NCBI GenBank assembly: GCA_965262725.1
Contig: OZ253555.1
Coordinates: 2,048,001-2,112,000, forward strand
Length of the DNA: 64,000 bases
From: Dehalococcoidia bacterium
GTDB taxonomy: Bacteria; Chloroflexota; Dehalococcoidia; UBA2979
Direction: 5' to 3'
Within the stretch, counting starts at the first letter, position 1; each line of letters opens with the position of its first letter. A model generated the notes under the pieces. That model had not been told where the DNA came from, ran no database searches, and saw only the letters and a program-made list of their open reading frames with translations. Below, piece by piece: positions 1-64,000 of this stretch. The translations under genes and the position numbers were made by a program.

Positions 1-766
1 CGCGGGGGCCGTTCACACGAAGGAAGGTGACAACCGGAGGGTAGAGCGTCCCCGCAGGTGATGAGCGTATCTTCAGCGGACTACTTGGGTCGCGATTCCC
101 CTTGGACAACTCGAAGCTGCACTCACCTCGTGCACCGTCGGCGGCCGTGATCTCCACGGTCATGCGCCAAGTCCAGGTGTCGTCCAAATGGATGCTCTTC
201 GCTCTGGATCGTTGACTGCCATCGGCGTAGGCGATCCTCCCGGACGAATCAGTGTTCTCGAATTCGAGAACACGCAGATCGGCCCCCTTCGGCGTTACCT
301 CGACAGTGTCGCCGCCCCCGTAGCTGTCTGACCACAGGAGCAGTCCCGGCTGGCGTGCATCTCGCTCGTCGTACCAATCGCGCACGGAGGCATTCAGGGG
401 CTCAATCTCGGTGAGCACTCCGCGCGCACCGGAGTGGACCTTTCCATCCGCGCTCGACGCGTGGGCAGTGACGAGATAGCCGCTGTTGCGACCTTGCGGG
501 CCGTAGCGCTGGCGGCGCTCGACTTGCGGCTTGATCACGATCGCTTGAGGCGGAGTGCGAACGCGTCCAAGAAACCACATGACCCAACCGGAAAGTGCGA
601 TCACGGCCGCGACGGTCAGAATGACCCACTCCCACTCGAGCCGGAGATACACGCGTTCAACGACGGCAAGGGCCCCGCCGAGAGTCGGCGGGATGCTCAG
701 TGCAAACGCGAGGTGAGAGTATCCAGCCCGGAACGTTCGAGCACGGTTCGGCCAGCGGAATTTCAT
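1..766 (-). CDS. Hypothetical membrane protein, runs off the left edge of the window
   Basis: Manual translation from ATG at 766 (MKFRWPNRARTF...) has no stop before position 1. Two N-terminal hydrophobic segments (LAFALSIPPTLGGALAVV; WVILTVAAVIALSGWVMWFL). Absent from the ORF track because its stop is outside the window. Confidence 0.65.
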   Translation of the reverse strand, partial: MKFRWPNRARTFRAGYSHLAFALSIPPTLGGALAVVERVYLRLEWEWVILTVAAVIALSGWVMWFLGRVRTPPQAIVIKPQVERRQRYGPQGRNSGYLVTAHASSADGKVHSGARGVLTEIEPLNASVRDWYDERDARQPGLLLWSDSYGGGDTVEVTPKGADLRVLEFENTDSSGRIAYADGSQRSRAKSIHLDDTWTWRMTVEITAADGARGECSFELSKGNRDPSSPLKIRSSPAGTLYPPVVTFLRVNGPR

Positions 767-1086
767 GAGGCCAGTATAGGTTCGCGCGATGTGCAAGTGC
801 CGCGGTCGTGGCAGCGTCTGCTCAGTCCTGGCTGACTCGACGATGGCAATCCCGAGCGACCCGCTGATCGGAGGCGTCGAGTTAACATCCGATTCCGAGC
901 GAGCCTGACCAAGTGGAGAGTCTCGGGGCGGCAGGTGTCCTCACACTCCTGGTACCCGAGCGAGACGCGGTGGCCGATGTCTGGAACAGCAATGCCCGAG
1001 TATCAGGACACTGAAACGGCGCGAGCGAAGCCTTGGCTGTGACCATCGACAGAGCGGAAGCTCTCACATGTCCGGTGTGCAGCGGC

Positions 1087-2739
1087 TCAGGCATCTCCAA
1101 AGGGGCGGCAGCGCGTCCAGCCGCCACCGGGGTTGAGCCAGACCGGCCCGAGCGGCCCTACTTCTTCAACGAGGTCGGTGTGCGAAACGAGCAACGGCAG
1201 GTCCACGCCTGAGCGCTCGATCTCGTGCTGCGCCACGCGCAGGAAGTGGTGCGCGGCGAGTTCGTCGCCGAAGACGACGAGCACTGCGGGACGTGCGCCG
1301 TGGTCATCGGTGGGCCGCCGTGAGGCGTAGTAGCGCAGGTAGGGTGCGAGCTTGGCCGCCATCGTGCTCGGGCGCACCGCGCGGCGCTCCCACTCGACGA
1401 AGCACGGCCACACCGTCCCCTCGCGGCGCAGCACGGCGAAGGCGTCAGGCAGGACCGAGCGCAGGCGTCCGTCGCGGCGGAAGTAGCGCGACGCGCGGTG
1501 CGGCGGGTCGAGCTGGACGAGGTCCCAGCCAGCGGCGCGCGACTGCTCGGCGAGCGCCGCGATGAAGCCGTGCACGGCGGTGGTGTGTTCGATGTTGCGC
1601 AGCAACTGGCGGCTGCGCCGGCCGGCGACGTCGCGCCAGCCGCCCGCGGCGCCTGTGTCCAGCGGCGCGGCGCTCCAGCGCTTCTTGGCGAGTCCGGCGG
1701 AGGTGCGGTCGCGCCGGGCGATGAGCGTCAGACCGCGCTCGGTGAGGACGAGGCGGCCATTGGCTGCGGGCGCACGCGCCGCGAGTCCGCGGTCTCGGAG
1801 GGCCGAGGCGATCTGCGCCGTCCGCGAGCGCGAGACGCCGAGCAGGACTTGCAGGTGCTCCAGGCTGAGCCACGGCCAGTCGGCCAACAGGTCGAGCGCG
1901 CGCTTCTCGGCGGGCCTCAGCAGCGCCGGCAGCAGGCAGTTGCGCACATCACGCCCCGGCGCGTCGACGGCCAGTGCCGCGGGCGGTGTCAGGCGTGCGA
2001 GCGGCCGTTCCTCCGGCAGCACGCCGTGCGGGACCGCCCGATCGAGGACGGCCTCGAGAGGGATCGCGGCGTTGACCGAGGGCAGCCTCCAGATCGCGGC
2101 GTCGGGAGTGAGCGTCGCCTCTCGCTCGAGCGCCAGAACGGCGGGCACGGGAAAGCCGGCCAGCAGCCCGCGCGCGTGGCGCAGCCGCACTTCGTCCGGG
2201 AGGAGCAGCAGCACCACGCCGGGGAGCGACCCTGCGCGCAATCGCCAGAGCCGGTTGGCGAGGCCCGTGCGGTCGGCGCTGCGACCCACGCGGACGACGC
2301 CGACGCAGCGGCCATCGGGGAGCGCGATCGCGGCGTCCAGCGGCAGGCCGCGGTACCAGCGGAAGCCGATCGGCCAGGAGATGTCGGAGACCGCGCACAC
2401 GAGCCGGTAGATCGCGGCCAGGCCGTCCAGGCGCTGTAGCAGGATACGTAGCCATTGCGCGGAGACGGAGCGCTGTCGCAGCAACTCCTCCTCGCTCACG
2501 CCGTCGTCGCGGGCGAGGATGCGCACGCCAGCCTCGGTGAGGTGAAACCTGTGCGTGGGCGCAATCAGCTCCGTGGCGTGAGGAACGGAGGCGGCGAACC
2601 CGGCCTCCTCCAGGCGGCGGACGCCCGCGTAGACCGCGCCCCGCGACCAGCCGGAGAGGGCGACCAGCTCCAGCCGGTCGAGGAAGGGCATCTCGGCCAG
2701 CCGGCGCAGCAACTCCGGGGTGCTCGCGGCCGGGCTCAT
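1087..2739 (-). CDS. Replication-relaxation (Replic_Relax / MOBC-like) relaxase
   Basis: wHTH-like segments plus C-terminal H...PDAFAVLRREGTVWPCFVEWER (PD..ExE motif). Start overlaps the stop of the upstream coupling-protein gene. Paralog of 58643..60466. Confidence 0.8.
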   Translation of the reverse strand: MSPAASTPELLRRLAEMPFLDRLELVALSGWSRGAVYAGVRRLEEAGFAASVPHATELIAPTHRFHLTEAGVRILARDDGVSEEELLRQRSVSAQWLRILLQRLDGLAAIYRLVCAVSDISWPIGFRWYRGLPLDAAIALPDGRCVGVVRVGRSADRTGLANRLWRLRAGSLPGVVLLLLPDEVRLRHARGLLAGFPVPAVLALEREATLTPDAAIWRLPSVNAAIPLEAVLDRAVPHGVLPEERPLARLTPPAALAVDAPGRDVRNCLLPALLRPAEKRALDLLADWPWLSLEHLQVLLGVSRSRTAQIASALRDRGLAARAPAANGRLVLTERGLTLIARRDRTSAGLAKKRWSAAPLDTGAAGGWRDVAGRRSRQLLRNIEHTTAVHGFIAALAEQSRAAGWDLVQLDPPHRASRYFRRDGRLRSVLPDAFAVLRREGTVWPCFVEWERRAVRPSTMAAKLAPYLRYYASRRPTDDHGARPAVLVVFGDELAAHHFLRVAQHEIERSGVDLPLLVSHTDLVEEVGPLGPVWLNPGGGWTRCRPFGDA

Positions 2740-5333
2740 CCGTCCCGCTCATCCCCGGGCGCCTCCGGCGCGTCCCCGCCGGGCTTGCGGTCGCGCCTGC
2801 TGCGCTGCCTGCGCTTCTTCGGTTGCTCGGGAGCCTCGTCCCCGCTCTCCGCCGCCTGCGCGCCGTTCCGGCCGTTCCGCAGCTCGCCCAGGCCCTCGCG
2901 GTAGCGCTCCGCCCGTTCCCGCGCCCCGGCGTCGCGCTCGGCGATGTCGGCAGCCGGCGTCAGGTAGGCCGCGGCGTCCGCGCGGATGCGGTCAGCAACG
3001 ACCGGGTTACCGTCCTCGGGCTTGCGCACCGCCATCGAGAACGTCGACATGCGCTCGCCGCCCGCCGTGGCGCGCACGTAGGCGTGGTGCACAGGCAGCG
3101 AGACGATGTCTTCCTCGGTGACGCGCTCCTTGCCGAGCTCCCAGACCAGCTGCCGGGCGTCGGCGCCCGCTACCTGGAAGACGGCGAGGCAGCCGACGTT
3201 GGCGAGCAGCGTGTCCTGCATCGTCGGCGAGAGGTCGGACAGCTTCGCGAGGCTCTGCGTCGCGAGCACGAAGGAGGCCCCGAACTTGCCCAGCTCCGAG
3301 AGCATCGACTCGTAGTCGACGCCCGGCATCGCCTGCATCTCGTCGATGACAACCAGCGCGCCCCGGCGCTGCTCAGGCGGCAGCCCGCCCTGCTCGCGGA
3401 TGACGGCATCGACGAGGTTGAGGATCGACGAGCCCACGAGCGCGGCCACGTCGCGCCCGGCCGTACCCTGCGCCGTCGAGACGAAGAGGATGCCGCCGTC
3501 GAGGATCGTGCGCCTGAGGTCGATCGTGGAGCGGGACTGGCCGAGGATCGCGCGCGCCCGCTTCGAGGAGGCGTAGTAGGAGAGCCGCGTCTGCACCGGC
3601 GCGAGCGCGTCGGCCTGGTACTGGCGTGTCCAGGAGGCGAAGTCGCGCCCCCACCACGGCAGCAGGTAGGGGTCGCTCACCTTCTCCAGCACGCTCGCGC
3701 GGAACCCCTCGTCGGAGAGCAGCCGCAGCCCGTCGAGGATCGTGTGCTGCTCGTCCGCCGCGGTGTCGGGGTGGGCGTTGGCCTCGTGCAGCGTCTTCAC
3801 CGTCTGCTCGAGGATCGACTGCATGCGCGGCCCCCACTGCTCCCACAGCCCCTTCGCCACGCGCACCACCGAGTCGGCGGTGCGGTCGCGGTCGGTGAAG
3901 ACGCGCGTGTCGAGCAGGTTGATGCCGGGCGCGCCGCGCCCGTCGGCGAGGTCGACGAGCCGTACCTGGTCGATGAGCGACTCGGGCACGTGCCCGAGCA
4001 GGTCCTCGACGAGGTCGGCGTGGGGGTCGACGACGATGATCGCGTCACCGTCGCGGCCCGCAGCCTTCTCGCGCAGCTTGTGCACGACGAGGTGCTGCAT
4101 GAGCGTCGACTTGCCCATGCGCGTGCGCGCCACGTAGAGGTGGTGGCTGCCGCGCAGCAGGTCCGGGGGGAAGTGGATCGGGCGCGGCGCGCCCGAGGTC
4201 GTGTCGCCGACGTGCGCGCCGCCGCGCACGCTGCGCGCCGTGGGCAGCAGCACCTTGGCGCCTGCGCGCGCCACGAGCGGCGTCTCGTCCTGCGCGCCCG
4301 GCGGGTGCCAGAGGCTCGCCGCCTCACGCACGCCGAGCACGCTGCGCTTGCCGAACAGGCCGGGACCCGAGGGCTGCATCCGCGCCGGCTGGGGGAGCGC
4401 GGGCCGTACCCTGCCTCCCCGGAAGCGCGCGCCCGCGGGATGGTCGTAGTCGCGGTAGGCGGCCGCCGCCTGGCCGAGCAGTTCCTTCGCTCTCTGCTTC
4501 GCGCCCGAGGGCACGATCGCGAAGACCTGCACCTCGCCCTCGAAGGCGATGCGCGAGACCTTCTCCTTGATCAGCAGCGGGTCGTGGACGCGCCTGTGCG
4601 CCTTCCTGAAGCGATGCCACGCCCAGCCCAGGGTCGCGAGCCCGAGCGCGATGCCGCTGCCCAGCGCGACCGTCTTCCAGCCCTCGCCCGCCTGCCACCA
4701 CTGGTAGCCCCTGAGGGCGGCGGCGCCTGCGACGAAGAGGAGAGCCAGGGCCACCCCATCGTTGGTGTGGCGTCGCACATCGCTCGTGTGGGCGTCGTGA
4801 TGCGGCTCCTGCACGGCTTTGCGGTGCGGCCGCTCCTGGTGCGCCTCGGCCCAGTCCGGGCCGAGCGAACGCAGCAGCAGCCGCGCGACGACGCGCTCGC
4901 CCTCGCGCAGCTCGGAGAGCGCGCCGAGCAGGCCCATCAGCGGGTCGGCGCCGGCGTCGAGCAGGTCGTCGTCGCGGAAGGAGCGCAGCGGCACGTACTC
5001 GGGGCCGCCCGAGCGCAGCGTCAGCGACCACGCCTGCTCGCCCGCCGCGAGCAGCAGCGGGTCCTCGTCGGCCGGGACCTCGTGGATGCGCGCCTGCGGG
5101 TAGCGGGTGGCGATCTGGCCGCGCACGACCTGGTCGCTCTCGCAACGCGCGAGCAGCGTGACGCCATCCGCGTCGCCCGCCAGCTCCAGCGAGAACGGCT
5201 CGGGCACGGCGATCGAGCCGAGCAGGTTCTCGACGGCGAGCAGCGTGCGCTCGCCAGTGCGCGGCGGCGTCAGCGCCAGCAGGGTCGGCGGGTCGCGGTG
5301 GCGCCTGAACAGGCGCAGGGGGTTGAGTCTCAT
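2736..5333 (-). CDS. VirD4/TraD-like type IV coupling protein (membrane P-loop ATPase)
   Basis: Two TM helices, Walker A-like ARTRMGKST, VVDPHADL, Walker B VVIDEMQ, ELGKFGASFVLATQ. Paralog of 56076..58646. Confidence 0.85.
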   Translation of the reverse strand: MRLNPLRLFRRHRDPPTLLALTPPRTGERTLLAVENLLGSIAVPEPFSLELAGDADGVTLLARCESDQVVRGQIATRYPQARIHEVPADEDPLLLAAGEQAWSLTLRSGGPEYVPLRSFRDDDLLDAGADPLMGLLGALSELREGERVVARLLLRSLGPDWAEAHQERPHRKAVQEPHHDAHTSDVRRHTNDGVALALLFVAGAAALRGYQWWQAGEGWKTVALGSGIALGLATLGWAWHRFRKAHRRVHDPLLIKEKVSRIAFEGEVQVFAIVPSGAKQRAKELLGQAAAAYRDYDHPAGARFRGGRVRPALPQPARMQPSGPGLFGKRSVLGVREAASLWHPPGAQDETPLVARAGAKVLLPTARSVRGGAHVGDTTSGAPRPIHFPPDLLRGSHHLYVARTRMGKSTLMQHLVVHKLREKAAGRDGDAIIVVDPHADLVEDLLGHVPESLIDQVRLVDLADGRGAPGINLLDTRVFTDRDRTADSVVRVAKGLWEQWGPRMQSILEQTVKTLHEANAHPDTAADEQHTILDGLRLLSDEGFRASVLEKVSDPYLLPWWGRDFASWTRQYQADALAPVQTRLSYYASSKRARAILGQSRSTIDLRRTILDGGILFVSTAQGTAGRDVAALVGSSILNLVDAVIREQGGLPPEQRRGALVVIDEMQAMPGVDYESMLSELGKFGASFVLATQSLAKLSDLSPTMQDTLLANVGCLAVFQVAGADARQLVWELGKERVTEEDIVSLPVHHAYVRATAGGERMSTFSMAVRKPEDGNPVVADRIRADAAAYLTPAADIAERDAGARERAERYREGLGELRNGRNGAQAAESGDEAPEQPKKRRQRSRRDRKPGGDAPEAPGDERDG

Positions 5334-5438
5334 CGTTCGCTCCGTTTCCTACCGGTCGTTCCGGGTGTCTGCGCCGCGCGCCCGTTGCTCGCGGCGTCAA
5401 CGATCGAGTGTGGCCGCCGGACGTCCGCTTTCTAATGG

Positions 5439-5474
5439 CCTGTAGGGGGGCCTCCCGACGAACCCCCTTACAGG
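5439..5474. promoter_or_regulatory. Inverted repeat upstream of the coupling protein/relaxase operon (candidate oriT or regulatory hairpin)
   Basis: cctgtagggggg (5439-5450) pairs with cccccttacagg (5463-5474), 11/12, 12-nt loop. Confidence 0.4.
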
Positions 5475-5558
5475 GCCTCTACGTCGCGGCGCCGATCGTG
5501 CTGAGATCGGTGCTGCGGCGCCGCGTGGACGTGCGGGGCCTGTACAGAGAAGTGCGTC

Positions 5559-5702
5559 AGTTCCCGAACGGGAAGTGGCGGTCGTGAGCAAGGCGTCGCA
5601 AGGGGAATACGCGTGTCGGGGGCTGCCGGCTACATCGCAGCAAGCACGTCGGTGTTCGGTCGTGTTCCGGGCCACGCGGGCGAGAGTTCCCGTTTGGGAA
5701 GT
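5559..5702. promoter_or_regulatory. Two palindromic operator-like sites in the divergent intergenic region
   Basis: AGTTCCCGAACGGGAAGT (5559-5576) and AGTTCCCGTTTGGGAAGT (5685-5702). Confidence 0.5.
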
Positions 5703-5810
5703 CGCGATCCGGGTGGTGGGGAGGGTCGAGCCGGCCCCTGGCGGCAGGCGATCGGGACGGACCGCGGCGGTTGAGGGGCCGGCGAGGGGCGTGCGAGGAG
5801 GCGAACACGG

Positions 5811-6662
5811 ATGGATGAGCAGCGACTGAACGGTCACGAGGAACTGGACGCCGAGGTGCTGCGCCGGCTGCGCCTGAACGAGCTGCTGCGCGACCTCGTG
5901 CGCGAGCGGGGGCGCATGGAGGCGGCGGCGCTGATGGGGGTCAACTACAAGACGCTGGTGCGCGCGGAGGAGTCGGGCCGGCTCACGGGCCGCATGATGC
6001 ATGCGTTGGAGCGGCTGCAACTGTCGGGCGACGCTCCCACGGAGGCAGCGCAGCGGGAGCGCGTCGGCGAACTCGAGCGGCGTGTGGGACTGCTGGAGGC
6101 GAGCCTGGCCGCGCTGGCGGACGAGCTGCGTGCTGGCCCTGGCGAGCCGCGCGAGGCTGTGCGGGGCAAGACGCGCAAGCGTGAGGAGTCACCGCGACGG
6201 GCACCCGAGCGGAGCCGGGAGCCGCAGGCCGCGCTGCCGACCCCCGCGCCTGCGGGGCCGGCTCCGGCAGTGTCGGGGCTGCAGCCCCGCAAGCCTGGGG
6301 CGCTGCGGCGTCCGTTCCCCGACGTGGTCACCGAGCAGCCCGCCGACGATGACGCCGAGGTCTACGGCGAGGCGTGGCCGCTCGTCGACGAGTGGCGCTT
6401 ACTGCGGGCCGGCCATCCCCACGACGGCAAGGGCGTGCGGTGGCTCGAGACCGACGAGCGCATCCTCACTCTCGAGCTGTCCATGCTCGAGGAGCACGGG
6501 CTGACGCTGCCGCCCGAGACGCAGCCGCTGCGCGGCTTCGCGCGCAAGGGGCAGACGAGATGGCGCAAGACGGCCCTCTACGACACTCAGCGGGCGCTCG
6601 CTTGGGCAAGACTGCGGCGCTGGGTGCGGCGGGTGCTGACGCTCGGGCTCTGGTGGAGGTAG
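5811..6662 (+). CDS. Hypothetical protein with N-terminal HTH-like segment and coiled coil
   Basis: GGAGG RBS. GRMEAAALMGVNYKTLVRAEESG resembles an HTH. Coiled coil ERVGELERRVGLLEASLAALADEL. Confidence 0.7.
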   Translation: MDEQRLNGHEELDAEVLRRLRLNELLRDLVRERGRMEAAALMGVNYKTLVRAEESGRLTGRMMHALERLQLSGDAPTEAAQRERVGELERRVGLLEASLAALADELRAGPGEPREAVRGKTRKREESPRRAPERSREPQAALPTPAPAGPAPAVSGLQPRKPGALRRPFPDVVTEQPADDDAEVYGEAWPLVDEWRLLRAGHPHDGKGVRWLETDERILTLELSMLEEHGLTLPPETQPLRGFARKGQTRWRKTALYDTQRALAWARLRRWVRRVLTLGLWWR

Positions 6663-6803
6663 TCCGAGGTTCCGCGGAAGCGCCGCTACGCGAGGCGGCG
6701 GAAGCAACATCCGAGAGTGGATCATCGAGAACGACTGGATCGAGGCGATCGTGGCGCTGCCGGACCAGTTCGCGCCCCGCCGGTGGTGCCGAGCCGCAGC
6801 CTG

Positions 6804-8039
6804 TCACTCCTGCGATGAAGCGTCCTTGCAGACTGAGAGTTCCGTGTCCGTAACTCCGTCCGGGCAATCACTGAGCAGTAGTGGTGTGTCGCTCGTTGGA
6901 GGGCGCAGTCCGCACATCTGCGACTCCTCATCACAGTGCACTACGTGCAGCAAGGCTGCCGTGTTGATCCCCGACTCATCTGCAGCAAACATCAACTTGC
7001 CGACTACAAATGCCACGCCAGCTGTTGCCTGCTTGAGAAGCTCGATGCTCTTGGACACCTCTCCATCGTCACCCGCCGCGATCCCCGCTGCGACGTGACC
7101 CATCGCATCGCCTCGCCTCTGAAGAATCCCGCTCACAACGGATGGCACTTCGCGGAGCCCGTCGGGGGCACCGGGGCCCTCGCTTATCCACTTGTCTGCG
7201 AGATAGTGGTGGGCCTCGGAAGCGGATTGTGTGTAGCGATAGTAGTCAGAGGTACTGACCCGATTGTTCTGATAGAGCGTCGTTGCGTGCCTCCAACCAC
7301 CCAAGTTGTGGTCTGAAGGCCCGAAATAGCTGAGGACCGCCCGATAATACAAGATGATCTCGGCTTGGCGTCTTGTTTCAAGACGAATCTCGACGCCGCC
7401 GTCAGTCGCGACTACAACTGGAAGCGAGCGTGTTTCTGCATCCGAGTCGTCTGGCGTGGCAGAGGTGCCCGCCGGCTCTGGTGTGCGTCTTGGCGTCTGA
7501 TCATCCTGCGGCGGGCTCGCCGCCGTGGCTGCAGGTTGCGGGGCAGCCGTGGCAGCGGCGGGGCGCGGAGCCGATGCCGATGGCGCCAGCTCCTGGCCCT
7601 CGCTGCCGACCGCGACGAGGAGCGCGGCGACGGCGATCGTGGCCGCGCCGAGGTAGGGGAGCCACGTGAAGCGCGCCGCCCGCCAGAACATCAGCGGGAT
7701 CGTGACGATCCAGATTCCGCTCGCGGCGGTCAGGACGATCCGCAGCCAGTCCGGCCAGCGTCCGGGGTGCAGCGCGCTCCGGCGAGGTGGGGCGACATCG
7801 CCGCCCGGGGATTCCAAGTCCGTCGCGGACTCGAGTCGGCCGGCCGCCGGCGGCTCCGCGCTGCGCTCGCCAGAGCCGGGCTCGGTCGCCGCCTCGCTCA
7901 AGCCGAAGGACTCGTCGAGGATGCGGGCGCGCTGCGCCTCGAACTCCTCGTCGGAGAGCAAGCCTCCTTCGCGTAGCCCGCTCAGTTCGCGCAGGCGCTC
8001 CGCGGCGGGTCTTCCGCTGCCCGAGGCATCGGTGCTCAT
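6804..8039 (-). CDS. SHOCT-domain membrane protein with unknown C-terminal domain
   Basis: ATG 8039 with GGAG RBS. SHOCT-like RLRELSGLREGGLLSDEEFEAQRARIL, then two TM helices, an Ala/Pro linker and a lower-GC C-terminal domain. Confidence 0.75.
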   Translation of the reverse strand: MSTDASGSGRPAAERLRELSGLREGGLLSDEEFEAQRARILDESFGLSEAATEPGSGERSAEPPAAGRLESATDLESPGGDVAPPRRSALHPGRWPDWLRIVLTAASGIWIVTIPLMFWRAARFTWLPYLGAATIAVAALLVAVGSEGQELAPSASAPRPAAATAAPQPAATAASPPQDDQTPRRTPEPAGTSATPDDSDAETRSLPVVVATDGGVEIRLETRRQAEIILYYRAVLSYFGPSDHNLGGWRHATTLYQNNRVSTSDYYRYTQSASEAHHYLADKWISEGPGAPDGLREVPSVVSGILQRRGDAMGHVAAGIAAGDDGEVSKSIELLKQATAGVAFVVGKLMFAADESGINTAALLHVVHCDEESQMCGLRPPTSDTPLLLSDCPDGVTDTELSVCKDASSQE

Positions 8040-8100
8040 GCCAGACTCCCCCCGGCGCAGTCTACACACGCGCCGGTCGATCGAGGATGTAGGCCTGCTA

Positions 8101-8131
8101 CGCCTCGTACTGCGCCTCGTACTGCGCCTCG
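8101..8131. repeat. 12-bp tandem repeat (cgcctcgtactg x ~2.6)
   Basis: cgcctcgtactg-cgcctcgtactg-cgcctcg read directly. Confidence 0.8.
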
Positions 8132-8566
8132 CTGATTAAGGTTCGCGTCGCGCAGCCGCTCGCTCGCCACGGTGCGGCGGCCGGACGACGTATGCGGGCC
8201 AGCCCGCAAGAGCAGCCTCGGAGCCTGCGGATCGTCCGAGAGTCGGGGAGCGGATTCAAGGAAAACTGAGCCCTGGAGTGCGTCCCGGGCTCGCCCCCGA
8301 TCTCGCACTTCGAACTGACGAGCCTCGATGACGACCTGGGACTTCAGCGGGGTTCCGCGCGCCGTAGTCCATGAGTTCCGGGTCCAACTCGACGAGTGCA
8401 TCCGCGAGCACACGGCGGAGCATCGGCGGGTATGGGGAGTTGACGAATCCGGGGCCGCGCGGGGCGTATGATGGCATGGTACGGGGTGCTGCCAGGACTT
8501 GTCCGCAACCCGACGCGGTGCGGCGTATTGCTGCTGCTCGCCCGAGCGCGGTACCAGAGGACCATC

Positions 8567-9799
8567 GTGACGACTCTCCGCGATGTCGAACTGACCGACT
8601 TGCTGGATCAAGGCGAGTCGGATCGCGTCGAGTTCAAGGAGTCGCTGGCGGGAGGCGCTGCGGGGGCGGTTCGGGAGGCGATTTGCGCGTTCGCCAATGA
8701 CCTGCCTGGCCACGGCGTGCCCGGAGTGATCTTCGTGGGTGTGCGCGACAATGGCTCAGCGGCCGGTCTACAGGTCACCGATGAGTTGCTCCGGCAGTTG
8801 GCCGACATGAAGACGGACGGCAATATCGTTCCACCTCCCTCCATCGCGGTGCAGCGGCTCGTCATCCACGGGGGGGGGGAGACAGCAGTCGTCACGGTAG
8901 TGCCGTCGGACTCACCACCGGTCCGCTACCGAGGCGGAGTACATATCCGGATCGGTCCCCGGCGAGGGCGTGCGACCGCCCAGGACGAGCGGATTCTCAA
9001 TGAGAGACGCCGCTCCGGTGACACGCTATTCGATGTCCAGCGGGTGCCTACATCGACGCTCGATGACTTGAATCTAGGCTTCTTCGAGAACGAGTACCTG
9101 CCGCAGGCCTTCGCGCGGGAGGTGATTGAGGCCAATGAGCGCAGTCGCGAGGAGCAACTGGCAGCGACGAAGATGATCGCATCGGCCGACGATCCGGCCG
9201 CCACGGTGCTCGGGCTGCTCGTACTCGGTAAGAACCCACAGGATTTCCTGCCTGGCGCCTACGTCCAGTTTCTCCGAGTGGGTGGAACCGAACCGCATGA
9301 TGACATCATCGACAGCGAGGACATCCGCGGCTCGGTCGGGGATGTGCTGCGCCGTCTCGACGAGAAGCTCAGGGCCCACAACCGAACCGCTATCGACTTT
9401 GTCTCCTCCTCAACCGAACGGCGAACCGGCCTGTATCCGGTACCAGCCATTCAGCAGATCACACGGAACGCCGTCATGCACCGCACCTACGAGGCGACCA
9501 ACGCCCCTGTGCATGTCCGTTGGTTTGAAGACCGAATTGAGGTGATCAGCCCTGGGGGGCCATTCGGACGGGTGACCGCCAGCAACTTCGGCAGCGGCAG
9601 CGCGGTCGACTACCGCAACCCCAATCTGGCCGAGGCGCTGCACACGTTAGGCTTCGTCCAGCGGTTCGGCGTCGGTATCCCGACGGCTCAGCATCTGCTG
9701 AGGGAGGCCGGACATCCAGAAGCGAGATTCAGAATCGACGAGAGCACTGTGCTCGTGACCATCCCGGCGATAGCGAGCCCTGGAGGCGCGCCGAGATGA
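8567..9799 (+). CDS. AlbA_2 (Schlafen-like) domain + RecG-C/HATPase_c_4 protein
   Basis: GESDRVEFKES...ICAFANDL...GVIFVGVRD (AlbA_2) and NAVMHRTY...RIEVISPGG...YRNPNLAEAL...VQRFGVGI. GTG 8567 after a GAGG RBS is preferred over 8468. Confidence 0.85.
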   Translation: MTTLRDVELTDLLDQGESDRVEFKESLAGGAAGAVREAICAFANDLPGHGVPGVIFVGVRDNGSAAGLQVTDELLRQLADMKTDGNIVPPPSIAVQRLVIHGGGETAVVTVVPSDSPPVRYRGGVHIRIGPRRGRATAQDERILNERRRSGDTLFDVQRVPTSTLDDLNLGFFENEYLPQAFAREVIEANERSREEQLAATKMIASADDPAATVLGLLVLGKNPQDFLPGAYVQFLRVGGTEPHDDIIDSEDIRGSVGDVLRRLDEKLRAHNRTAIDFVSSSTERRTGLYPVPAIQQITRNAVMHRTYEATNAPVHVRWFEDRIEVISPGGPFGRVTASNFGSGSAVDYRNPNLAEALHTLGFVQRFGVGIPTAQHLLREAGHPEARFRIDESTVLVTIPAIASPGGAPR

Positions 9800-10875
9800 C
9801 GGTTCCTGTCCTCACCTTCTTTAACAACAAGGGTGGTGTCGGCAAGACCTCGCTCGTGTACCACCTCGCGTGGATGTTCTCGGAAAGGGGTCATCGGGTG
9901 CTGGCCTGCGATCTCGATCCTCAGGCCAACCTCACCAGCATGTTCCTGGAAGAAGATCGTCTGGAGTCCGTGTATGAGGAAGGCGACGGGTCGCCTTCAC
10001 CGTCTGGAACCATCTTCGAGTGCGTGAGGCCGTTGATGGAGGTGGGAGACCTGCGCTCCCCGACCCTCCAGAAGATCACCACCGAGTTGCAGTTGATACC
10101 CGGCGATTTGGCGCTCGCCGGCTTCGAGGACACGCTATCCGCAGAGTGGCCAAACGCCCTTCGATCAACCGACATCTACCGCCCTTTCAGGATTCTGACT
10201 GCGTTCTCCACCATCATGCAGGACGGTGCCTCTCGGATGGATGCCTCCGTCATCCTCGCCGATGTCGGCCCCAACCTCGGCGCGATCAACCGATCAGCCC
10301 TGATTTCGACTGACTATGTCATCGTGCCCGTTGGGGTCGACCTCTTTTCTCTTCGCGGGCTCCGTAACCTCGGTCCCACACTGCAGAACTGGCGTGCCGA
10401 GTGGGAGAAGCGGCTCCAGAACTGGCTTGACCCAGCCTTCGATCTCCCCAACGGCCGGATGGAGCCTATCGGCTACGTGGTGCAGCAACACGGCGTGCGC
10501 CTGAGCCGGCCCGTACGAGCGTACGATAAGTGGGTCAACCGAATGCCGAGGGAATACGCACGCAGCCTGCTTAGAGATGACCAGGGGCCGTACGCCCCAA
10601 CACCGGAAGACGACGAGCACGCTCTCGCCACAATCAGGCACTACCGGAGCCTCGTTCCGATGGCCCAAGAGGTGCGCAAGCCCGTGTTCAAACTCACCTC
10701 GGCCGACGGAGCCATTGGCAGTCACGCTGCAGCCGCCAGCAGCGCCTACTCCGACTTCAAGACCTTGTCCGAGAACATAGTCGAGCGTATGTCGCAGCCT
10801 TCAACCTCCCGCCGCAAGGAGCGACGCGGCGGACCGGCCGGGCGAGCCGCTTCGCGGAGGGGTCGCATGGGGTGA
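9796..10875 (+). CDS. ParA/Soj-family ATPase
   Basis: Deviant Walker A NNKGGVGKTS, DLDPQANLT, DVGPNLG. ATGA overlap with the upstream gene. Confidence 0.9.
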   Translation: MTVPVLTFFNNKGGVGKTSLVYHLAWMFSERGHRVLACDLDPQANLTSMFLEEDRLESVYEEGDGSPSPSGTIFECVRPLMEVGDLRSPTLQKITTELQLIPGDLALAGFEDTLSAEWPNALRSTDIYRPFRILTAFSTIMQDGASRMDASVILADVGPNLGAINRSALISTDYVIVPVGVDLFSLRGLRNLGPTLQNWRAEWEKRLQNWLDPAFDLPNGRMEPIGYVVQQHGVRLSRPVRAYDKWVNRMPREYARSLLRDDQGPYAPTPEDDEHALATIRHYRSLVPMAQEVRKPVFKLTSADGAIGSHAAAASSAYSDFKTLSENIVERMSQPSTSRRKERRGGPAGRAASRRGRMG

Positions 10876-11114
10876 GGCACGGGTGTGTTCAGGCGTCCCA
10901 CAGCGATCCCGCATGGCACGTCGAGTGACCAGCAAACGCGGGCGGGCGCGCACTCGCATAGTCCTCACCTGACTCCGGCCGGGCGCTACCGGCAGAAGTA
11001 CGGGCCCGTGCGATCATCACGCCGCACTGCCGCAGAGGGCGTTTCTTGGGTACCATGCACCACGGCAAATCACTCTAGCTGAGGCTGCGATGATCGCTTC
11101 TTGGGGGCGGCAAG

Positions 11115-12041
11115 GTGCTCGAACGACCGACGCTCGACGAGATGCTGCTTACGGTCTTCGCGATCGTCGTGTTCGCCATCGTGCAACTCGGCTCGAACTC
11201 CGATGGCAGCGTGGAGCCTCCCGCGGCGACGCCGACTGGGACGCCCCGGGCAGCGGCCCCTGCCGCCACTGCAACGCCCTCGGTCGTCGCGTCGTCCGGC
11301 ACCGCTACCCCGACTGCCACCGTCACCCGGCGGGCCACGGCTACCCCCACCGTGGCCGCAGCGGTCGCCGCCACCCCCGCCACCGCCGCGACCCCGAAGG
11401 ATCCTGACAGCTGTGACTTCCGCGACGAACTCGAGCGCGTGCGTGGCGCGGTCGTCCGCATCCGCGCGCCGGCGAGCCCGTACAGTGGCAGCCAAGGCAC
11501 CGGCTTTCACATCGGCGGCGGCGAGTACGTGACCGCGGCGCACGTCGTGCAGGATGAACGCGGCAGAGCCCACGACGAGATCTACGTGGCGTCGGCGCTC
11601 ACCGGGCGCTCGGAGCGGGCCGAAGTAGTGAGCGCCGGATCGTTCAGCACGAGCGGCGACCGCCAGCACCGCGATATCGCCATTCTCCGGAGCGCCCTCA
11701 TAGTCGCACACTCGATCGCGTCCCGCACCCCGGAGGACGGCGACGTCGGGCGGGATGTGCGGGCGCTCGGCTATCCGTGGTCGCAGGCCGGGGACGACTC
11801 GGCGGCGGTCCCGGCGCCGGTGGTGGTGCGCGGCGTCTTGTCGAACGCTGCGGTGCGCGACAACATAGCCGTCGTCCAGGCCGACGTGCAGGCGCAGAGC
11901 GGCATGAGCGGCGGGCCGCTCGTCGACGAGTGCGGCTTCGTGCTGGCCGTGGCCTCGGCCGTGCCGCGTGCGCTGCGCGGCGAGGCCGGCGACGGTCTCA
12001 CGGTCTTCATCTCGATGGCCGAACTGGACAAGCTGCGGTAG
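11115..12041 (+). CDS. Membrane-anchored trypsin-like serine protease
   Basis: N-terminal TM, Thr/Ala/Pro linker, GTGF, TAAHVV (His), DIAIL (Asp), GMSGGP (Ser). Confidence 0.9.
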   Translation: MLERPTLDEMLLTVFAIVVFAIVQLGSNSDGSVEPPAATPTGTPRAAAPAATATPSVVASSGTATPTATVTRRATATPTVAAAVAATPATAATPKDPDSCDFRDELERVRGAVVRIRAPASPYSGSQGTGFHIGGGEYVTAAHVVQDERGRAHDEIYVASALTGRSERAEVVSAGSFSTSGDRQHRDIAILRSALIVAHSIASRTPEDGDVGRDVRALGYPWSQAGDDSAAVPAPVVVRGVLSNAAVRDNIAVVQADVQAQSGMSGGPLVDECGFVLAVASAVPRALRGEAGDGLTVFISMAELDKLR

Positions 12042-12058
12042 GCAGCGGAGGAGCGGCG

Positions 12059-15000
12059 ATGGGCGCGGTCAACATCTTCCTCGGCGGCACCGGCAAGGCT
12101 GTGGCCGAGGACATCCAGGACAGCCGCGACTTCTATCCGGCGTTCCGCGACGCAATTGGCGACCCCATCGCGTTCGATCTCGACGTCACGGTGCGCGACG
12201 GAGTAGGGCTCGACATCATCGCGCCCGGCGACCTCGCGACGAGTGGCGTCAAGCAGTTGGCGACGCAGTGGTCGACACAGGATCCTGGGCCGGGGGTGGG
12301 CCCGGAGTCGAACGGGAGCCCGCCCGGCCCGCGGCTTGAGGCGGAGCGCTCGCTGCTCGTGAACGTGGGCCGTGGCATCTCCGCCAATCCCGAGCCGGGC
12401 GCTGGGCTCTACGCCCTGCGCGCGCACGGCCTCGCGGTCTTCTCGTTGCTGTTCGACGAGTCGAGGCAAATCGCGGGCGCGGGCGCGGGCACCGAGTTGC
12501 GCAACCGTATCGCCAGCGCTGTCGAGAACCAGACGTTCGGCGGCCGACCGCCGCGTATCAACCTCGTTACCTCCACGGCCGGCGGCACGGGCGCGGGCAC
12601 GGTGATCCCGCTCGCACTGTGGTTACGCAAGGAGTACCGGTACTCGCCGCTCAACCTCATCGCGGTCACCGCGTCGGCCTTCACGAAGGTGCTCAGCGGC
12701 AATCCCACGATGCGGGACCGTGCGGCGAAGGGGCGTTCGGGGACATACGCGATGCTGCGCGAACTCGCGTTCCTCTCGGAGCAGACCGACGACCAGGCGC
12801 AGTTTTCGACGCGCAGCCTGCCGGTCACGGACGGCGGGCTGGAGTACCGCCCGGGGCAGCAGATCTTCCGCCGCGTCTACTGGTTCGGCGGGCGGCGCGG
12901 CGGCAACCCGGAGGATGCCTTCGAGGAGGCAGGGGCGCTGCTACGCCTGCTCAGCCACGATGACAGCGCTGACCGGCTCGACGGGCAGACCGGCTCCGAT
13001 CCGATGCGCTCGGTGGGAGCGATCACGGCGATCGAGTACCCGAAGTTGCGCTACCAGCGCCGCATGATCTCCGCCGTGCTGCAGATGGCGTACCGCGACC
13101 TCCGCGAGTCGCCGCGGGATTACGAGGGCGCTACGCAAGAAGAGACCACGCTGCTTGCCTACGCCGCCAACGAGCCGGGAGGCCTCGGCGGATGGTTCCA
13201 CGATCACCGCCACGACGCGTTCGCCCCGGCCACAGCCATGGACGTGGACCGTTCCGCCGCCGACGATCTCGCCCGCCGCATCCGCACCCCCGCCCAAGCG
13301 TCCGGCGGCTACGAGCGCGTGCAGCGCGGTACCCAGGTGGAGGTCGGCGTCGAGGGCGACATCTACGGCGCCGGCGAGGTCGATTGGCGCAAGTACGTCG
13401 GCAGGGTCAAGGACGGCCTCGACCGCGAGGCGGACCGCAGGCAGAGGGGCCTGCAGCGGGCGATCCGCGAGATGCGCCGCGAGGAGGAGCAGGCGTTCGG
13501 CCGTTGGCTCAAGCAGGAACTGGAGCAGCGCCTCGGCAGCGAGGGCTCCGATGCGACCGGCGGCGTGCTGCAGCTACTAGCCGGGCTCGACGCCAATGCC
13601 TCCGAATTGCAGGAGCGGGTCGGCCGGGACGGCTTCTTCGGCAGCGAACTCACCCTCGACCAGAGCGATGCGCGGATCCGGGAGGCAACGGACAAGTTCG
13701 ACAATCCGCCGCGGGCTGCGGCCGAGCCCTCCGGCCTCGACCGCTGGATGCCGCTCGGCCTCGGCGCCGTCGCCCTCTTCGCCGTGCTCGCCATCGCTCG
13801 GGCGATTCCCGGGCGCAGCCTCGCCGGCGTCGGGACCGAGTGGATTGCGTGGGGTCTCGCGTTCGCCGCGATGTTCGTGACGTACCGTGGCGCACGCTCG
13901 TGGAGGATGAAGGGCAAGGCCGCATCGCTCGAGACGCAAAGGCAGCGCGCCGAGGCTCGCCTGTTCGAGGCCTACGAGGAACGCGACCGCGTGCGCGCGC
14001 TGCAATGGATGCATCAGGAGCTGCGCGGGCACGACGGCGCTTTGCCGTTCTTCGGCGAACTGCGTCAGCAGATCGACTCAGCGCGCACCGCCGTTGGCGA
14101 TCTCGAAGCCGCCTACAAGGAGCTGGAGGCCTTGGCCACCTACGATGTCTCGCAGGCGGGCGAGAGCCCGCCGCACGTCGCGGCCGAGGTCGGCGACTGC
14201 GTTCCTCACGACCCGGATCTCGCCGGCAGCATCGCGGGCAAGATGCGGGAGCGCTTGCGGATCGAGGCACAGGCCAGCCCGAAGCCCCGCGTGCTGGAGC
14301 TGACGCTGCGGCTCGTTCCCGGCGAAGCCGACGGCGATGTCTTCGCTCCGGTCGTCGGGGCGGTCGGCCCGATCCTGCAGGCCCTGCGCGACACAGAGCA
14401 GGCGGGCCTCGAGGACGCCAAGCGAATCGCGAACCGCTGGCGCGAGTCGGTCTGGAACCTGATCAACGTGGAACTCGGCCAACGCCTGCCGGATGACTTC
14501 AGCGCCGCGCTCGCCGAATGCGCGGACGGGGATGCGGGCAAGGCGTCGAGCACGCTGGCCTCCAAGCTGCTCGGCCTTGACTTGCCGCGCGGGCCCTCGG
14601 TCGAATTGCAGGCCGCGGCGGCCGCACCGGCCGTGCGAGGCGTCTTCGTCGGCGGCACGGCGATCGGGGCCGAGTTCAACCTCGCGCTGCGGGCGCCCGA
14701 GATGGCCCCGAACCTGGCGGCGCTCCAGTCCTACGGCGAGCCGCAGATCGTGCCCGCGCTGGGCCAGCAGATCGTCTTCCTCGACCTCTGGGTCGACCCC
14801 GGCGTCCATGACTGGGCGCCCGGCGTGATCGGCAGTGCCACCGAGGCCAGGGCGGCGATGAAGACCTACTACGGCGCGGAGGTCGGCGTCCCGCCAGGCG
14901 CGACGGCACGGGAGACCTGCTTCACGGTGCTGCCCGAGCTGCTCGCGGCGACCAAGGTCGAGCTGCTCGACGGCGACGTCCAGCCGCTCGCGCCCGCGGT

Positions 15001-15598
15001 CGTCGCGCGCATGCTGGGCAGCGACCTCGATACGCAGGGCCCCACCTACGCCGAGCTCTTCTACCTGCTGCGCGCTCGCCGCCGGCTCTCCTCGAGTGTC
15101 GAGGGCGCCGGACCCGCGGCCCGCGAAGTCACGACGATCGCCGGCGAGGGCGGCGGTCCGCTGCGGCTCGTCGACTGGCCGCCCGGCGGCCTCAGCGACG
15201 GCGTCTTCGGTGACGGACGTATGACCGTGGTCGCCTTCGACGCCTTCTGCGAGTTCATGCGCTTCGACGGCACTCCCGGCATCGCCGGCGAAGCGTCGGC
15301 TGACGGCCTAACCTTCCCCGGTGCCACGATCTTCGCCACCGACTGGCAGCGCGAACGCGAGCGGGTCGCCGCGCTCCAGCGCGCGGTCGTACGGGAGTGG
15401 TATCACGGTGACGTCGAGGCCGACTGCGCCGCCATGATCGCGCTGCTCGAAGAGGACCTGGGGCGCATGGCGGACGGCCGGGACTACGCGCGAGAGAGCT
15501 GGGGACGCGCGATGCGGCGACTGCTCGCGGGCGACGAGCGGCGCAAGATCCGCGCGACGCACCTCGACGGGTCCGGCGGACAGGGGAGCGGTGGCTGA
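12059..15598 (+). CDS. Large tubulin/FtsZ-like (Tubulin_2 / FtsZl1-type) protein with central TM hairpin and coiled coils
   Basis: ATG 12059 after a GGAGGAG RBS. N-terminal IFLGGTGKAV and signature loop TSTAGGTGAG. Two TM helices mid-protein flanked by helical repeats. Confidence 0.8.
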   Translation: MGAVNIFLGGTGKAVAEDIQDSRDFYPAFRDAIGDPIAFDLDVTVRDGVGLDIIAPGDLATSGVKQLATQWSTQDPGPGVGPESNGSPPGPRLEAERSLLVNVGRGISANPEPGAGLYALRAHGLAVFSLLFDESRQIAGAGAGTELRNRIASAVENQTFGGRPPRINLVTSTAGGTGAGTVIPLALWLRKEYRYSPLNLIAVTASAFTKVLSGNPTMRDRAAKGRSGTYAMLRELAFLSEQTDDQAQFSTRSLPVTDGGLEYRPGQQIFRRVYWFGGRRGGNPEDAFEEAGALLRLLSHDDSADRLDGQTGSDPMRSVGAITAIEYPKLRYQRRMISAVLQMAYRDLRESPRDYEGATQEETTLLAYAANEPGGLGGWFHDHRHDAFAPATAMDVDRSAADDLARRIRTPAQASGGYERVQRGTQVEVGVEGDIYGAGEVDWRKYVGRVKDGLDREADRRQRGLQRAIREMRREEEQAFGRWLKQELEQRLGSEGSDATGGVLQLLAGLDANASELQERVGRDGFFGSELTLDQSDARIREATDKFDNPPRAAAEPSGLDRWMPLGLGAVALFAVLAIARAIPGRSLAGVGTEWIAWGLAFAAMFVTYRGARSWRMKGKAASLETQRQRAEARLFEAYEERDRVRALQWMHQELRGHDGALPFFGELRQQIDSARTAVGDLEAAYKELEALATYDVSQAGESPPHVAAEVGDCVPHDPDLAGSIAGKMRERLRIEAQASPKPRVLELTLRLVPGEADGDVFAPVVGAVGPILQALRDTEQAGLEDAKRIANRWRESVWNLINVELGQRLPDDFSAALAECADGDAGKASSTLASKLLGLDLPRGPSVELQAAAAAPAVRGVFVGGTAIGAEFNLALRAPEMAPNLAALQSYGEPQIVPALGQQIVFLDLWVDPGVHDWAPGVIGSATEARAAMKTYYGAEVGVPPGATARETCFTVLPELLAATKVELLDGDVQPLAPAVVARMLGSDLDTQGPTYAELFYLLRARRRLSSSVEGAGPAAREVTTIAGEGGGPLRLVDWPPGGLSDGVFGDGRMTVVAFDAFCEFMRFDGTPGIAGEASADGLTFPGATIFATDWQRERERVAALQRAVVREWYHGDVEADCAAMIALLEEDLGRMADGRDYARESWGRAMRRLLAGDERRKIRATHLDGSGGQGSGG

Positions 15599-17957
15599 GC
15601 GCCCGCCTCGCAGGCGCCTCGCCGCGGCTCTGGTCGCCGCGCTTGCGCTCGCGGCGCTGCTGGCGGGAGCGGGACTGCCGCGCCCCGGTGGCGACGCCGC
15701 CGCGCAGACACCTGCCGAGTCGCCGCCTACCCGCGTCGTCTTCGCCATCGATAACTCCGGCTCCATGTTCGGCGTCGGCGGCGAGCCCGCCAGCGACCTC
15801 GACCAACAGCGCATCGAGGGCGTCCGCGGCCTGATCGAGGTGCTGCGCGGCTTCCTCGGCGCTCCCCGCGAGCAGCGCCGCGTCGAGCTCGGCGCGCTCT
15901 CGTTCGGCGGCGACGAGCCGGAGCTTCTGAGCGCGCCCGCCTCGGTGCTCGATGAGGCGCTGCCGGACCGGCTGCGCGCTGAACCCGTGGGGGGAGGCAC
16001 CGACTTCCGCTCGGCGCTCTGCGCCGCCTGGGCGATGGCTACGGGCGAGACGCCGCCGGCCAGCGCCAGCTGCCCTCCCCTCCCGTTCGGATTCGCCGAC
16101 ACCACCCCCGCCGCCGACAGCCGCCTGCTCGTCGTCGTGATCACCGACGGCAGCCCCGCCCGCGGCGGCGACGACCTCGGCTTCGACGGCGATCCCGTGG
16201 CCGCCGACTGCCCCGGCGGCCACGGCGGCTACGACTCTCCGGACGGCGACGCCTACCTTTGCGCGCTCGCGGCGACATGGACGGCGCTGCGCGCCGAGCG
16301 CGCCGCCGACCTCGTCGTGATCGGCCTCGACGCGCCCGGGCGCTGGTTCCCGGCCGCCGAGACGCACTGGCAGCGCGTCGCCCAGTGCGGCGGCCCGGGC
16401 CAGCGCGACTGCGCCGACCGCGTGGTCCGCAGCGTCGATCCCGGGCAGCTCGCCGCGCTGATCCTCGGCGCGTTCCCGGGCGTCGACCTCTGCGAGGCGG
16501 TCGCCGATCGCGGCGACGCGTTCACCTGCGACGTGCCGGGCGGCCTCGCCGCCGTCGGCTTCCAGGTGACGGGCCTGAACGCGGGTGCGCTCACCGGCAT
16601 CGAGAATACGGCCGGCGAAACCTACCGCTCCGATGTCGCGCACCGGGAACTGGGGGGGCGCGGCGAGAGCGCGCACGTATGGCGCTTCGAGCGGCCAGTC
16701 GCCGGCGGGTGGATGGTGACGGCCAACGGCCCGCCCGGCCAGCGCGCCATCGTCGACTACGCGCCGGTCGAGTTCCGCGTGGAGCTGCGGACGTGGGACG
16801 CCGTACGCGGCCTCTTGGGGTTCGTGCTGGCCACGGCCGCCGATGTGCACGTCGCCTCGCTACTCGACCAGCCGTACCGCCTCGAGCTGCTGCACGACGG
16901 GCGGAGCATCGAGGGCATAGAGGTGATGCTCGCCCACGAGGGCGGCAGGGCGTACTCGCTGGAGGTGCCGCTCGCGGCGGGCGCGAGCGGCGGCGTGTAC
17001 ACGGTCGTGCTCTACCTTCAGACCGCGCGCACGCTGATCGAGGTCGGGCGGCTCGAACTGCCCCCGCCCCCGGCACCCACACCCTCACCCTCGCCCTCGC
17101 CCTCGCCGTCTCCCTCCCCCTCACCGCCGCCGTCTCCCACGCCAGAAGCGACACCGCCTCCCCGGCCAGAGGCGACACCACCTCCCCCGCCTCCGTGCTC
17201 GGAGTTCGAGGCGAAGTGGGAGGGCGAACCCGGCACCGCGTCGCGCTGGCGCTGGGCCTTTCGCGCTGGCCTCGAACTCCCGCCCGTCCGCTTCCGCGAC
17301 TCCGCCGTCTGGCGCGTCACGATCGAATCGCCGGACTGTGACGAGCCGATCGCAGCCAGCGCCCGCATCCTCGGCTGCGAGTGGTGCGAGGCCGAGACGG
17401 AGGGCACGCCGCCGCTCGCGCCGCTCGACGTCCCGACGGCCGGACGTCCCGACGATGCCTCGACGCGCGCGTGGTTTGCGGAGTCGCCGCGCACCACCGA
17501 CGGCGCGAGTGAGCCTGTGCGGCTCTCCGACTCGTGGCTGTTGCACGCGGAGCCCGTGTGGGCGGCCGCGCTGCACCTGCTGGCGCTGGCCGCGCTCGCG
17601 GTTGGCGTGAGCGCGGTCGCGGTGCGGCGTCCGCACAAGTGGCGTCACGGCGAGACGCCAGAGGCGCCGATCCGCCTCGCCGTGCCCGACGAACGCCAGC
17701 GCCTGGCGGGCATCGTGCGCCTCGGGACTTTCGTCGGGCGGCGCAGCCCGCGCGACGAGACAGCTAAAACGGAGGGTAAGTTGCTCACGCTGCGCTGGCT
17801 GATCTTCGGCCCGCTCGTCGCCCGCGAGACCGCAGAGGGCGCGACGCGGCGGGCGCGCTGGTTCGGCGTTCCCACCGCCCAGGCCCCCGACGCCCAGGCC
17901 CCCGACGCCGAGGCTCGCCGCCTCGACATCCGCCGCCTCCCGCCCCGCCGCGCCTGA
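15591..17957 (+). CDS. Surface vWA-domain protein (signal peptide, MIDAS, Cys-rich, Pro-rich linker, C-terminal TM)
   Basis: VVFAIDNSGSM (DxSxS), GGTDF, VVITDG, PSPSPSP linker, TM WAAALHLLALAALAVGVSAVAV. Overlaps the tubulin-like gene stop. Confidence 0.85.
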   Translation: MAERPPRRRLAAALVAALALAALLAGAGLPRPGGDAAAQTPAESPPTRVVFAIDNSGSMFGVGGEPASDLDQQRIEGVRGLIEVLRGFLGAPREQRRVELGALSFGGDEPELLSAPASVLDEALPDRLRAEPVGGGTDFRSALCAAWAMATGETPPASASCPPLPFGFADTTPAADSRLLVVVITDGSPARGGDDLGFDGDPVAADCPGGHGGYDSPDGDAYLCALAATWTALRAERAADLVVIGLDAPGRWFPAAETHWQRVAQCGGPGQRDCADRVVRSVDPGQLAALILGAFPGVDLCEAVADRGDAFTCDVPGGLAAVGFQVTGLNAGALTGIENTAGETYRSDVAHRELGGRGESAHVWRFERPVAGGWMVTANGPPGQRAIVDYAPVEFRVELRTWDAVRGLLGFVLATAADVHVASLLDQPYRLELLHDGRSIEGIEVMLAHEGGRAYSLEVPLAAGASGGVYTVVLYLQTARTLIEVGRLELPPPPAPTPSPSPSPSPSPSPSPPPSPTPEATPPPRPEATPPPPPPCSEFEAKWEGEPGTASRWRWAFRAGLELPPVRFRDSAVWRVTIESPDCDEPIAASARILGCEWCEAETEGTPPLAPLDVPTAGRPDDASTRAWFAESPRTTDGASEPVRLSDSWLLHAEPVWAAALHLLALAALAVGVSAVAVRRPHKWRHGETPEAPIRLAVPDERQRLAGIVRLGTFVGRRSPRDETAKTEGKLLTLRWLIFGPLVARETAEGATRRARWFGVPTAQAPDAQAPDAEARRLDIRRLPPRRA

Positions 17958-17977
17958 CGCCTCCGCCCGTAGCGCGC

Positions 17978-19147
17978 CTACCGGCAGTCCTCGTCGTCAA
18001 AGGGCTTCACGAAGTAGAGATTGAGGCGCACCTCCTGAGACACGAGTGCCTTGGGTGCGAGGTAGTCGCCGAACCATTCCCAGCGCCCTTCGGCAGGCGC
18101 GTCCCGCAGGATGTCGATACCGGCGCGCCGCAGCCCCTCGGAGAAAGCGTCGTTGACATGCCGCGCGAGGTCGACGTGGTTGCCGTCCGGCTCGTGGGCG
18201 AACGTCTCCACGAGCGCGATGCGCAACCCCTCGGCGAGCTTCTCACGCAGGAACGCCTCTGCCCGTGAGTCGGACCAATCGCCGTCCCCGATCTTGTCAA
18301 GTTCCGCTGACTTGATGACGTCCTCCCGTACCTGGCTGTTGGCGATTTCATCCCAGTCGACAGCACCGAGCGCGGCCCCGGTGAGCACGATCTGGGCGAA
18401 ACGGAAATCGGTCTGCACCTCGGAGCACTCCGGAGCCGACGCTACGACCGCAGTGCGCGGCAGCAGTACAGGGAAGGCGGCGCTGTGCTCGCTGCCGTCA
18501 CTCGACACGGTGAGGGTGACGGCACCCGACTCGTAGAAACTCGCCAAGAAGCTCGAGGCTCCCCCCGCGTCCGGCTCGCCGCGCTCGGCTGTCCACTTGT
18601 ACAAGAACGGCTCGTCGCCTCCGATCTCCGGTGTGCAGCGCACGTTGATCCGGCCACCGGCCGCCGGGCCGCCGGGTGCTTCCATCTCGCAGCCGATGTT
18701 GAGGATCACCGGAGGGATGATCGGCGGAGCAGCAGGTGGCGGCAGGACTGCGAACTCGGCGCTGTCATCGCCACCCTCGTTCGAGACGGTGAGGCGGACG
18801 GCTCCCGCGTCCTTGAAGTTCGCCAGGAAGCTCGATGCGTCACCCGCGTCCGGCTCGCCGCGCTCGGCTGTCCACGCGTAGGACTGCGCCTCGTCGGCCC
18901 TGAGTCGCGGCTCGCAGTGGACGGGGATCAGCCCGGCGACCCGCTCGCCCTGCTCGCAGCCGAGATCGAGGATCTCTGGCGCTTCGACAAGCGGCGCCTC
19001 GACGGACGGCTCGGCGGCGACGGGCGTCGCCTCGGGGTCCCGGTCCGCGGACAGGACGCCGGACGTGAGGGCGAGGAAGACGAGCGCCAGCACCAGCATG
19101 AGGTCGGCCAGCAGCCAGCCTGCGATGCCGACTCCCTCGTCGTTCAC
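17978..19147 (-). CDS. MotB/ExbD-like single-TM protein with two PKD/Ig-like repeats
   Basis: N-terminal GWLLADLMLVLALVFLAL has an intramembrane Asp as in MotB/ZorB. Two internal repeats share WTAERGEPDAG.ASSFLA.F...GAV.LTVS. Confidence 0.6.
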   Translation of the reverse strand: MNDEGVGIAGWLLADLMLVLALVFLALTSGVLSADRDPEATPVAAEPSVEAPLVEAPEILDLGCEQGERVAGLIPVHCEPRLRADEAQSYAWTAERGEPDAGDASSFLANFKDAGAVRLTVSNEGGDDSAEFAVLPPPAAPPIIPPVILNIGCEMEAPGGPAAGGRINVRCTPEIGGDEPFLYKWTAERGEPDAGGASSFLASFYESGAVTLTVSSDGSEHSAAFPVLLPRTAVVASAPECSEVQTDFRFAQIVLTGAALGAVDWDEIANSQVREDVIKSAELDKIGDGDWSDSRAEAFLREKLAEGLRIALVETFAHEPDGNHVDLARHVNDAFSEGLRRAGIDILRDAPAEGRWEWFGDYLAPKALVSQEVRLNLYFVKPFDDEDCR

Positions 19148-21849
19148 CGCCGCCCGCCCCGCCCGTCGCCAAGTTCGTCGAGCACGCGAGTCGCCACGGT
19201 GTTCATCCTGCTCGCCGCCAGCTCAAGCGAAGCGGCGCTGCGCTCGATGCCCGAGTCGGGGCCGCTGAACTCACCGGCCATCGCGTCGGTGAGCAGGGCC
19301 AGTTGCCCCGCCAGCCGCGCGAGCTGCTGCGAGGCGTCGTCCAGCTTGCCCGCCGACGGCTCGAGACTGCCCCCGATGCCCTCAAGCGCCTCGGCGCTGC
19401 GTGCTGTCGCCTGCTCCACGCTGGCGAATGCGGCCTGGAGCGCGCTCAGTTCGCCGCCGGCCAGTTCGATAGCGCTCGCCGCGACATCGAGCCGCTCCGC
19501 AGCGGGTTCGAGGCTGCCGCGGATGCCTTCGAGCGCGTCGGCGCTGCGCGCGGACGCCGCCTCGCTGCTGGCGAACGCGGTCTGCAGCGCGCCGATCCGC
19601 TCGGCTGCCCGCTCGGCCGCGCTGGCCGCCTTTGCGAGGTCGCGCGCGGACGGCTCGATACCGGCGCGGATGCCCTCGAGCGCGTCGGCGCTGCGCGCGG
19701 CGGCGGCCTCGGCCCCGGCGAGCCCGCGCTGGAGCGCCGCGAGCTGGTCGCCGATCTGCGCGACGCGGCCGAGCCGCTCGACGATCGCGGCGCTCTGCTC
19801 CTGCTGCTGTTTCGCCATCTCCGATGTCTGGTCGAGCGCCTCCCGCACCGCGACGAGCGAGTCGGCGAAGGGCTGGGCCGAGGCTTGCAGCGAGGCCCCG
19901 ACGGCGCGCAGTTCGCGCGTCAGTTCGCTGCCGGCGACGGCGAAGCCGGCGAGCGCCTCCTGCGGATCGGCGGCGCGCTGCGCCGCGCCAGCCGCCTCCG
20001 CCTGCGCGAGCACGGCGGCAAACGCCCGCGCTTCGCGCGCCGCTGCCCACCCGGCGCGCCCACGGATCAAGCCGAGCCACACGTTCACCGCGATCAGCAG
20101 CCCAAGGACGCCGGCGACTTGCAGTGCGGCGTGCTCAAGAGTCCCGCCGAGCCACCACCTGAAGATTCCGCCCAACGGCCCATCGCCGCCTTCCTGCACC
20201 CAGAACTCGAAGAACGGTTCTGAGCGATCCCATGCCGAGACTGCCGACTGGAGCTTGATCCACGTCCACAGCACCGGCATGAAGATCAGGACGTTGCGGA
20301 CGAGCTCGACGAGCCACTCGAAGCGATTGCGTACGAGGGCGGCGCCGACCATCTCCGGCGTGATGGCCGCCGGCGCCACGCTCATCGCCGGCGGCGACTC
20401 CCCGCGCTCGACGCCCGCGACGCGTTGCGCGTACTCCGAGACCGCCCCGGCGAGCCTCTGCGCGCCCGCACGGGCGAGCCGTCGCGCGTAGCCTTCAAGG
20501 CCCGCCGAGGCGCTCGGGGTATCGGCCGAGTGTCCGGCCGGCGCGTCCGGCTCCGAGGCGGCCGGCGGCTCGTTCGCCGTGGGTTCGGCAGGCTTCTCCT
20601 TGCCGTCCTCGTCACGCGCAGCGCTATCCGCTGTGGATGCGACGTGCGGAGCCCCCTGATCGGGCGGCTGCTCGCCGGGGTCTTCACTCACGGGCTCCTC
20701 CTCGCCGGTCGGCAGCTCGTCCGCCGCGGCTTCGGCAGGCTCCTCCTCGACATCCTCGTCACGCGCGGCGCCATCCGCTGCGGATGCGACGTGCGGATCC
20801 CCCTGATCGGGCGGCTGCTCGCCGGGGTCTTCGCTCACGGGCTCCTCCTCACCAGCCTCGCCGGGGCTGGGCGGCGTCAGGTCGGTGCGGACGGCGGGGC
20901 GGGCGCGCAGTCGCTCGTGCTCCTCGGGTGTGATCAGGCCCTCGTCGGCGAGGCTCTGCAACTCGCGCAGGCGCGACCTATCGCCGCTGCCGTCCGGCGG
21001 CTCCTCGCTCATGGCCTCCCCCTCGCCGCCCGGCGTCCCGTGCGGACGCCCGTCCACCGCGCTCGTGCGGTTGCGATGCTGCCCGCCCGCATCGCCCTCG
21101 ATCAAGCCGTCGCCGCTCCGGGACCGACGACCACCGGTTGCGTGGCTCTTCTCGCCGGATGCGTCGGCGTCCGGCCGCTCCTCCGCGCCGGGCACTGACT
21201 CCACCGACGATGGCGGGGCTTGGTCGTCGTCGCCGGAACCGGCGGCCGCCTCGCGCCGGGCCTGCTCCTCCGCTTTGCGGCGGGCCTGCTCCTCCCGGTT
21301 TCGTTGGGCTCGGCGTGCCTGCGCGAGGCGACGGGCGACGCCGGCTTCGCGTTCGAGGCGGTCACGCTCCTCGGCCTCCAGACGGTCACGCTCCTGCTCC
21401 GTCTCGCGGCGGCGGCGCTCCTCGCCGTCGCGGCGGGCTCGATCGACGGCGTCTGGCCACTCCTCCGCCTCGCGGCGCTGCCGCTCCTCATCGCGACGCG
21501 CCTGTTCGGCATCGCGCTGGGCCGCCTCTCGCCCGGCGAGCCTCACTTGGCGCTCGCTGTCCGATTCGAGTTCGTGGAGCCGGAGGCCGCGCCGCTCGCG
21601 CAGCAACTCGGGCAAGTTGAGCCACTCCTCGGGCGACATCAGCTCCTTCAGGCGCACGAGGGTCACTCGCTCGATCGCCTGGGCCCGGCCGCCGCGCGCA
21701 CGCCGTTCCCGATCGATCCAGCGGAAGTCGGGATCGTCCGAGCGCACTATGCGCGGCGCGAGATCCTCCAAATAGTACCGTTCCTGCTCGTCCCAGCGGC
21801 TCCACGCTCGGATCAGGTCGTCGAGCAGATCGAGGGCCGTCCCGTGCAT
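19144..21849 (-). CDS. SHOCT + TM + long coiled-coil protein (MotA/ZorA-like partner by context); strong internal start at 21012
   Basis: SHOCT RLRELQSLADEGLITPEEHERLRAR. Hydrophobic LVRNVLIFMPVLWTWIKL and ALQVAGVLGLLIAVNVWLGLI. ~300-aa heptad tail. Stop overlaps the MotB-like start. GGAGG RBS before ATG 21012. Confidence 0.6.
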   Translation of the reverse strand: MHGTALDLLDDLIRAWSRWDEQERYYLEDLAPRIVRSDDPDFRWIDRERRARGGRAQAIERVTLVRLKELMSPEEWLNLPELLRERRGLRLHELESDSERQVRLAGREAAQRDAEQARRDEERQRREAEEWPDAVDRARRDGEERRRRETEQERDRLEAEERDRLEREAGVARRLAQARRAQRNREEQARRKAEEQARREAAAGSGDDDQAPPSSVESVPGAEERPDADASGEKSHATGGRRSRSGDGLIEGDAGGQHRNRTSAVDGRPHGTPGGEGEAMSEEPPDGSGDRSRLRELQSLADEGLITPEEHERLRARPAVRTDLTPPSPGEAGEEEPVSEDPGEQPPDQGDPHVASAADGAARDEDVEEEPAEAAADELPTGEEEPVSEDPGEQPPDQGAPHVASTADSAARDEDGKEKPAEPTANEPPAASEPDAPAGHSADTPSASAGLEGYARRLARAGAQRLAGAVSEYAQRVAGVERGESPPAMSVAPAAITPEMVGAALVRNRFEWLVELVRNVLIFMPVLWTWIKLQSAVSAWDRSEPFFEFWVQEGGDGPLGGIFRWWLGGTLEHAALQVAGVLGLLIAVNVWLGLIRGRAGWAAAREARAFAAVLAQAEAAGAAQRAADPQEALAGFAVAGSELTRELRAVGASLQASAQPFADSLVAVREALDQTSEMAKQQQEQSAAIVERLGRVAQIGDQLAALQRGLAGAEAAAARSADALEGIRAGIEPSARDLAKAASAAERAAERIGALQTAFASSEAASARSADALEGIRGSLEPAAERLDVAASAIELAGGELSALQAAFASVEQATARSAEALEGIGGSLEPSAGKLDDASQQLARLAGQLALLTDAMAGEFSGPDSGIERSAASLELAASRMNTVATRVLDELGDGRGGRR
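20584..20853. repeat. Intragenic direct repeat, 147-bp period
   Basis: 20584-20706 ~ 20731-20853, encoding GEEEPVSEDPGEQPPDQG.PHVAS.AD.AARDED twice. Confidence 0.9.
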
Positions 21850-21865
21850 CGCTATCCCCGAGTCG

Positions 21866-22909
21866 TTACAGCGTGTCGAGGATCGCGTCGACCAGAACGC
21901 GGGCACCGAAGGGCTCGCGGCGGGCGTCGCCGGCGTAGGCGAACAGCGGGCTGCTGGTGCCCCACGCGAAGGCCGGTTCGTGGTCGCCCGCGACCTGGCC
22001 GAGGTTCAGCGCCTCCGCCAGCCGCCGACCTCCTATCACGTCCATCGCGCGCACGCGCTCGTGCCAGCCCGGTCCGGCTGGCAGCGACTCGATCAGCGGC
22101 GGGTGCACTGAGAAGCGCAGGCGGTCAGCCTTTGTCACCACCACCCAGACGCGGCGGCCGCCGGGCGGTGCTTCCACAAGCTGGAGCACGCGGTCGTTGG
22201 CGTCGGCGGGCTTCCGCCCGTCGCGCAGGGCGTCGGGGAAGGAGTCGGCGATCTGTGCGTGCTGCGTCGGGTCGATCACCAGCACGACCGCGTCGAACTC
22301 AGCGAGGGGCGGCAGCGGGCCGCGGCGGCCGCCTTCGATCGCGCGGGACTCCCAGATCCGCAGCGCTGCCTCGCTGCCGTCGCCACGCCGCACGGCGAAC
22401 TCCGTCGCGTGCAGGCTGCCGTCCTCGCCGCTCCGGACGGGCCCCGCCAGGCGCGGGCCGACGGCGGCGATCATGCCCTCGACGAGCGCCGACTTGCCGG
22501 CGCCGGCGGGGCCGCTGACCAGCACCCAGCGGTCGGGGGCCGTCTTGTCGCGCCGCAGCTCGTCGTCGGAGAGCACCTCGGCGGCAGCCCGTCCCCAGTC
22601 GTCCCGGATCCGGCGGTTTACCGCCCAGTACGCCAGAGCTCCCGCCGCCGCCGCGGCGGCAGCGGCGACGAGCAAGGTCTGACTGCGGTCCGCGAACGCA
22701 CCGAAGGTGACGCAGCCCGCGATGAGCATGGCGAGAGCGAGCGACGCCTGCGAGCGAGATGTACGGTGGCGCGAGAACGGCCTCAACGTCAGCAGCACAT
22801 CGGCTGCAAGCGCCCCGAGAGTCGCGCTCAGCAGCACCACAAGTGCGAATGCGCGCTCGATCTCGGGGAGGGCGAGGTCGAACGGGAATGGCCAGTCGGG
22901 GACGCTCAC
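21866..22909 (-). CDS. Membrane-anchored P-loop (TRAFAC-type) GTPase
   Basis: Three N-terminal TMs, G1 GPAGAGKS, G4 VVVTKAD. The G3 region is degenerate (LRIWESRAIEG). Confidence 0.7.
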   Translation of the reverse strand: MSVPDWPFPFDLALPEIERAFALVVLLSATLGALAADVLLTLRPFSRHRTSRSQASLALAMLIAGCVTFGAFADRSQTLLVAAAAAAAAGALAYWAVNRRIRDDWGRAAAEVLSDDELRRDKTAPDRWVLVSGPAGAGKSALVEGMIAAVGPRLAGPVRSGEDGSLHATEFAVRRGDGSEAALRIWESRAIEGGRRGPLPPLAEFDAVVLVIDPTQHAQIADSFPDALRDGRKPADANDRVLQLVEAPPGGRRVWVVVTKADRLRFSVHPPLIESLPAGPGWHERVRAMDVIGGRRLAEALNLGQVAGDHEPAFAWGTSSPLFAYAGDARREPFGARVLVDAILDTL

Positions 22910-23389
22910 TGTCGTTTCGGCTCACTCTGCATGGCCGCGATGGTACGCGTTGCCACCAGCACGCGCTGCACCTCCCAAGAGCTCAGTGCCTCGATGGATC
23001 AGGTGCTCATCCTGACCCGCTTCGGCTTCAACGTGGCAGCGATGAAGGCCACCGGAGCTTTCCCCTGCGGGATGGGGAGGACTGGTCTCGACCTGCGGAC
23101 TTCGCCACCATCTAGTCGTCCGAGACAGGCTGCTCGGTTCGTACCTTGCCTGGAGCTCCTACGCTCCGGGCAGACGCAGCCAGTGACGGGTCGCGTTCTG
23201 GCCTACCGGAACACTGTTCAAGCCAACTCGCTGTCGTTGAGCAGCACCCACCCGTTCGGCATGGCGCTCCTGCCGGGCGAGCGGCGTGCGAGCTGCACGG
23301 CCGCAGCGCGTTCACCTCCCCGCGGCTCCCGGCTCGCGCGCCTACAGAGCCACCGTCAATTCGAAAGTTCGCAGTACAGTCTTCCTTGG

Positions 23390-23720
23390 CCACCCTGCAG
23401 GGCATGACGCCGCTCGAGAAGCTAGAACGACTGCGGGCCGAGTTCCTTGGCATGGTCAGCCGTGAGGTGCTGACGCCCCTGACCGCGATCAAGGGCTCGG
23501 GCGCCGCCGTCCTGGGATCCTCGTTCCCCGTGAGTCTCGCCGAGGTGCGCCAGCTTCTTTGGCATCGTCGACGAGCAGGCTGACCACATGCGGCGGCTGA
23601 ACCGGGATCTCCTCCGACGTGACGCAGATCAACGCGGGAACGTTGCGGTCAGCCCCGAGCCCGATGACGTGGCGGCCATCGTCGACGCAGCCCGGTCCGC
23701 GTTCCTAGACGGCGGGCCCG
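23390..23720 (+). pseudogene. Histidine kinase (HisKA) remnant
   Basis: LERLRAEFLGMVSREVLTPLTAIKGS is an H-box with His replaced by Arg. Frameshifted continuation IVDEQADHMRRL..DLL. No HATPase domain. Confidence 0.7.
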
Positions 23721-23778
23721 CGAACATGCGGAAGACGCCCTCCCGCTGACGGCGAGGTTCCGGCGGCGCATGACGTGA

Positions 23779-24339
23779 TCAGAACACGCCGTCGCCGATT
23801 GAGTCGGCGACGGCGGCCCCGAGCAGGATCGCGACCACGGCGATCGCCGCCCACCGGCGTCGCCTCCGGCGGCTGCGGAGGATGCCCCGCAGCTCGCGGC
23901 GAAGGAGCCGGGCGAACCAGCCGCGGCGCGGGCCGCGTCGACGATGGCCGCGGGAGCGGGCGCGCCCGAAGAAGCGCCGCGACAGCGCTGCGGCGAGGCG
24001 AGCGAGGGGGACGGGAGCGACGCCCGTGATCTCCCCGAACCGGGGCGAGCGCCGGTCCCGGAGAGACTTCATGGCCGCTTCGAACCTGGCGGCGTCGCGG
24101 CGGGTGGCCCGCGGTCCCGACGTCCAGGCCAGGGAGGGGTTCCCTCCCGCCGTCGATGCGACCGCGCCGTCGCGGTGCTGGCGCAGCCGCCTCCCCACGT
24201 GGGCGGTGTGGCCGACGTAGTGCCCGTAGTCGGTAACGAGAACGTAGACGTAGAACCGCCGGGCGGGGTCGGCGGCGTCCCGGCGAGCCTGCGCCCGGCC
24301 CAGATCTTCGGGCTCGTAGTACCTGCGGCGTCCACGCAT
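23779..24339 (-). CDS. GIY-YIG nuclease with C-terminal TM helix
   Basis: FYVYVL..YGHYVGHT...RRLRQH...ARFEAAMK, then basic stretch and WAAIAVVAILLGAAVA. ATG 24339 is in the frame of track ORF 23779..25752. Confidence 0.75.
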   Translation of the reverse strand: MRGRRRYYEPEDLGRAQARRDAADPARRFYVYVLVTDYGHYVGHTAHVGRRLRQHRDGAVASTAGGNPSLAWTSGPRATRRDAARFEAAMKSLRDRRSPRFGEITGVAPVPLARLAAALSRRFFGRARSRGHRRRGPRRGWFARLLRRELRGILRSRRRRRRWAAIAVVAILLGAAVADSIGDGVF

Positions 24340-24428
24340 GGGGCGCCGTCCAGTGTGCCACGGCCGGCGGACCGGGCGCGACGGCCGCCGGGCGGTCCGC
24401 GGCACGGAGCTACGGCCCGGGTCCGCGC

Positions 24429-24790
24429 TCACGCGGCTCGCGTGTCCCTGGGGTTGCGGGTGACGAGCCATCCGAGGAGCGCCTCCAGCTCGCTGGGCTC
24501 GAGCCCGAAGGCGTCGCTCCAGCGGTCCCGGAAGCGGAAGTGGGTGCGGATCGCCTCGCCCTGATCGCCCGCCGAGCGGTGGATCCCGATCAGGGCGCGC
24601 ACCGCGTTCTCGTGCAGCGGGTCGGCGTCGAGCGCCGCGTCGATCGCCCGCCGCGCCGCCGGCAGGTCGCCGCTCGTGCTGCGCTCGTGGAGGGCGACGT
24701 AGGCGCGCTTCGCCGCGCTGGCGTTCGCCTGCGAGAGGTGAATCCCGATCAGGACGAGCGCCGCGCTCTCGCGCGCGGGGTCGGCTCCAG
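24429..24790 (-). pseudogene. BTAD-domain fragment (two partial BTAD segments, no clear N-terminus)
   Basis: ADPARESAALVLIGIHLSQANASAAKRAYVALHE joined to DADPLHENAVRALIGIHRSAGDQGEAIRTHFRFRDRWSDAFGLEPS. Confidence 0.6.
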
Positions 24791-24903
24791 CGCCGCGTGG
24801 AGGCAATGCCTGGCGCGGGTGACACGCATTCGGGTATTCCGCGTCGCGTCCGCCCCGTCCCCCGCCCGCTCCGGGACCGCGCGAGCACCACGCGCGGCCC
24901 GGT

Positions 24904-25737
24904 ATGATCCCGACGACCATGGGCACGGAGCGATCCGCAGCCGAGGCACGCAGCCGGGCCGGGCGCACCCGCGGGACGGGACGGGCCGCCGGTGTGATCC
25001 GCGTCTGCCTGTTCGACGAGTGCGAGCTCACCGAGGACGGCGAGTACCGTCCGCTTCCACGGGCCGTCCGCCGCCTGCTCGCGCTGCTGGCACTCAACCG
25101 GGAGGGTCTCTCCCGGAGCGACGCCGCGGCGCTGCTCACGCCGCACCTGAGCACGCAGGGCGCGCGCGGGAGCCTGCGGAAGACGCTCACGTGGCTGCGG
25201 GCCACGGGGCTGGACGTGGCGGAGGTCGACGGCGCCACGCTGCGGCTGGCCCCCGGGGTGAAGGTGGATGCGTGGGAGCTGGAGGAGCTGGTTGCCGGCC
25301 TCGCCGCGGGATCGGTGTCCCCCGGGCACGAACAGTTCCAGCGCTTGGCGTCCTGGCCCCCGCCCCGCTGGTACCCTCCCTGGCTGAGAGCCGAACTCGA
25401 GCGTCTGCGCGACCTCGTGCTGGAGGCGCTGGAGGCGGACGCGCGCCGGGCGGCGGCGGGCGGCGATGTGGAACGAGCACTGGCCGCCGCCTTCGCGGCG
25501 GTGGAGATCGATCCGCTTCGCGAGAGCAGCGTCGGCGTGCTGCTCCAGATGCTTTGCCTGGCGGAGCACCACACCGGGGTGCTGGAGATCTCCCGTTCCT
25601 TCTATCGGAGTCTCGAGGCCGTCGGGCGCGCGCCCTCGGAGGCGATGCAGGCGCTCGTCGCGGCGATGCTGGGTAGCGCCTACGGGAAGATGATCGAGAG
25701 CCTTCCTCGCAGCCGTCGCCGTCGTGCGCGGCGCTGA
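24904..25737 (+). CDS. SARP/AfsR-like regulator (wHTH + BTAD)
   Basis: RRLLALLALNREGLSRSDAAALL...ARGSLRKTLTWLR, VDAWE, AVEIDPLRES. Confidence 0.8.
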   Translation: MIPTTMGTERSAAEARSRAGRTRGTGRAAGVIRVCLFDECELTEDGEYRPLPRAVRRLLALLALNREGLSRSDAAALLTPHLSTQGARGSLRKTLTWLRATGLDVAEVDGATLRLAPGVKVDAWELEELVAGLAAGSVSPGHEQFQRLASWPPPRWYPPWLRAELERLRDLVLEALEADARRAAAGGDVERALAAAFAAVEIDPLRESSVGVLLQMLCLAEHHTGVLEISRSFYRSLEAVGRAPSEAMQALVAAMLGSAYGKMIESLPRSRRRRARR

Positions 25738-26057
25738 GCGGGGGCCGGACACGACCTGGCCCCGCGCGGCGGTTCGCGGCTCCGGCCACTCTCCTCGCTC
25801 CCCGGCCGCCGTAGCCGGGATCGACCAGTGCCGGTACCGGGGCTCTCACCTGCCGGGCCGGCCGAGGCGCCGCCCGATCGCGACGTGCGGGCACGTATGA
25901 CGCCGCGGGTTGCGGCCGAGCGACTCACCGGCGTGCGCCCCGGGGGTGCCTTCCGCGATGGCCCCGATCGCGATCCGGCGCTGCGGGGGACCAGGGCGGC
26001 TTCCGGTGTCCGCCGCGTGTCGAGTATCCTCCGGTCACCCTCGGGGGAAGGCCACCC

Positions 26058-26546
26058 GTGCGTTACGGCATCGCTACCCTGACCACCGCGCAGCGCCTCT
26101 GCCTGGGGCTCGCCGCTCTCGGCATGGTGGCCGCGGTCGTGGGCGTCTTCGCGCCTCTTGCCGAGGTGCGGTACAGCCACACGCCCGTCCCCATCCAAGT
26201 CGATCACCCATCCTATTTCTCCGACGTCACCGGCATCGAGCACGTCCGCGGCAACTACCCGGTGTCGGATGGGAAGTGGGTGGTGTTCTTCGCCTTGCTG
26301 GCGCCGCCCGCTCTCGCTGTGATGGCGGCGTTCCGGCGGTGGCGACTCTCGGCGCTGCCCATGCTGTCGGTGTCCGTCGGCCTTGCCGTCGCGTTCCTCG
26401 CTGTGGACGTGTATGCCGAGGCGGGCGGGAGCGATAGCGGCGAGGACGTCATCATCCAGAACGAGATCGCGATGCTCGTACCTCTGGCGGCCTTCCTCGC
26501 CGGTGCCAGCAGACTGGGGTGGCTGGGCATCACCCGCGAGGCATAG
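26058..26546 (+). CDS. Hypothetical membrane protein
   Basis: Four hydrophobic segments; GGGGAAGG upstream of GTG. Confidence 0.65.
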   Translation: MRYGIATLTTAQRLCLGLAALGMVAAVVGVFAPLAEVRYSHTPVPIQVDHPSYFSDVTGIEHVRGNYPVSDGKWVVFFALLAPPALAVMAAFRRWRLSALPMLSVSVGLAVAFLAVDVYAEAGGSDSGEDVIIQNEIAMLVPLAAFLAGASRLGWLGITREA

Positions 26547-26857
26547 CTGGCACCAGAGGCGCGGCGCTCATGGATCTCGGTGGGCACCATGCGGAGCGGA
26601 GCCGCCAGCCACCCCATGTCCGTCACGCGCACGTGGCGCCCCCACCCGGGGAGCGGATCGGGGCGTTGGGTGCGCGAGGCGACGGAGGTCGGGAGCAGCC
26701 GGAGCGCCGCCGTGTTGCACCCTCAACGAGATCCAGACGCTGGATGAGGCCGGGCCCGCCGAGCCGCTCAGCGCCCTCCCACCGGCCGCGTCGCGCTCGC
26801 GGGCGCGGCCCCGGGGCGGGGCTGTTGGGCGGGATCGCCCGTCCGGGGGGCACGCTC

Positions 26858-27694
26858 CTACTCCACCCACTCCCACAGGGAGCGTCGCCGGATCCGCAGG
26901 CCGCGGCGCCTGGCCGGCCGCCCGCGGAAGAGCGGGGCGACGAGATCCTGCAGCTCCTCGGAGGGCTCGAGCCCGGACTCGCTCATGCTGTCCTCGTGGA
27001 GGGCGAGGTAGGCGCGCTTCGCCGCGCCGGTGTTCGCCTGCGAGAGGTGGATCTCGATCAGGACGCGCGCCGCGGTCTCGCGCACGGGGTCGGCGTCCAG
27101 CGCCGCGTGCATGAGGTCCAGCGCCGGGCCCACCGCTCCGCGCTCCGCCAGCGCCCGCGCGCGCACATCGAGCCCGTGCAGCGAGCGGTCGCGCAGCCGG
27201 TCGCGGCTCCTGCGGACCCACTTCTCGTCCCAGCCGGGCAGCAGTTCCCGCGTGAGGAGCTCGACGTCTTCGGCGCTCAGCTCCCGGGGCTCCGGCGAGG
27301 GGTCGGCCAGCCGCCTGGCGAGCGCCTCGATCTCGCGGCTGTCGACCGCCACGTCGGCGCCGAGACGGAGCGTGCCGCGGTCCACCTCGACCAGCGATCG
27401 CGGGGCATGCTCGCGGAGGCGGACCAGTTCGGTGCGCAGGCTCGCGGCCGCGCTCACGGAGCCGAGGTGCGGCGTGAGCAGTTTGGCGGCGCTGGATCGG
27501 GGCAGGCCGCCGGGGTTCAGGGCGAGCAGCGCGACGAGGCGGCGTACGCCCTTCGGGAGCGTGCACTCGACGCCGTCGGCCGTGACCGCGAACTCCCCGA
27601 GAAGCGTGACCCGGAGCCCGGAGGCTCGCCGCCGGCCGGTGCGGGCCGCGCGGCGCAGCGGCGGCGGCTCGCCGGCTGCTGCTGGTGTGGCCAT
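26858..27694 (-). CDS. SARP/AfsR-like regulator (wHTH + BTAD), divergent from the tad operon
   Basis: LRVTLLGEFAV, RRLVALLALN, ELLPGWDEKWV, ALDADPVRETA, GLEPS. Confidence 0.85.
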   Translation of the reverse strand: MATPAAAGEPPPLRRAARTGRRRASGLRVTLLGEFAVTADGVECTLPKGVRRLVALLALNPGGLPRSSAAKLLTPHLGSVSAAASLRTELVRLREHAPRSLVEVDRGTLRLGADVAVDSREIEALARRLADPSPEPRELSAEDVELLTRELLPGWDEKWVRRSRDRLRDRSLHGLDVRARALAERGAVGPALDLMHAALDADPVRETAARVLIEIHLSQANTGAAKRAYLALHEDSMSESGLEPSEELQDLVAPLFRGRPARRRGLRIRRRSLWEWVE

Positions 27695-27818
27695 GTCGTG
27701 TCCTCCGATCCCGTCGCCGCGCCCGGAAGGAGCGTCTCGCGGCGGGGTCCGCGAGCGCCGGAGCGACTCGTCGCCGGGCCGGCCGCGGTGCCGGCCGGCG
27801 GCGCGGGCACGACCGGAG

Positions 27819-27957
27819 CGTCACAAATCGCGCGACAAACCGGACGCCTCCGGCGCCCCGATCCGAACCTGAACCGGCGGGACCGGGCGGCGTCCGGGGC
27901 ACGCGGACGCGCATCCCGGGGCCCGCCGCGGCCGTTCTTGTTGCGCGATTTGTGACG
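27819..27957. promoter_or_regulatory. 20-bp inverted repeat pair between the SARP gene and the tad operon
   Basis: cgtcacaaatcgcgcgacaa (27819-27838) vs ttgttgcgcgatttgtgacg (27938-27957), 19/20 complementary, 99-bp spacer. Confidence 0.75.
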
Positions 27958-28113
27958 TTCGCCGCCTAGGCTCGCGGTCCGTGTCGCCGGCGCCGGCCCG
28001 CGTGTCGCGAGGGCCCCGCCATCGGTCGCATCCGCACCGGCCGCGCCGGCACACCCACCGACCGTGTGCCGCCCCGGGGGGGAGGCACACGGGCCAGACG
28101 ACGGGACGGCGGG

Positions 28114-28818
28114 ATGGCCCAGGAGAGCTCCGGGAGAGGCCTTCAGGCGGTGGCGATGCCCCGCATGGACGTGCGGCTCCTCGCCGGCGCGGCGCTCGTC
28201 GCCGTCTCGGTGGTGGGGAGCCTCACCCTCTGGCAGCGCGCGCAGATCACGGCCCCGGTCGTGGTCGCGGCGCGCGCCATCGAGTCCGGCCGCGTCATCG
28301 AGTCCGGGGACCTGGCGGTCGCGGAGGCGCGGCTCCCGGACGCCCTCGAGCGGCTCGCGCTGCCGGAGGCCGAGCTCGGGGAGGCCGTCGGCCGCACCGC
28401 GACCGGGCCCATCCACGCCGGCGCGCTCGTCGTGCGGCCCGACCTCGGCTCGGGCCCGGCGATCGGTCCCGGCGAGCTGGCGGTGACGATCCCCGTTCCG
28501 GACGACGCCGTCTACGCGCGCATCCGCCGCGGCGACGCCGTGGCCGTGATGGCGACCACCGACGCCGGCCAGCCGGAGAGCCGCACGGTCGCGCTCCTGG
28601 AGCGGGCGACGGTCTACGCGGTGGCGCTCGAGGCCGCGCGGGTCTCGCTCGGCGGCGGGGGCGCGGGCGAGGAAGAGGGCCGCCCCACGAACGTGACGCT
28701 CGTGATCCCGCGCGGGCGCGCCTCCGCGGTCGCCCACGCCCTCGTCAACGCCGAACTGACGCTGCTGCTGCTCCCGCCCGACCCCGTCGCCGCCCCCGGG
28801 GACGGAGAGCGGCCGTGA
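28114..28818 (+). CDS. cpaB: SAF-domain Flp pilus assembly protein (CpaB/RcpC-like)
   Basis: TM, then VVVAARAIESGRVIESGDL (SAF) and IRRGDAVAV. First gene of the tad cluster. Confidence 0.75.
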   Translation: MAQESSGRGLQAVAMPRMDVRLLAGAALVAVSVVGSLTLWQRAQITAPVVVAARAIESGRVIESGDLAVAEARLPDALERLALPEAELGEAVGRTATGPIHAGALVVRPDLGSGPAIGPGELAVTIPVPDDAVYARIRRGDAVAVMATTDAGQPESRTVALLERATVYAVALEAARVSLGGGGAGEEEGRPTNVTLVIPRGRASAVAHALVNAELTLLLLPPDPVAAPGDGERP

Positions 28819-30041
28819 GCGGCTCCGGCGCGCCCGCGCCCCGCGTCCTGGTCGCGGTCGGCGACCGTGCGCTGGAGGGCCGGCTCACGCGCGAACTCGC
28901 CGGGGCCGGCATCGGCGTGGCCGGGCGCTGCCTGGACGGGCCGAGCCTCCTGGAGCGGGCCGGCGAGCCGGGCGTGGACGCGGTGCTGGCGGCGCCCGGC
29001 CTCCACCGGCTCACCGACGAGATCCTGACCTCGCTCTCGGAGCGCCGCATCCCCGTGGTGCTGCTGGCCGGCGCATCGGACGACGTCGCCCGCCTCTCCC
29101 GCCTCTCCCGCCTCGGCCGCGTGGTGCCCGCCGCCTCGTCTCCCGCCGTCGTGGCTGCGGCGCTCCGGGAGGCGCGGGCGCGGGGCGCCCCCGTGCCCGC
29201 GGGTCGCGACGCCCCCCGGCCGGCGGGCGAGACATCGCGTGTCCCCGCGGTCCCGGAGCGCGGCGGCGGGCGTGGCGGGCGCCTGCTCGCCGTCGCGAGC
29301 GGGAAGGGCGCCCCCGGCGCGACGACGATTGCCGTCGCGCTCGCGGCGCTTTTCTCCGAGCGCGCGCCCGACGTGGTGCTTCTCGACGCCGACCTCCGCG
29401 GCGGCAACGTCGCGCCCGCGCTCGACCTCGACCCGAGGCGGGGACTCGTGGGCGTCGCGGCGCCCGACGCCGACATCGCCTCCGAGCTCCAGGCGGGGCC
29501 GGGATTCTCCGTGCTCGCCGGCATCGAGCGCCCCGAGCTCGCGGCCGCTCTCCGCGAGGAGACGCCGGCCCGCGCCGCGGCGGCGCTCCGGGAGCGCTCG
29601 GGGACGGTCGTCGTCGACCTCGGCGTCTCGGTGCCGCCGGGGCTGCTGCGCCCGGACGACGAACTGCTGCTCGTGAGCGGCGCCGACCTCGTCTCCATCT
29701 GGAACGCCCGCATCGCGCTCCCCGGCCTCCGCGGGCGGGCGGGGGGCGCGCGCATCCGCGCCGCCGTCAACCGCCGCGAGGGCCGCGACCACTACGGGCG
29801 GCGCGAGGTCGAGCGCGCGCTCGGCATCCCGGTGGCGGGCGTCGTGCGCGAGGAGCGCGAGACCGCCCGGCGCGCCGTGGCGCTCCAGCTGCCGCTCCCC
29901 GCGGTCGGCGGCCGCGTCGTCTCCGACCTGCGCGCGCTCGCCGTCGCGCTCGCCGGGCCCGACGCGGTCCGGGCGGAGCCGCAGCTCGCGCTCGTCGACT
30001 TCCGGCTTCCGAGCCTTCAGGGAGGGGCGCTCAGGTGGTGA
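28815..30041 (+). CDS. CpaE/TadZ-like receiver-like + MinD-type ATPase
   Basis: VASGKGAPGATT, LLDADLRGG. GTGA overlap with cpaB. Confidence 0.75.
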   Translation: MSGSGAPAPRVLVAVGDRALEGRLTRELAGAGIGVAGRCLDGPSLLERAGEPGVDAVLAAPGLHRLTDEILTSLSERRIPVVLLAGASDDVARLSRLSRLGRVVPAASSPAVVAAALREARARGAPVPAGRDAPRPAGETSRVPAVPERGGGRGGRLLAVASGKGAPGATTIAVALAALFSERAPDVVLLDADLRGGNVAPALDLDPRRGLVGVAAPDADIASELQAGPGFSVLAGIERPELAAALREETPARAAAALRERSGTVVVDLGVSVPPGLLRPDDELLLVSGADLVSIWNARIALPGLRGRAGGARIRAAVNRREGRDHYGRREVERALGIPVAGVVREERETARRAVALQLPLPAVGGRVVSDLRALAVALAGPDAVRAEPQLALVDFRLPSLQGGALRW

Positions 30042-31303
30042 CGCAGGCGGCGCCGGGGCGCGACCAGGCGATCCGCGACGACGTGCGCGAGGAACTCCGC
30101 GAGCTCCTCGACGCCGATGCGCTGCTCGCCCCGGGCCCGGACGAGTACGCCCGGGCGGAGCGTCTCGTCTCCTCGCGCATCGCCACCGAGAACCGCCGGG
30201 CGGCATCGCTCGGGATCCCGGGAGTGGACGACCCCGAGCGCCTCGCGCGGCGCATCCTCGACGAGCTGCTCGGCCTCGGGCCGCTGCAGCCGCTGCTCGA
30301 CGACCCCGAGGTCGAGGAGATCATCGTCAACGGCCCCGAGCGCGTCTTCGCGATCTCCGGCGGCCGCAAGCGCCTCTCCGAGGTCGTCTTCGAGTCGGAC
30401 GAGCAGCTGCTCGCGCTGCTCAGGCGGGCCATCGGGCCGCTGGGGCGCCGGCTCGACGAGACGAGCCCGATGGTCGACGCGAGGCTCCCCGACGGCTCGC
30501 GCCTCAACGCCGTGATCCCGCCGCTCGCCCAGGGCGGCACGCACGCCACGATCCGCAAGTTCGTACTGAGGGCGCGCACCCTCGACGACCTGGTCGCGCT
30601 CGACATGCTCACCGCCGAGGCCGCCTCCTTCCTGGAGGCGGCGGTCCGGGCCGGGCTCAACATGCTCATCGCCGGCGGCACCGGAAGCGGGAAGACGACC
30701 TGCCTCAACGCGCTCGGCGCCTGCGTCTCGGGCCTCACCGAGCGACTCGTCACCATCGAGGAGACGGCGGAGCTCCAGCTTCAGCCGGTGCTCCCGGACG
30801 CGGTCGCGCTGCAGGCGCGCCCGGCCAACCTGGAGGGGGCCGGCGGCATCCCGATCCGGGCGCTGGTCAAGAACGCGCTCCGCATGCGGCCGACCCGCAT
30901 CGTCGTCGGCGAGGTGCGGGGCGGCGAGGCGCTCGACATGCTCACCGCCATGAACTCGGGCCACGCCGGCTCGATGTGCACCATCCACGCCAACGGCCCC
31001 AGAGAGGCTCTCACCAAGCTCCGCACCTACGCGCTGATGGCGGAGGAATCGCTCCCGGCGCAGGCGGTGACCGAGATGATCGCCGAGGCGGTCGAGCTCG
31101 TCGTGCACCTGCGGATGGAGCCCTCGGGCCGGCGCCTGGTCTCCGCCATCTACGAGGTGACGGGCCTCGAGGGCGACGCCGTCTCCGGCACGGAGCTCTT
31201 CTCGCTCGAGGAGGGGCGCCTGCGCTGGAGCGGCATCCGCTCGCGCCGCTCGGCCAGGCTGCTCCAGGCCGGCTACGCCGGGCCCCCGGACGAGGCCTCC
31301 TGA
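30035..31303 (+). CDS. cpaF: Tad pilus assembly ATPase CpaF/TadA
   Basis: DARLPDGSRLNAVIPP, GGTGSGKTT, TIEETAEL, LRMRPTRIVVGEVRG, GHAGSMCTIHAN. Confidence 0.95.
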   Translation: MVTQAAPGRDQAIRDDVREELRELLDADALLAPGPDEYARAERLVSSRIATENRRAASLGIPGVDDPERLARRILDELLGLGPLQPLLDDPEVEEIIVNGPERVFAISGGRKRLSEVVFESDEQLLALLRRAIGPLGRRLDETSPMVDARLPDGSRLNAVIPPLAQGGTHATIRKFVLRARTLDDLVALDMLTAEAASFLEAAVRAGLNMLIAGGTGSGKTTCLNALGACVSGLTERLVTIEETAELQLQPVLPDAVALQARPANLEGAGGIPIRALVKNALRMRPTRIVVGEVRGGEALDMLTAMNSGHAGSMCTIHANGPREALTKLRTYALMAEESLPAQAVTEMIAEAVELVVHLRMEPSGRRLVSAIYEVTGLEGDAVSGTELFSLEEGRLRWSGIRSRRSARLLQAGYAGPPDEAS

Positions 31304-32175
31304 TGCACGTCGTGCTGAGCCTCGCACTCGGAGCCGGCGTGCTCCTCCTCTTCCAGGCGCTCTCCGGCGCCCGGGGTGGTGCGCCGCGCCCCGCCGCCGG
31401 GGACGCGGCCCGGCAGGCGGCCGCCCTCGCCGGGCGCCTGCCGCGCACGGGACCCGAGGGCGCGGGGTTGCGCGAGTTCTGCGCGGCGAGCGCCGCCGCG
31501 GGCGTGGTCGCGGCGGCGCTCGCGCAGCTCGTGGCGGCGTGGCCGGTCGTGACGCTCACCGCCGGGGGCATCGGCGCGGCGCTCCCGGCCTGGTACCTCA
31601 GGCAGCGCGCCGCGCGCCGCCACGCCGAGATCGAGGAGGCGCTCGGCGAGGCGGTCGAGACGCTCCGGGACGCCGTGCGCATCGGGCTCGGCATCGAGGA
31701 ATCGCTCCGCGCGCTCGCGCGGACGGGCCCGCTGGCGCTCCGCCCGGTGCTCTCCGAGATGGAGCGCGACATCCGGCTCGCGGGATTCGAGGAGGCGATC
31801 ACGCGCGCGCGGGAGCGGCTCGCCGAGCCCCTCTTCGACACGCTCGCGGTCGCGCTCCTCACCTCCTACCGCATCGGCGGCCGCAACCTGGCTCAGGTGC
31901 TCGACGGCCTCAGCCAGTCGGTGCGCGGGAGCGTGCGCGTCAGACGCGAGGTGCGCGCGAACCAGGCCCAGAACGTGCTCTCGGCGCGCGTGATCGCGGC
32001 GCTCCCGCTCGTGCTGGTGCTCGTGATCCGCGCCACCAACCCGAACTACCTCACCGCCTTCTCGCAGCCGGCCGGCCAGCTCGTGCTCGGCCTCTGCCTG
32101 CTCTCCGTCGCCTGCGGCTACATCGTGATGCTCAGGCAGGCCGCGCTCCCGGGCCCCGGGCGGCTGCTCCGGTGA
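31303..32175 (+). CDS. tadB: TadB-like T2SSF membrane protein
   Basis: TM pattern, GGRNLAQVLDGL; follows cpaF. Confidence 0.85.
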   Translation: MHVVLSLALGAGVLLLFQALSGARGGAPRPAAGDAARQAAALAGRLPRTGPEGAGLREFCAASAAAGVVAAALAQLVAAWPVVTLTAGGIGAALPAWYLRQRAARRHAEIEEALGEAVETLRDAVRIGLGIEESLRALARTGPLALRPVLSEMERDIRLAGFEEAITRARERLAEPLFDTLAVALLTSYRIGGRNLAQVLDGLSQSVRGSVRVRREVRANQAQNVLSARVIAALPLVLVLVIRATNPNYLTAFSQPAGQLVLGLCLLSVACGYIVMLRQAALPGPGRLLR

Positions 32176-33116
32176 GCGCCCCGCTCGTCCTGGGGGGCCT
32201 GCTCGGGGCCGGGCTCTGGCTGCTGGTGATGGCGCAGCCGCTGGGGCGGCCGCGGCCGGAGCTCTCCGCGAGGCTCCGCCGCCTCTCGGCCGAGGGGCGG
32301 CTTCAGCTCGAGGAGAGCGCCCGGGCGAGCGGCGGGCCGATGTTCCGCTCGGCGCTGCTCGAGCGGACGCTCCGCCCCCTGATCGAGGACGCGGGCAGGG
32401 CGGCGGGGACGCTGCTCGCGCGGCTCGGTATCGAGATAGCGGACCTCGACCGCCGGCTCGCCCTCGCCTCGCCCGGGATGAGCGCGGCCCAGTTCCGCGG
32501 GCAGCAGCTCGCCACAGCCGCCGTGACCGGCCTGCTCCTCCCCGCCATGAACGCCGTCGGCGTCCATCCGCTCGGGCCGTGGCCGGTCTGGCTCTGGCTC
32601 GGGGCCGCGGCGGCCGGCTTCGCGGCGCCGAGCTGGCAGCTCGCAGCGCGGCTCCGGGCGCGCCGCGCCCAGATCGCCGCCGAGCTCCCGGTCGCCCTCG
32701 ACCTCTTCGTGATCGCGGCGTCGGCCGGGCTCTCGCCGGAGCAGGCGCTGGTCGAGGCGGGGCGCCGGCTCGAGGGCGTGCTGGGGGAGGCGCTGCGGGG
32801 CGTCGTGCGCGAGGCGGGGCTCGGCGCGGCCGATGAGGCCGAGGGGCTGCGGGCTCTCGCCGAGCGCGAGGGGAGCGCCGAGCTCCGCTCGCTCGCCTCG
32901 GCCTTCGCGCTCGCGCACCAGCAGGGGCTGCCGCTGGGGCCGGCGCTGCTCTCGCTCGCCGAGACGGTGCGCGAGCGCCGGCGCGCCGAGCTCGTCGAGG
33001 CGGGCGGCAAGGCCACCGTGCGGATGCTGCTCCCGGTGGCGCTCTTCATCTTCCCGGTCTTCCTGGTCGTGCTGCTCTATCCCGCCGGGGTGGAGCTGCT
33101 CGGCCTGGGCGGATAG
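32172..33116 (+). CDS. tadC: TadC-like T2SSF membrane protein
   Basis: ELPVALDLFVIAASAGLSPEQAL...KATVRMLLPVALFIFP. Confidence 0.85.
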   Translation: MSAPLVLGGLLGAGLWLLVMAQPLGRPRPELSARLRRLSAEGRLQLEESARASGGPMFRSALLERTLRPLIEDAGRAAGTLLARLGIEIADLDRRLALASPGMSAAQFRGQQLATAAVTGLLLPAMNAVGVHPLGPWPVWLWLGAAAAGFAAPSWQLAARLRARRAQIAAELPVALDLFVIAASAGLSPEQALVEAGRRLEGVLGEALRGVVREAGLGAADEAEGLRALAEREGSAELRSLASAFALAHQQGLPLGPALLSLAETVRERRRAELVEAGGKATVRMLLPVALFIFPVFLVVLLYPAGVELLGLGG

Positions 33117-33148
33117 CGGACGGCTCGCGGAGCCGGAAGGAGGGTCTC

Positions 33149-33334
33149 GTGATGAGGAGAGGGATGCTGCGGGCGGTGCGGTCGCTCCACCGCGACGAGC
33201 GCGGCGCGGCGATGGTCGAGTACGCGATCGTGACGGCGGTGATCGCGGTCGTCGCCCTCACGGCGGCGCAGGCGCTCGGCAACGCCGTGACCGACGTCTT
33301 CAACGACATCACCACCGCGCTCGGAACGATCTAG
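33149..33334 (+). CDS. flp: Flp family type IVb pilin
   Basis: DERG/AAMVEYAIV prepilin motif, 61 aa, AAGGAGG RBS. Confidence 0.9.
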   Translation: MMRRGMLRAVRSLHRDERGAAMVEYAIVTAVIAVVALTAAQALGNAVTDVFNDITTALGTI

Positions 33335-33344
33335 GGGCACCCGG

Positions 33345-33731
33345 GTGCTCCGCGACGAGTCGGGGCAGAGCACGGTCGAGCTCGCGCTCGCGATGCCGTT
33401 CCTGCTGGTGGTGCTCATCGGGGCGGTTCAGCTCGCGCTCGTGCAGCACTCCGGGCAGGTCGCCGCCACCGCGGCCCAGGAGGGGGCCCGGCTCGCCGCG
33501 GGCGAGAACCACACGCTCGCCGAGGGCGCGGAGCGCACCCGCGAGCTGCTCCAGGCGGGTCTCGGCACGCACGCGGCGGGCTTCACCGTCACGGCGGAGC
33601 ATCGCGGCGGGTCGGTCGTGACGACCGCGAGCGGCCACTACCCGCTCTTCATCCCCTGGGTGCGCGATCTCGCCCTCGCCGTCGAGGCGCGGGCGGAGGT
33701 GCGGCGGGAGGGGTTCCGCAGTGGTCCATGA
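33345..33731 (+). CDS. TadE-like minor pilin
   Basis: DESG/QSTVELALAMP...AAQEGARLAA. Confidence 0.85.
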   Translation: MLRDESGQSTVELALAMPFLLVVLIGAVQLALVQHSGQVAATAAQEGARLAAGENHTLAEGAERTRELLQAGLGTHAAGFTVTAEHRGGSVVTTASGHYPLFIPWVRDLALAVEARAEVRREGFRSGP

Positions 33732-34170
33732 TCCCCTGCCCCCCGCGCGCGCCCTCCACGCCGACCGCTCGGGGGGCGTGCTCATCGAGGCGGCGCTCGT
33801 CCTCCCGGTCGTGCTCGTGGTCGCCCTGGGGGTGGTGATGGCGGGGCGCGTCGCCCACGCCCGCATCGGCGTGGAGGCGGTGGCGCGCGAGGCGGGACGG
33901 GCGCTCGCCCAGGCGCCGTCGGCCCCGGAGGGGCTGCGAGATGCGCGCACGCGCGCCCTCGCCGCGGCGCGCGGTTACGGGCTCGACGAAGCGACGCTCC
34001 GGCTCGATCTCGACGCCGGCTCCTTCGCGCGGGGCGGGACCGTGAGCGCCCGCGCCTCCTACCGGGTCACGCTCTCGGACCTGCCGCTCCTCGGGCGGCT
34101 CGACGTCACCGTCGAGGCCTCGCACGCAGAGCGAGTCGAGCTCTACCGCAGCCGGGCGGCGCTCCCGTGA
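33721..34170 (+). CDS. TadE-like minor pilin
   Basis: DRSG/GVLIEAALVLP...AREAGRALA. Confidence 0.8.
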   Translation: MVHDPLPPARALHADRSGGVLIEAALVLPVVLVVALGVVMAGRVAHARIGVEAVAREAGRALAQAPSAPEGLRDARTRALAAARGYGLDEATLRLDLDAGSFARGGTVSARASYRVTLSDLPLLGRLDVTVEASHAERVELYRSRAALP

Positions 34171-34604
34171 CCGCGGTGCGGGCGGCTCTCCACGCGGACC
34201 AGCGCGGCGCGGCCTCGGTCATGGTCGCGCTCTTCCTGCTCGGGCTCGTCGCCGTCTCCGGCCTCGTCGCGGACGGCGGGATGGTGCTGGCCGAGCGCCG
34301 CAGCCTCCAGAACCTCGCCGACTCCGCGGCCGCGGCCGGGGCGATGCAGCTCGACGTCGCCGCCTACCGCCGATCGGGCGGGGCGGTCTCGCTCGACGGG
34401 CCGGAGGCGCGGCGCGCCGCCGCCGCCTCCATCCCGGCCGCACCCGGTGTCTCCTACGACGTGCGGGCGAGCTCACGGCTCGTCTCCGTGCGCGTCGAGC
34501 GCCGCGTTGAGCTCGCCTTCCTGGGCGTGCTCGGCCTCGGCCCGCTCACCGTGAGGGCGAGCGCCGAGGCCGAGCCGCGCGCGGGCGTGGGAGCACCGCC
34601 GTGA
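34167..34604 (+). CDS. TadG-like pilus protein
   Basis: DQRG/AASVMV...GLVADGG...LQNLADSAAAAGA. Confidence 0.8.
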   Translation: MTAVRAALHADQRGAASVMVALFLLGLVAVSGLVADGGMVLAERRSLQNLADSAAAAGAMQLDVAAYRRSGGAVSLDGPEARRAAAASIPAAPGVSYDVRASSRLVSVRVERRVELAFLGVLGLGPLTVRASAEAEPRAGVGAPP

Positions 34605-35200
34605 GGTGGGCCCTCCTGCTCGCGGCGCTCGCCGCCTGGGCGCTCGTCGCCGGGGCCTGCACCTGCCGGGGCGGGGACGGCGGCATGGACGAGCACCAGG
34701 CCCGTCCCCGCGCGGAGGGGATCGTGCCGCCGGTGACGGTGGTGCCCGTGACAGCGATCCGGCCGTACCCGCCGCCGGAGCCGGCGTCCGCGCCGACCAT
34801 TCCGCCCCCGCCCCCCGCCGAGCAGGAGCTGCTTCAGGCCTACGCGCGCTACTGGGAGCTCTACGCCGGGGCGCTGCTCGCACTCGACGGGAGCCGCCTC
34901 GGCGAGGTGATGACGGGCCCGCGCCTCGAGCGCGCCGAGCAGGAGATCGAACTGCTGACGCTCTCGGGCCACGCCGTCCGCATCGACGTCGAGAGCGCCC
35001 CCATCGTCGGAATGCTGGATGGAGAGGAGGCCGTCATCATCGACCGCTACCGGAACCAGAGCTACCTGGTCGACGCGGAGACCGGGCGACCGGTCGCCGC
35101 TCGCGGCGTCGCCAACACGGTCCACGCCACCGTCTCGCTCGTACTGGAGGAGGGCGCCTGGAAGGTGCGCGACTCGCTGAGGGAGGAGGCGTCCCGGTGA
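34601..35200 (+). CDS. Putative lipoprotein/secreted protein of the tad cluster
   Basis: Signal peptide with AGAC; NTF2-like ending LVLEEGAWKV. Confidence 0.7.
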   Translation: MRWALLLAALAAWALVAGACTCRGGDGGMDEHQARPRAEGIVPPVTVVPVTAIRPYPPPEPASAPTIPPPPPAEQELLQAYARYWELYAGALLALDGSRLGEVMTGPRLERAEQEIELLTLSGHAVRIDVESAPIVGMLDGEEAVIIDRYRNQSYLVDAETGRPVAARGVANTVHATVSLVLEEGAWKVRDSLREEASR

Positions 35201-36114
35201 GAGCGCGCGCATGCCTTCCGGCCGCGGCCCTCGCCTCAGCGGTGCTCCTGCTCGCCCCCGCCCCCGCCCCCGCCCGCGCGGACGTGGACGGGGGATACGA
35301 CCCCGACGCGGGCGGCCCTCAGGTCACGACCGAGGTCACGGTCACCTCGGGCCCCGACGGCGTCACGATCTTCATCGAGAGCGAGGAGATCACACCCGGC
35401 TCGGACGGGAGTCCCGGCGGCGACGACACCTCCGGCGACGGAACCCCCGGCAGCGGCGAGGCCCCCGAGTGCCAGGCGGCCCCCATCAACATCGGCCACA
35501 CCAGCACGACCTGGGTCGTGGAGGGACTCCAGGAGAACCCTGGCACCTACCCCTGGGGGGTGAACTGCGACGACGGATCCTTCGGCATCGCCTGGGTCCC
35601 GACCGGAACCTCCGGGACGCCCGAGGTCGTGGCGGGCGAGCCGCCGCTCCCGCCCATCGACCCCCAGGTGGTGCGGGACGCCGTCTTCCGGATCGTGTCG
35701 CTGCCGCAGATCGCGGTCGGCGTGAACCCGGCGGTCGGGCTCGTCGCGGTGGAGTCCTGGTTCTGGGTCGACGGCTACCACGGCCAGACGCTTCGGGGCT
35801 CCGCGACGCTCGGGCCCTACGACGTCGACGTGGAGATCACGGCCGTCCGCTACCTGTGGAACTGGGGGGACAGGAGCTCCCTCTCGACGTTCTCGCGGGG
35901 GCTCGCCTTCCCCAGGAAGAGCACCATCCGCCACCTCTACGAGCGCTCTTCGCTTCAGGCCGGCGGGAGCTACCGCGTGAGCCTCCAGATCACCTGGGAC
36001 GCGACCTACAGCGAGAACGGGGGCTCCTGGCTCCCGCTCGAGCCGATCACGCGCACCTACACGCGCTCCTACGCCGTGAGGCAGCTGCAGTCGGTCCTGA
36101 CGACGAACCGCTAG
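35197..36114 (+). CDS. Secreted protein with PKD-like C-terminus
   Basis: Signal peptide, GLVAVESWFW, WNWGD, HLYERSS. Confidence 0.7.
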   Translation: MRARACLPAAALASAVLLLAPAPAPARADVDGGYDPDAGGPQVTTEVTVTSGPDGVTIFIESEEITPGSDGSPGGDDTSGDGTPGSGEAPECQAAPINIGHTSTTWVVEGLQENPGTYPWGVNCDDGSFGIAWVPTGTSGTPEVVAGEPPLPPIDPQVVRDAVFRIVSLPQIAVGVNPAVGLVAVESWFWVDGYHGQTLRGSATLGPYDVDVEITAVRYLWNWGDRSSLSTFSRGLAFPRKSTIRHLYERSSLQAGGSYRVSLQITWDATYSENGGSWLPLEPITRTYTRSYAVRQLQSVLTTNR

Positions 36115-36127
36115 CGGGGAGCGCGCG

Positions 36128-39100
36128 GTGACGGGGGCGGTGCGGCCGCCCGGGCAGGGCGGCGCCGGCCGGAGGGAGCGGGAGCCCGGCGCGCGCGGCC
36201 TCCTCGCTCTCCTCGCCTCGGGCGTGCTGCTCGCGCTCGCGCTGCGGGCGTGGGGCGGCGCCCCGCGGCTCCCGGAGTGGGCCGAGCTCCGGCGGGGGCT
36301 CGGCGGCTCGGAGTTGGCCGACGCCGACCTCGTGACGGCCGCCACCGCCCTCTGCTGGCTCGTGCTCTGCTACCTCGCGCTCGCGGTCTCGCTCCGGCTG
36401 CTCGTGCTCGCGGCGGCGCGCGCGAGCGGCGGGGCCGCCTGGGCGCGCGCGGCGCTCCGCGTGAGCAACCTGGTCACCGTTCCGGCCGTCCGGCGCCTCG
36501 TCGACTCGGGCATCGGCGGAGCGCTGCTCGCCGCGAGCTGGCTCCCGCTCCCCGCTCCCGGGACGGCGCCGCCGCCCCCGGCCGCCTGGGTCGCGGCTGC
36601 GCCGGTCGCGGCGGAGGCGGCGGAGGCGGCGGCGGACGCCGCCCGGGCCCGGCACCACGCCTCGTACACGGTCGCTCCCGGGGAGCATCCCTGGGGGATC
36701 GCGCGGCTCTGCTACGGGGACGGCACCCGCGTCATCGATCTCTTCCGCGCCAACTGCGGCCGGGCGGCGGCGGGTGCCGGGGGATGGATCGACCCGCGGC
36801 AGATCGCGCCCGGCACGGTGCTCGCGGTGCCGCTCCCGACGCGCGATCTCAGCGCCCGTGACGGGCTCCTCACCTACCGTGTGCGGCCGGGCGACCATCT
36901 CTGGGGCATCGCCGAGCGCTGGCTGGGGGACGGCTTCCGCTGGGTGGAGATCTGGGAGCTGAACCGGGGCGCCGAGACGGAGGAGGGGCTCCGGTTCACC
37001 GACCCGAACCTGCTCCATCCCGGCCTCCTCCTCACGCTGCCGTGGGACGCCGTCCAGACCCTTCCGGCTCCGGAACCCGATCCCGCCCCGGCCGGGTCGG
37101 GAGGCGCGGCCGGGGCGCTCCCGGCGACGGCGCTCACGGAGGCCGGGCCGGCGGGCGGCGCGCGGGCCGAGAACGGCTCCGGGCCGGCGCCTGTGGGTCG
37201 GCTCGGCGACCCGCCCGGCGGGTCGCCTGCGGAGTGGCTGCATGCGGCGCGGCCGATCGCGCTCAGCGCCGGCGGCCTCGCCGTGGTGGGCGGCGCCGTC
37301 CTCTTCGTGCGGCGCCTGCACGGCGCGGGCTCGCTGCGCCTGCCGGGCCTCGCCGCACGGAGAGGGGAGGAGCCGGGCGACGCCGGTCTCGTCGCGCTCG
37401 TCGCCGGCGCCCTGGAGGCGACGCTCGCGGAGTGCGGCTTCCCCGGCACCGCCCCGCTGCTCGTTCGCGAGGGCGCGCGCCGCCTCGAGGTCACGGTGGC
37501 GTGCCCGGCCGGCGACGCCGGCGCGCTCCCCGCGCTCCGCCCCGAGCTCGAACGCCGCCTCGCGTGCGACGTCGGGGCGGCGGAGGCGGGGCCGGCGCAC
37601 GTGGTCCTCACGCTGTCGTGGCGCGGGCCTCCGGCGCCCCCGGCGATCCTCGCCCCGGATGCGCGGCCGGCGCTCGTCGTGCCGGCCGGCGCGGAGGGGG
37701 ACGACATCGTCTATCTCAACCTCGCGGCGGCGGGCGGCGTCACCGTCTCCGGCGACGACGCGGAGCGCGGGAGGCTGCTGCGCTCGTGGCTCGCGACGCT
37801 CTCGGTGATGCGCTCCCCGGGCGATCTCGTCTTCCGGGCGGACGCCGGAGCCGCGCGCCTGCTCGGGGCCGATGCCGGGCTGCCGCACTTCGCGGGTGGG
37901 GCCGCCGGCGGAAGCGCGGCGGAGCTCGCGGCGGAGCTGGACGAGGTGATCGTGAGCCGCGGGCAGGCCGGCGGTCCGGCCCGCCCCCTCGTCGCGATCG
38001 TCGACCTGGACGCGGGCGAGCGGGATCTCCCCCTGGCCGCGATGCGTCACGGGCCCGCGTGCGGCGTGCACGTCATCCAGAGCCTGCCCGCCGCGGGCGC
38101 CTCGGAGGGCGCGCCCGCCGCGGGCGCCTCGCTCGCCCTCGGCACGGCGGCCCCGGACGGCGCCGGCGACGGTGAAGCGCCGCCCGGCGCGATCACGCTG
38201 CGCATCGGGCGCTTCCCGCCCCTCCGGCTGGATCCGGTGCGCGTGCGGCGCGACGCCTCGGCGCGGTGGAGCGAGGGCGCCCCGGTCGCGGCGGCGGCCG
38301 GTCACGCCGCTTCCGAGCCCGGCGAACCGCTCGCGCGCCGGACCGCGAGGGAGGGCCTCCCCGTGGGAGGGCGCCCACCCGCCGTCGACGGGTCGTGTGG
38401 CCGCGCCCCGGGCGGCGACCCGGTCGCCGGGACGGACGGCGGTGCCGGCGTCGCGCCCGAACAGCTCCCGGAGGCGGGTGTGCCGGACGCCCTCGAGCCG
38501 GACGCCCGCGGTCCGGGGCCCTCCACGATCGCGGGGAACGGCGCGCGCGATGCCGCGCCCGGAGATGATGCGCGCGCCGACCCGTCCGCACCGCTCGAGC
38601 CGTCGGCCGGCGCCCGGGACGTGAGCGGGCCCGGGGCCGGCGCGGGGCCGGCGAGTATGGCCGGCGCGCCGGATGGGCCGGCACCCGCGCCGGAGCTGCG
38701 CGGGCCGGCCGCCCCGCCCCGGGCGGGCGGGACGACCCGCCAGGGCGCCCTCTTCACGAGCGGGGATGCCGCATCGCCCGCCGCGGGCGCCACGGCCGGC
38801 GCCGGGCCGGCGTTCACGATCCGCTGCCTGGGGCCGTTCGAGGTGTGGCACGGGGGCGTCCGGATCACCGGCTGGCCGCGCGAGAAGTCGCGCGAGATCC
38901 TCGCCTTCCTCGCGGCGCACGGCGGAGCGGCGGTTCCCCGCGAGTCCGTCGCCGAGGCGCTGTGGCCGGGCGAGCCGTGGGACGCGAGCCTCCGGCACGT
39001 GATGACGAACGTGGCGAGCAGCCTGCGGACCGTCCTGCGCTCCGCCGCCGGCGACGATGCCCTGCAGCCGGTGGTCGGGGCGCGCCAGCGGTACCGGCTG

Positions 39101-39559
39101 CAGGCGCATCTCTTCCGCATCGACCTCGACGCCTTCGACGCCGCGCTCGCCGGCCCCGAGGCGCTCGCCGAGTACGAGCGGGCCGCGGCCCTCTACCGGG
39201 GCGACTTCCTCGAGGGGGAGCTCTTCGAGTGGCTCGGCGGCTACCGCAGCGACTACGGCCGGCGGCTGGTCGACGCGGCCGGCCGCGCCGCGTCGATCGC
39301 CGAGGAACTGGGCGAGCGGGAGCGGGCGGCTCGCCTCTACGGCGTGATCCTCGAGCGTGAGCCCGCCGACGAGCCGGCGGCGCGCGGCCTGATGCGCCAG
39401 CGAGCCGCCGCCGGGCAGCCCAACGAGGCGCGCCGGGTCTTCAACCAGCTGACGGAGGCGCTCCGGCAAGAACTCGACGACCCGCGGGCACGTCCCGGAC
39501 CGGAGACGACGGCGCTCCTCGCCGGGCTCGTGGCCGGGGAGGGGAACGCGGCGAGATGA
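36128..39559 (+). CDS. Membrane LysM(x2) - TM - wHTH/BTAD protein
   Basis: YTVAPGEHPWGIA and YRVRPGDHLWGIAERWLG (LysM), TM helices, C-terminal IRCLGPFEV...REILAFLA...LYRGDFLEG...EPADE (BTAD). Confidence 0.85.
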   Translation: MTGAVRPPGQGGAGRREREPGARGLLALLASGVLLALALRAWGGAPRLPEWAELRRGLGGSELADADLVTAATALCWLVLCYLALAVSLRLLVLAAARASGGAAWARAALRVSNLVTVPAVRRLVDSGIGGALLAASWLPLPAPGTAPPPPAAWVAAAPVAAEAAEAAADAARARHHASYTVAPGEHPWGIARLCYGDGTRVIDLFRANCGRAAAGAGGWIDPRQIAPGTVLAVPLPTRDLSARDGLLTYRVRPGDHLWGIAERWLGDGFRWVEIWELNRGAETEEGLRFTDPNLLHPGLLLTLPWDAVQTLPAPEPDPAPAGSGGAAGALPATALTEAGPAGGARAENGSGPAPVGRLGDPPGGSPAEWLHAARPIALSAGGLAVVGGAVLFVRRLHGAGSLRLPGLAARRGEEPGDAGLVALVAGALEATLAECGFPGTAPLLVREGARRLEVTVACPAGDAGALPALRPELERRLACDVGAAEAGPAHVVLTLSWRGPPAPPAILAPDARPALVVPAGAEGDDIVYLNLAAAGGVTVSGDDAERGRLLRSWLATLSVMRSPGDLVFRADAGAARLLGADAGLPHFAGGAAGGSAAELAAELDEVIVSRGQAGGPARPLVAIVDLDAGERDLPLAAMRHGPACGVHVIQSLPAAGASEGAPAAGASLALGTAAPDGAGDGEAPPGAITLRIGRFPPLRLDPVRVRRDASARWSEGAPVAAAAGHAASEPGEPLARRTAREGLPVGGRPPAVDGSCGRAPGGDPVAGTDGGAGVAPEQLPEAGVPDALEPDARGPGPSTIAGNGARDAAPGDDARADPSAPLEPSAGARDVSGPGAGAGPASMAGAPDGPAPAPELRGPAAPPRAGGTTRQGALFTSGDAASPAAGATAGAGPAFTIRCLGPFEVWHGGVRITGWPREKSREILAFLAAHGGAAVPRESVAEALWPGEPWDASLRHVMTNVASSLRTVLRSAAGDDALQPVVGARQRYRLQAHLFRIDLDAFDAALAGPEALAEYERAAALYRGDFLEGELFEWLGGYRSDYGRRLVDAAGRAASIAEELGERERAARLYGVILEREPADEPAARGLMRQRAAAGQPNEARRVFNQLTEALRQELDDPRARPGPETTALLAGLVAGEGNAAR

Positions 39560-40101
39560 CGGCGCGGCGCCCGTTCGCGTGCGGCTCCACGCTCTCGGGC
39601 ATCTGGGCGCCGGTCGCGCTCGCGGGAGCGGCGGCCGCTGCGGGGGCCGCGCACGGGCTGCGCGGGCGGGAGCCGGCCGACATCGTGCTGACGGCCGTCT
39701 TCGGGGCGATCCTCCTGGTGCTCGCCTGGACCGACGTCCGGCGCATGGTGATCCCGAACCGCGTCGTCTATCCCGCGCTCGCGCTGGCGCTCGGCGTCTC
39801 CCCCGCCTGGACCGGGCGCGGCCCCGCAGCGGCGCTGGCCGGGGCGATCGGAGCGCTCGTGGTGCTGGCTCTCGTCCGCCGGCTGAGCCGCGGCGGCCTC
39901 GGCGGCGGGGACGTGAAGCTGGCCGCGCTGGTCGGAGCGGTCGTCGGCTACCCGGGAGTGCTCCTGGCCGGGCTCGTGACCGCGACCGCGGGAGGCGCCG
40001 TGGCAGCGGCTCTGGTCGTGGCGGGGCGAGCCGGCCGGGGCACCCGTATCCCGTACGGGCCGCTGCTCTCCCTGGGGGCGATGACGGAGTTGCTCCGATG
40101 A
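39556..40101 (+). CDS. Prepilin peptidase (A24)
   Basis: WTDVRRMVIPN, GLGGGDVKL, IPYGPLL. Confidence 0.9.
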   Translation: MTARRPFACGSTLSGIWAPVALAGAAAAAGAAHGLRGREPADIVLTAVFGAILLVLAWTDVRRMVIPNRVVYPALALALGVSPAWTGRGPAAALAGAIGALVVLALVRRLSRGGLGGGDVKLAALVGAVVGYPGVLLAGLVTATAGGAVAAALVVAGRAGRGTRIPYGPLLSLGAMTELLR

Positions 40102-40341
40102 GTCCCCTTGCGCGGCCGCTGTCGCACGTCACGGCGGCGATGCGGCCGACGTCCGTCCCACAGTCGGTACTCAGCACCACTGGCGCGGGCAAGTGGAGGG
40201 ACGATGAGGCGAACGAGGACTTCGGCAGGTTCTCCGAACTCGTTCGGTGAGCTGCAGAGGAGGGAGCCCAGGGCCGCTACCGGCGGGGAGGAGGATCGAG
40301 GAGGGAGCCCAAGTCGTCACGTCGCGTGATCCCGTTGTGCT

Positions 40342-42243
40342 CTATCGCAGCAGAGCGCGGATGCTATCCGCGCTCAGGGCGTAGCTGACCCCCTCGATCG
40401 CCGTTCCGACGAGCTTCGCTTGGACGATCCCTATCACGTCCCCGCAGACATCGAGCAGCGGACCCCCGCTGTTTCCCTCGTTCGCGGGCGCGTCGGTGCG
40501 GATGTAGGTCTGGTCGCTCTTGATGAATTGTTCCGAGACGATCCCACGAGTTACGCCGGCCGTGAGCGTTTGCTGGCCCCTTCCGTATCCAAGTACCAGA
40601 GCCTCCGCCCCGTTCGGTGGCCTCTCGCCCCATGTGATCGCTGTGACAGTGGTCTCGGCGACGAGCACCGCGAGATCGAAGTCGACCCGAGCCTCCTTGA
40701 CGGTCGCGGTGATGTCTATCGCCCCGTTCGTCAGCCGGACGCTCGTCTCCCCCGCGACTACATGCTCCGCAGTGAGCCACTCGGAGTTCCCGATGTAGAA
40801 CGCGGTACCCAGGCCCGCGGTCGTGCGCACGAGGGCGACGCTCGGGCTGACACGCGCGGCTGCCGCTTCAGCCGAGCACTCGTCCGGGACCGGCGTCGGG
40901 ACGCGACCCGATGTCGCGGCCGGCGTCCCCGTCGCGCGAGTGGGCAACGGACGAGCGCGGTCGGGCGGGGACGGAGGTGCCGTCGGCGATGCCTGAGTCG
41001 CCGCTGACGCCAGCGAGATGCGCGCCTTGTTGAGCGAGAACAGCGGCTCGTAGATCAACTCCGCGAGCTGCCGGCCGGCCGGCAGCTGAAAGTAGACGTA
41101 CCCGCGGAGGCGGCCTCCGCGGACCAGATAGGCATCCCCGATCTGATCGGGACACGCCGAACTGCACAGGTACGCGTAGGGTTCGTGCGCGATGCCGTTG
41201 GAGTCGACGAGCTTGAAGAAGTACGCGTTGAGGTGATATTCCTCGTCGGCGCCGCCACGGGCATTCACGGCCTCGATCCGGAGACGCAGATTCGCATCGA
41301 CGTAGAGCCCTCCGTCGTGCCGCTCGACATCGAGGACGGTGAGGTTGAGGCTTCCAATCTCGACGATGTCGCCTATGCCCGGCGCTTCCGGTGTCTGCCG
41401 TGGCGTGCGCTGAGGCGTCGGCGCGGGTGCGCGCGTGGGCGTGGGCGCGGCCCTGATCGTTCCGTCGGAACTCGAGACCACCCCGGCGCGTTCGCCCGTC
41501 ACGTGGACTTCGAATGACGTCCGCTTGCGGGCGCCCGCCGCGTCGGTCCAGTGCACCGATCCCGCGACGGCGTGACCTCCGTCGATCTCCGTCACGCGGT
41601 ACCCGTCGAGGCCCTCGCTGTTGCAGTCACCCTGCCAGTCGAGATCGCGACCGGCGACCTCCTGTCGCATGACTGCTTCGGCATCCTTGCACGCGTCCTT
41701 CAGGGTCGTGTCTAGTAGGCTGCCCGCGATGAGCGCCAACGTGAACAGCGGGACGGTCACAGCCCCCACGTACGGCAGCCACGTGTACCGCGCCCCGCGA
41801 GAGAACAGGAACGGGATCGTGACGAGCCACAGGGCGCTACCAGCGACCAGCACGATGCGCAGCCAGTCCGGGAAGCTCGCCGGGTGAAGCCTGCTCCGCT
41901 CACTCGCTTCGGGCGCATGCTGGCTGCGGGTGTCCGTACCCCAATGGTCCGCCCGTATGGTCGCCGGTGCAGCGTCCGTTGTCGGAGACGGAGCAGGCGA
42001 TTGTGGAGCCCCCGATGAGACAGGACTGTCGTCGGCTCGACTGGGCTCGATCGACGCCTCGGGTGCAGGGTGCGCTTCGCGGGGACCGACCGCCGTCGAC
42101 GTCTCCGACGGCCCGAACGACTCGTCGAGGATGCGAGCGCGCTGCGCCTCGTACTCCTCGTCCGTGACCAGGCCGTCGTCGCGGAGGCGCTGGAGCGCGC
42201 GCAGGCGTTCGGTCGCGGGGCGGTTGCTGCCGGGGGAGTCCAC
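40342..42243 (-). CDS. SHOCT + 2TM + DUF4352-like + trypsin-like serine protease
   Basis: RLRALQRLRDDGLVTDEEYEAQRARIL; FKLVDSNG..GYVYFQLP; TAEHVV, DLAVL, GNSGGP. Confidence 0.85.
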   Translation of the reverse strand: MDSPGSNRPATERLRALQRLRDDGLVTDEEYEAQRARILDESFGPSETSTAVGPREAHPAPEASIEPSRADDSPVSSGAPQSPAPSPTTDAAPATIRADHWGTDTRSQHAPEASERSRLHPASFPDWLRIVLVAGSALWLVTIPFLFSRGARYTWLPYVGAVTVPLFTLALIAGSLLDTTLKDACKDAEAVMRQEVAGRDLDWQGDCNSEGLDGYRVTEIDGGHAVAGSVHWTDAAGARKRTSFEVHVTGERAGVVSSSDGTIRAAPTPTRAPAPTPQRTPRQTPEAPGIGDIVEIGSLNLTVLDVERHDGGLYVDANLRLRIEAVNARGGADEEYHLNAYFFKLVDSNGIAHEPYAYLCSSACPDQIGDAYLVRGGRLRGYVYFQLPAGRQLAELIYEPLFSLNKARISLASAATQASPTAPPSPPDRARPLPTRATGTPAATSGRVPTPVPDECSAEAAAARVSPSVALVRTTAGLGTAFYIGNSEWLTAEHVVAGETSVRLTNGAIDITATVKEARVDFDLAVLVAETTVTAITWGERPPNGAEALVLGYGRGQQTLTAGVTRGIVSEQFIKSDQTYIRTDAPANEGNSGGPLLDVCGDVIGIVQAKLVGTAIEGVSYALSADSIRALLR

Positions 42244-42249
42244 GCGGTC

Positions 42250-42951
42250 CTAGAGCTCCTCAATGATGCGGGCGCGGCGCTCCTCGTGTTGCTCGTCGGT
42301 GATCAGGCCCTCGTCGAGCAGCCGTTGTAGCTCACGCAGCCGGGACGCGGCACTCCCTTCGCGCGCGGTGGACGAGCCCCCGAGGGCGTCCGCGCCCGTG
42401 TAGCGCTCCAGCGGTGGGTCCGCCTCCAGGGACGGCGAACGACGCGAGACCGTGGTGCGTCCGGAGCGCGCGGGGGGCTGCTCGTCGCGCAGGCGCAGCT
42501 CAGCGGCCGTCGACGGACGGAAACCGCCGGGCGAGTACGCGACGTACGTGTGGACGAGCTTGTCCCAGAGGCACTGGCGCTCGTGGTCCCAAATGCACCA
42601 CAGCACGACGGGAAGGTAGAGGAGGAGCCCGACACCACCCGTCGCTCCGCCGATCACGCCAGAGCCCACTCCGAACAGCCACCCCTTGATGACGAACTCG
42701 CGCAGGAATGTGGGCCAGCCGCCTGCGCGGCTGCCGTCCTCGCGCATGACGTACATCCCGAGCAACTGCTTGCCCGGAGTCTGCCCGCGGTGCATGACGA
42801 TCGCAAGCCAGATCAGCCACCCTATGCCGAGCGTCACGAGGGCGACGAGAGCGTCAAGCACGTAGCCGCCGAGGCGACGGCCCGGCGAGGCCGTCTGCAG
42901 TTGCTCCGGCGGGTAGAACGACTCGATGCGGCGTCGCGCTTGCATAGTCAT
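42250..42951 (-). CDS. RDD-family membrane protein with C-terminal SHOCT
   Basis: ASPGRRLGGYVLD, GQTPGKQLLG, RQCLWDKL; C-terminal RLRELQRLLDEGLITDEQHEERRARII. Confidence 0.85.
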   Translation of the reverse strand: MTMQARRRIESFYPPEQLQTASPGRRLGGYVLDALVALVTLGIGWLIWLAIVMHRGQTPGKQLLGMYVMREDGSRAGGWPTFLREFVIKGWLFGVGSGVIGGATGGVGLLLYLPVVLWCIWDHERQCLWDKLVHTYVAYSPGGFRPSTAAELRLRDEQPPARSGRTTVSRRSPSLEADPPLERYTGADALGGSSTAREGSAASRLRELQRLLDEGLITDEQHEERRARIIEEL

Positions 42952-43109
42952 GTGCCGGCCATCCTCATTCCCGCCATCTCGTGCACTCGATCCCTTCGAG
43001 CAGGGGCGCAAGTGGCCGGATTCTCCCAGAGCGTCGAGCGTATGTCAGTGCCACGCGGGTGAACAGGCGGCCACTGGCTGGACATCGGGGACTTCGCGCG
43101 ATCTGCCGG

Positions 43110-44005
43110 TTCGCGACAGGCTACTTCCCTCTACAGGAGGCAGCGGGTGTCTCGGCGCTCCGGGCGCATTGGCTAGAACGAGCCCCCGAGATCGCCCGTT
43201 ACTGTGAGCGGCAGGGCTACCGTCTGGTCCGCTTCTACGCCGACGAGGGCGTGAGCGCCCATACCGAGCAGATCGAACGGCGTTCTCAACTCATCGCGCT
43301 GCTCGACGACGCCTCGCACGACGAGTTCGACGTGGCGATCGTCCACACGCTAGACCGTTGGTCGCGCAACGTCGGCGTCCAGCGCCAGGCGCTGCAGCGC
43401 CTGAATGCCCATGTGGGCTTCGCGAGCGTCACCGAGAGCCTCGATGTCGCGACTCCCGCCGGCAGGCTCGTGCTCACAATGATCGGCGGCGTGTCGGAGT
43501 TCCTCTCGGACCAGCTTGGCGTCCACGTCAGCAAGTCGAAGAACGTCCGTGCCGAGGGCGGGCTCCCGGTCGGCAACGTGCCCTGCGGGTACCGGGCCAA
43601 CGCGGCGTCGGGCATTGCGGAGCAGATCCCCGGGGAAGTCTCTGCGGTCGCGGGCGCGTTCGAGCGCGGGGCCGCCGGTGACACCAACGGCGTGATCGCG
43701 GACTGGAGCAACGCGCAGGGGTTCACGACGCGCACCGGCCGGTTGTTCACGGCGCATGCCATCAAGGACGTGCTGAACACGCGCTTCGGCTCCGGGATCG
43801 TCTGTTACACGGGGAACGAGTACGCCGGACGGCACGTCGGCATCGTCGACGAGGATCTCGCCGAGCGCGTGCAGCAGCACCGGCGACGCGCCGGTCCGCC
43901 GCGCGGCCTCCACGGGATGCTCTACTGCGGCAACTGCGGTAGCGCGCTGCATTCCGATCGCAACCACGCGGGGTGTCCGCTCTACCGCGAGCGCCACGGC
44001 GGACC
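43110..44005 (+). pseudogene. Decayed large serine recombinase, paralog of 60650..62266
   Basis: YADEGVSAHTEQIE, VHTLDRWSRNVGVQRQAL, MIGGVSEF, YRERHG. The catalytic YxRVST motif is lost and the C-terminus is replaced by IS1595 sequence. Confidence 0.85.
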
Positions 44006-44029
44006 GGATCACCTACAAGACCGCTTGGC

Positions 44030-44491
44030 ACCTCACACACCGCATCCGCGCGGCGATGGCCAACGATCCGCTCGAGGGGCCAACGCTGGTGCGGCGTCAT
44101 CGAGGTGGACGCGACCTACGTCGGCGGCAAGGCCGCGGGCAAGGGGAGCGGCTACCTCGGCAACAAGACCATCGTCGCAGGTGCGGTCGAGCGTGCTGGC
44201 CGTGTCCGGCTGGAGCGGATCCCCGACGTGAGGCGCAAGACGCTGCATGGCTTCACCAGCCGCACGGTGCGCGACGAGGCGGAGGCCATCTATACCGACG
44301 AGCTGGCGTCCTACCTGGGCATCGGTGACGACGTCGGGAGCTTCCACAAGGTCAGCTCCAAGCACATCGACCGTTCCCCGTCCGAGTTGGAGTGGCGCTA
44401 CAACAACCGCAAGAACGACCACATCTTCGTCGACACGCTGAGCCGCATCGTCAAGACCGATGAGCTCACGTACCGCACGCTGGTCGCCTAG
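44030..44491 (+). mobile_element. IS1595-family transposase remnant (internally deleted)
   Basis: GVIEVDATYVGGK, IYTDELASY, FHKVSSKH...ELEWRYNNR. Confidence 0.85.
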
Positions 44492-44877
44492 CGGTCGATG
44501 CGCTCGCCGATGACAAGCACTCCCTGTCCGCGCCAGTAGATGCCGAGAGTGCATACCGCGACGAGGATCGTCAGCAGCGTCTTGCCGAAGCTGAACTTGT
44601 CGGGGATGACAAACGCCACGCGATAGCCGTCGGCGTTCAACCTGGGCAGCACGCGCTCGAGCGGGTACTGACCTAGTTTGAAAAACCTCCCTCTAGCCCT
44701 CTAGCCAACCTCTAGCGACCTCTGCGCTAGCAGGGTCGGGAAAAAGGCCCCCTTTGGCGCGGCCACGGAGCGAATCACCGCCAAGAGGGCGTATGCGGCG
44801 TCATTTCGGGGCCGATTCTGGCCCCCTCCGGGGCTCTCTCACCCCGTCCGGGCGCCCCGGGACCTACTCCGGGCGCA

Positions 44878-45954
44878 CTACGCCCGTGACAGCGCGGCGT
44901 CGATATTGGCCACGCGCACCAGGTTGTACGCGGCAGCGCCCATCTCCATCCAGAAACCGTTGACCTGTTCGCCGATGTAGCGGAGCTTGCGCCCGCCCCC
45001 CACGGTCTTCAGCCACCCGAAGCTCTCCTCCACCATCTTGCGCCGGCGCTGACTCACCTCGTAGCCGGGCGTCTGCGCCACCTCCTCGGGGATGGCGCTG
45101 TGCTTCGCTCGCCGTGCCACGTGCGGCACGACCCCGAGTTCGCACAGCCCCTCCACGAAGTGCTTCGCGTCGTATCCCTTGTCGGCGCCCAGCGTCGCCC
45201 CCGGTGTCAGGCTGCGCTCGGCCATGGCCAGCGCCGCATCCCGCTCCGCCCGCCCGTGCGCCGTCGTGAGCTCGACGTCGACGATGAGCCCGTTGCGGTT
45301 CTCCGTCATCACATGCCCGATGTAGCTCGGGCGCGCCGCCTGCCCGTTCCCCTTCCGGTACAGGTGCGCGCCGGGATCGGTCGTGCTGACGTGGGTGTCC
45401 CGGTGCCGGCGCTCGCCGCGGAAGTCGACGTCCGGATTGCGGCCCGCAGGCTTGTCCCCGTCCTGCTCGTCGCGTGACCGGTAGCTCTTGTGCGACGCCC
45501 ACGCCTCGAGCTGCGACCCGTCGACCGTGAAGTGCTCCTCGGACAGCAGGTTCCGCTCCCTCGCCTCCCTCACGACTTCCTCGAAGAACCCCCGGGCGAT
45601 GTCGCCGTCAAGGAGCCGGGAGCGGTTCTTCGAGAACGTGGAGCGGTCGAAGGAACCGGGGTCTCCCGGGAGGTCGAGGAACCACTTGAACGCCATGTCG
45701 GACCGCAGCCGCTCGCAGAACTGGCTCTCGCTACGAATCGAGAAGAAGGCGATGAGGAGTGTCGACTTGAGCAGCGTCTCGGGCGGAATCGACGGTCGCC
45801 CGGACTCGCTGTAGAGACCGTCGAAGCGCGGGGAGAGATTGGCGAGCGCCCGGTCGACGATGGGCTTGATGCGTCGGAGCGGGTGGTCGCTGGGGACGAA
45901 CATCTCCGGGTAGGTGAGAGTGGCGCGGCCCTGGTCCTCGCTCTGTCCTCGCAT
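44878..45954 (-). CDS. IS5-family DDE transposase
   Basis: VPSDHPLRRI, GRPSIPPETLL, FTVDGS, LGADKGYD, RKMVEESFGWLK. Confidence 0.9.
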   Translation of the reverse strand: MRGQSEDQGRATLTYPEMFVPSDHPLRRIKPIVDRALANLSPRFDGLYSESGRPSIPPETLLKSTLLIAFFSIRSESQFCERLRSDMAFKWFLDLPGDPGSFDRSTFSKNRSRLLDGDIARGFFEEVVREARERNLLSEEHFTVDGSQLEAWASHKSYRSRDEQDGDKPAGRNPDVDFRGERRHRDTHVSTTDPGAHLYRKGNGQAARPSYIGHVMTENRNGLIVDVELTTAHGRAERDAALAMAERSLTPGATLGADKGYDAKHFVEGLCELGVVPHVARRAKHSAIPEEVAQTPGYEVSQRRRKMVEESFGWLKTVGGGRKLRYIGEQVNGFWMEMGAAAYNLVRVANIDAALSRA

Positions 45955-46124
45955 CGATATCCTCCCTCGTGGGGGTCCCTCTTGTATGATCGTTAGTATA
46001 CTCGCATTATCAGTTACAGTCGACCACTACCTGAGGCTTCTGACAGCTACCGGGGGGCGTTTGTTGCACCCGCGGGGCACCGCCGGCCATGCTCCGGGCG
46101 CCCAGGGAGAAAATCACAACCCTG

Positions 46125-46694
46125 CTAGGGGTAACACGACAGAGCGGAAGCGACTCCCACGGCACCGGTCACATCGAAGGTCGCCGAGTTGGTGTCGTTG
46201 TTGTACGCGCTGACGAACTCGACAAACAGTGTTCCAGCCGCACCAGATAGTGCCTGCGTGAACGCAGCGGTCGCAAACACTGTCGAGTCGGATTCCTCGT
46301 TCGAGTACCAGGTCTCAAGCGTCGGCGCTCTCTGCGAAGCTAAGCGCCAGTTGACGCCTGCGGTGGAGTCGCCACCGTGGAGCAGGAACGGGGTCGTGAT
46401 GAATACGTCGTCGTAGCCATCATTTCCGATCCCACACCGCATGCGCAGCGTGGGCGCCGCTTCCCACGAGTAACCGGAGTCGCTCGTCGCGTCCAAGCTG
46501 TAGCCCTCGTATTTGCCACTGACACCAGAACCGCTGAAGTACTTCCACTCACCGACGCCGACTGGCGCTGCCGTTGGCAGTGCGGCGGTGATCGTTTCCC
46601 GCTGCGCCTCCGGCAACTCAGGCATGAGGCTTGTGAGGTCCACGTCCAACCAGGCGGCGATCAAGATTACGACCGCGAGTATCAACTTATCCAT
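46125..46694 (-). CDS. Exported hypothetical protein (passenger gene inside the IS-like element)
   Basis: GGAGG RBS, signal-like MDKLILAVVILIAAW, lower GC. Confidence 0.7.
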   Translation of the reverse strand: MDKLILAVVILIAAWLDVDLTSLMPELPEAQRETITAALPTAAPVGVGEWKYFSGSGVSGKYEGYSLDATSDSGYSWEAAPTLRMRCGIGNDGYDDVFITTPFLLHGGDSTAGVNWRLASQRAPTLETWYSNEESDSTVFATAAFTQALSGAAGTLFVEFVSAYNNDTNSATFDVTGAVGVASALSCYP

Positions 46695-47070
46695 GGGGTG
46701 CCTCCCTGCGGTGAGCGGTGGCTGTCATACTGCCGTCCTCTCTTATCAACTTCCATGTTGCAGTCAAGATTCTATCCGTGTTCTAGACCATAGTTTTTCA
46801 AACTAGGTCAGTGGTCTCGAGCGCGGCCCCTTGACTCTCGCCGCGGAAGGTTCCTACCCAGCCCCCGATATGATCGACTCGGCGCTGGACGTTGAGGGGA
46901 CGGTCGCTCGGCGCGGTCATCCCAGATATCCCATCAAGATTCGTAGGCCCGGGAAGCTGACGGTACTGCGTCGGGCCTGAGCGGCCCGGTGGAGGCCACC
47001 CGGGACGCAGATGTACCGTCGGCCGCGCCGATCCGGCCGCCAGAGCCGCATTTCTGACGCCGATCACGCC

Positions 47071-48921
47071 CCCAGATCGGCGTTTCCGAGCGTCTCACAG
47101 TCCCGGTGAGGCCGCAGCGAGCGCGGTGAAGAGAGAGGTACCTCGCTGGCGCCTTGATCGCTCAAGGCTGGAGAGTGTCTGTACGAAAAGAAAACTCACC
47201 AGCGAGGTGCAGACAGCATGACACGTCAGCGGCTCCCGATCGAGTTCGGCGCCGACACCAACTCCACCGCCCTTACCGCCAGCTCCGGCCTCGTGCTCCC
47301 GCTCCAGTTCATTCAGCGTGCCGGCCTTCTCGACGCCGTCGAACGATTCGTCCCCGATGACTCCACCCAGGGCTGGACCGCGTCGGAGATGGTGGAGGCC
47401 GTGCTCCTGCTCAACATCGCCGGCGGAGAGTCGCTCTCCGATATCGACCACCTGCAGGGCGACCCCGGGCTCGCGCGCGCCATCGACGAGGTCTCGGGGC
47501 GGGGCCTGAATCGGCGCATGCGGCGCTTGTTCGCCCGGACGGCGGTGCGGAAGCGCTGGCGCTGCCGGCGCACACGGAGCGTGCCCTCGGGCTCGGCGCT
47601 CTCCCGCTGGATCCGCCGCCAGCACGACGAGGAGCAGGAGCGCCTGCGCACCACGGGACCGCCCGCCTTCATCCCGGAGCCGTCCCCGACCGTGCGCGGT
47701 CTGGAGCGCGTCAACGCCGACCTGCTCGCATTCCTGAACACGCACCGGCCGCAGTCCTCCGCGACGCTCGACATGGACGCGACGCTGATTGTGACCCAGA
47801 AGCGCGAAGCGCTCTACGCCTACACGAAGGAGAAGGCGTACCAGCCGCACACCGTGTACTGGGCGGAGCAGGACACGGTCGTGCTCTCCGAGTACCGCGA
47901 CGGCAACGTCCCCGCCGGTCACCAGCAGCTGCGCGTGCTCGAGGAATCGCTGGAGCTGCTCCCTTCTGGCGTGGAGCGAGTGTCGATGCGCTCGGACACG
48001 GCGGGGTACCAGCGGGAGCTGCTCCGCTATATGGCGGAGGGCCGCTCCCGATTCGGCGTCATCGAGTTCGTAGTGGGCGTGGACCGCACGACCGAGTTCC
48101 GTCGGGCCGTAGAGGCGATGCCGGAGAGCGAGTGGAAGCCGCTTTCCCGCACTTCCGACGGGACGGTCATCGAGGAGTACGCCGAGGTCGTCTACGTGCC
48201 GAACTGGGCCGGCTACAGCGCGAACGCCCCGGACTACCGGTTCGTGGCGACGCGGGAGCCGCTGCGGCAGCAGGTGCTCCCGGGGATGGAGGAGCAACTG
48301 AATCTGGGCATGCCGCTGCTGCGGGGCCGAGCGGGACGTGTCTACCGGTTCTCGGGAGTGGTGACGAACCGCCACGAGCCAGCGGGCGATGAGGTCATCG
48401 CCTGGTACCGGGCGCGGGCGGGGAAGGGCGAAGAGGTCCACGGCGTGATGAAGACGGACCTGGCGGGCGGCAGGCTCCCGTCGGGGCTGTTCGGAGCGAA
48501 CGCGGTGTGGTGGGCGCTGACGATGCTGGCGTTCAACGTGATGTCGGTGATCAAGCAGTTGCTGCTGGACACGGGGTGGGTGAGCAAGCGGATGAAGGCC
48601 GTGCGTTTCGCCCTGCTGCAGATCCCGGGGCGCCTGGTGCGGCACGCGCGGAAGCTGACGCTTCGCCTGCCGGAGGGCCACCCGGGCACGACGCATCTCT
48701 TCCGGGCGCAGCGGCGACTGCTGGCGCTGCGCGCTCCGCCCCCGATATAGCCGCTGCTCAGTGCGATTCTCGTTGTATGACCCGGCCGCTGCATGCCCGG
48801 GTGGTGTCAAATGGGGCCCGCGCCGGCGAGTCGGAGTCCCTGCGCCGCAGCTTCCGGTGCTCGGGAGGCGCTCGGAGCGGCCTCGCGACCCCGCCAATCC
48901 GCGACACGACGCCGATCAGCG
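47071..48921 (+). mobile_element. IS1380-family insertion sequence (ends approximate)
   Basis: Imperfect IRs cccagatcggcgt / acgccgatcagcg (11/13) flank the transposase. Confidence 0.6.
47218..48750 (+). CDS. IS1380-family transposase
   Basis: LTASSGL, TLDMDATL, MRSDTAGY, WYRARAGKGEEVHGVMKTDL, RFALLQIPGRLVRHARKL. Confidence 0.9.
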   Translation: MTRQRLPIEFGADTNSTALTASSGLVLPLQFIQRAGLLDAVERFVPDDSTQGWTASEMVEAVLLLNIAGGESLSDIDHLQGDPGLARAIDEVSGRGLNRRMRRLFARTAVRKRWRCRRTRSVPSGSALSRWIRRQHDEEQERLRTTGPPAFIPEPSPTVRGLERVNADLLAFLNTHRPQSSATLDMDATLIVTQKREALYAYTKEKAYQPHTVYWAEQDTVVLSEYRDGNVPAGHQQLRVLEESLELLPSGVERVSMRSDTAGYQRELLRYMAEGRSRFGVIEFVVGVDRTTEFRRAVEAMPESEWKPLSRTSDGTVIEEYAEVVYVPNWAGYSANAPDYRFVATREPLRQQVLPGMEEQLNLGMPLLRGRAGRVYRFSGVVTNRHEPAGDEVIAWYRARAGKGEEVHGVMKTDLAGGRLPSGLFGANAVWWALTMLAFNVMSVIKQLLLDTGWVSKRMKAVRFALLQIPGRLVRHARKLTLRLPEGHPGTTHLFRAQRRLLALRAPPPI

Positions 48922-49169
48922 TTCCGTGACCGCCTCTCGAGCGCCTCGCCAGCCACAGATGGGAAGTTTGGGGTCATAGAGTCTCCTTGCGGCGCAACGC
49001 GAGGTGTCGCTCCGCACGAGGTCGACCACGGCACCAGGCCGCAAGGAGGCACGCAGCCCCCGGTCGGACAGTGTCGCAATCGTGGCTCGTGCGGAGCCGG
49101 CGGAGCATGGGCATCCACGAGGGGCGCTGTCAACGCGAACGCCCATTCGCGCGATTGCATGTGCGAGCG

Positions 49170-49597
49170 GCGGCCTGGCGGGGGCGCGGATGCTCGCCGA
49201 GATTCGGTGACGTCTCTCGCTTCGAGAACGGATCGAGGCTGGCCAGCTACGCCGGCCTTGCCCCGGTCACCCGCCAGTCCGGCAGCAGCATCCGGGGGCA
49301 GACCCGGAGCCGCCGCGGCAATCACCGGCTCAAGAACGCGATGTACCTCTCCGCTTTCGCCTCGCTGCGCGATCCCGTCTCGCGAGCGTACTCCGACCGG
49401 AAACGGGCCGAGGGAAAGAAACACACCGCAGCCGTCATCTGCCTCGCGCTTCGCCGCTGCGACGTCATCCTGACCATGCTGCGCTCGCGCGAACCGTACC
49501 GCGCCGAGGCTCCTCGTCATGGGTCGGCGGCTGCCTGACGCCGCGCCGGGCATCCCGGGTTACTGGCGCTGGCCCTCGACAGAGAACATGGGGACAC
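49170..49597 (+). pseudogene. IS110-family transposase C-terminal remnant
   Basis: GDVSRFENGSRLASYAGLAPVTRQSGSS...RGNHRLK...RAEGKKH. The N-terminal DEDD domain is absent and the region is frameshifted. Confidence 0.85.
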
Positions 49598-49784
49598 CAC
49601 CCGACTGAGCGACGGCTGCGCGGTCCCTCGCGTGCGGAGCAAGACACCTCCGCGGGAGCCACCGGCGACGGTCTGGTTGGCGCCGAGCCGGCAGCTCTGT
49701 CGGCTCCCTCCGCACCATGACGCCTCCACCGCGATGTCCCGGCTCGACGAACTCGCCGCCTACCGTGGGGGGTGCGACGGCGAT

Positions 49785-49853
49785 TGGGACCCGCTGTGAG
49801 CGAATTGTGACCGTTGTGACCGTCCTGGGACCGTCCTGTGACCTCCCTGTGAG
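49785..49853 (+). promoter_or_regulatory. Seven TG(T/G)GA(C/G) direct repeats at ~11-bp period upstream of the conjugation operon
   Basis: Motif starts at 49785, 49795, 49806, 49815, 49826, 49837, 49848. Confidence 0.7.
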
Positions 49854-49933
49854 CGCCTGGTAGCAGTCTGACCCCGCATCGCCGCACGCCGTCACCGGGG
49901 CGCGCGTGCGGCGATGCGGAGGGAGGCCGGCCG

Positions 49934-51076
49934 GTGCGCAGGGGTCTGCTCGCCGCGGTGTGCGCGCTCGGCTGCTGGCTGCTGCTCCCGGCGCCCGCGG
50001 GCGCGGAGCAGCCGGCGGATCCGCTCGCGGCGCTGATCGCCGCCGGCGCTCCGCTCACCTCTGTGGCGCCGCCCTCCGCCTCCGGCCCCGCCGGTCCGGG
50101 TGAGCCCCTCGCGGCGCCGGCCGCCTCGTGGGGCGAGGGAGCGCCCGCCCGCCCCGAGCCGGTCATTCCCGCCCTCCCCTCGCCGGGGGATCTCTTCGGC
50201 GGTCTCGACCCGCGCACCTGGGCGGAAGCGCTCCTGGACGCGTTCGTCGACCTGGTGGGGGAGGCGCTCGTCGGTGCGGCGCGCGGCGTCGTCGACTGGG
50301 CGCTCGGCCTCGGCGGCTCCTCCCTCAACTTCGTCACGCGCACGCCCGAGGCCGGCACCTACGGGAGCACGACGGTGCGCTCGATGTGGGAGGTCTCGCG
50401 CGGCGTCGCCAACGCCGCGCTCGCCGTGATCGCGATGTGGGGCGGCTTCAACGTGATGCTCAGGCAGCACCTCAGGAGCCCCTACCACACCGTGATGGAG
50501 CTCCTCCCGCGCCTGCTGCTGGCCGCGCTCGCCCTCAACCTCTCGCTCGAGTTCGCGAGCCTCCTCATCGACCTCAACAACGCCCTCACGGCGGCCGTCG
50601 GGCAGGGCGGTCTCCCCGGCTACGAGCAGGCCTCCGCCGGGCAGAGCGGCCTCGCGTACGTCGTCGTCGCCCTCGGCTACGCCGTGGTGGCGCTCCTGCT
50701 CGTGCTGCAGATGCTGATGCGCCTTGCGCTCATCGACCTCTTGATCGTGGTGGCCCCGGTGATGGTGCTGCTCTGGGTGCTGCCGCAGACGCAGGGGTGG
50801 GCGCGCTGGTGGGCGCAGCTGCTCCCGCTCACCGTCTTCCAGCAGGCCGTGCAGATGGTCGCGCTGAGGCTCGGCTCCTCGCTGATGGTGGAGCTCACGC
50901 CGGGGCACGCCGCCGACGCGCTCATCACGCTCCTGCTCGGCATCTCGGTGCTCTGGCTGACGCTCCGGGTGCCGTCGCTGCTCCAGGGGCAGCTGCAGCA
51001 GGCCGGGCTCTCGCGCGCGGTCCCGCTCGCCTCGCTCGGCCGCGCCGCCGCCGGCGCCGCGGCGGGGGGGAGGTAG
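49934..51076 (+). CDS. VirB6/TrbL-like polytopic conjugation membrane protein
   Basis: Multiple TMs, LPRLLLAALALNLSL, RLALIDLLIVVAPV..LWVLPQTQGWARWW; first gene of the T4SS cluster. Confidence 0.75.
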   Translation: MRRGLLAAVCALGCWLLLPAPAGAEQPADPLAALIAAGAPLTSVAPPSASGPAGPGEPLAAPAASWGEGAPARPEPVIPALPSPGDLFGGLDPRTWAEALLDAFVDLVGEALVGAARGVVDWALGLGGSSLNFVTRTPEAGTYGSTTVRSMWEVSRGVANAALAVIAMWGGFNVMLRQHLRSPYHTVMELLPRLLLAALALNLSLEFASLLIDLNNALTAAVGQGGLPGYEQASAGQSGLAYVVVALGYAVVALLLVLQMLMRLALIDLLIVVAPVMVLLWVLPQTQGWARWWAQLLPLTVFQQAVQMVALRLGSSLMVELTPGHAADALITLLLGISVLWLTLRVPSLLQGQLQQAGLSRAVPLASLGRAAAGAAAGGR

Positions 51077-51309
51077 ACGGTGCGGCGGGTCGCGTTGCTC
51101 GCAGGCTCCAGCCCGGCAGCCCCCGCGCGCCGGGGGACGCCGGCCGCAGCCGGGCTCGCGGCGCTCCCTGTGTGCCACGCGCTCCCGGCCGTGCCCCTCG
51201 CCGCGGCCCCGATTGCGGCCCCGCTCGCGGCGCTGCTCGGGGGCGGCCACGGAGCCGGCCTCCCGGGCCTCGCGCATCCGCTCCCGGCCGCGGCCGCCGG
51301 GGTGGCGTC

Positions 51310-51855
51310 GTGACCGACGGGCGCCGGGCGCGGTACGCGCTGCTCGGGCTCGGCACGGCGCTGCTCGTGCTCGCGGTCGCCTCCGGCTGGAGCGGCACAT
51401 CTCGCCCGGCGGGAGGGGCGGAGGACCGCGCCTCCGTCGCGGCGGCGGCCGGGGCGTTCGTGCGCGCCTACGGCGCCTTCGACCACCGACGGCCGGAGGG
51501 CTACACGAAGCGACTCGCCGCGCTCGCCGCGGGCGATCTCCGCGACGCGCTCGGGGCGGCCTCGGTCGATCCGGGCGTCGTGGCGGCGGGGCGACTCAGC
51601 ACGGCCCGGGTCGAGTCGGTCCGGGTCACGTCGCTCTCCGGCAGCTCGGCCGGGGCGTCGGTGCGCTCGCGGCACCAGCGCAGCTGGACCGACCCGGCCA
51701 CGGGGAGGGCCGTCCGGGAGGCGGTCACCCAGCACGCCGCGCTCCGGCTCGTCCGCGATGGCGATCGGTGGCTCGTGGCGGGGCTGGCGCTGGTGAGGGA
51801 GGAGCCGGCGGCGCCGCCGCCGGCGGAGAGGGCGGGCGCGGCAGGCGCCCGCTGA
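51310..51855 (+). CDS. Bitopic NTF2-like protein (VirB8/TcpC-like by context)
   Basis: TM, then AGAFVRAYGAFD...LRLVRDGDRWLV. Confidence 0.55.
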   Translation: MTDGRRARYALLGLGTALLVLAVASGWSGTSRPAGGAEDRASVAAAAGAFVRAYGAFDHRRPEGYTKRLAALAAGDLRDALGAASVDPGVVAAGRLSTARVESVRVTSLSGSSAGASVRSRHQRSWTDPATGRAVREAVTQHAALRLVRDGDRWLVAGLALVREEPAAPPPAERAGAAGAR

Positions 51856-51868
51856 GGGAGGAGTCGGA

Positions 51869-52099
51869 ATGGATCAGGTCAACACGCTCTTCGAGAACCT
51901 GCTGAACATCGGGATCGGTGTCTCGGCGGCGGTCTCGGCCTTCTTCGTGATGTGGGGGGCCTTCCTCTACATGACGGCGGGTGGATCGCCCCGCCAGATG
52001 GAGACCGCCAAGACCGCGATCGTGAACGCGCTCGGCGGCCTCGCGATCGTGCTGCTCGCGCGCGTGATCGCGGGCATGGTGCAGGGCGCGATGGCATGA
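51869..52099 (+). CDS. T4SS pilin (VirB2/TrbC-like)
   Basis: 76 aa, two TMs, GAFLYMTAGGSP..ETAKTAIVNALGGLAIVL; GGAGGAG RBS. Confidence 0.8.
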   Translation: MDQVNTLFENLLNIGIGVSAAVSAFFVMWGAFLYMTAGGSPRQMETAKTAIVNALGGLAIVLLARVIAGMVQGAMA

Positions 52100-52494
52100 G
52101 CCCTCGCCACGAGATCCCGACCCACCTCGCCGTCGCCGACGGCGCCTTCGGGGGCCTCACGATGCGCCAGCTGCTCTCGGCGGCGGCGGGGCTCGCCCTC
52201 GCCTACGGAGCGCTGAGCGATCTCCCGCTGCCGCTCCCGCTCCGCCTGGCCGCCTGCGCGCTCGTGCTCGCGGCGACGCTCGCGCTCGTGCTCTGGCGGC
52301 CGGCCGGGCGGCCGCTCGAGGAGTGGGCGTTCGTGCTGCTGCGCTACCACGCGGCGCCCCGCGTCGCGGTGTGGCGGCCTCGCGAGCCCGGGCCGCTCCC
52401 GGACGGTCCGCGCGAGGTCGTGCTGGCGCCGCCGGGGCGGCGCCCGGATCCCGATGCGGCGACGAGAGGAGGGATGCATGCGCTCACCCCGTAG
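52096..52494 (+). CDS. PrgI-family (VirB3-like) protein
   Basis: HEIPTHL..D..FGGLTMRQL, GRPLEEW. Confidence 0.8.
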   Translation: MSPRHEIPTHLAVADGAFGGLTMRQLLSAAAGLALAYGALSDLPLPLPLRLAACALVLAATLALVLWRPAGRPLEEWAFVLLRYHAAPRVAVWRPREPGPLPDGPREVVLAPPGRRPDPDAATRGGMHALTP

Positions 52495-53191
52495 CCCGCT
52501 GCGGCGCCTCGCGAGCGTGCAGGAGCAGCTGCCGCTCGAGGAGATCGCGGGCGACGTCGCGCGGCTGCGCGGCGGCGAGCACCGCGCCGTCCTCGAGACC
52601 GGCTCGGTTCCCTTCGAACTGCGGTCGGAGGGGGAACGGGAGGCGATCCTCGCCGGCTACCGGCGCTTCCTGAACGGGCTCGACTACCCCCTGCAGGTGC
52701 TGGTGCGGGTCGTCCCGGCCGACGTCGAGGGCTACCTCGCCGGCCTGGCGGGGGCCCGGCGGGGCGATGAGGCGCTGCGCCGGCTCGCTCTCGACCACGC
52801 GGCGTTCGTGCGGCGCATCGCGCGCGAGCGGACGCTGCTCGACCGCCGCTTCTACGTCGTGGTGCCGGCGGGCGGGGACGCCGTCCCGGAGTCCGGCGGC
52901 TTCCGGCCGGGGATCCTGCCGTGGCGCCGCGGCCCGGGCGTCGAGCGGGGGCCGGGCGAGGCCGCCCGGGCCCGGCGCACGCTCTCCCTGCGCTGCGGCG
53001 AGGTGGTGCGCGGTCTCGGATCGTTCGGGGTCGGTGCGCGCCGCCTCGGCGGGGAGGAGCTCGCCTCGCTCTGGAGGGAGGTGCTCGCGGGCGCGACCGG
53101 GGGCTCGCCGACCGCGCTGCTGGTCGCCCCCCTGGCCGCAACGCCCGTCGTCGTCCGGGAGAGCTCCCGGTCGGAGGCCGACCGTGCGTAG
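52478..53191 (+). CDS. Conjugation protein preceding VirB4
   Basis: RAVLETGSVPFELRSEGEREAI...FLNGLDYPLQVLV; operon context. Confidence 0.65.
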   Translation: MRSPRSPLRRLASVQEQLPLEEIAGDVARLRGGEHRAVLETGSVPFELRSEGEREAILAGYRRFLNGLDYPLQVLVRVVPADVEGYLAGLAGARRGDEALRRLALDHAAFVRRIARERTLLDRRFYVVVPAGGDAVPESGGFRPGILPWRRGPGVERGPGEAARARRTLSLRCGEVVRGLGSFGVGARRLGGEELASLWREVLAGATGGSPTALLVAPLAATPVVVRESSRSEADRA

Positions 53192-55031
53192 CGCCGCGGC
53201 ATGGTTCACCGGGCGGCGGGAGGCGCGGGCCGGCGCCGGGGCGGCACGCTTCGCGGACGGCGAGCGCTCGGCGGTCGACCTGGTCGCGCCGTCCGCCGTC
53301 GAGGAGCGGCGCGACCGCCTGGAGATCGACGGGCGGCCCGAGCGCGTGCTGGCGCTCACCGGCTACCCGCGCCAGGTGGTCCCAAACTGGCTCGGCCGGC
53401 TCATCGACGCGGACGAGCCGCTCGACCTGAGCCTCCACCTGGAGCCGCTCGACTCGCGGGAGGCGATCCGCGGCCTCACGCACCGCCTCGTCGAGCTCGA
53501 GTCGTCGCGGATGCTCGACGCGAGGGGCGGCCGCATCGCCCCGGCGGAGCGCGAGGTCGCCCGCGGGGATGTCGAGCGCCTCCGCGACGCGCTCGAGCGC
53601 GGCGACGAGCGCGTCTTCTCGGCGGCGCTCTACCTGAGGCTCGGGCGTGGCTCCGGGCGCGAGCTCGACCGCGCGACCGCGCGCGCCCGGGCGACGCTCG
53701 CGGGGATGATGGCGGAGGCGCGGCCGGCGCTCTACGAGATGATGCCGGGGCTCCTCTCCTGCCTCCCCGCCGGCCAGGATCACCTCGGCCGCCGCCGCAA
53801 CCTCGACACCTCGAGCGCCGCGACGATGATCCCCTTCGTCTCGAACCGGCTCGCCGCGCCCGGCGGCCTCCTCTACGGGGAGAGCGTGGAGGGCGGCTCG
53901 CTCGTGATCGTCGACCCCTTCGGGCCCGACCAGGAGAACGCCAATCGGGTCGTCTTCGCCAAAAGCGGCGCCGGCAAGTCGTTCGCCTGCAAGGTCGAGG
54001 CGCTCCGGGCGCTCCTGCTCGGCATCGACTACTGCGTCATCGACCCCGAGGGCGAGTACGGGCGCATCTGCGAGGCCGTGGGCGGAGAGCTGATCCGCCT
54101 CTCCGCCCGGGCGCCCCACCGCGTCAACCCCTTCGACCTGCCGCCCGCGGGCGGCGGGGAGCGCCACGACGTGCTCGCGGAGCGCGTCGTGGCGCTGCAG
54201 GGGCTGCTCGCGCTCATGCTCGCCGAGCCCGGCGGCCGGCTCGGGCAGGACGAGCGCGGCGTGCTCGACCGCGCCCTCTACGAGAGCTACCGCCGCGCGG
54301 GGATCACCGCCGACCCGGCGACGCACGGCCGCCCCGCGCCGCTGATGCGCGACCTGCTCTCCGTGCTCGAGGAGTCGGGGGCGCCCCACGGCCTCGCGGC
54401 GAGGCTCCGGCGCTACGTCTCGGGGAGCCTCGGCCGTCTCTTCTCGGAGGCGACCACGGCCGACCTCGACCGGCCGTTCGTGGTCTTCGACCTGAGCGCG
54501 CTCGACGAGGAGCTGCGACCCGTCGCCACCTACCTCATCGCCGACCACCTCTGGGCGCGGGCCGCGCGCGACCCGAGGCCGCGGATGCTCCTCGTCGACG
54601 AGGCCTGGTCTCTGATGCGGCACCCCGAGGGGGCGCGCTTCCTGGCGCAGCTCGCGCGGCGGGCCCGCAAGCGCTGGCTCGGGCTCACCGCGGTGACGCA
54701 GGACGTGGAGGATTTCCTCGCCTCGCCCGAGGGCCACACCGTCCTCGCCAACAGCTCGACGCAGCTGCTGATGCGCCAGGACAGCTCCACCATCGCGCTC
54801 GTCCAGGAGACCTTCGGGCTCTCTTCCGCCGAGCGCTCCTTCCTGCTGGCCTGCGGCCGCGGCGAGGGACTGCTGCTCGCGCGCGGCACGCACGTCGCGC
54901 TCCGCGTCGTGGCGAGCCCGCTTGAGCACGAGCTCGCGACGACAGACCCGGAGTTCCTCGCGTCCCGGGGCCGATCCGGGGCGACCGACCCCGCGGAACG
55001 CGCGATGGAGATGACGGAGGGTGAGCCATGA
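53184..55031 (+). CDS. virB4: VirB4-like conjugation ATPase
   Basis: AKSGAGKS, VIDPEGEY, LLVDEAW, RRARKR, VTQDVEDF. Confidence 0.9.
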   Translation: MRSAAAWFTGRREARAGAGAARFADGERSAVDLVAPSAVEERRDRLEIDGRPERVLALTGYPRQVVPNWLGRLIDADEPLDLSLHLEPLDSREAIRGLTHRLVELESSRMLDARGGRIAPAEREVARGDVERLRDALERGDERVFSAALYLRLGRGSGRELDRATARARATLAGMMAEARPALYEMMPGLLSCLPAGQDHLGRRRNLDTSSAATMIPFVSNRLAAPGGLLYGESVEGGSLVIVDPFGPDQENANRVVFAKSGAGKSFACKVEALRALLLGIDYCVIDPEGEYGRICEAVGGELIRLSARAPHRVNPFDLPPAGGGERHDVLAERVVALQGLLALMLAEPGGRLGQDERGVLDRALYESYRRAGITADPATHGRPAPLMRDLLSVLEESGAPHGLAARLRRYVSGSLGRLFSEATTADLDRPFVVFDLSALDEELRPVATYLIADHLWARAARDPRPRMLLVDEAWSLMRHPEGARFLAQLARRARKRWLGLTAVTQDVEDFLASPEGHTVLANSSTQLLMRQDSSTIALVQETFGLSSAERSFLLACGRGEGLLLARGTHVALRVVASPLEHELATTDPEFLASRGRSGATDPAERAMEMTEGEP

Positions 55032-56140
55032 GTCACATCGACATCGAGCAGCTGAAGCGCGCCAGCCCGATCGCCGCGGTCGTGGAGCGGCACGGGGTCG
55101 AGCTGCGCCGCGCGGGGACGCACCTCAGCGGGCGCTGTCCCTTCCACGAGGACCGGAACCCGAGCTTCTGCGTCTACCCCGAGACGGAGTCCTTCCACTG
55201 CTTCGGGTGCGGCGCGCGCGGCGACGTGATCGACTTCGTGCGCCGCGCCTCGGGGCTCGGCTTCCGCGAGGCGCTCGAACGCCTGGGCCGGACGGGCGCT
55301 CCGCACGCGGCGTCCGGGCCGCCACCGCCGCCGGCACGTCGCGAGCGGGTCCCGGCCCTCTCGCTCGACGACCGGCTGATGCTGACGGCGGCGTCTGAGC
55401 TCTACCACGAGACGCTGCTGGAGACGCCGGAGGCGCTCCGCCACCTGGAGGGGCGCGGGATCCCGGCGTGGCTCACGCGCTCGCGCCGCCTCGGCCTCTC
55501 GGACGGCCGCCGGCTCGTCCCCTACCTGAAGCGCCGCCGGCTCAGCCTGAAGCGGGCGCAGGAGCTCGGCCTGCTCCACCGGGGCGGCGCCGAGACGATG
55601 ACGGGGCGCATCGTGATCCCCGATCTCCGCGGTTCGCACTGCGGCTGGATGGTCGGGCGCGCGACGTCCGAGGAGCGCACGCCGAAGTACCGCGGCCTCG
55701 CGCTGCCGCGGCCGCTGCTCGGCTACGAGCGCGGCCGCCGCCGCCTCTTCGTGACCGAGGGCCCCTTCGACTGGCTGACGCTCGCCGGATGGGGGCTTCC
55801 CGCCTGCGCGCTGCTCGGAACCCAGCCCGGCGGCGGCGCGATGCGCCTGCTCGAGCGCGCTCGCTCGGTGGTGCTGGTGATGGACGGAGACGATCCGGGG
55901 CGCCGGGCGGCGGCGGCGCTCGCCGGCCTGCTGGACGGGCGCGCCCGCGTCCTGGAGCTCCCCCCGGGCGTCAAGGACGTGAACGAGCTGGGCACGCGAC
56001 CCGGTGGCCGCGAGACGTTCTTCCGGCTGCTCGACGCGGAGAGGGAGGCGCAGGCCGACATGGAGGGAGGCGCACATGGGGACGCACAGGGAAGTGCACG
56101 TGGGGACGTTCCGGGGGACGGCGATGCGCCCTCCCGCTGA
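55028..56140 (+). CDS. DNA primase-like protein (CHC2 zinc finger + TOPRIM)
   Basis: CPFHEDRNPSF...FHCFGCG; VTEGPFD; VMDGDDPG; KDVNE. Confidence 0.9.
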   Translation: MSHIDIEQLKRASPIAAVVERHGVELRRAGTHLSGRCPFHEDRNPSFCVYPETESFHCFGCGARGDVIDFVRRASGLGFREALERLGRTGAPHAASGPPPPPARRERVPALSLDDRLMLTAASELYHETLLETPEALRHLEGRGIPAWLTRSRRLGLSDGRRLVPYLKRRRLSLKRAQELGLLHRGGAETMTGRIVIPDLRGSHCGWMVGRATSEERTPKYRGLALPRPLLGYERGRRRLFVTEGPFDWLTLAGWGLPACALLGTQPGGGAMRLLERARSVVLVMDGDDPGRRAAAALAGLLDGRARVLELPPGVKDVNELGTRPGGRETFFRLLDAEREAQADMEGGAHGDAQGSARGDVPGDGDAPSR

Positions 56141-58646
56141 GAGCTTGCATCTTGCCGAGGTGGTGCCGCCGCGCGACCTGGAGGGGGGCATCACGGCCGC
56201 CCGGGGCATGCTGCGCGCGCTCGCCGGGGAGCGCCTCTCGCTCGAGATCGTCGTCGACGCGGAGGGGCCGCGCTGGTACCTGCGCGCGGAGGCGCGGGCG
56301 GACCTCGAGCGTGCCCTCGCGCAGCTGAGGGCCGCCTACCCGCAGGCGCGCGCCGAGGAGATCCCCCCGGGGCGGCCCGAGCTGGATCCGGCTCGACCGC
56401 TCGGAGAGGAGCGATCCGTACTCGTCGAGCTCCGCCACCTGGCCGAGCCGGCGCTCCCCCTCCGCGCCGACTGGCGCCACGACCCCGATCCGCTCACCGG
56501 GCTCGTGGCGGGGATCGCGCCGGATGCGACGGAGCGCGTCGTCGTGAGGCTCTCGCTCGCTCCCGCTCCGCGGGGCGCCGACGCGCGTATCCGCCGCCGC
56601 GCCGCGCCCGCCGTCCGGGAATGGCGCGAACCGTCGGCGCCGCGCGGGCCGAGCCCCGTCCCGATGGTCGCCCTGCTCGCGCTCGTCGCCGGCGGGCTCC
56701 AGGGCTGGCGCTGGTGGGTGGAGGGCGAGTGGGAGCTCCTCGCCGCGGGAGGCGCGGGCGCTCTCGTCGCGCTGCCCGCCGCCGCCGCGCTCGCCGTCCG
56801 CCTCCGGCGCCGCCCCGACCCGCTCCCGCCGCAGCTCGTCGAGCAGAAGCTCGCGGCGCCGCTCGCCGCCGCGAGGCTTCAGGTGCTCGCGATCGGCGGC
56901 CGGCACGCGGACGGCGGGCGGCTGCGCCGGCTCGCGTCGCAGGCGGCCTCCTCCTACGAGGGCTACGACGGCGCCGCGGGCGGCGGCCTCCGGCCCGGGC
57001 GCGCGCGCCCGGCGCGCCGCGGCAAAGCGGGGCGACTGCCCCTTCTCCTCAACACCGACGAGCTCGCCGCGCTCTGGCACCTGCCCGACGAGGCGGCCGC
57101 GCCGGCCGGCGTTCGGCGCACGACCGCCCGGCGCCTCGCGCCCGCTCCGGGCCATGCGCGGCGGGGGGCGCGCGTCGGCCGGGCAGACGCCGGCGGCCGG
57201 TCGGTCCCGGTGTACATGCCGCAGCCGCTCCTCCACCGCAACCAGCTCATCGTCGCGAAGACCCGCCGCGGCAAGTCGACGCTGCTCCGGCACCTCGCCG
57301 CCTCCGTGATGGAGGGGGTGGGCCCGGAGGAGACGGCGCTGGTCGTGGTCGACCCGCACCAGGACCTCGCCGAGGCGGTGCTCGCGGCCGTCCCGCCGGA
57401 GCTCTCGGAGCGCACGACCTACCTCGACTTCGCGAACCCGGAGCGGCCCGTCGGCCTCAACCTCCTGGACCGGGGCCTCTTCCCGGACCGCGACCGCACG
57501 ACCGAGCACGTCGTCACGATGATGAACAGGCTCTGGCCGGCCAACTGGGGGCCGCGCATGGAGGGGGCGCTCCGCGCCTCGCTGCTCGCGCTGCTCGACG
57601 CGAACTTGCAGTACGGGCGGGACGAGCAATTCACGCTGCTCGACGTGGCGCCGCTTCTCACCGACCGGGAGTTCCGCGAGGGCGTGCTCGACCAGGTGCG
57701 GGACCCGGCGGTGCGCGCCTGGTGGCGCGACAACTACGACCGCGTCGGGCGCGTGCTGCAGCAGCAGACGGCGAACCCGGTCACCTCGAAGATCGGCCGC
57801 TTCACGGTCACCGAGGCCTCGCGCCTGGTCTTCGGGCAGGCGCGCTCCACCTTCGATCCGCGCGAGATCGTGCGGGAGGGCGGCGTGCTCGTCGTCAACA
57901 CCGCCACGGGTGCGCTCGGCGAGGGCGCCTCGGCGCTCGTCGGGGCGACGCTCCTCAACCTGCTCGGGCTGCTGGTCGAGGAGCAGGTGGCGCTCCCGCC
58001 GGAGCGCCGGCGCAAGGTCATCGGCCTGGTCGACGAGTCGAGCACGCTCGGCGCGGTCGACTACCCGCGGATGCTCTCCGAGCTCGGCAAGTACGGCGCG
58101 AGCTTCGTGCTGGTGACGCAGTCGCTCGCGAAGCTCGACGCCGTCGACCGCAACCTCGCGCCGACGCTTTTCGCCAACACCGACGGGCTCACCGTCTTCG
58201 GGGTGAGCGCCGAGGACGCGAGGCGCCTCGTGCCCGAGCTCGGGAGCGGTATTGAGGTCGCTGACCTGGTCTCGCTCGACGACTTCACGTGCTACGCGCG
58301 GTGGTGGGACGGGCGCACCCGGCCTCCGGCCTTCTCGTTCCGGGTCGACCCGCCACCGGCCGCCCTCCCCGGGCGTGCCGAGGCGATCGCCCGCCGCTCG
58401 GCGGAGCGCGTGGGACGGCCGCGCGAGCTCGTGGCGCGGGAGGTCGACGAGGCGCTCGCGGAGCGCTCGCCCGCCGGGCGGCGGGGCCGGGCGCGGGCGT
58501 CCGGGGAGGAGCTGGCCGGGCGGGCGATCGAGGGAGCCGTGCGGGTCGCGCTGGATGCGGGGGGCCACGAGGCGGGCGATACGTCCGGGACCGCAGCGCC
58601 TGCGCGCCGCGGCCGCGGCAACGCCCAGAGGGGGGCGGCCACGTGA
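56076..58646 (+). CDS. VirD4/TraD-like type IV coupling protein
   Basis: Two TMs, AKTRRGKST, VVDPHQDL, LVDESS, ELGKYGASFVLVTQ. Start could be 56076 or 56124. Confidence 0.85.
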   Translation: MGTHREVHVGTFRGTAMRPPAESLHLAEVVPPRDLEGGITAARGMLRALAGERLSLEIVVDAEGPRWYLRAEARADLERALAQLRAAYPQARAEEIPPGRPELDPARPLGEERSVLVELRHLAEPALPLRADWRHDPDPLTGLVAGIAPDATERVVVRLSLAPAPRGADARIRRRAAPAVREWREPSAPRGPSPVPMVALLALVAGGLQGWRWWVEGEWELLAAGGAGALVALPAAAALAVRLRRRPDPLPPQLVEQKLAAPLAAARLQVLAIGGRHADGGRLRRLASQAASSYEGYDGAAGGGLRPGRARPARRGKAGRLPLLLNTDELAALWHLPDEAAAPAGVRRTTARRLAPAPGHARRGARVGRADAGGRSVPVYMPQPLLHRNQLIVAKTRRGKSTLLRHLAASVMEGVGPEETALVVVDPHQDLAEAVLAAVPPELSERTTYLDFANPERPVGLNLLDRGLFPDRDRTTEHVVTMMNRLWPANWGPRMEGALRASLLALLDANLQYGRDEQFTLLDVAPLLTDREFREGVLDQVRDPAVRAWWRDNYDRVGRVLQQQTANPVTSKIGRFTVTEASRLVFGQARSTFDPREIVREGGVLVVNTATGALGEGASALVGATLLNLLGLLVEEQVALPPERRRKVIGLVDESSTLGAVDYPRMLSELGKYGASFVLVTQSLAKLDAVDRNLAPTLFANTDGLTVFGVSAEDARRLVPELGSGIEVADLVSLDDFTCYARWWDGRTRPPAFSFRVDPPPAALPGRAEAIARRSAERVGRPRELVAREVDEALAERSPAGRRGRARASGEELAGRAIEGAVRVALDAGGHEAGDTSGTAAPARRGRGNAQRGAAT

Positions 58647-60466
58647 TCGCGGCGGGCGCGCACCTCGCCCGCGCGCTGGAGTGGGTGGCGCGCCTGCCGC
58701 TCCTCGGCGAGCCGGAGCTCGCGCGGCTGCTCGGCGTCGACGAGCCGGACGCGCGCGCGCTGCGCCTCGCGCTCGAGCGGCTCGGGTGGGTCGAGTGGGT
58801 CGTGGCCCGGGACGGTGGGCTCGCGCCCGATCGACTCAGCTTCGTGCGGGAGGCGGCGCTCCCGGCGCTCGCGCGGCTGCTCCCCGTGGAAGAGGACGCG
58901 CTCGCCGCCCGCGTCCCGGCGCGCCGCGGCGACATCCTGGCGCGGATCGTGCGTGCGGGGACGACGGCCCGGGTCAACCGCTTCCTCGCGGAGCTCGCGG
59001 CCAACCCGGGCATTCCGCATGTGGAGCTGGAGGATGCACGCTCGCTCCCGCTCGCGATGCTGCGGAGCGAGCGCTGGTGGCCGCGCGGCGTCGAGGGCTA
59101 CGGCTGCCTCCGGGCGGGCTCGCTGCGGGCGCCGTTCTTCGTGGCCTGGGACCGGGAAGGGGCGCCCGACGCGTACCGCCGCCAGCGGGCGCTCGGCTGG
59201 GCGGCGCCCACACTGGGTGCGGAGGCGCGCTGGGGTGCGGAGGGGCTGCCTCCGGTCCTCCTCGTCCGCCGCGGCCGCCGCGGCCGGGCGGTCTGGGAGC
59301 GCGCGCTCGGGCGCGCGGCGGAGCGCGCGGCAAGGCGGCCGCCCGGCGTCCTGGTCGCGGATGCGGACGAGATCGCAGCGGCCGGGCCGGCCGGGTCGAT
59401 CTGGTCGGACCCGGTCGCCGCACGCGCAGGAAGCCTGCTGGAGCAGCTCGGGTGGGGCGCGCCGCCGCCGCTCGGACGCGTCTGTGTGACGGGGGATCTG
59501 GGTGGCGTGGGCCGCCCGCCGCCGGGCGAATCGCTCAGGCGGTGGGCGCCGCGCGCGGCGGCGGGCTCCGCCGCCGGCATCGGCGAGCGCGTTGCCGCGA
59601 TCGCGATGACGACCGACCCGGACGAGAAGCGCCTGCTCGAGTGGATCGGGCGCTGGCCGCTGCTCAGCATCCCGCAACTGGCGAGCCTCGCCTCCCTCGA
59701 CGCGGCGGCCGTCGAGCGGCGGGTGGAGCGAATCCTCCGCCTGGGCATCGCGCGCTTCGATACGGACGGACAGCCGGACGAGTCCCCGGCGAAGCAGCTT
59801 CTGCTCACGCCGCTCGGCCTGCTGCTGCTCGCCCGCCGGGACGGGGTGCCGGAGGGTCACTACGCGCTCTTCGCGGGCGTGAGCGCCCCCGACCCGGCGG
59901 GAGATGCCCCCTCGGTCCGCCACCGGGCCCACCAACTCGGCCTCAACGGCGTCGTTGCACGGCTCGCGGCGGACGCGCGCGCCGCCGGGGGCCGGCTCGT
60001 GGTCTGCCGCAACGAAGCGCAGTCGACCAGCCGCTTCCGGCACGAAGGGCGGGCTGCGTGGATCCGGCCCGACGGTTCGGGCGTGGTCGCCCTCGGTGGA
60101 GGCCGCGTGCCGTTCCTGCTCGAGTACGACCGCGGGACGCTCGACTCCGGTGACTTCGCGGCGAAGTTCGGCGGCTATGCGCGCTACTACGCGGCCCGCG
60201 CCTGGCGCCGTGACTTCGATGCCGAGCCCCTGTTGCTCTTCGTCTGCATCGATGACCGGGCGGAGGAGCACGTGGTGCGCGCCGCCCGGCGTGCCGCACG
60301 CGAGTCCGCCCTCCGCCTACCCCTCCTGGCCACGACCGGGTGGCGGTCGGGTCGGGGCCCCCGGAATCCGAGAGGATTGCTGGGGCCCGTCTGGGGCCCT
60401 TCCGGTGCATCGGGCGAGGGGCGCCGGTCGGTGGGGCTGCGCGTCCCGCGGGCAGAGAGCCAGTGA
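58643..60466 (+). CDS. Replication-relaxation (Replic_Relax / MOBC-like) relaxase
   Basis: HQLGLN...IRPDGSG...FLLEYDRGT...KFGGYARYY; GTGA overlap with the coupling protein. Confidence 0.8.
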   Translation: MIAAGAHLARALEWVARLPLLGEPELARLLGVDEPDARALRLALERLGWVEWVVARDGGLAPDRLSFVREAALPALARLLPVEEDALAARVPARRGDILARIVRAGTTARVNRFLAELAANPGIPHVELEDARSLPLAMLRSERWWPRGVEGYGCLRAGSLRAPFFVAWDREGAPDAYRRQRALGWAAPTLGAEARWGAEGLPPVLLVRRGRRGRAVWERALGRAAERAARRPPGVLVADADEIAAAGPAGSIWSDPVAARAGSLLEQLGWGAPPPLGRVCVTGDLGGVGRPPPGESLRRWAPRAAAGSAAGIGERVAAIAMTTDPDEKRLLEWIGRWPLLSIPQLASLASLDAAAVERRVERILRLGIARFDTDGQPDESPAKQLLLTPLGLLLLARRDGVPEGHYALFAGVSAPDPAGDAPSVRHRAHQLGLNGVVARLAADARAAGGRLVVCRNEAQSTSRFRHEGRAAWIRPDGSGVVALGGGRVPFLLEYDRGTLDSGDFAAKFGGYARYYAARAWRRDFDAEPLLLFVCIDDRAEEHVVRAARRAARESALRLPLLATTGWRSGRGPRNPRGLLGPVWGPSGASGEGRRSVGLRVPRAESQ

Positions 60467-60649
60467 GGCCCCGTCGAGAGGCCGGGGGGGCGCGCGCTCA
60501 CGAGCGGGTCCGCGGGCGGCGCAGTGGGTCACGGGGGCGACCGGCGCTGCCTCCGACCGTGGAGTACCTTTGTCGTGAGTACGCAGCGGTCGGGTGGGCG
60601 ATCTGGGAGCGTGAACGCGCGCGCCGGGAGGGCAGGGACGGGAAGCACG

Positions 60650-62266
60650 ATGGGCAGAACTGAGCGAGCGGTCGGGTACGTCCGCGTCTCCACCGAGGAA
60701 CAGGCCGACGGGCACTCGCTCGATGCCCAGCGCCGCGAGATCGCACGCCACTGCGAGCGGCACGGGTACGAACTCGTGCGGATCTACGCGGACGAGGGCG
60801 TGAGCGCGCACACGGAGAAGATCGAGAAGCGGCCGATGCTAGCCGCGCTCCTCGACGCCTCCTCCCGCCGCGAGTTCGATGTCGTGGTGGTGCACACGAT
60901 TGATCGCTGGGCGCGGAACGTTGGTGTCCAGCGGCAGGCCCTGCAGTACCTCGGTCAATTCAACGTCGGCTTCGCCAGCGTCACCGAGAACATCGACTTC
61001 ACGACGCCAGCGGGGAAGCTGATGTTGACGATGATCGGGGGCGTCTCGGAGTTCTTCTCCGATCAACTCGCCGTCCACGTGAGCAAGGCGTTCCGGGAGC
61101 GGGCCGAGAACGGACTGCCGCCGGGTCCCGTGCCCTTCGGGTACGTGGCGCCGAGTCCCGGCGCGATCCCGGGCGTGGTCCCCGGGGAAGGGGAGGCGGT
61201 CGCCGAGGTCTTCCGGCAGCGGGCGCAGGGGGAGTCGTACGGCGCCATCGCCCGGTGGCTGAACGCGGAGGGCTTCGAGACGCGCGGGCACAACCCGGTC
61301 TTCACGTCGTTCGCGGTGAAGGACATGCTCGCCAACGTCTTCTACCGCGGTGCGGTTCTGTACAAGGGGACCGAGTTCGCGGGCGCCCACGAGGCGCTGG
61401 TCGACGACGACCTCTTCCGGCAGGTGCAGGCGAAGCGGGGGGTGCGGCGACAGCGGCGCCTCGTGGTCGGTGGCCGGGGGATCCTCCAGGGGCGGGTGAG
61501 CTGCGGGCACTGCGGAAGGGCGCTCCAATCCGACCGTGATCACCGGGGACGGCCGATGTACCGGGAGCGTCACGGCGAGCGGTGCAGCACGAACAACCGA
61601 TCCCTCATGGCCGCGGGCGTCGACGAGCAACTCGGTGCGATCTGGAAGTCGGTGCAGTTCTCGACGGACTGGCGCGACCGGATGGCGGAGATCCTCTCAG
61701 CCGGTTACGACGGTCCGAGCGCCGAGGACCTGGCCGAGAATCGTCGGCGCATCGCCCGGGCCTATGCCGACGGGGGACTCAACGAAACCGAGTACGAGGT
61801 GCGCCTCGCCGCGATCGACAAGCGCGCCCGGGACGTGCTCCGCCCCTCGGGCCCCGCGTTCGACGAGGCGGCGGAGTTGTTCTCGGACATGCCTGCGCTG
61901 TGGGAGCGGGCCGCGCCGGAGGAGCGGCGGCGGCTGGTGGCTCCCCTGATCGAGCGCGTCTACCTCGACATCGACTCGAGGCGCATCGGCGCGATCACGC
62001 CGACACCGGAGTTCAAGGCGCTGATCGACCATGCGCTCGAGCCGACGGCCGATCCCGAGGTCGCGCTGATCCCGCCGGAATCGGCTGAAGACGTTAGCAG
62101 TTGGAGATCCTGGAGATGGAGGTCAGGTGACATAACTGCCGACGACGGGGTCGATTTGAATCTGGACGAAAACGCTGACCTAGTAAACAGTTGGAGATGG
62201 TGGAGACGGGGGAGAATCGAACTCCCCGTCCAGAGAGCGTCCGTCACGGATCTGCTACGGGTGTAG
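60650..62266 (+). CDS. Large serine recombinase (integrase) of the ssrA-integrated island
   Basis: AVGYVRVSTEEQ, DRWARN, recombinase domain, Zn ribbon CGHCG. The last 69 nt overlap the tmRNA 3' end in antisense. Confidence 0.92.
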   Translation: MGRTERAVGYVRVSTEEQADGHSLDAQRREIARHCERHGYELVRIYADEGVSAHTEKIEKRPMLAALLDASSRREFDVVVVHTIDRWARNVGVQRQALQYLGQFNVGFASVTENIDFTTPAGKLMLTMIGGVSEFFSDQLAVHVSKAFRERAENGLPPGPVPFGYVAPSPGAIPGVVPGEGEAVAEVFRQRAQGESYGAIARWLNAEGFETRGHNPVFTSFAVKDMLANVFYRGAVLYKGTEFAGAHEALVDDDLFRQVQAKRGVRRQRRLVVGGRGILQGRVSCGHCGRALQSDRDHRGRPMYRERHGERCSTNNRSLMAAGVDEQLGAIWKSVQFSTDWRDRMAEILSAGYDGPSAEDLAENRRRIARAYADGGLNETEYEVRLAAIDKRARDVLRPSGPAFDEAAELFSDMPALWERAAPEERRRLVAPLIERVYLDIDSRRIGAITPTPEFKALIDHALEPTADPEVALIPPESAEDVSSWRSWRWRSGDITADDGVDLNLDENADLVNSWRWWRRGRIELPVQRASVTDLLRV

Positions 62267-62550
62267 TCAGCGGTAAATCTCGCCGCCGCGCCTCCGCTGA
62301 CCAGGGGTGCGTCGACCAGTCTCGGTTAGCTTAGCGGGCGTCGCCCGAGGCGCACGCCGTCCGCGCATCCCGGCTTATCGTCGCCTCACCGAGCCCGCCG
62401 GGAGGGGGCCCGGGTCAACGTCGCTACCTAACTAGGCAGCGAGAGCGAGTTGTCGTTCGCCAGTTACCTTTTGCCACCTGATTTACGAGGGTGGTGGCAC
62501 CTCGACCCGCAAACCGCGTCCGTTGGCTCCTGTCGATTCCTGTCGTCCCC
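62198..62550 (-). ncRNA. ssrA: tmRNA (353 nt)
   Basis: 5' GGGGACGACAGGAATCGAC; 3' T-arm and acceptor ...GTTCGATTCTCCCCCGTCTCCACCA; tag ORF 62461-62432 = GERQLALAA*; directly downstream of smpB. Confidence 0.95.
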
Positions 62551-62634
62551 ATGTTCACCCACCGGAGCGGCTCTTCGCTCCGGTGGTTCAATACTATCGC
62601 AATGACTCCGGGGAGTCATCGCCGAGCGCCACCA

Positions 62635-63141
62635 TCAGCGGGGTGACTCTCGAACGGAGTGGCGGAGCGCCCGCTGAATCGAACGGGCGGCGTCTCGCCG
62701 TGCGATCGCCTGCCTCTTGTCGTAGGCGCGCCGGCCGCGTCCGACGGCGAGCTCCACCTTGGCGCGTCCCGCCTTCAGATAGAGCCTGACCGGTACCAGC
62801 GTCGTACGCGGGTTCTCGCCGAGCGAGCGCTCGAGGCGCCTGATCTCCTCCTTGTGCAACAGCAGCTTCCGCGGTCGGGTCGGCTCGTGATTCTCACGGG
62901 CGGGCGGGTAGGGGGCGATGTGGACGTTCTCCAGCCACAGCTCGCCGTGGCGGAGGCGCGCGTAGCCCTCGGAGATATTCGCGTTCCCGGAGCGGATCGA
63001 TTTGATCTCGGAGCCGAGCAGCACGAGCCCTGCCTCGGTGTAAGAGAGGATCTCGTAGTCGTAGCGGGCGCGCCGGTTCTGGGCGACCGTGTGGTCGGCG
63101 CCCTGAACGGTGCGGGGGACCTGGCGCTTTCGTTTTGCCAC
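62635..63141 (-). CDS. smpB: SsrA-binding protein
   Basis: NRRARYDY, EAGLVLLGSEIKSIR, RKLLLHKEEI, YDKRQAI. Confidence 0.97.
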   Translation of the reverse strand: MAKRKRQVPRTVQGADHTVAQNRRARYDYEILSYTEAGLVLLGSEIKSIRSGNANISEGYARLRHGELWLENVHIAPYPPARENHEPTRPRKLLLHKEEIRRLERSLGENPRTTLVPVRLYLKAGRAKVELAVGRGRRAYDKRQAIARRDAARSIQRALRHSVRESPR

Positions 63142-63282
63142 CTACGGACTCCGGAGTGGCCGGCGGAAAGCCGGTGCGAGTTTAGACGACATAAGTGTAA
63201 GCCTCGCGCCTCGGATCGGGAGGTGAGGGCTGCGACAGGGTAGCGCAGCCCCGGTGGGGTAGGGCCTGTGCGCGGGGATCCG

Positions 63283-64000
63283 TCAGTTCGCCGACTGAGA
63301 CTCGATCTGCGCCCGCAGGACATCGATGGCGCGGTGGATGAACACATCTCGCTGGGCGTCGATGTCCTCGGGCGTCAGCTCCACTGGAACGTCGGGGATG
63401 ACGCCGAGGCCCTCGATCAGGTTGCGGTTCGGCGAGAGGTACCGCGCGATCGAGATGTAGATGGCCCCACCGTCGGAGAGTTCGCGCACCGAGTTCACCG
63501 TCCCCTTGCCGAAGGATCGCGCGCCGACGATCGTCGCGCGGCCGTGCTCCTGCAGCGCCACGGCGAGGAGCTCCGAGCCCGAGGCGGACTGTTCGTCCTG
63601 GACGATGACGATCGGGAGTTGGGTGACTTGTCCCGGCCGTGCCTCGGCAATTCGTTCGTTACCGTCCCGGTCGACCTGGACGATGATTACTCCCTCATCG
63701 AGGAAGAGATCGGTGACCTCCACTGTCTCCGCGAGCAGGCCTCCGGGGTTGCCGCGGACGTCGAGGATCAGTCCCTGGACGCCATCCGCCTCGATGCTCT
63801 CGATCATGTCCTGCAACTCGTCCGGCGTGCGCTCCGTGAACTGGGCGATGCGGATGTAGCCGAGATCCGTGACGTCATTGCCATCGGCGTCGCGGAGGAC
63901 GCCGCCCGGCGGTATCCGATTGATCGAGTCGACCTCGATCCGGTCGCGGACGATGTCGACGACCTCCTCCGTGCCGTCACTGTGCCGGACCTTGAGCGTC
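63283..64000 (-). CDS. S41-family C-terminal processing protease (5' part outside window)
   Basis: GYIRIAQF, LILDVRGNPGGLL, SASGSE, SFGKG, EGLGVIPD. Confidence 0.92.
   Translation of the reverse strand, partial: TLKVRHSDGTEEVVDIVRDRIEVDSINRIPPGGVLRDADGNDVTDLGYIRIAQFTERTPDELQDMIESIEADGVQGLILDVRGNPGGLLAETVEVTDLFLDEGVIIVQVDRDGNERIAEARPGQVTQLPIVIVQDEQSASGSELLAVALQEHGRATIVGARSFGKGTVNSVRELSDGGAIYISIARYLSPNRNLIEGLGVIPDVPVELTPEDIDAQRDVFIHRAIDVLRAQIESQSAN

Follow-up and report, generated by a model that had tools for sequence, protein, structure and literature searches.

The window analysed here, a 64,000-nucleotide stretch of the genome of a Dehalococcoidia bacterium, contains a cassette of six open reading frames that occupies 11.8 kb (positions 11115..22909) and is arranged as two convergent blocks of three genes (Table 1). 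Coordinates and gaps were recomputed and agree with the original prediction: 17 bp separate the protease and tubulin genes, the tubulin and vWA genes overlap by 8 bp, 20 bp lie between the converging stops of the vWA and B genes, and B overlaps A by 4 bp. With its frame open from 21906, A also overlaps the GTPase gene by 41 bp. The gene more likely starts at the ATG at 21849, which has an RBS-like GGGATAG and is common to the cassette locus L001, in such a way that this overlap disappears; the second strong candidate is the ATG at 21012. As GC3 is 0.85-0.90 across the six genes and a rough dN/dS against L001 is 0.22-0.47 in 6/6 of them, the genes are coding and under purifying selection. Neither a sigma-70 promoter at the cassette nor a terminator between the two blocks was found. 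At least one hydrophobic segment was detected in each of the six products, all of which had been proposed to span the membrane, and the motifs claimed for them (GGTG, AGGTGAG, MIDAS, the trypsin triad and TKxD) are each present and conserved.

Table 1. Features of the locus, in window positions, and parts of the tubulin-like protein, in residues.
Feature	Position	Strand	Evidence
Trypsin-like serine protease, membrane-anchored	11115..12041	+	PF13365 E 1.9e-15
FtsZl1/Tubulin_2 protein, 1179 aa	12059..15598	+	PF13809 E 1.5e-10
GTP-binding domain	residues 1-326
Membrane hairpin	residues 559-618
Remainder of the fold	residues ~850-976
Helical C-terminal domain
vWA protein	15591..17957	+	PF13519 E 0.0011, below cut-off
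B subunit	17978..19147	-	Asp helix, PKD-like repeats, degenerate OmpA-like C-terminal domain
A subunit	ORF 19144..21906, likely start 21849 or 21012	-	SHOCT E 0.0013
Membrane-anchored TRAFAC-type GTPase	21866..22909	-	P-loop GK[S/T] and TKxD
tmRNA gene 3' end, candidate att site	62198..62214	+	tmRNA by aragorn

The second gene encodes a member of the FtsZl1/Tubulin_2 family, as had been predicted, with a PF13809 score of 41.3 bits against a cut-off of 27. In 42/42 aligned homologues the T4 loop AGGT-GAG is invariant and the T1 loop reads GG[T/S]G; a conserved T7 catalytic Asp is absent from the alignment. The AF2 model (pLDDT 83.5, pTM 0.72) has the tubulin fold on which the original prediction depended, matched by BtubA (Z 18.2, rmsd 4.1, 317 aligned, model range 1..976) and by CetZ1 (Z 18.7, rmsd 4.2, 296 aligned). 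Long helices at residues 440-700 and a helical region at 928-1170 make up the central coiled coil and the C-terminal domain, and the membrane segment, earlier described as a single helix, is a two-helix hairpin in 42/42 aligned homologues. Because the whole tubulin fold (Z ~18) is matched over residues 1-976, the coiled coil of ~500 residues carrying this hairpin appears in the model to sit as an insertion within the fold, its boundaries being those of the structural-match ranges rather than of a residue-level superposition on BtubA. The top Foldseek matches of the model, alpha-helical pore toxins, were rejected as matches of long helices only (TM-score 0.06, rmsd 35), and those to Drp1 are weak and helical. 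Bacterial dynamin-like proteins combine a nucleotide-binding head, a long out-and-back helical stalk and a membrane hairpin at its tip; the likeness is one of layout only, the head here being a tubulin fold and not a dynamin P-loop domain.

The vWA gene is found 3' of the tubulin gene wherever the downstream sequence suffices. Its product, which would be surface-exposed, has an N-terminal signal or anchor, a Pro-rich linker, a C-terminal membrane helix (~653-681) and a short tail, and its MIDAS is intact (DxSxS, T, D), with DxSxS and TDG in 6/6 cassette loci. In the protease an N-terminal helix and a Pro/Thr linker precede the catalytic domain, which is probably located outside the cell; the His and Ser motifs are present in 6/6 cassette loci and, by pattern match, the Asp motif in 5/6. 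The GTPase has three membrane helices and retains GK[S/T] and TKxD. It lacks DxxG, with an invariant WE at G3, which corrects its earlier description. An Atlas feature score of 0.92 places it with small-GTPase clusters, hhalign against the DO-GTPase2 of a distant relative, the L015 operon, gave E 1.3e-4 (probability 54, 65 columns), and a Pfam search gave no match to PF19993; the protein is probably a derived DO-GTPase.

The N-terminal helix of B carries the Asp motif GWLLADL, in which W, L and D are invariant in 27/27, and the protein has two PKD-like repeats (0-2 in relatives). The best match of its profile in the PDB was ExbD (E 0.0043), with the B Asp aligned to D25. The fold matches of its AF2 model (pLDDT 85.9) are all weak, namely SiiA (Z 6.2, rmsd 3.4, 87 aligned), a MotB-like protein (5.4) and ZorB (4.5), and Foldseek gave nothing at E<=0.001. 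SiiA is also the top Atlas lead for the C-terminal domain (score 0.81, a lead only). The OmpA-like domain lacks the usual wall-binding motifs; a wall-less host was discarded as the cause of its degeneracy, the host genome encoding MurA and Mur ligases.

The A protein has a variable N-terminus (helical domain, charged coil, SHOCT and acidic linker), followed by two membrane helices with a P..TW.G motif and an FL.LW..GF loop and by a repetitive helical tail of ~300 residues; the first membrane helix falls under the hydropathy threshold in the cassette copy and was assigned from the family alignment. Compared at the sequence level with a MotA profile, A gave E 0.2, within the range of 40 shuffles, while the MotA-like neighbour of a Deinococcus FtsZl1 gave E 7.6e-6 in the same test as a positive control; this Deinococcus protein was itself considered as a relative of A and is not detectably related. 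Against the PDB, the A profiles matched nothing or generic coiled coils only. The proposal of a stator-like pair is therefore borne out for B, by its Asp helix, its ExbD match and its weak OmpA-like fold, and not for A. A complex prediction of four A cores with two B helices scored 0.10 and 0.06 against a mark of 0.32, and is evidence neither way.

These results bear on a different reading of the pair, in which A would be a two-helix pore or scaffold effector that B plugs or anchors, set off by the GTPase/tubulin module, instead of an ion-driven rotary motor. The failure to detect MotA homology where the positive control worked, the presence of only two membrane helices in A and the TW in place of the channel-lining GT motif are in its favour. 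It is nonetheless improbable given the invariance of the B Asp and its alignment with that of ExbD, the conserved Pro, Thr and Ala in the A helices, and the order A-then-B with overlap, which is the usual order of stator genes.

The A family has 929 representatives at E<=0.001, and searches of Pfam, NCBIfam and PADLOC assigned neither A nor B to a curated family. Of the 81 genomes matched by a long A profile, 56 matched in the coiled coil alone and were set aside; the host (G000) is among the 25 of 401 that remain. B follows A immediately in 21/25 other loci, and genes for DO-GTPase/GAP1 or vWA/PP2C/kinase accompany 17/20 other A-B loci. The pair is a large family, uncurated in the libraries searched, that usually closes DO-GTPase/GAP1-N2 or TerY-kinase-phosphatase operons.

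All six genes, in the same order and convergent layout, were found in 5 other loci, with tubulin identities of 45-60%, so that the two blocks, expected from the original prediction to occur together, are co-conserved. The six genes are real and are transferred as one unit. Since gene calling overlooked genes in loci of low GC, all counts are based on tblastn, HMM and Pfam searches. The tubulin gene is present in 5/99 genomes of the family and in 0/4 congeners, and no relative was found among the viral contigs or the plasmids searched; a tubulin match in another genome (G249, E 4e-5) was left out, its flanks being without a cassette partner. The 17-bp 3' end of the tmRNA gene is repeated exactly at genome positions 1991470-1991486, ~119 kb upstream and outside the window, and the two repeats are probable att sites of an island that bears the cassette. 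This tmRNA-bounded island of ~119 kb carries a relaxase, a coupling protein, VirB4, VirB6 and serine recombinases, and its location together with the patchy distribution agrees with the proposed mobility.

Parts of the cassette are also found elsewhere. In 7 genomes the fetched flanks held the tubulin and vWA genes but none of A, B, GTPase and protease, and the tubulin gene was found in 0/20 other A loci; the modules are for this reason not mutually required, which counts against the defence reading. In L015 the genes for PP2C, kinase, DO-GTPase2, GAP1-N2, A, B, tubulin and vWA form one co-directional operon, with the last four adjacent (26% identity), and the locus in G109 matches it, with TerY just upstream. 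The protease gene is missing from L015 and from the loci with tubulin and vWA only. The occurrence of each half alone, the convergent and separately transcribed blocks and the kinship of the six cassette loci would fit two separate modules (protease-tubulin-vWA and GTPase-A-B) captured together once and co-inherited since. We think this quite unlikely, given that wherever the sequence is long enough (6/6 loci) both blocks are kept, even at 45% identity and in varied surroundings, that A, B, tubulin and vWA adjoin in the co-directional operon of L015, and that FtsZl1 has MotA/MotB-like neighbours in Deinococcus and in cyanobacteria.

Systems of this kind were predicted in 2010 by Makarova and Koonin, who, in the part of the paper available, linked vWA, GTPase and OmpA/MotB genes to FtsZl1 and proposed membrane remodelling (PMC2875224); the neighbourhoods of the cassette and of L015 show the co-occurrence with vWA and GTPase that the original prediction had noted. 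The available neighbour table lists MotA/TolQ/ExbB and OmpA in Deinococcus, B7 and COG1360 in cyanobacteria, and a serine protease; the MotA/MotB-like genes beside FtsZl1 were thus already tabulated, a point absent from the original prediction, and the OmpA-like proteins are treated there as transport or porin-like proteins and not as motor subunits (PMC2875224). In the Deinococcus FtsZl1 locus, a MotA-type long-tailed protein and an OmpA/MotB protein occupy the A-B slot. As far as that source goes, the cassette shares with FtsZl1 systems a Tubulin_2 protein of ~1100-1200 residues with a coiled coil, a MIDAS vWA neighbour, a TKxD GTPase and an OmpA-like membrane protein, and differs in the membrane anchor of its GTPase, the lack of a kinase and the convergent blocks. 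Also, whereas the C-terminal part is described there as without similarity to tubulins (PMC2875224), the cassette model completes the tubulin fold after the ~500-residue insertion.

Kaur et al. 2020 predicted that such GTPase/tubulin systems act against invaders (PMC7159879); in the available main text and supplements MotA and MotB are named 0 times. With the DO-GTPase/GAP1-N2 systems, as far as described there, the cassette has in common a TRAFAC GTPase with membrane helices, a coiled-coil tubulin, an extracellular vWA protein and an occasional trypsin, and L015 is a full member. By contrast, the cassette has no GAP1, no recognised FNIII protein and a single GTPase without DxxG. PF20013 (GAP1-N2) had 0 matches in the host genome (91.6% complete), the control being positive in 1/14, and there is no FNIII Pfam match, the beta domains of vWA and B being PKD-like or unassigned. 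The cassette also reads as a reduced DO-GTPase/GAP1-N2 form, a point likewise absent from the original prediction. It is a GAP1-less, protease-bearing variant of a previously predicted type.

The likeness to Zorya, as far as Hu et al. 2024 could be compared (PMC11946911), lies in an Asp-helix B with a weakly OmpA-like domain, an A with a long chemoreceptor-like helical tail and a defence context. The cassette differs in its two-helix A without a match to the MotA/ZorA core, and in having GTP-binding membrane partners and not nucleases. PADLOC gave 0 Zorya matches among 10 window proteins, with no soluble ZorC/D/E or ZorF/G partner, so that identity with Zorya does not hold, and its ZorA matches to A relatives are confined to the tail. 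The B helix motif and the SiiA fold match are shared with ExbBD/TolQR/SiiAB/MotAB, but A is unrelated by profile and the cassette has no TonB/TolA or flagellar partner; PF01618 was not found in the host genome.

Defence neighbours are present in 3/5 other cassette loci: in G504 the cassette lies between ZacABC (Azaca) and SngABC (Shango) with a type I methyltransferase, in G009 TmtA-like and HerA-like genes are nearby, and in L001 a type I restriction subunit. In the flanks of L007 the one gene tested had no PADLOC match, and G496 has housekeeping flanks, which counts against a defence role. The housekeeping context in G496 would suit an accessory, non-defence machine for membrane remodelling, or for vesicles or adhesion, along the lines proposed by Makarova and Koonin, in which membrane shape would be set by the tubulin, vWA and protease would have their substrates outside the cell and A-B would energise as ExbBD/TolQR do. 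The membrane-bound nature of all six products, the absence of a toxic effector domain, the resemblance of B to the transport energisers ExbD/TolR/SiiA, and the tubulin-vWA pairs that 5 genomes of genus g119 carry, a hint of stable inheritance, all point the same way. Its patchy spread and island location, the defence neighbours, and relatives inside TerY-PP2C-kinase and GAP1-N2 operons make this reading rather unlikely.

We tentatively prefer, at somewhat less than an even chance, a mobile six-part membrane machine for defence or conflict, a compact FtsZl1/DO-GTPase-type system that lost GAP1, kinase and phosphatase and gained a surface protease. Gene content, co-transfer, folds and motifs were computed, and we infer every step of the mechanism that follows. 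The surface vWA protein, by metal-dependent binding, and the protease would sense or process an envelope signal, such as phage attachment. B, anchored outside by its PKD and OmpA-like domains, and A around the B Asp helix would form an ion-driven sensor or motor like ZorAB. The cytoplasmic tail of A would pass the signal to the membrane GTPase and the tubulin-like protein, which may oligomerise upon GTP binding. Pinned to the bilayer by the hairpin at its coiled-coil tip, in the manner of dynamin-like proteins, the tubulin would deform, seal or depolarise the membrane, and infection would be contained or the cell killed. That A has two membrane helices rather than three or four and no detected relation to MotA counts against this mechanism, as do the weak OmpA-like match of B without the wall-binding motifs, the failure to find GAP1-N2 in the host genome, and the absence of a nuclease or other known effector in the cassette and of experiments on any FtsZl1 system in the literature found. 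The trans-envelope sensing, remodelling or conflict machine first proposed is in this way upheld by co-conservation, the island and defence-rich neighbourhoods, and not in its MotA-type A nor in its link to Zorya.

A bolder and unlikely extension is that A-B represents a family of minimal ion-driven motors with two helices, not recognised before and comprising hundreds of clusters in Chloroflexota and Streptomyces. In this reading the pair would sense the envelope, much as in Zorya, on behalf of conflict systems built on GTPases, kinases and tubulins, and its output here would be a tubulin integral to the membrane and of dynamin-like build, which remodels or severs the membrane on infection. 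If true, it would be a proton-motor-to-cytoskeleton immune pathway. FtsZl1 systems have stood as a prediction since 2010, and the cassette is small, self-contained and can be cloned whole, so that the question becomes testable. The complete tubulin fold split by a membrane-inserted stalk, as modelled, suggests a route by which a tubulin may act directly on the bilayer, and the recurrence of the uncurated A-B pair in operons of the GTPase, TerY-kinase and tubulin types suggests that several of the predicted immune systems share an energised sensor.

The cassette is real, co-conserved and mobile. The predicted layout of six convergent ORFs was recovered, with converging stops 20 bp apart; the genes have coding-type GC3, and rough dN/dS values of 0.22-0.47 in the comparison with locus L001 indicate purifying selection. 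It occurs in one copy in its genome, a single contig of 3.67 Mb with 70.6% GC. As proposed, the two blocks occur together, in such a way that all six genes keep the same order and convergent orientation in five other loci (L001, L007 and those of genomes G009, G496 and G504; the locus of genome G493 was entered once with L001 because it is the same locus). The named relatives are Dehalococcoidia and Chloroflexota, which makes a host of the Dehalococcoidia probable. The protease adjoins the tubulin on three short contigs (L008-L010), the tubulin gene is present in 5/99 family genomes (that of the window included) and 0/4 congeners, and 49 tubulin homologues (41-96% identity) were found in the protein collection. 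Within the fetched flanks, seven more distant genomes hold tubulin and vWA only, and a genome-wide search of five such genomes with the A profile, run without positive control, gave 0/5 matches. Set beside the five complete loci, these genomes bear on a reading of the cassette as two independent modules, which we regard as improbable.

The genomic setting supports the predicted mobility: 17 bp of the tmRNA 3' end are repeated, the repeat delimiting about 119 kb that hold the cassette, with relaxase, coupling protein, VirB4, VirB6, serine recombinases, transposases and, judged by N-termini, type I restriction-like genes inside. These recombinase and conjugation genes make the stretch of about 119 kb a composite integrative element. 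Cassette GC is not different from genome GC; that of the upstream Schlafen and ParA-like pair is lower, at 0.63-0.64. This pair is possibly a ParA-effector defence pair, of the type in bioRxiv 10.64898/2026.10.19.760177, the available part of which names a kinase-Schlafen form, different from that of the window. In most copies of the cassette, A carries a fused SHOCT domain; among the three further SHOCT proteins of the island, one carries DUF4352 and trypsin and one RDD. In G504 the cassette lies between the Azaca genes ZacABC and the Shango genes SngABC, with a type I methyltransferase; TmtA-like and HerA-like genes are close to it in G009, and a type I restriction subunit in L001. Housekeeping genes flank the cassette in G496, where a type IIG gene lies some 12 kb off, and the single gene tested from the L007 flank had no match. 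Considering both kinds of neighbourhood, membrane remodelling with a non-defence role appears to us rather unlikely, though the likeliest of the rivals.

Coordinates of features in the window and in compared loci
Locus	Coordinates (strand)	Content
Window	1087-5333 (-)	Replic_Relax relaxase, coupling protein; one end of element
Window	6804-8069 (-)	SHOCT protein
Window	8468-10875 (+)	Schlafen/AlbA_2 + RecG-C protein, then ParA-like ATPase (4-bp overlap); directly upstream of cassette
Window	11115-22909	Cassette
Window	12059-15598 (+)	Tubulin, 1179 aa
Window	17978-19147 (-)	B
Window	19144-21906 (-)	A (ORF)
Window	21866-22909 (-)	GTPase
Window	23024-23700	Short broken pieces resembling a histidine-kinase gene (by eye); upstream of GTPase
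Window	24904-40250	Inside the island: a pair of BTAD regulators; Tad-pilus-like block with ParA/CpaE-like protein, T2SSE ATPase, two T2SSF and prepilin peptidase; LysM-BTAD protein
Window	40342-42243 (-)	SHOCT protein
Window	42250-43011 (-)	SHOCT protein
Window	42981-44231	Additional recombinase
Window	49934-62266 (+)	VirB6, PrgI, VirB4, primase, serine recombinase; tmRNA end
L096	3063-12414	A-B flanked, on opposite strands, by two genes each for DO-GTPase and GAP1, Hsp70 near; another convergent arrangement
L109	116-9168	As L096
L105	4657-11394	A-B downstream of caspase and SPFH-like genes
L106	449-15364	A-B ahead of CHAT-TPR gene
L101	9121-10337	A-B alone amid housekeeping genes
L135	852-7512	Deinococcus deserti plasmid FtsZl1 locus: MotA-type (ZorA-like long tail) and canonical OmpA/MotB proteins directly after tubulin gene

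The tubulin fold expected of the 12059 protein is supported: the protein passes PF13809, and an AF2 model built on 42 sequences (pLDDT 83.5) matches BtubA with Z 18.2 and rmsd 4.1 over 317/413 residues, model range 1..976. The aligned range with FtsZ is 1..913, and the alignment with beta-tubulins reaches residue about 424. Residues about 330-850 are long helices flanking a hydrophobic hairpin (559-618), present in 42/42 homologues. Because the BtubA match spans both sides of this region, we infer from the model a tubulin fold that would be complete, yet split by a membrane-inserted stalk of ~500 aa; since the alignments report end points alone, stalk boundaries were taken from secondary structure. 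According to the available part of Makarova and Koonin 2010 (PMC2875224), the C-terminal part of FtsZl1 is without similarity to tubulins. T1 and T4 are conserved among the homologues, and no conserved T7 Asp was found among those aligned, making GTP hydrolysis by the usual neighbour-subunit route doubtful. The resemblance to dynamin-like proteins is one of layout only.

The GTPase likewise agrees with the original prediction, with GK[S/T] and TKxD following three N-terminal helices, and WE where DxxG is expected. It resembles small TRAFAC GTPases, is weakly similar to the DO-GTPase2 of locus L015 and does not match PF19993; it could bind GTP yet not switch in the normal way.

The proposed stator-like pair held for B, but not for A. 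The B helix GW[LF]xAD is kept in 27/27 (W, L and D invariant), the best PDB match of the B profile is ExbD (E 0.0043), with TolR ranking lower, and B matches MotB better than 40/40 shuffles, the match being confined to the helix. The B C-terminal domain has a confident fold prediction, its best structural matches are mostly OmpA-like and weak (SiiA, Z 6.2), and the usual wall-binding motifs are absent from it. A, probably starting at 21849 instead of 21906, carries two helices, in which Pro, Thr, Trp and Ala are conserved, and a long tail; its family counts 929 representatives, Streptomyces proteins among them. It showed no similarity to the MotA profile; the same test detects the MotA-type protein at the Deinococcus FtsZl1 locus. 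We consider it improbable that A-B is not a motor.

The A core was found in 25/401 phylum genomes, with B directly after A in 21 of the 25 loci examined; of the other four, one lies on a truncated contig and in another B comes later. Among 20 wider A loci, which are not independent because six share one genus, DO-GTPase is present in 9, GAP1 in 11, and DO-GTPase/GAP1 or vWA/PP2C/kinase genes in 17; with two queries, the tubulin gene was detected in 0/20. The varied contexts of L105, L106 and L101 suggest that A-B plugs into varied partners.

In L015, with G109 matching, genes for PP2C, kinase, DO-GTPase2, GAP1-N2, A, B, tubulin and vWA all run in one direction (the tubulin is 26% identical), and TerY lies upstream in G109. 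PF20013 (GAP1-N2) was not found in the genome of the window. The cassette reads as a putative reduced derivative of such an operon, in which GAP1, kinase and phosphatase would have been lost, a protease would have joined and the two halves would have been brought face to face.

An envelope-sensing defence machine is the most likely reading of the cassette, although held tentatively. A-B would work in the manner of Zorya ZorAB (comparison drawn from the available part of PMC11946911; general context, likewise in part, PMC12505986), the vWA protein and protease would act outside the cell, and the GTPase and membrane tubulin would act inside, remodelling or breaching the membrane.

Makarova and Koonin 2010 (PMC2875224) already described FtsZl1 loci in which vWA, GTPase and OmpA-like genes occur; their supplement, in its available part, has MotA/TolQ/ExbB, COG1360 and protease as neighbours. 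GTPase/tubulin/vWA loci were recast as conflict systems by Kaur et al. 2020 (PMC7159879), where MotA/MotB has 0 mentions in the main text (Figure 6 apart) and two supplements. In the literature outside subscription journals, as far as available, we found no experimental study of FtsZl1, DO-GTPase/GAP1-N2, ZorA with tubulin or TerY-P with MotB, and no account of the split tubulin fold or this A-B family. The cassette is a variant of a type predicted earlier, with a putative function, and its analysis provides two fresh computational leads, the split tubulin fold and the A-B family.
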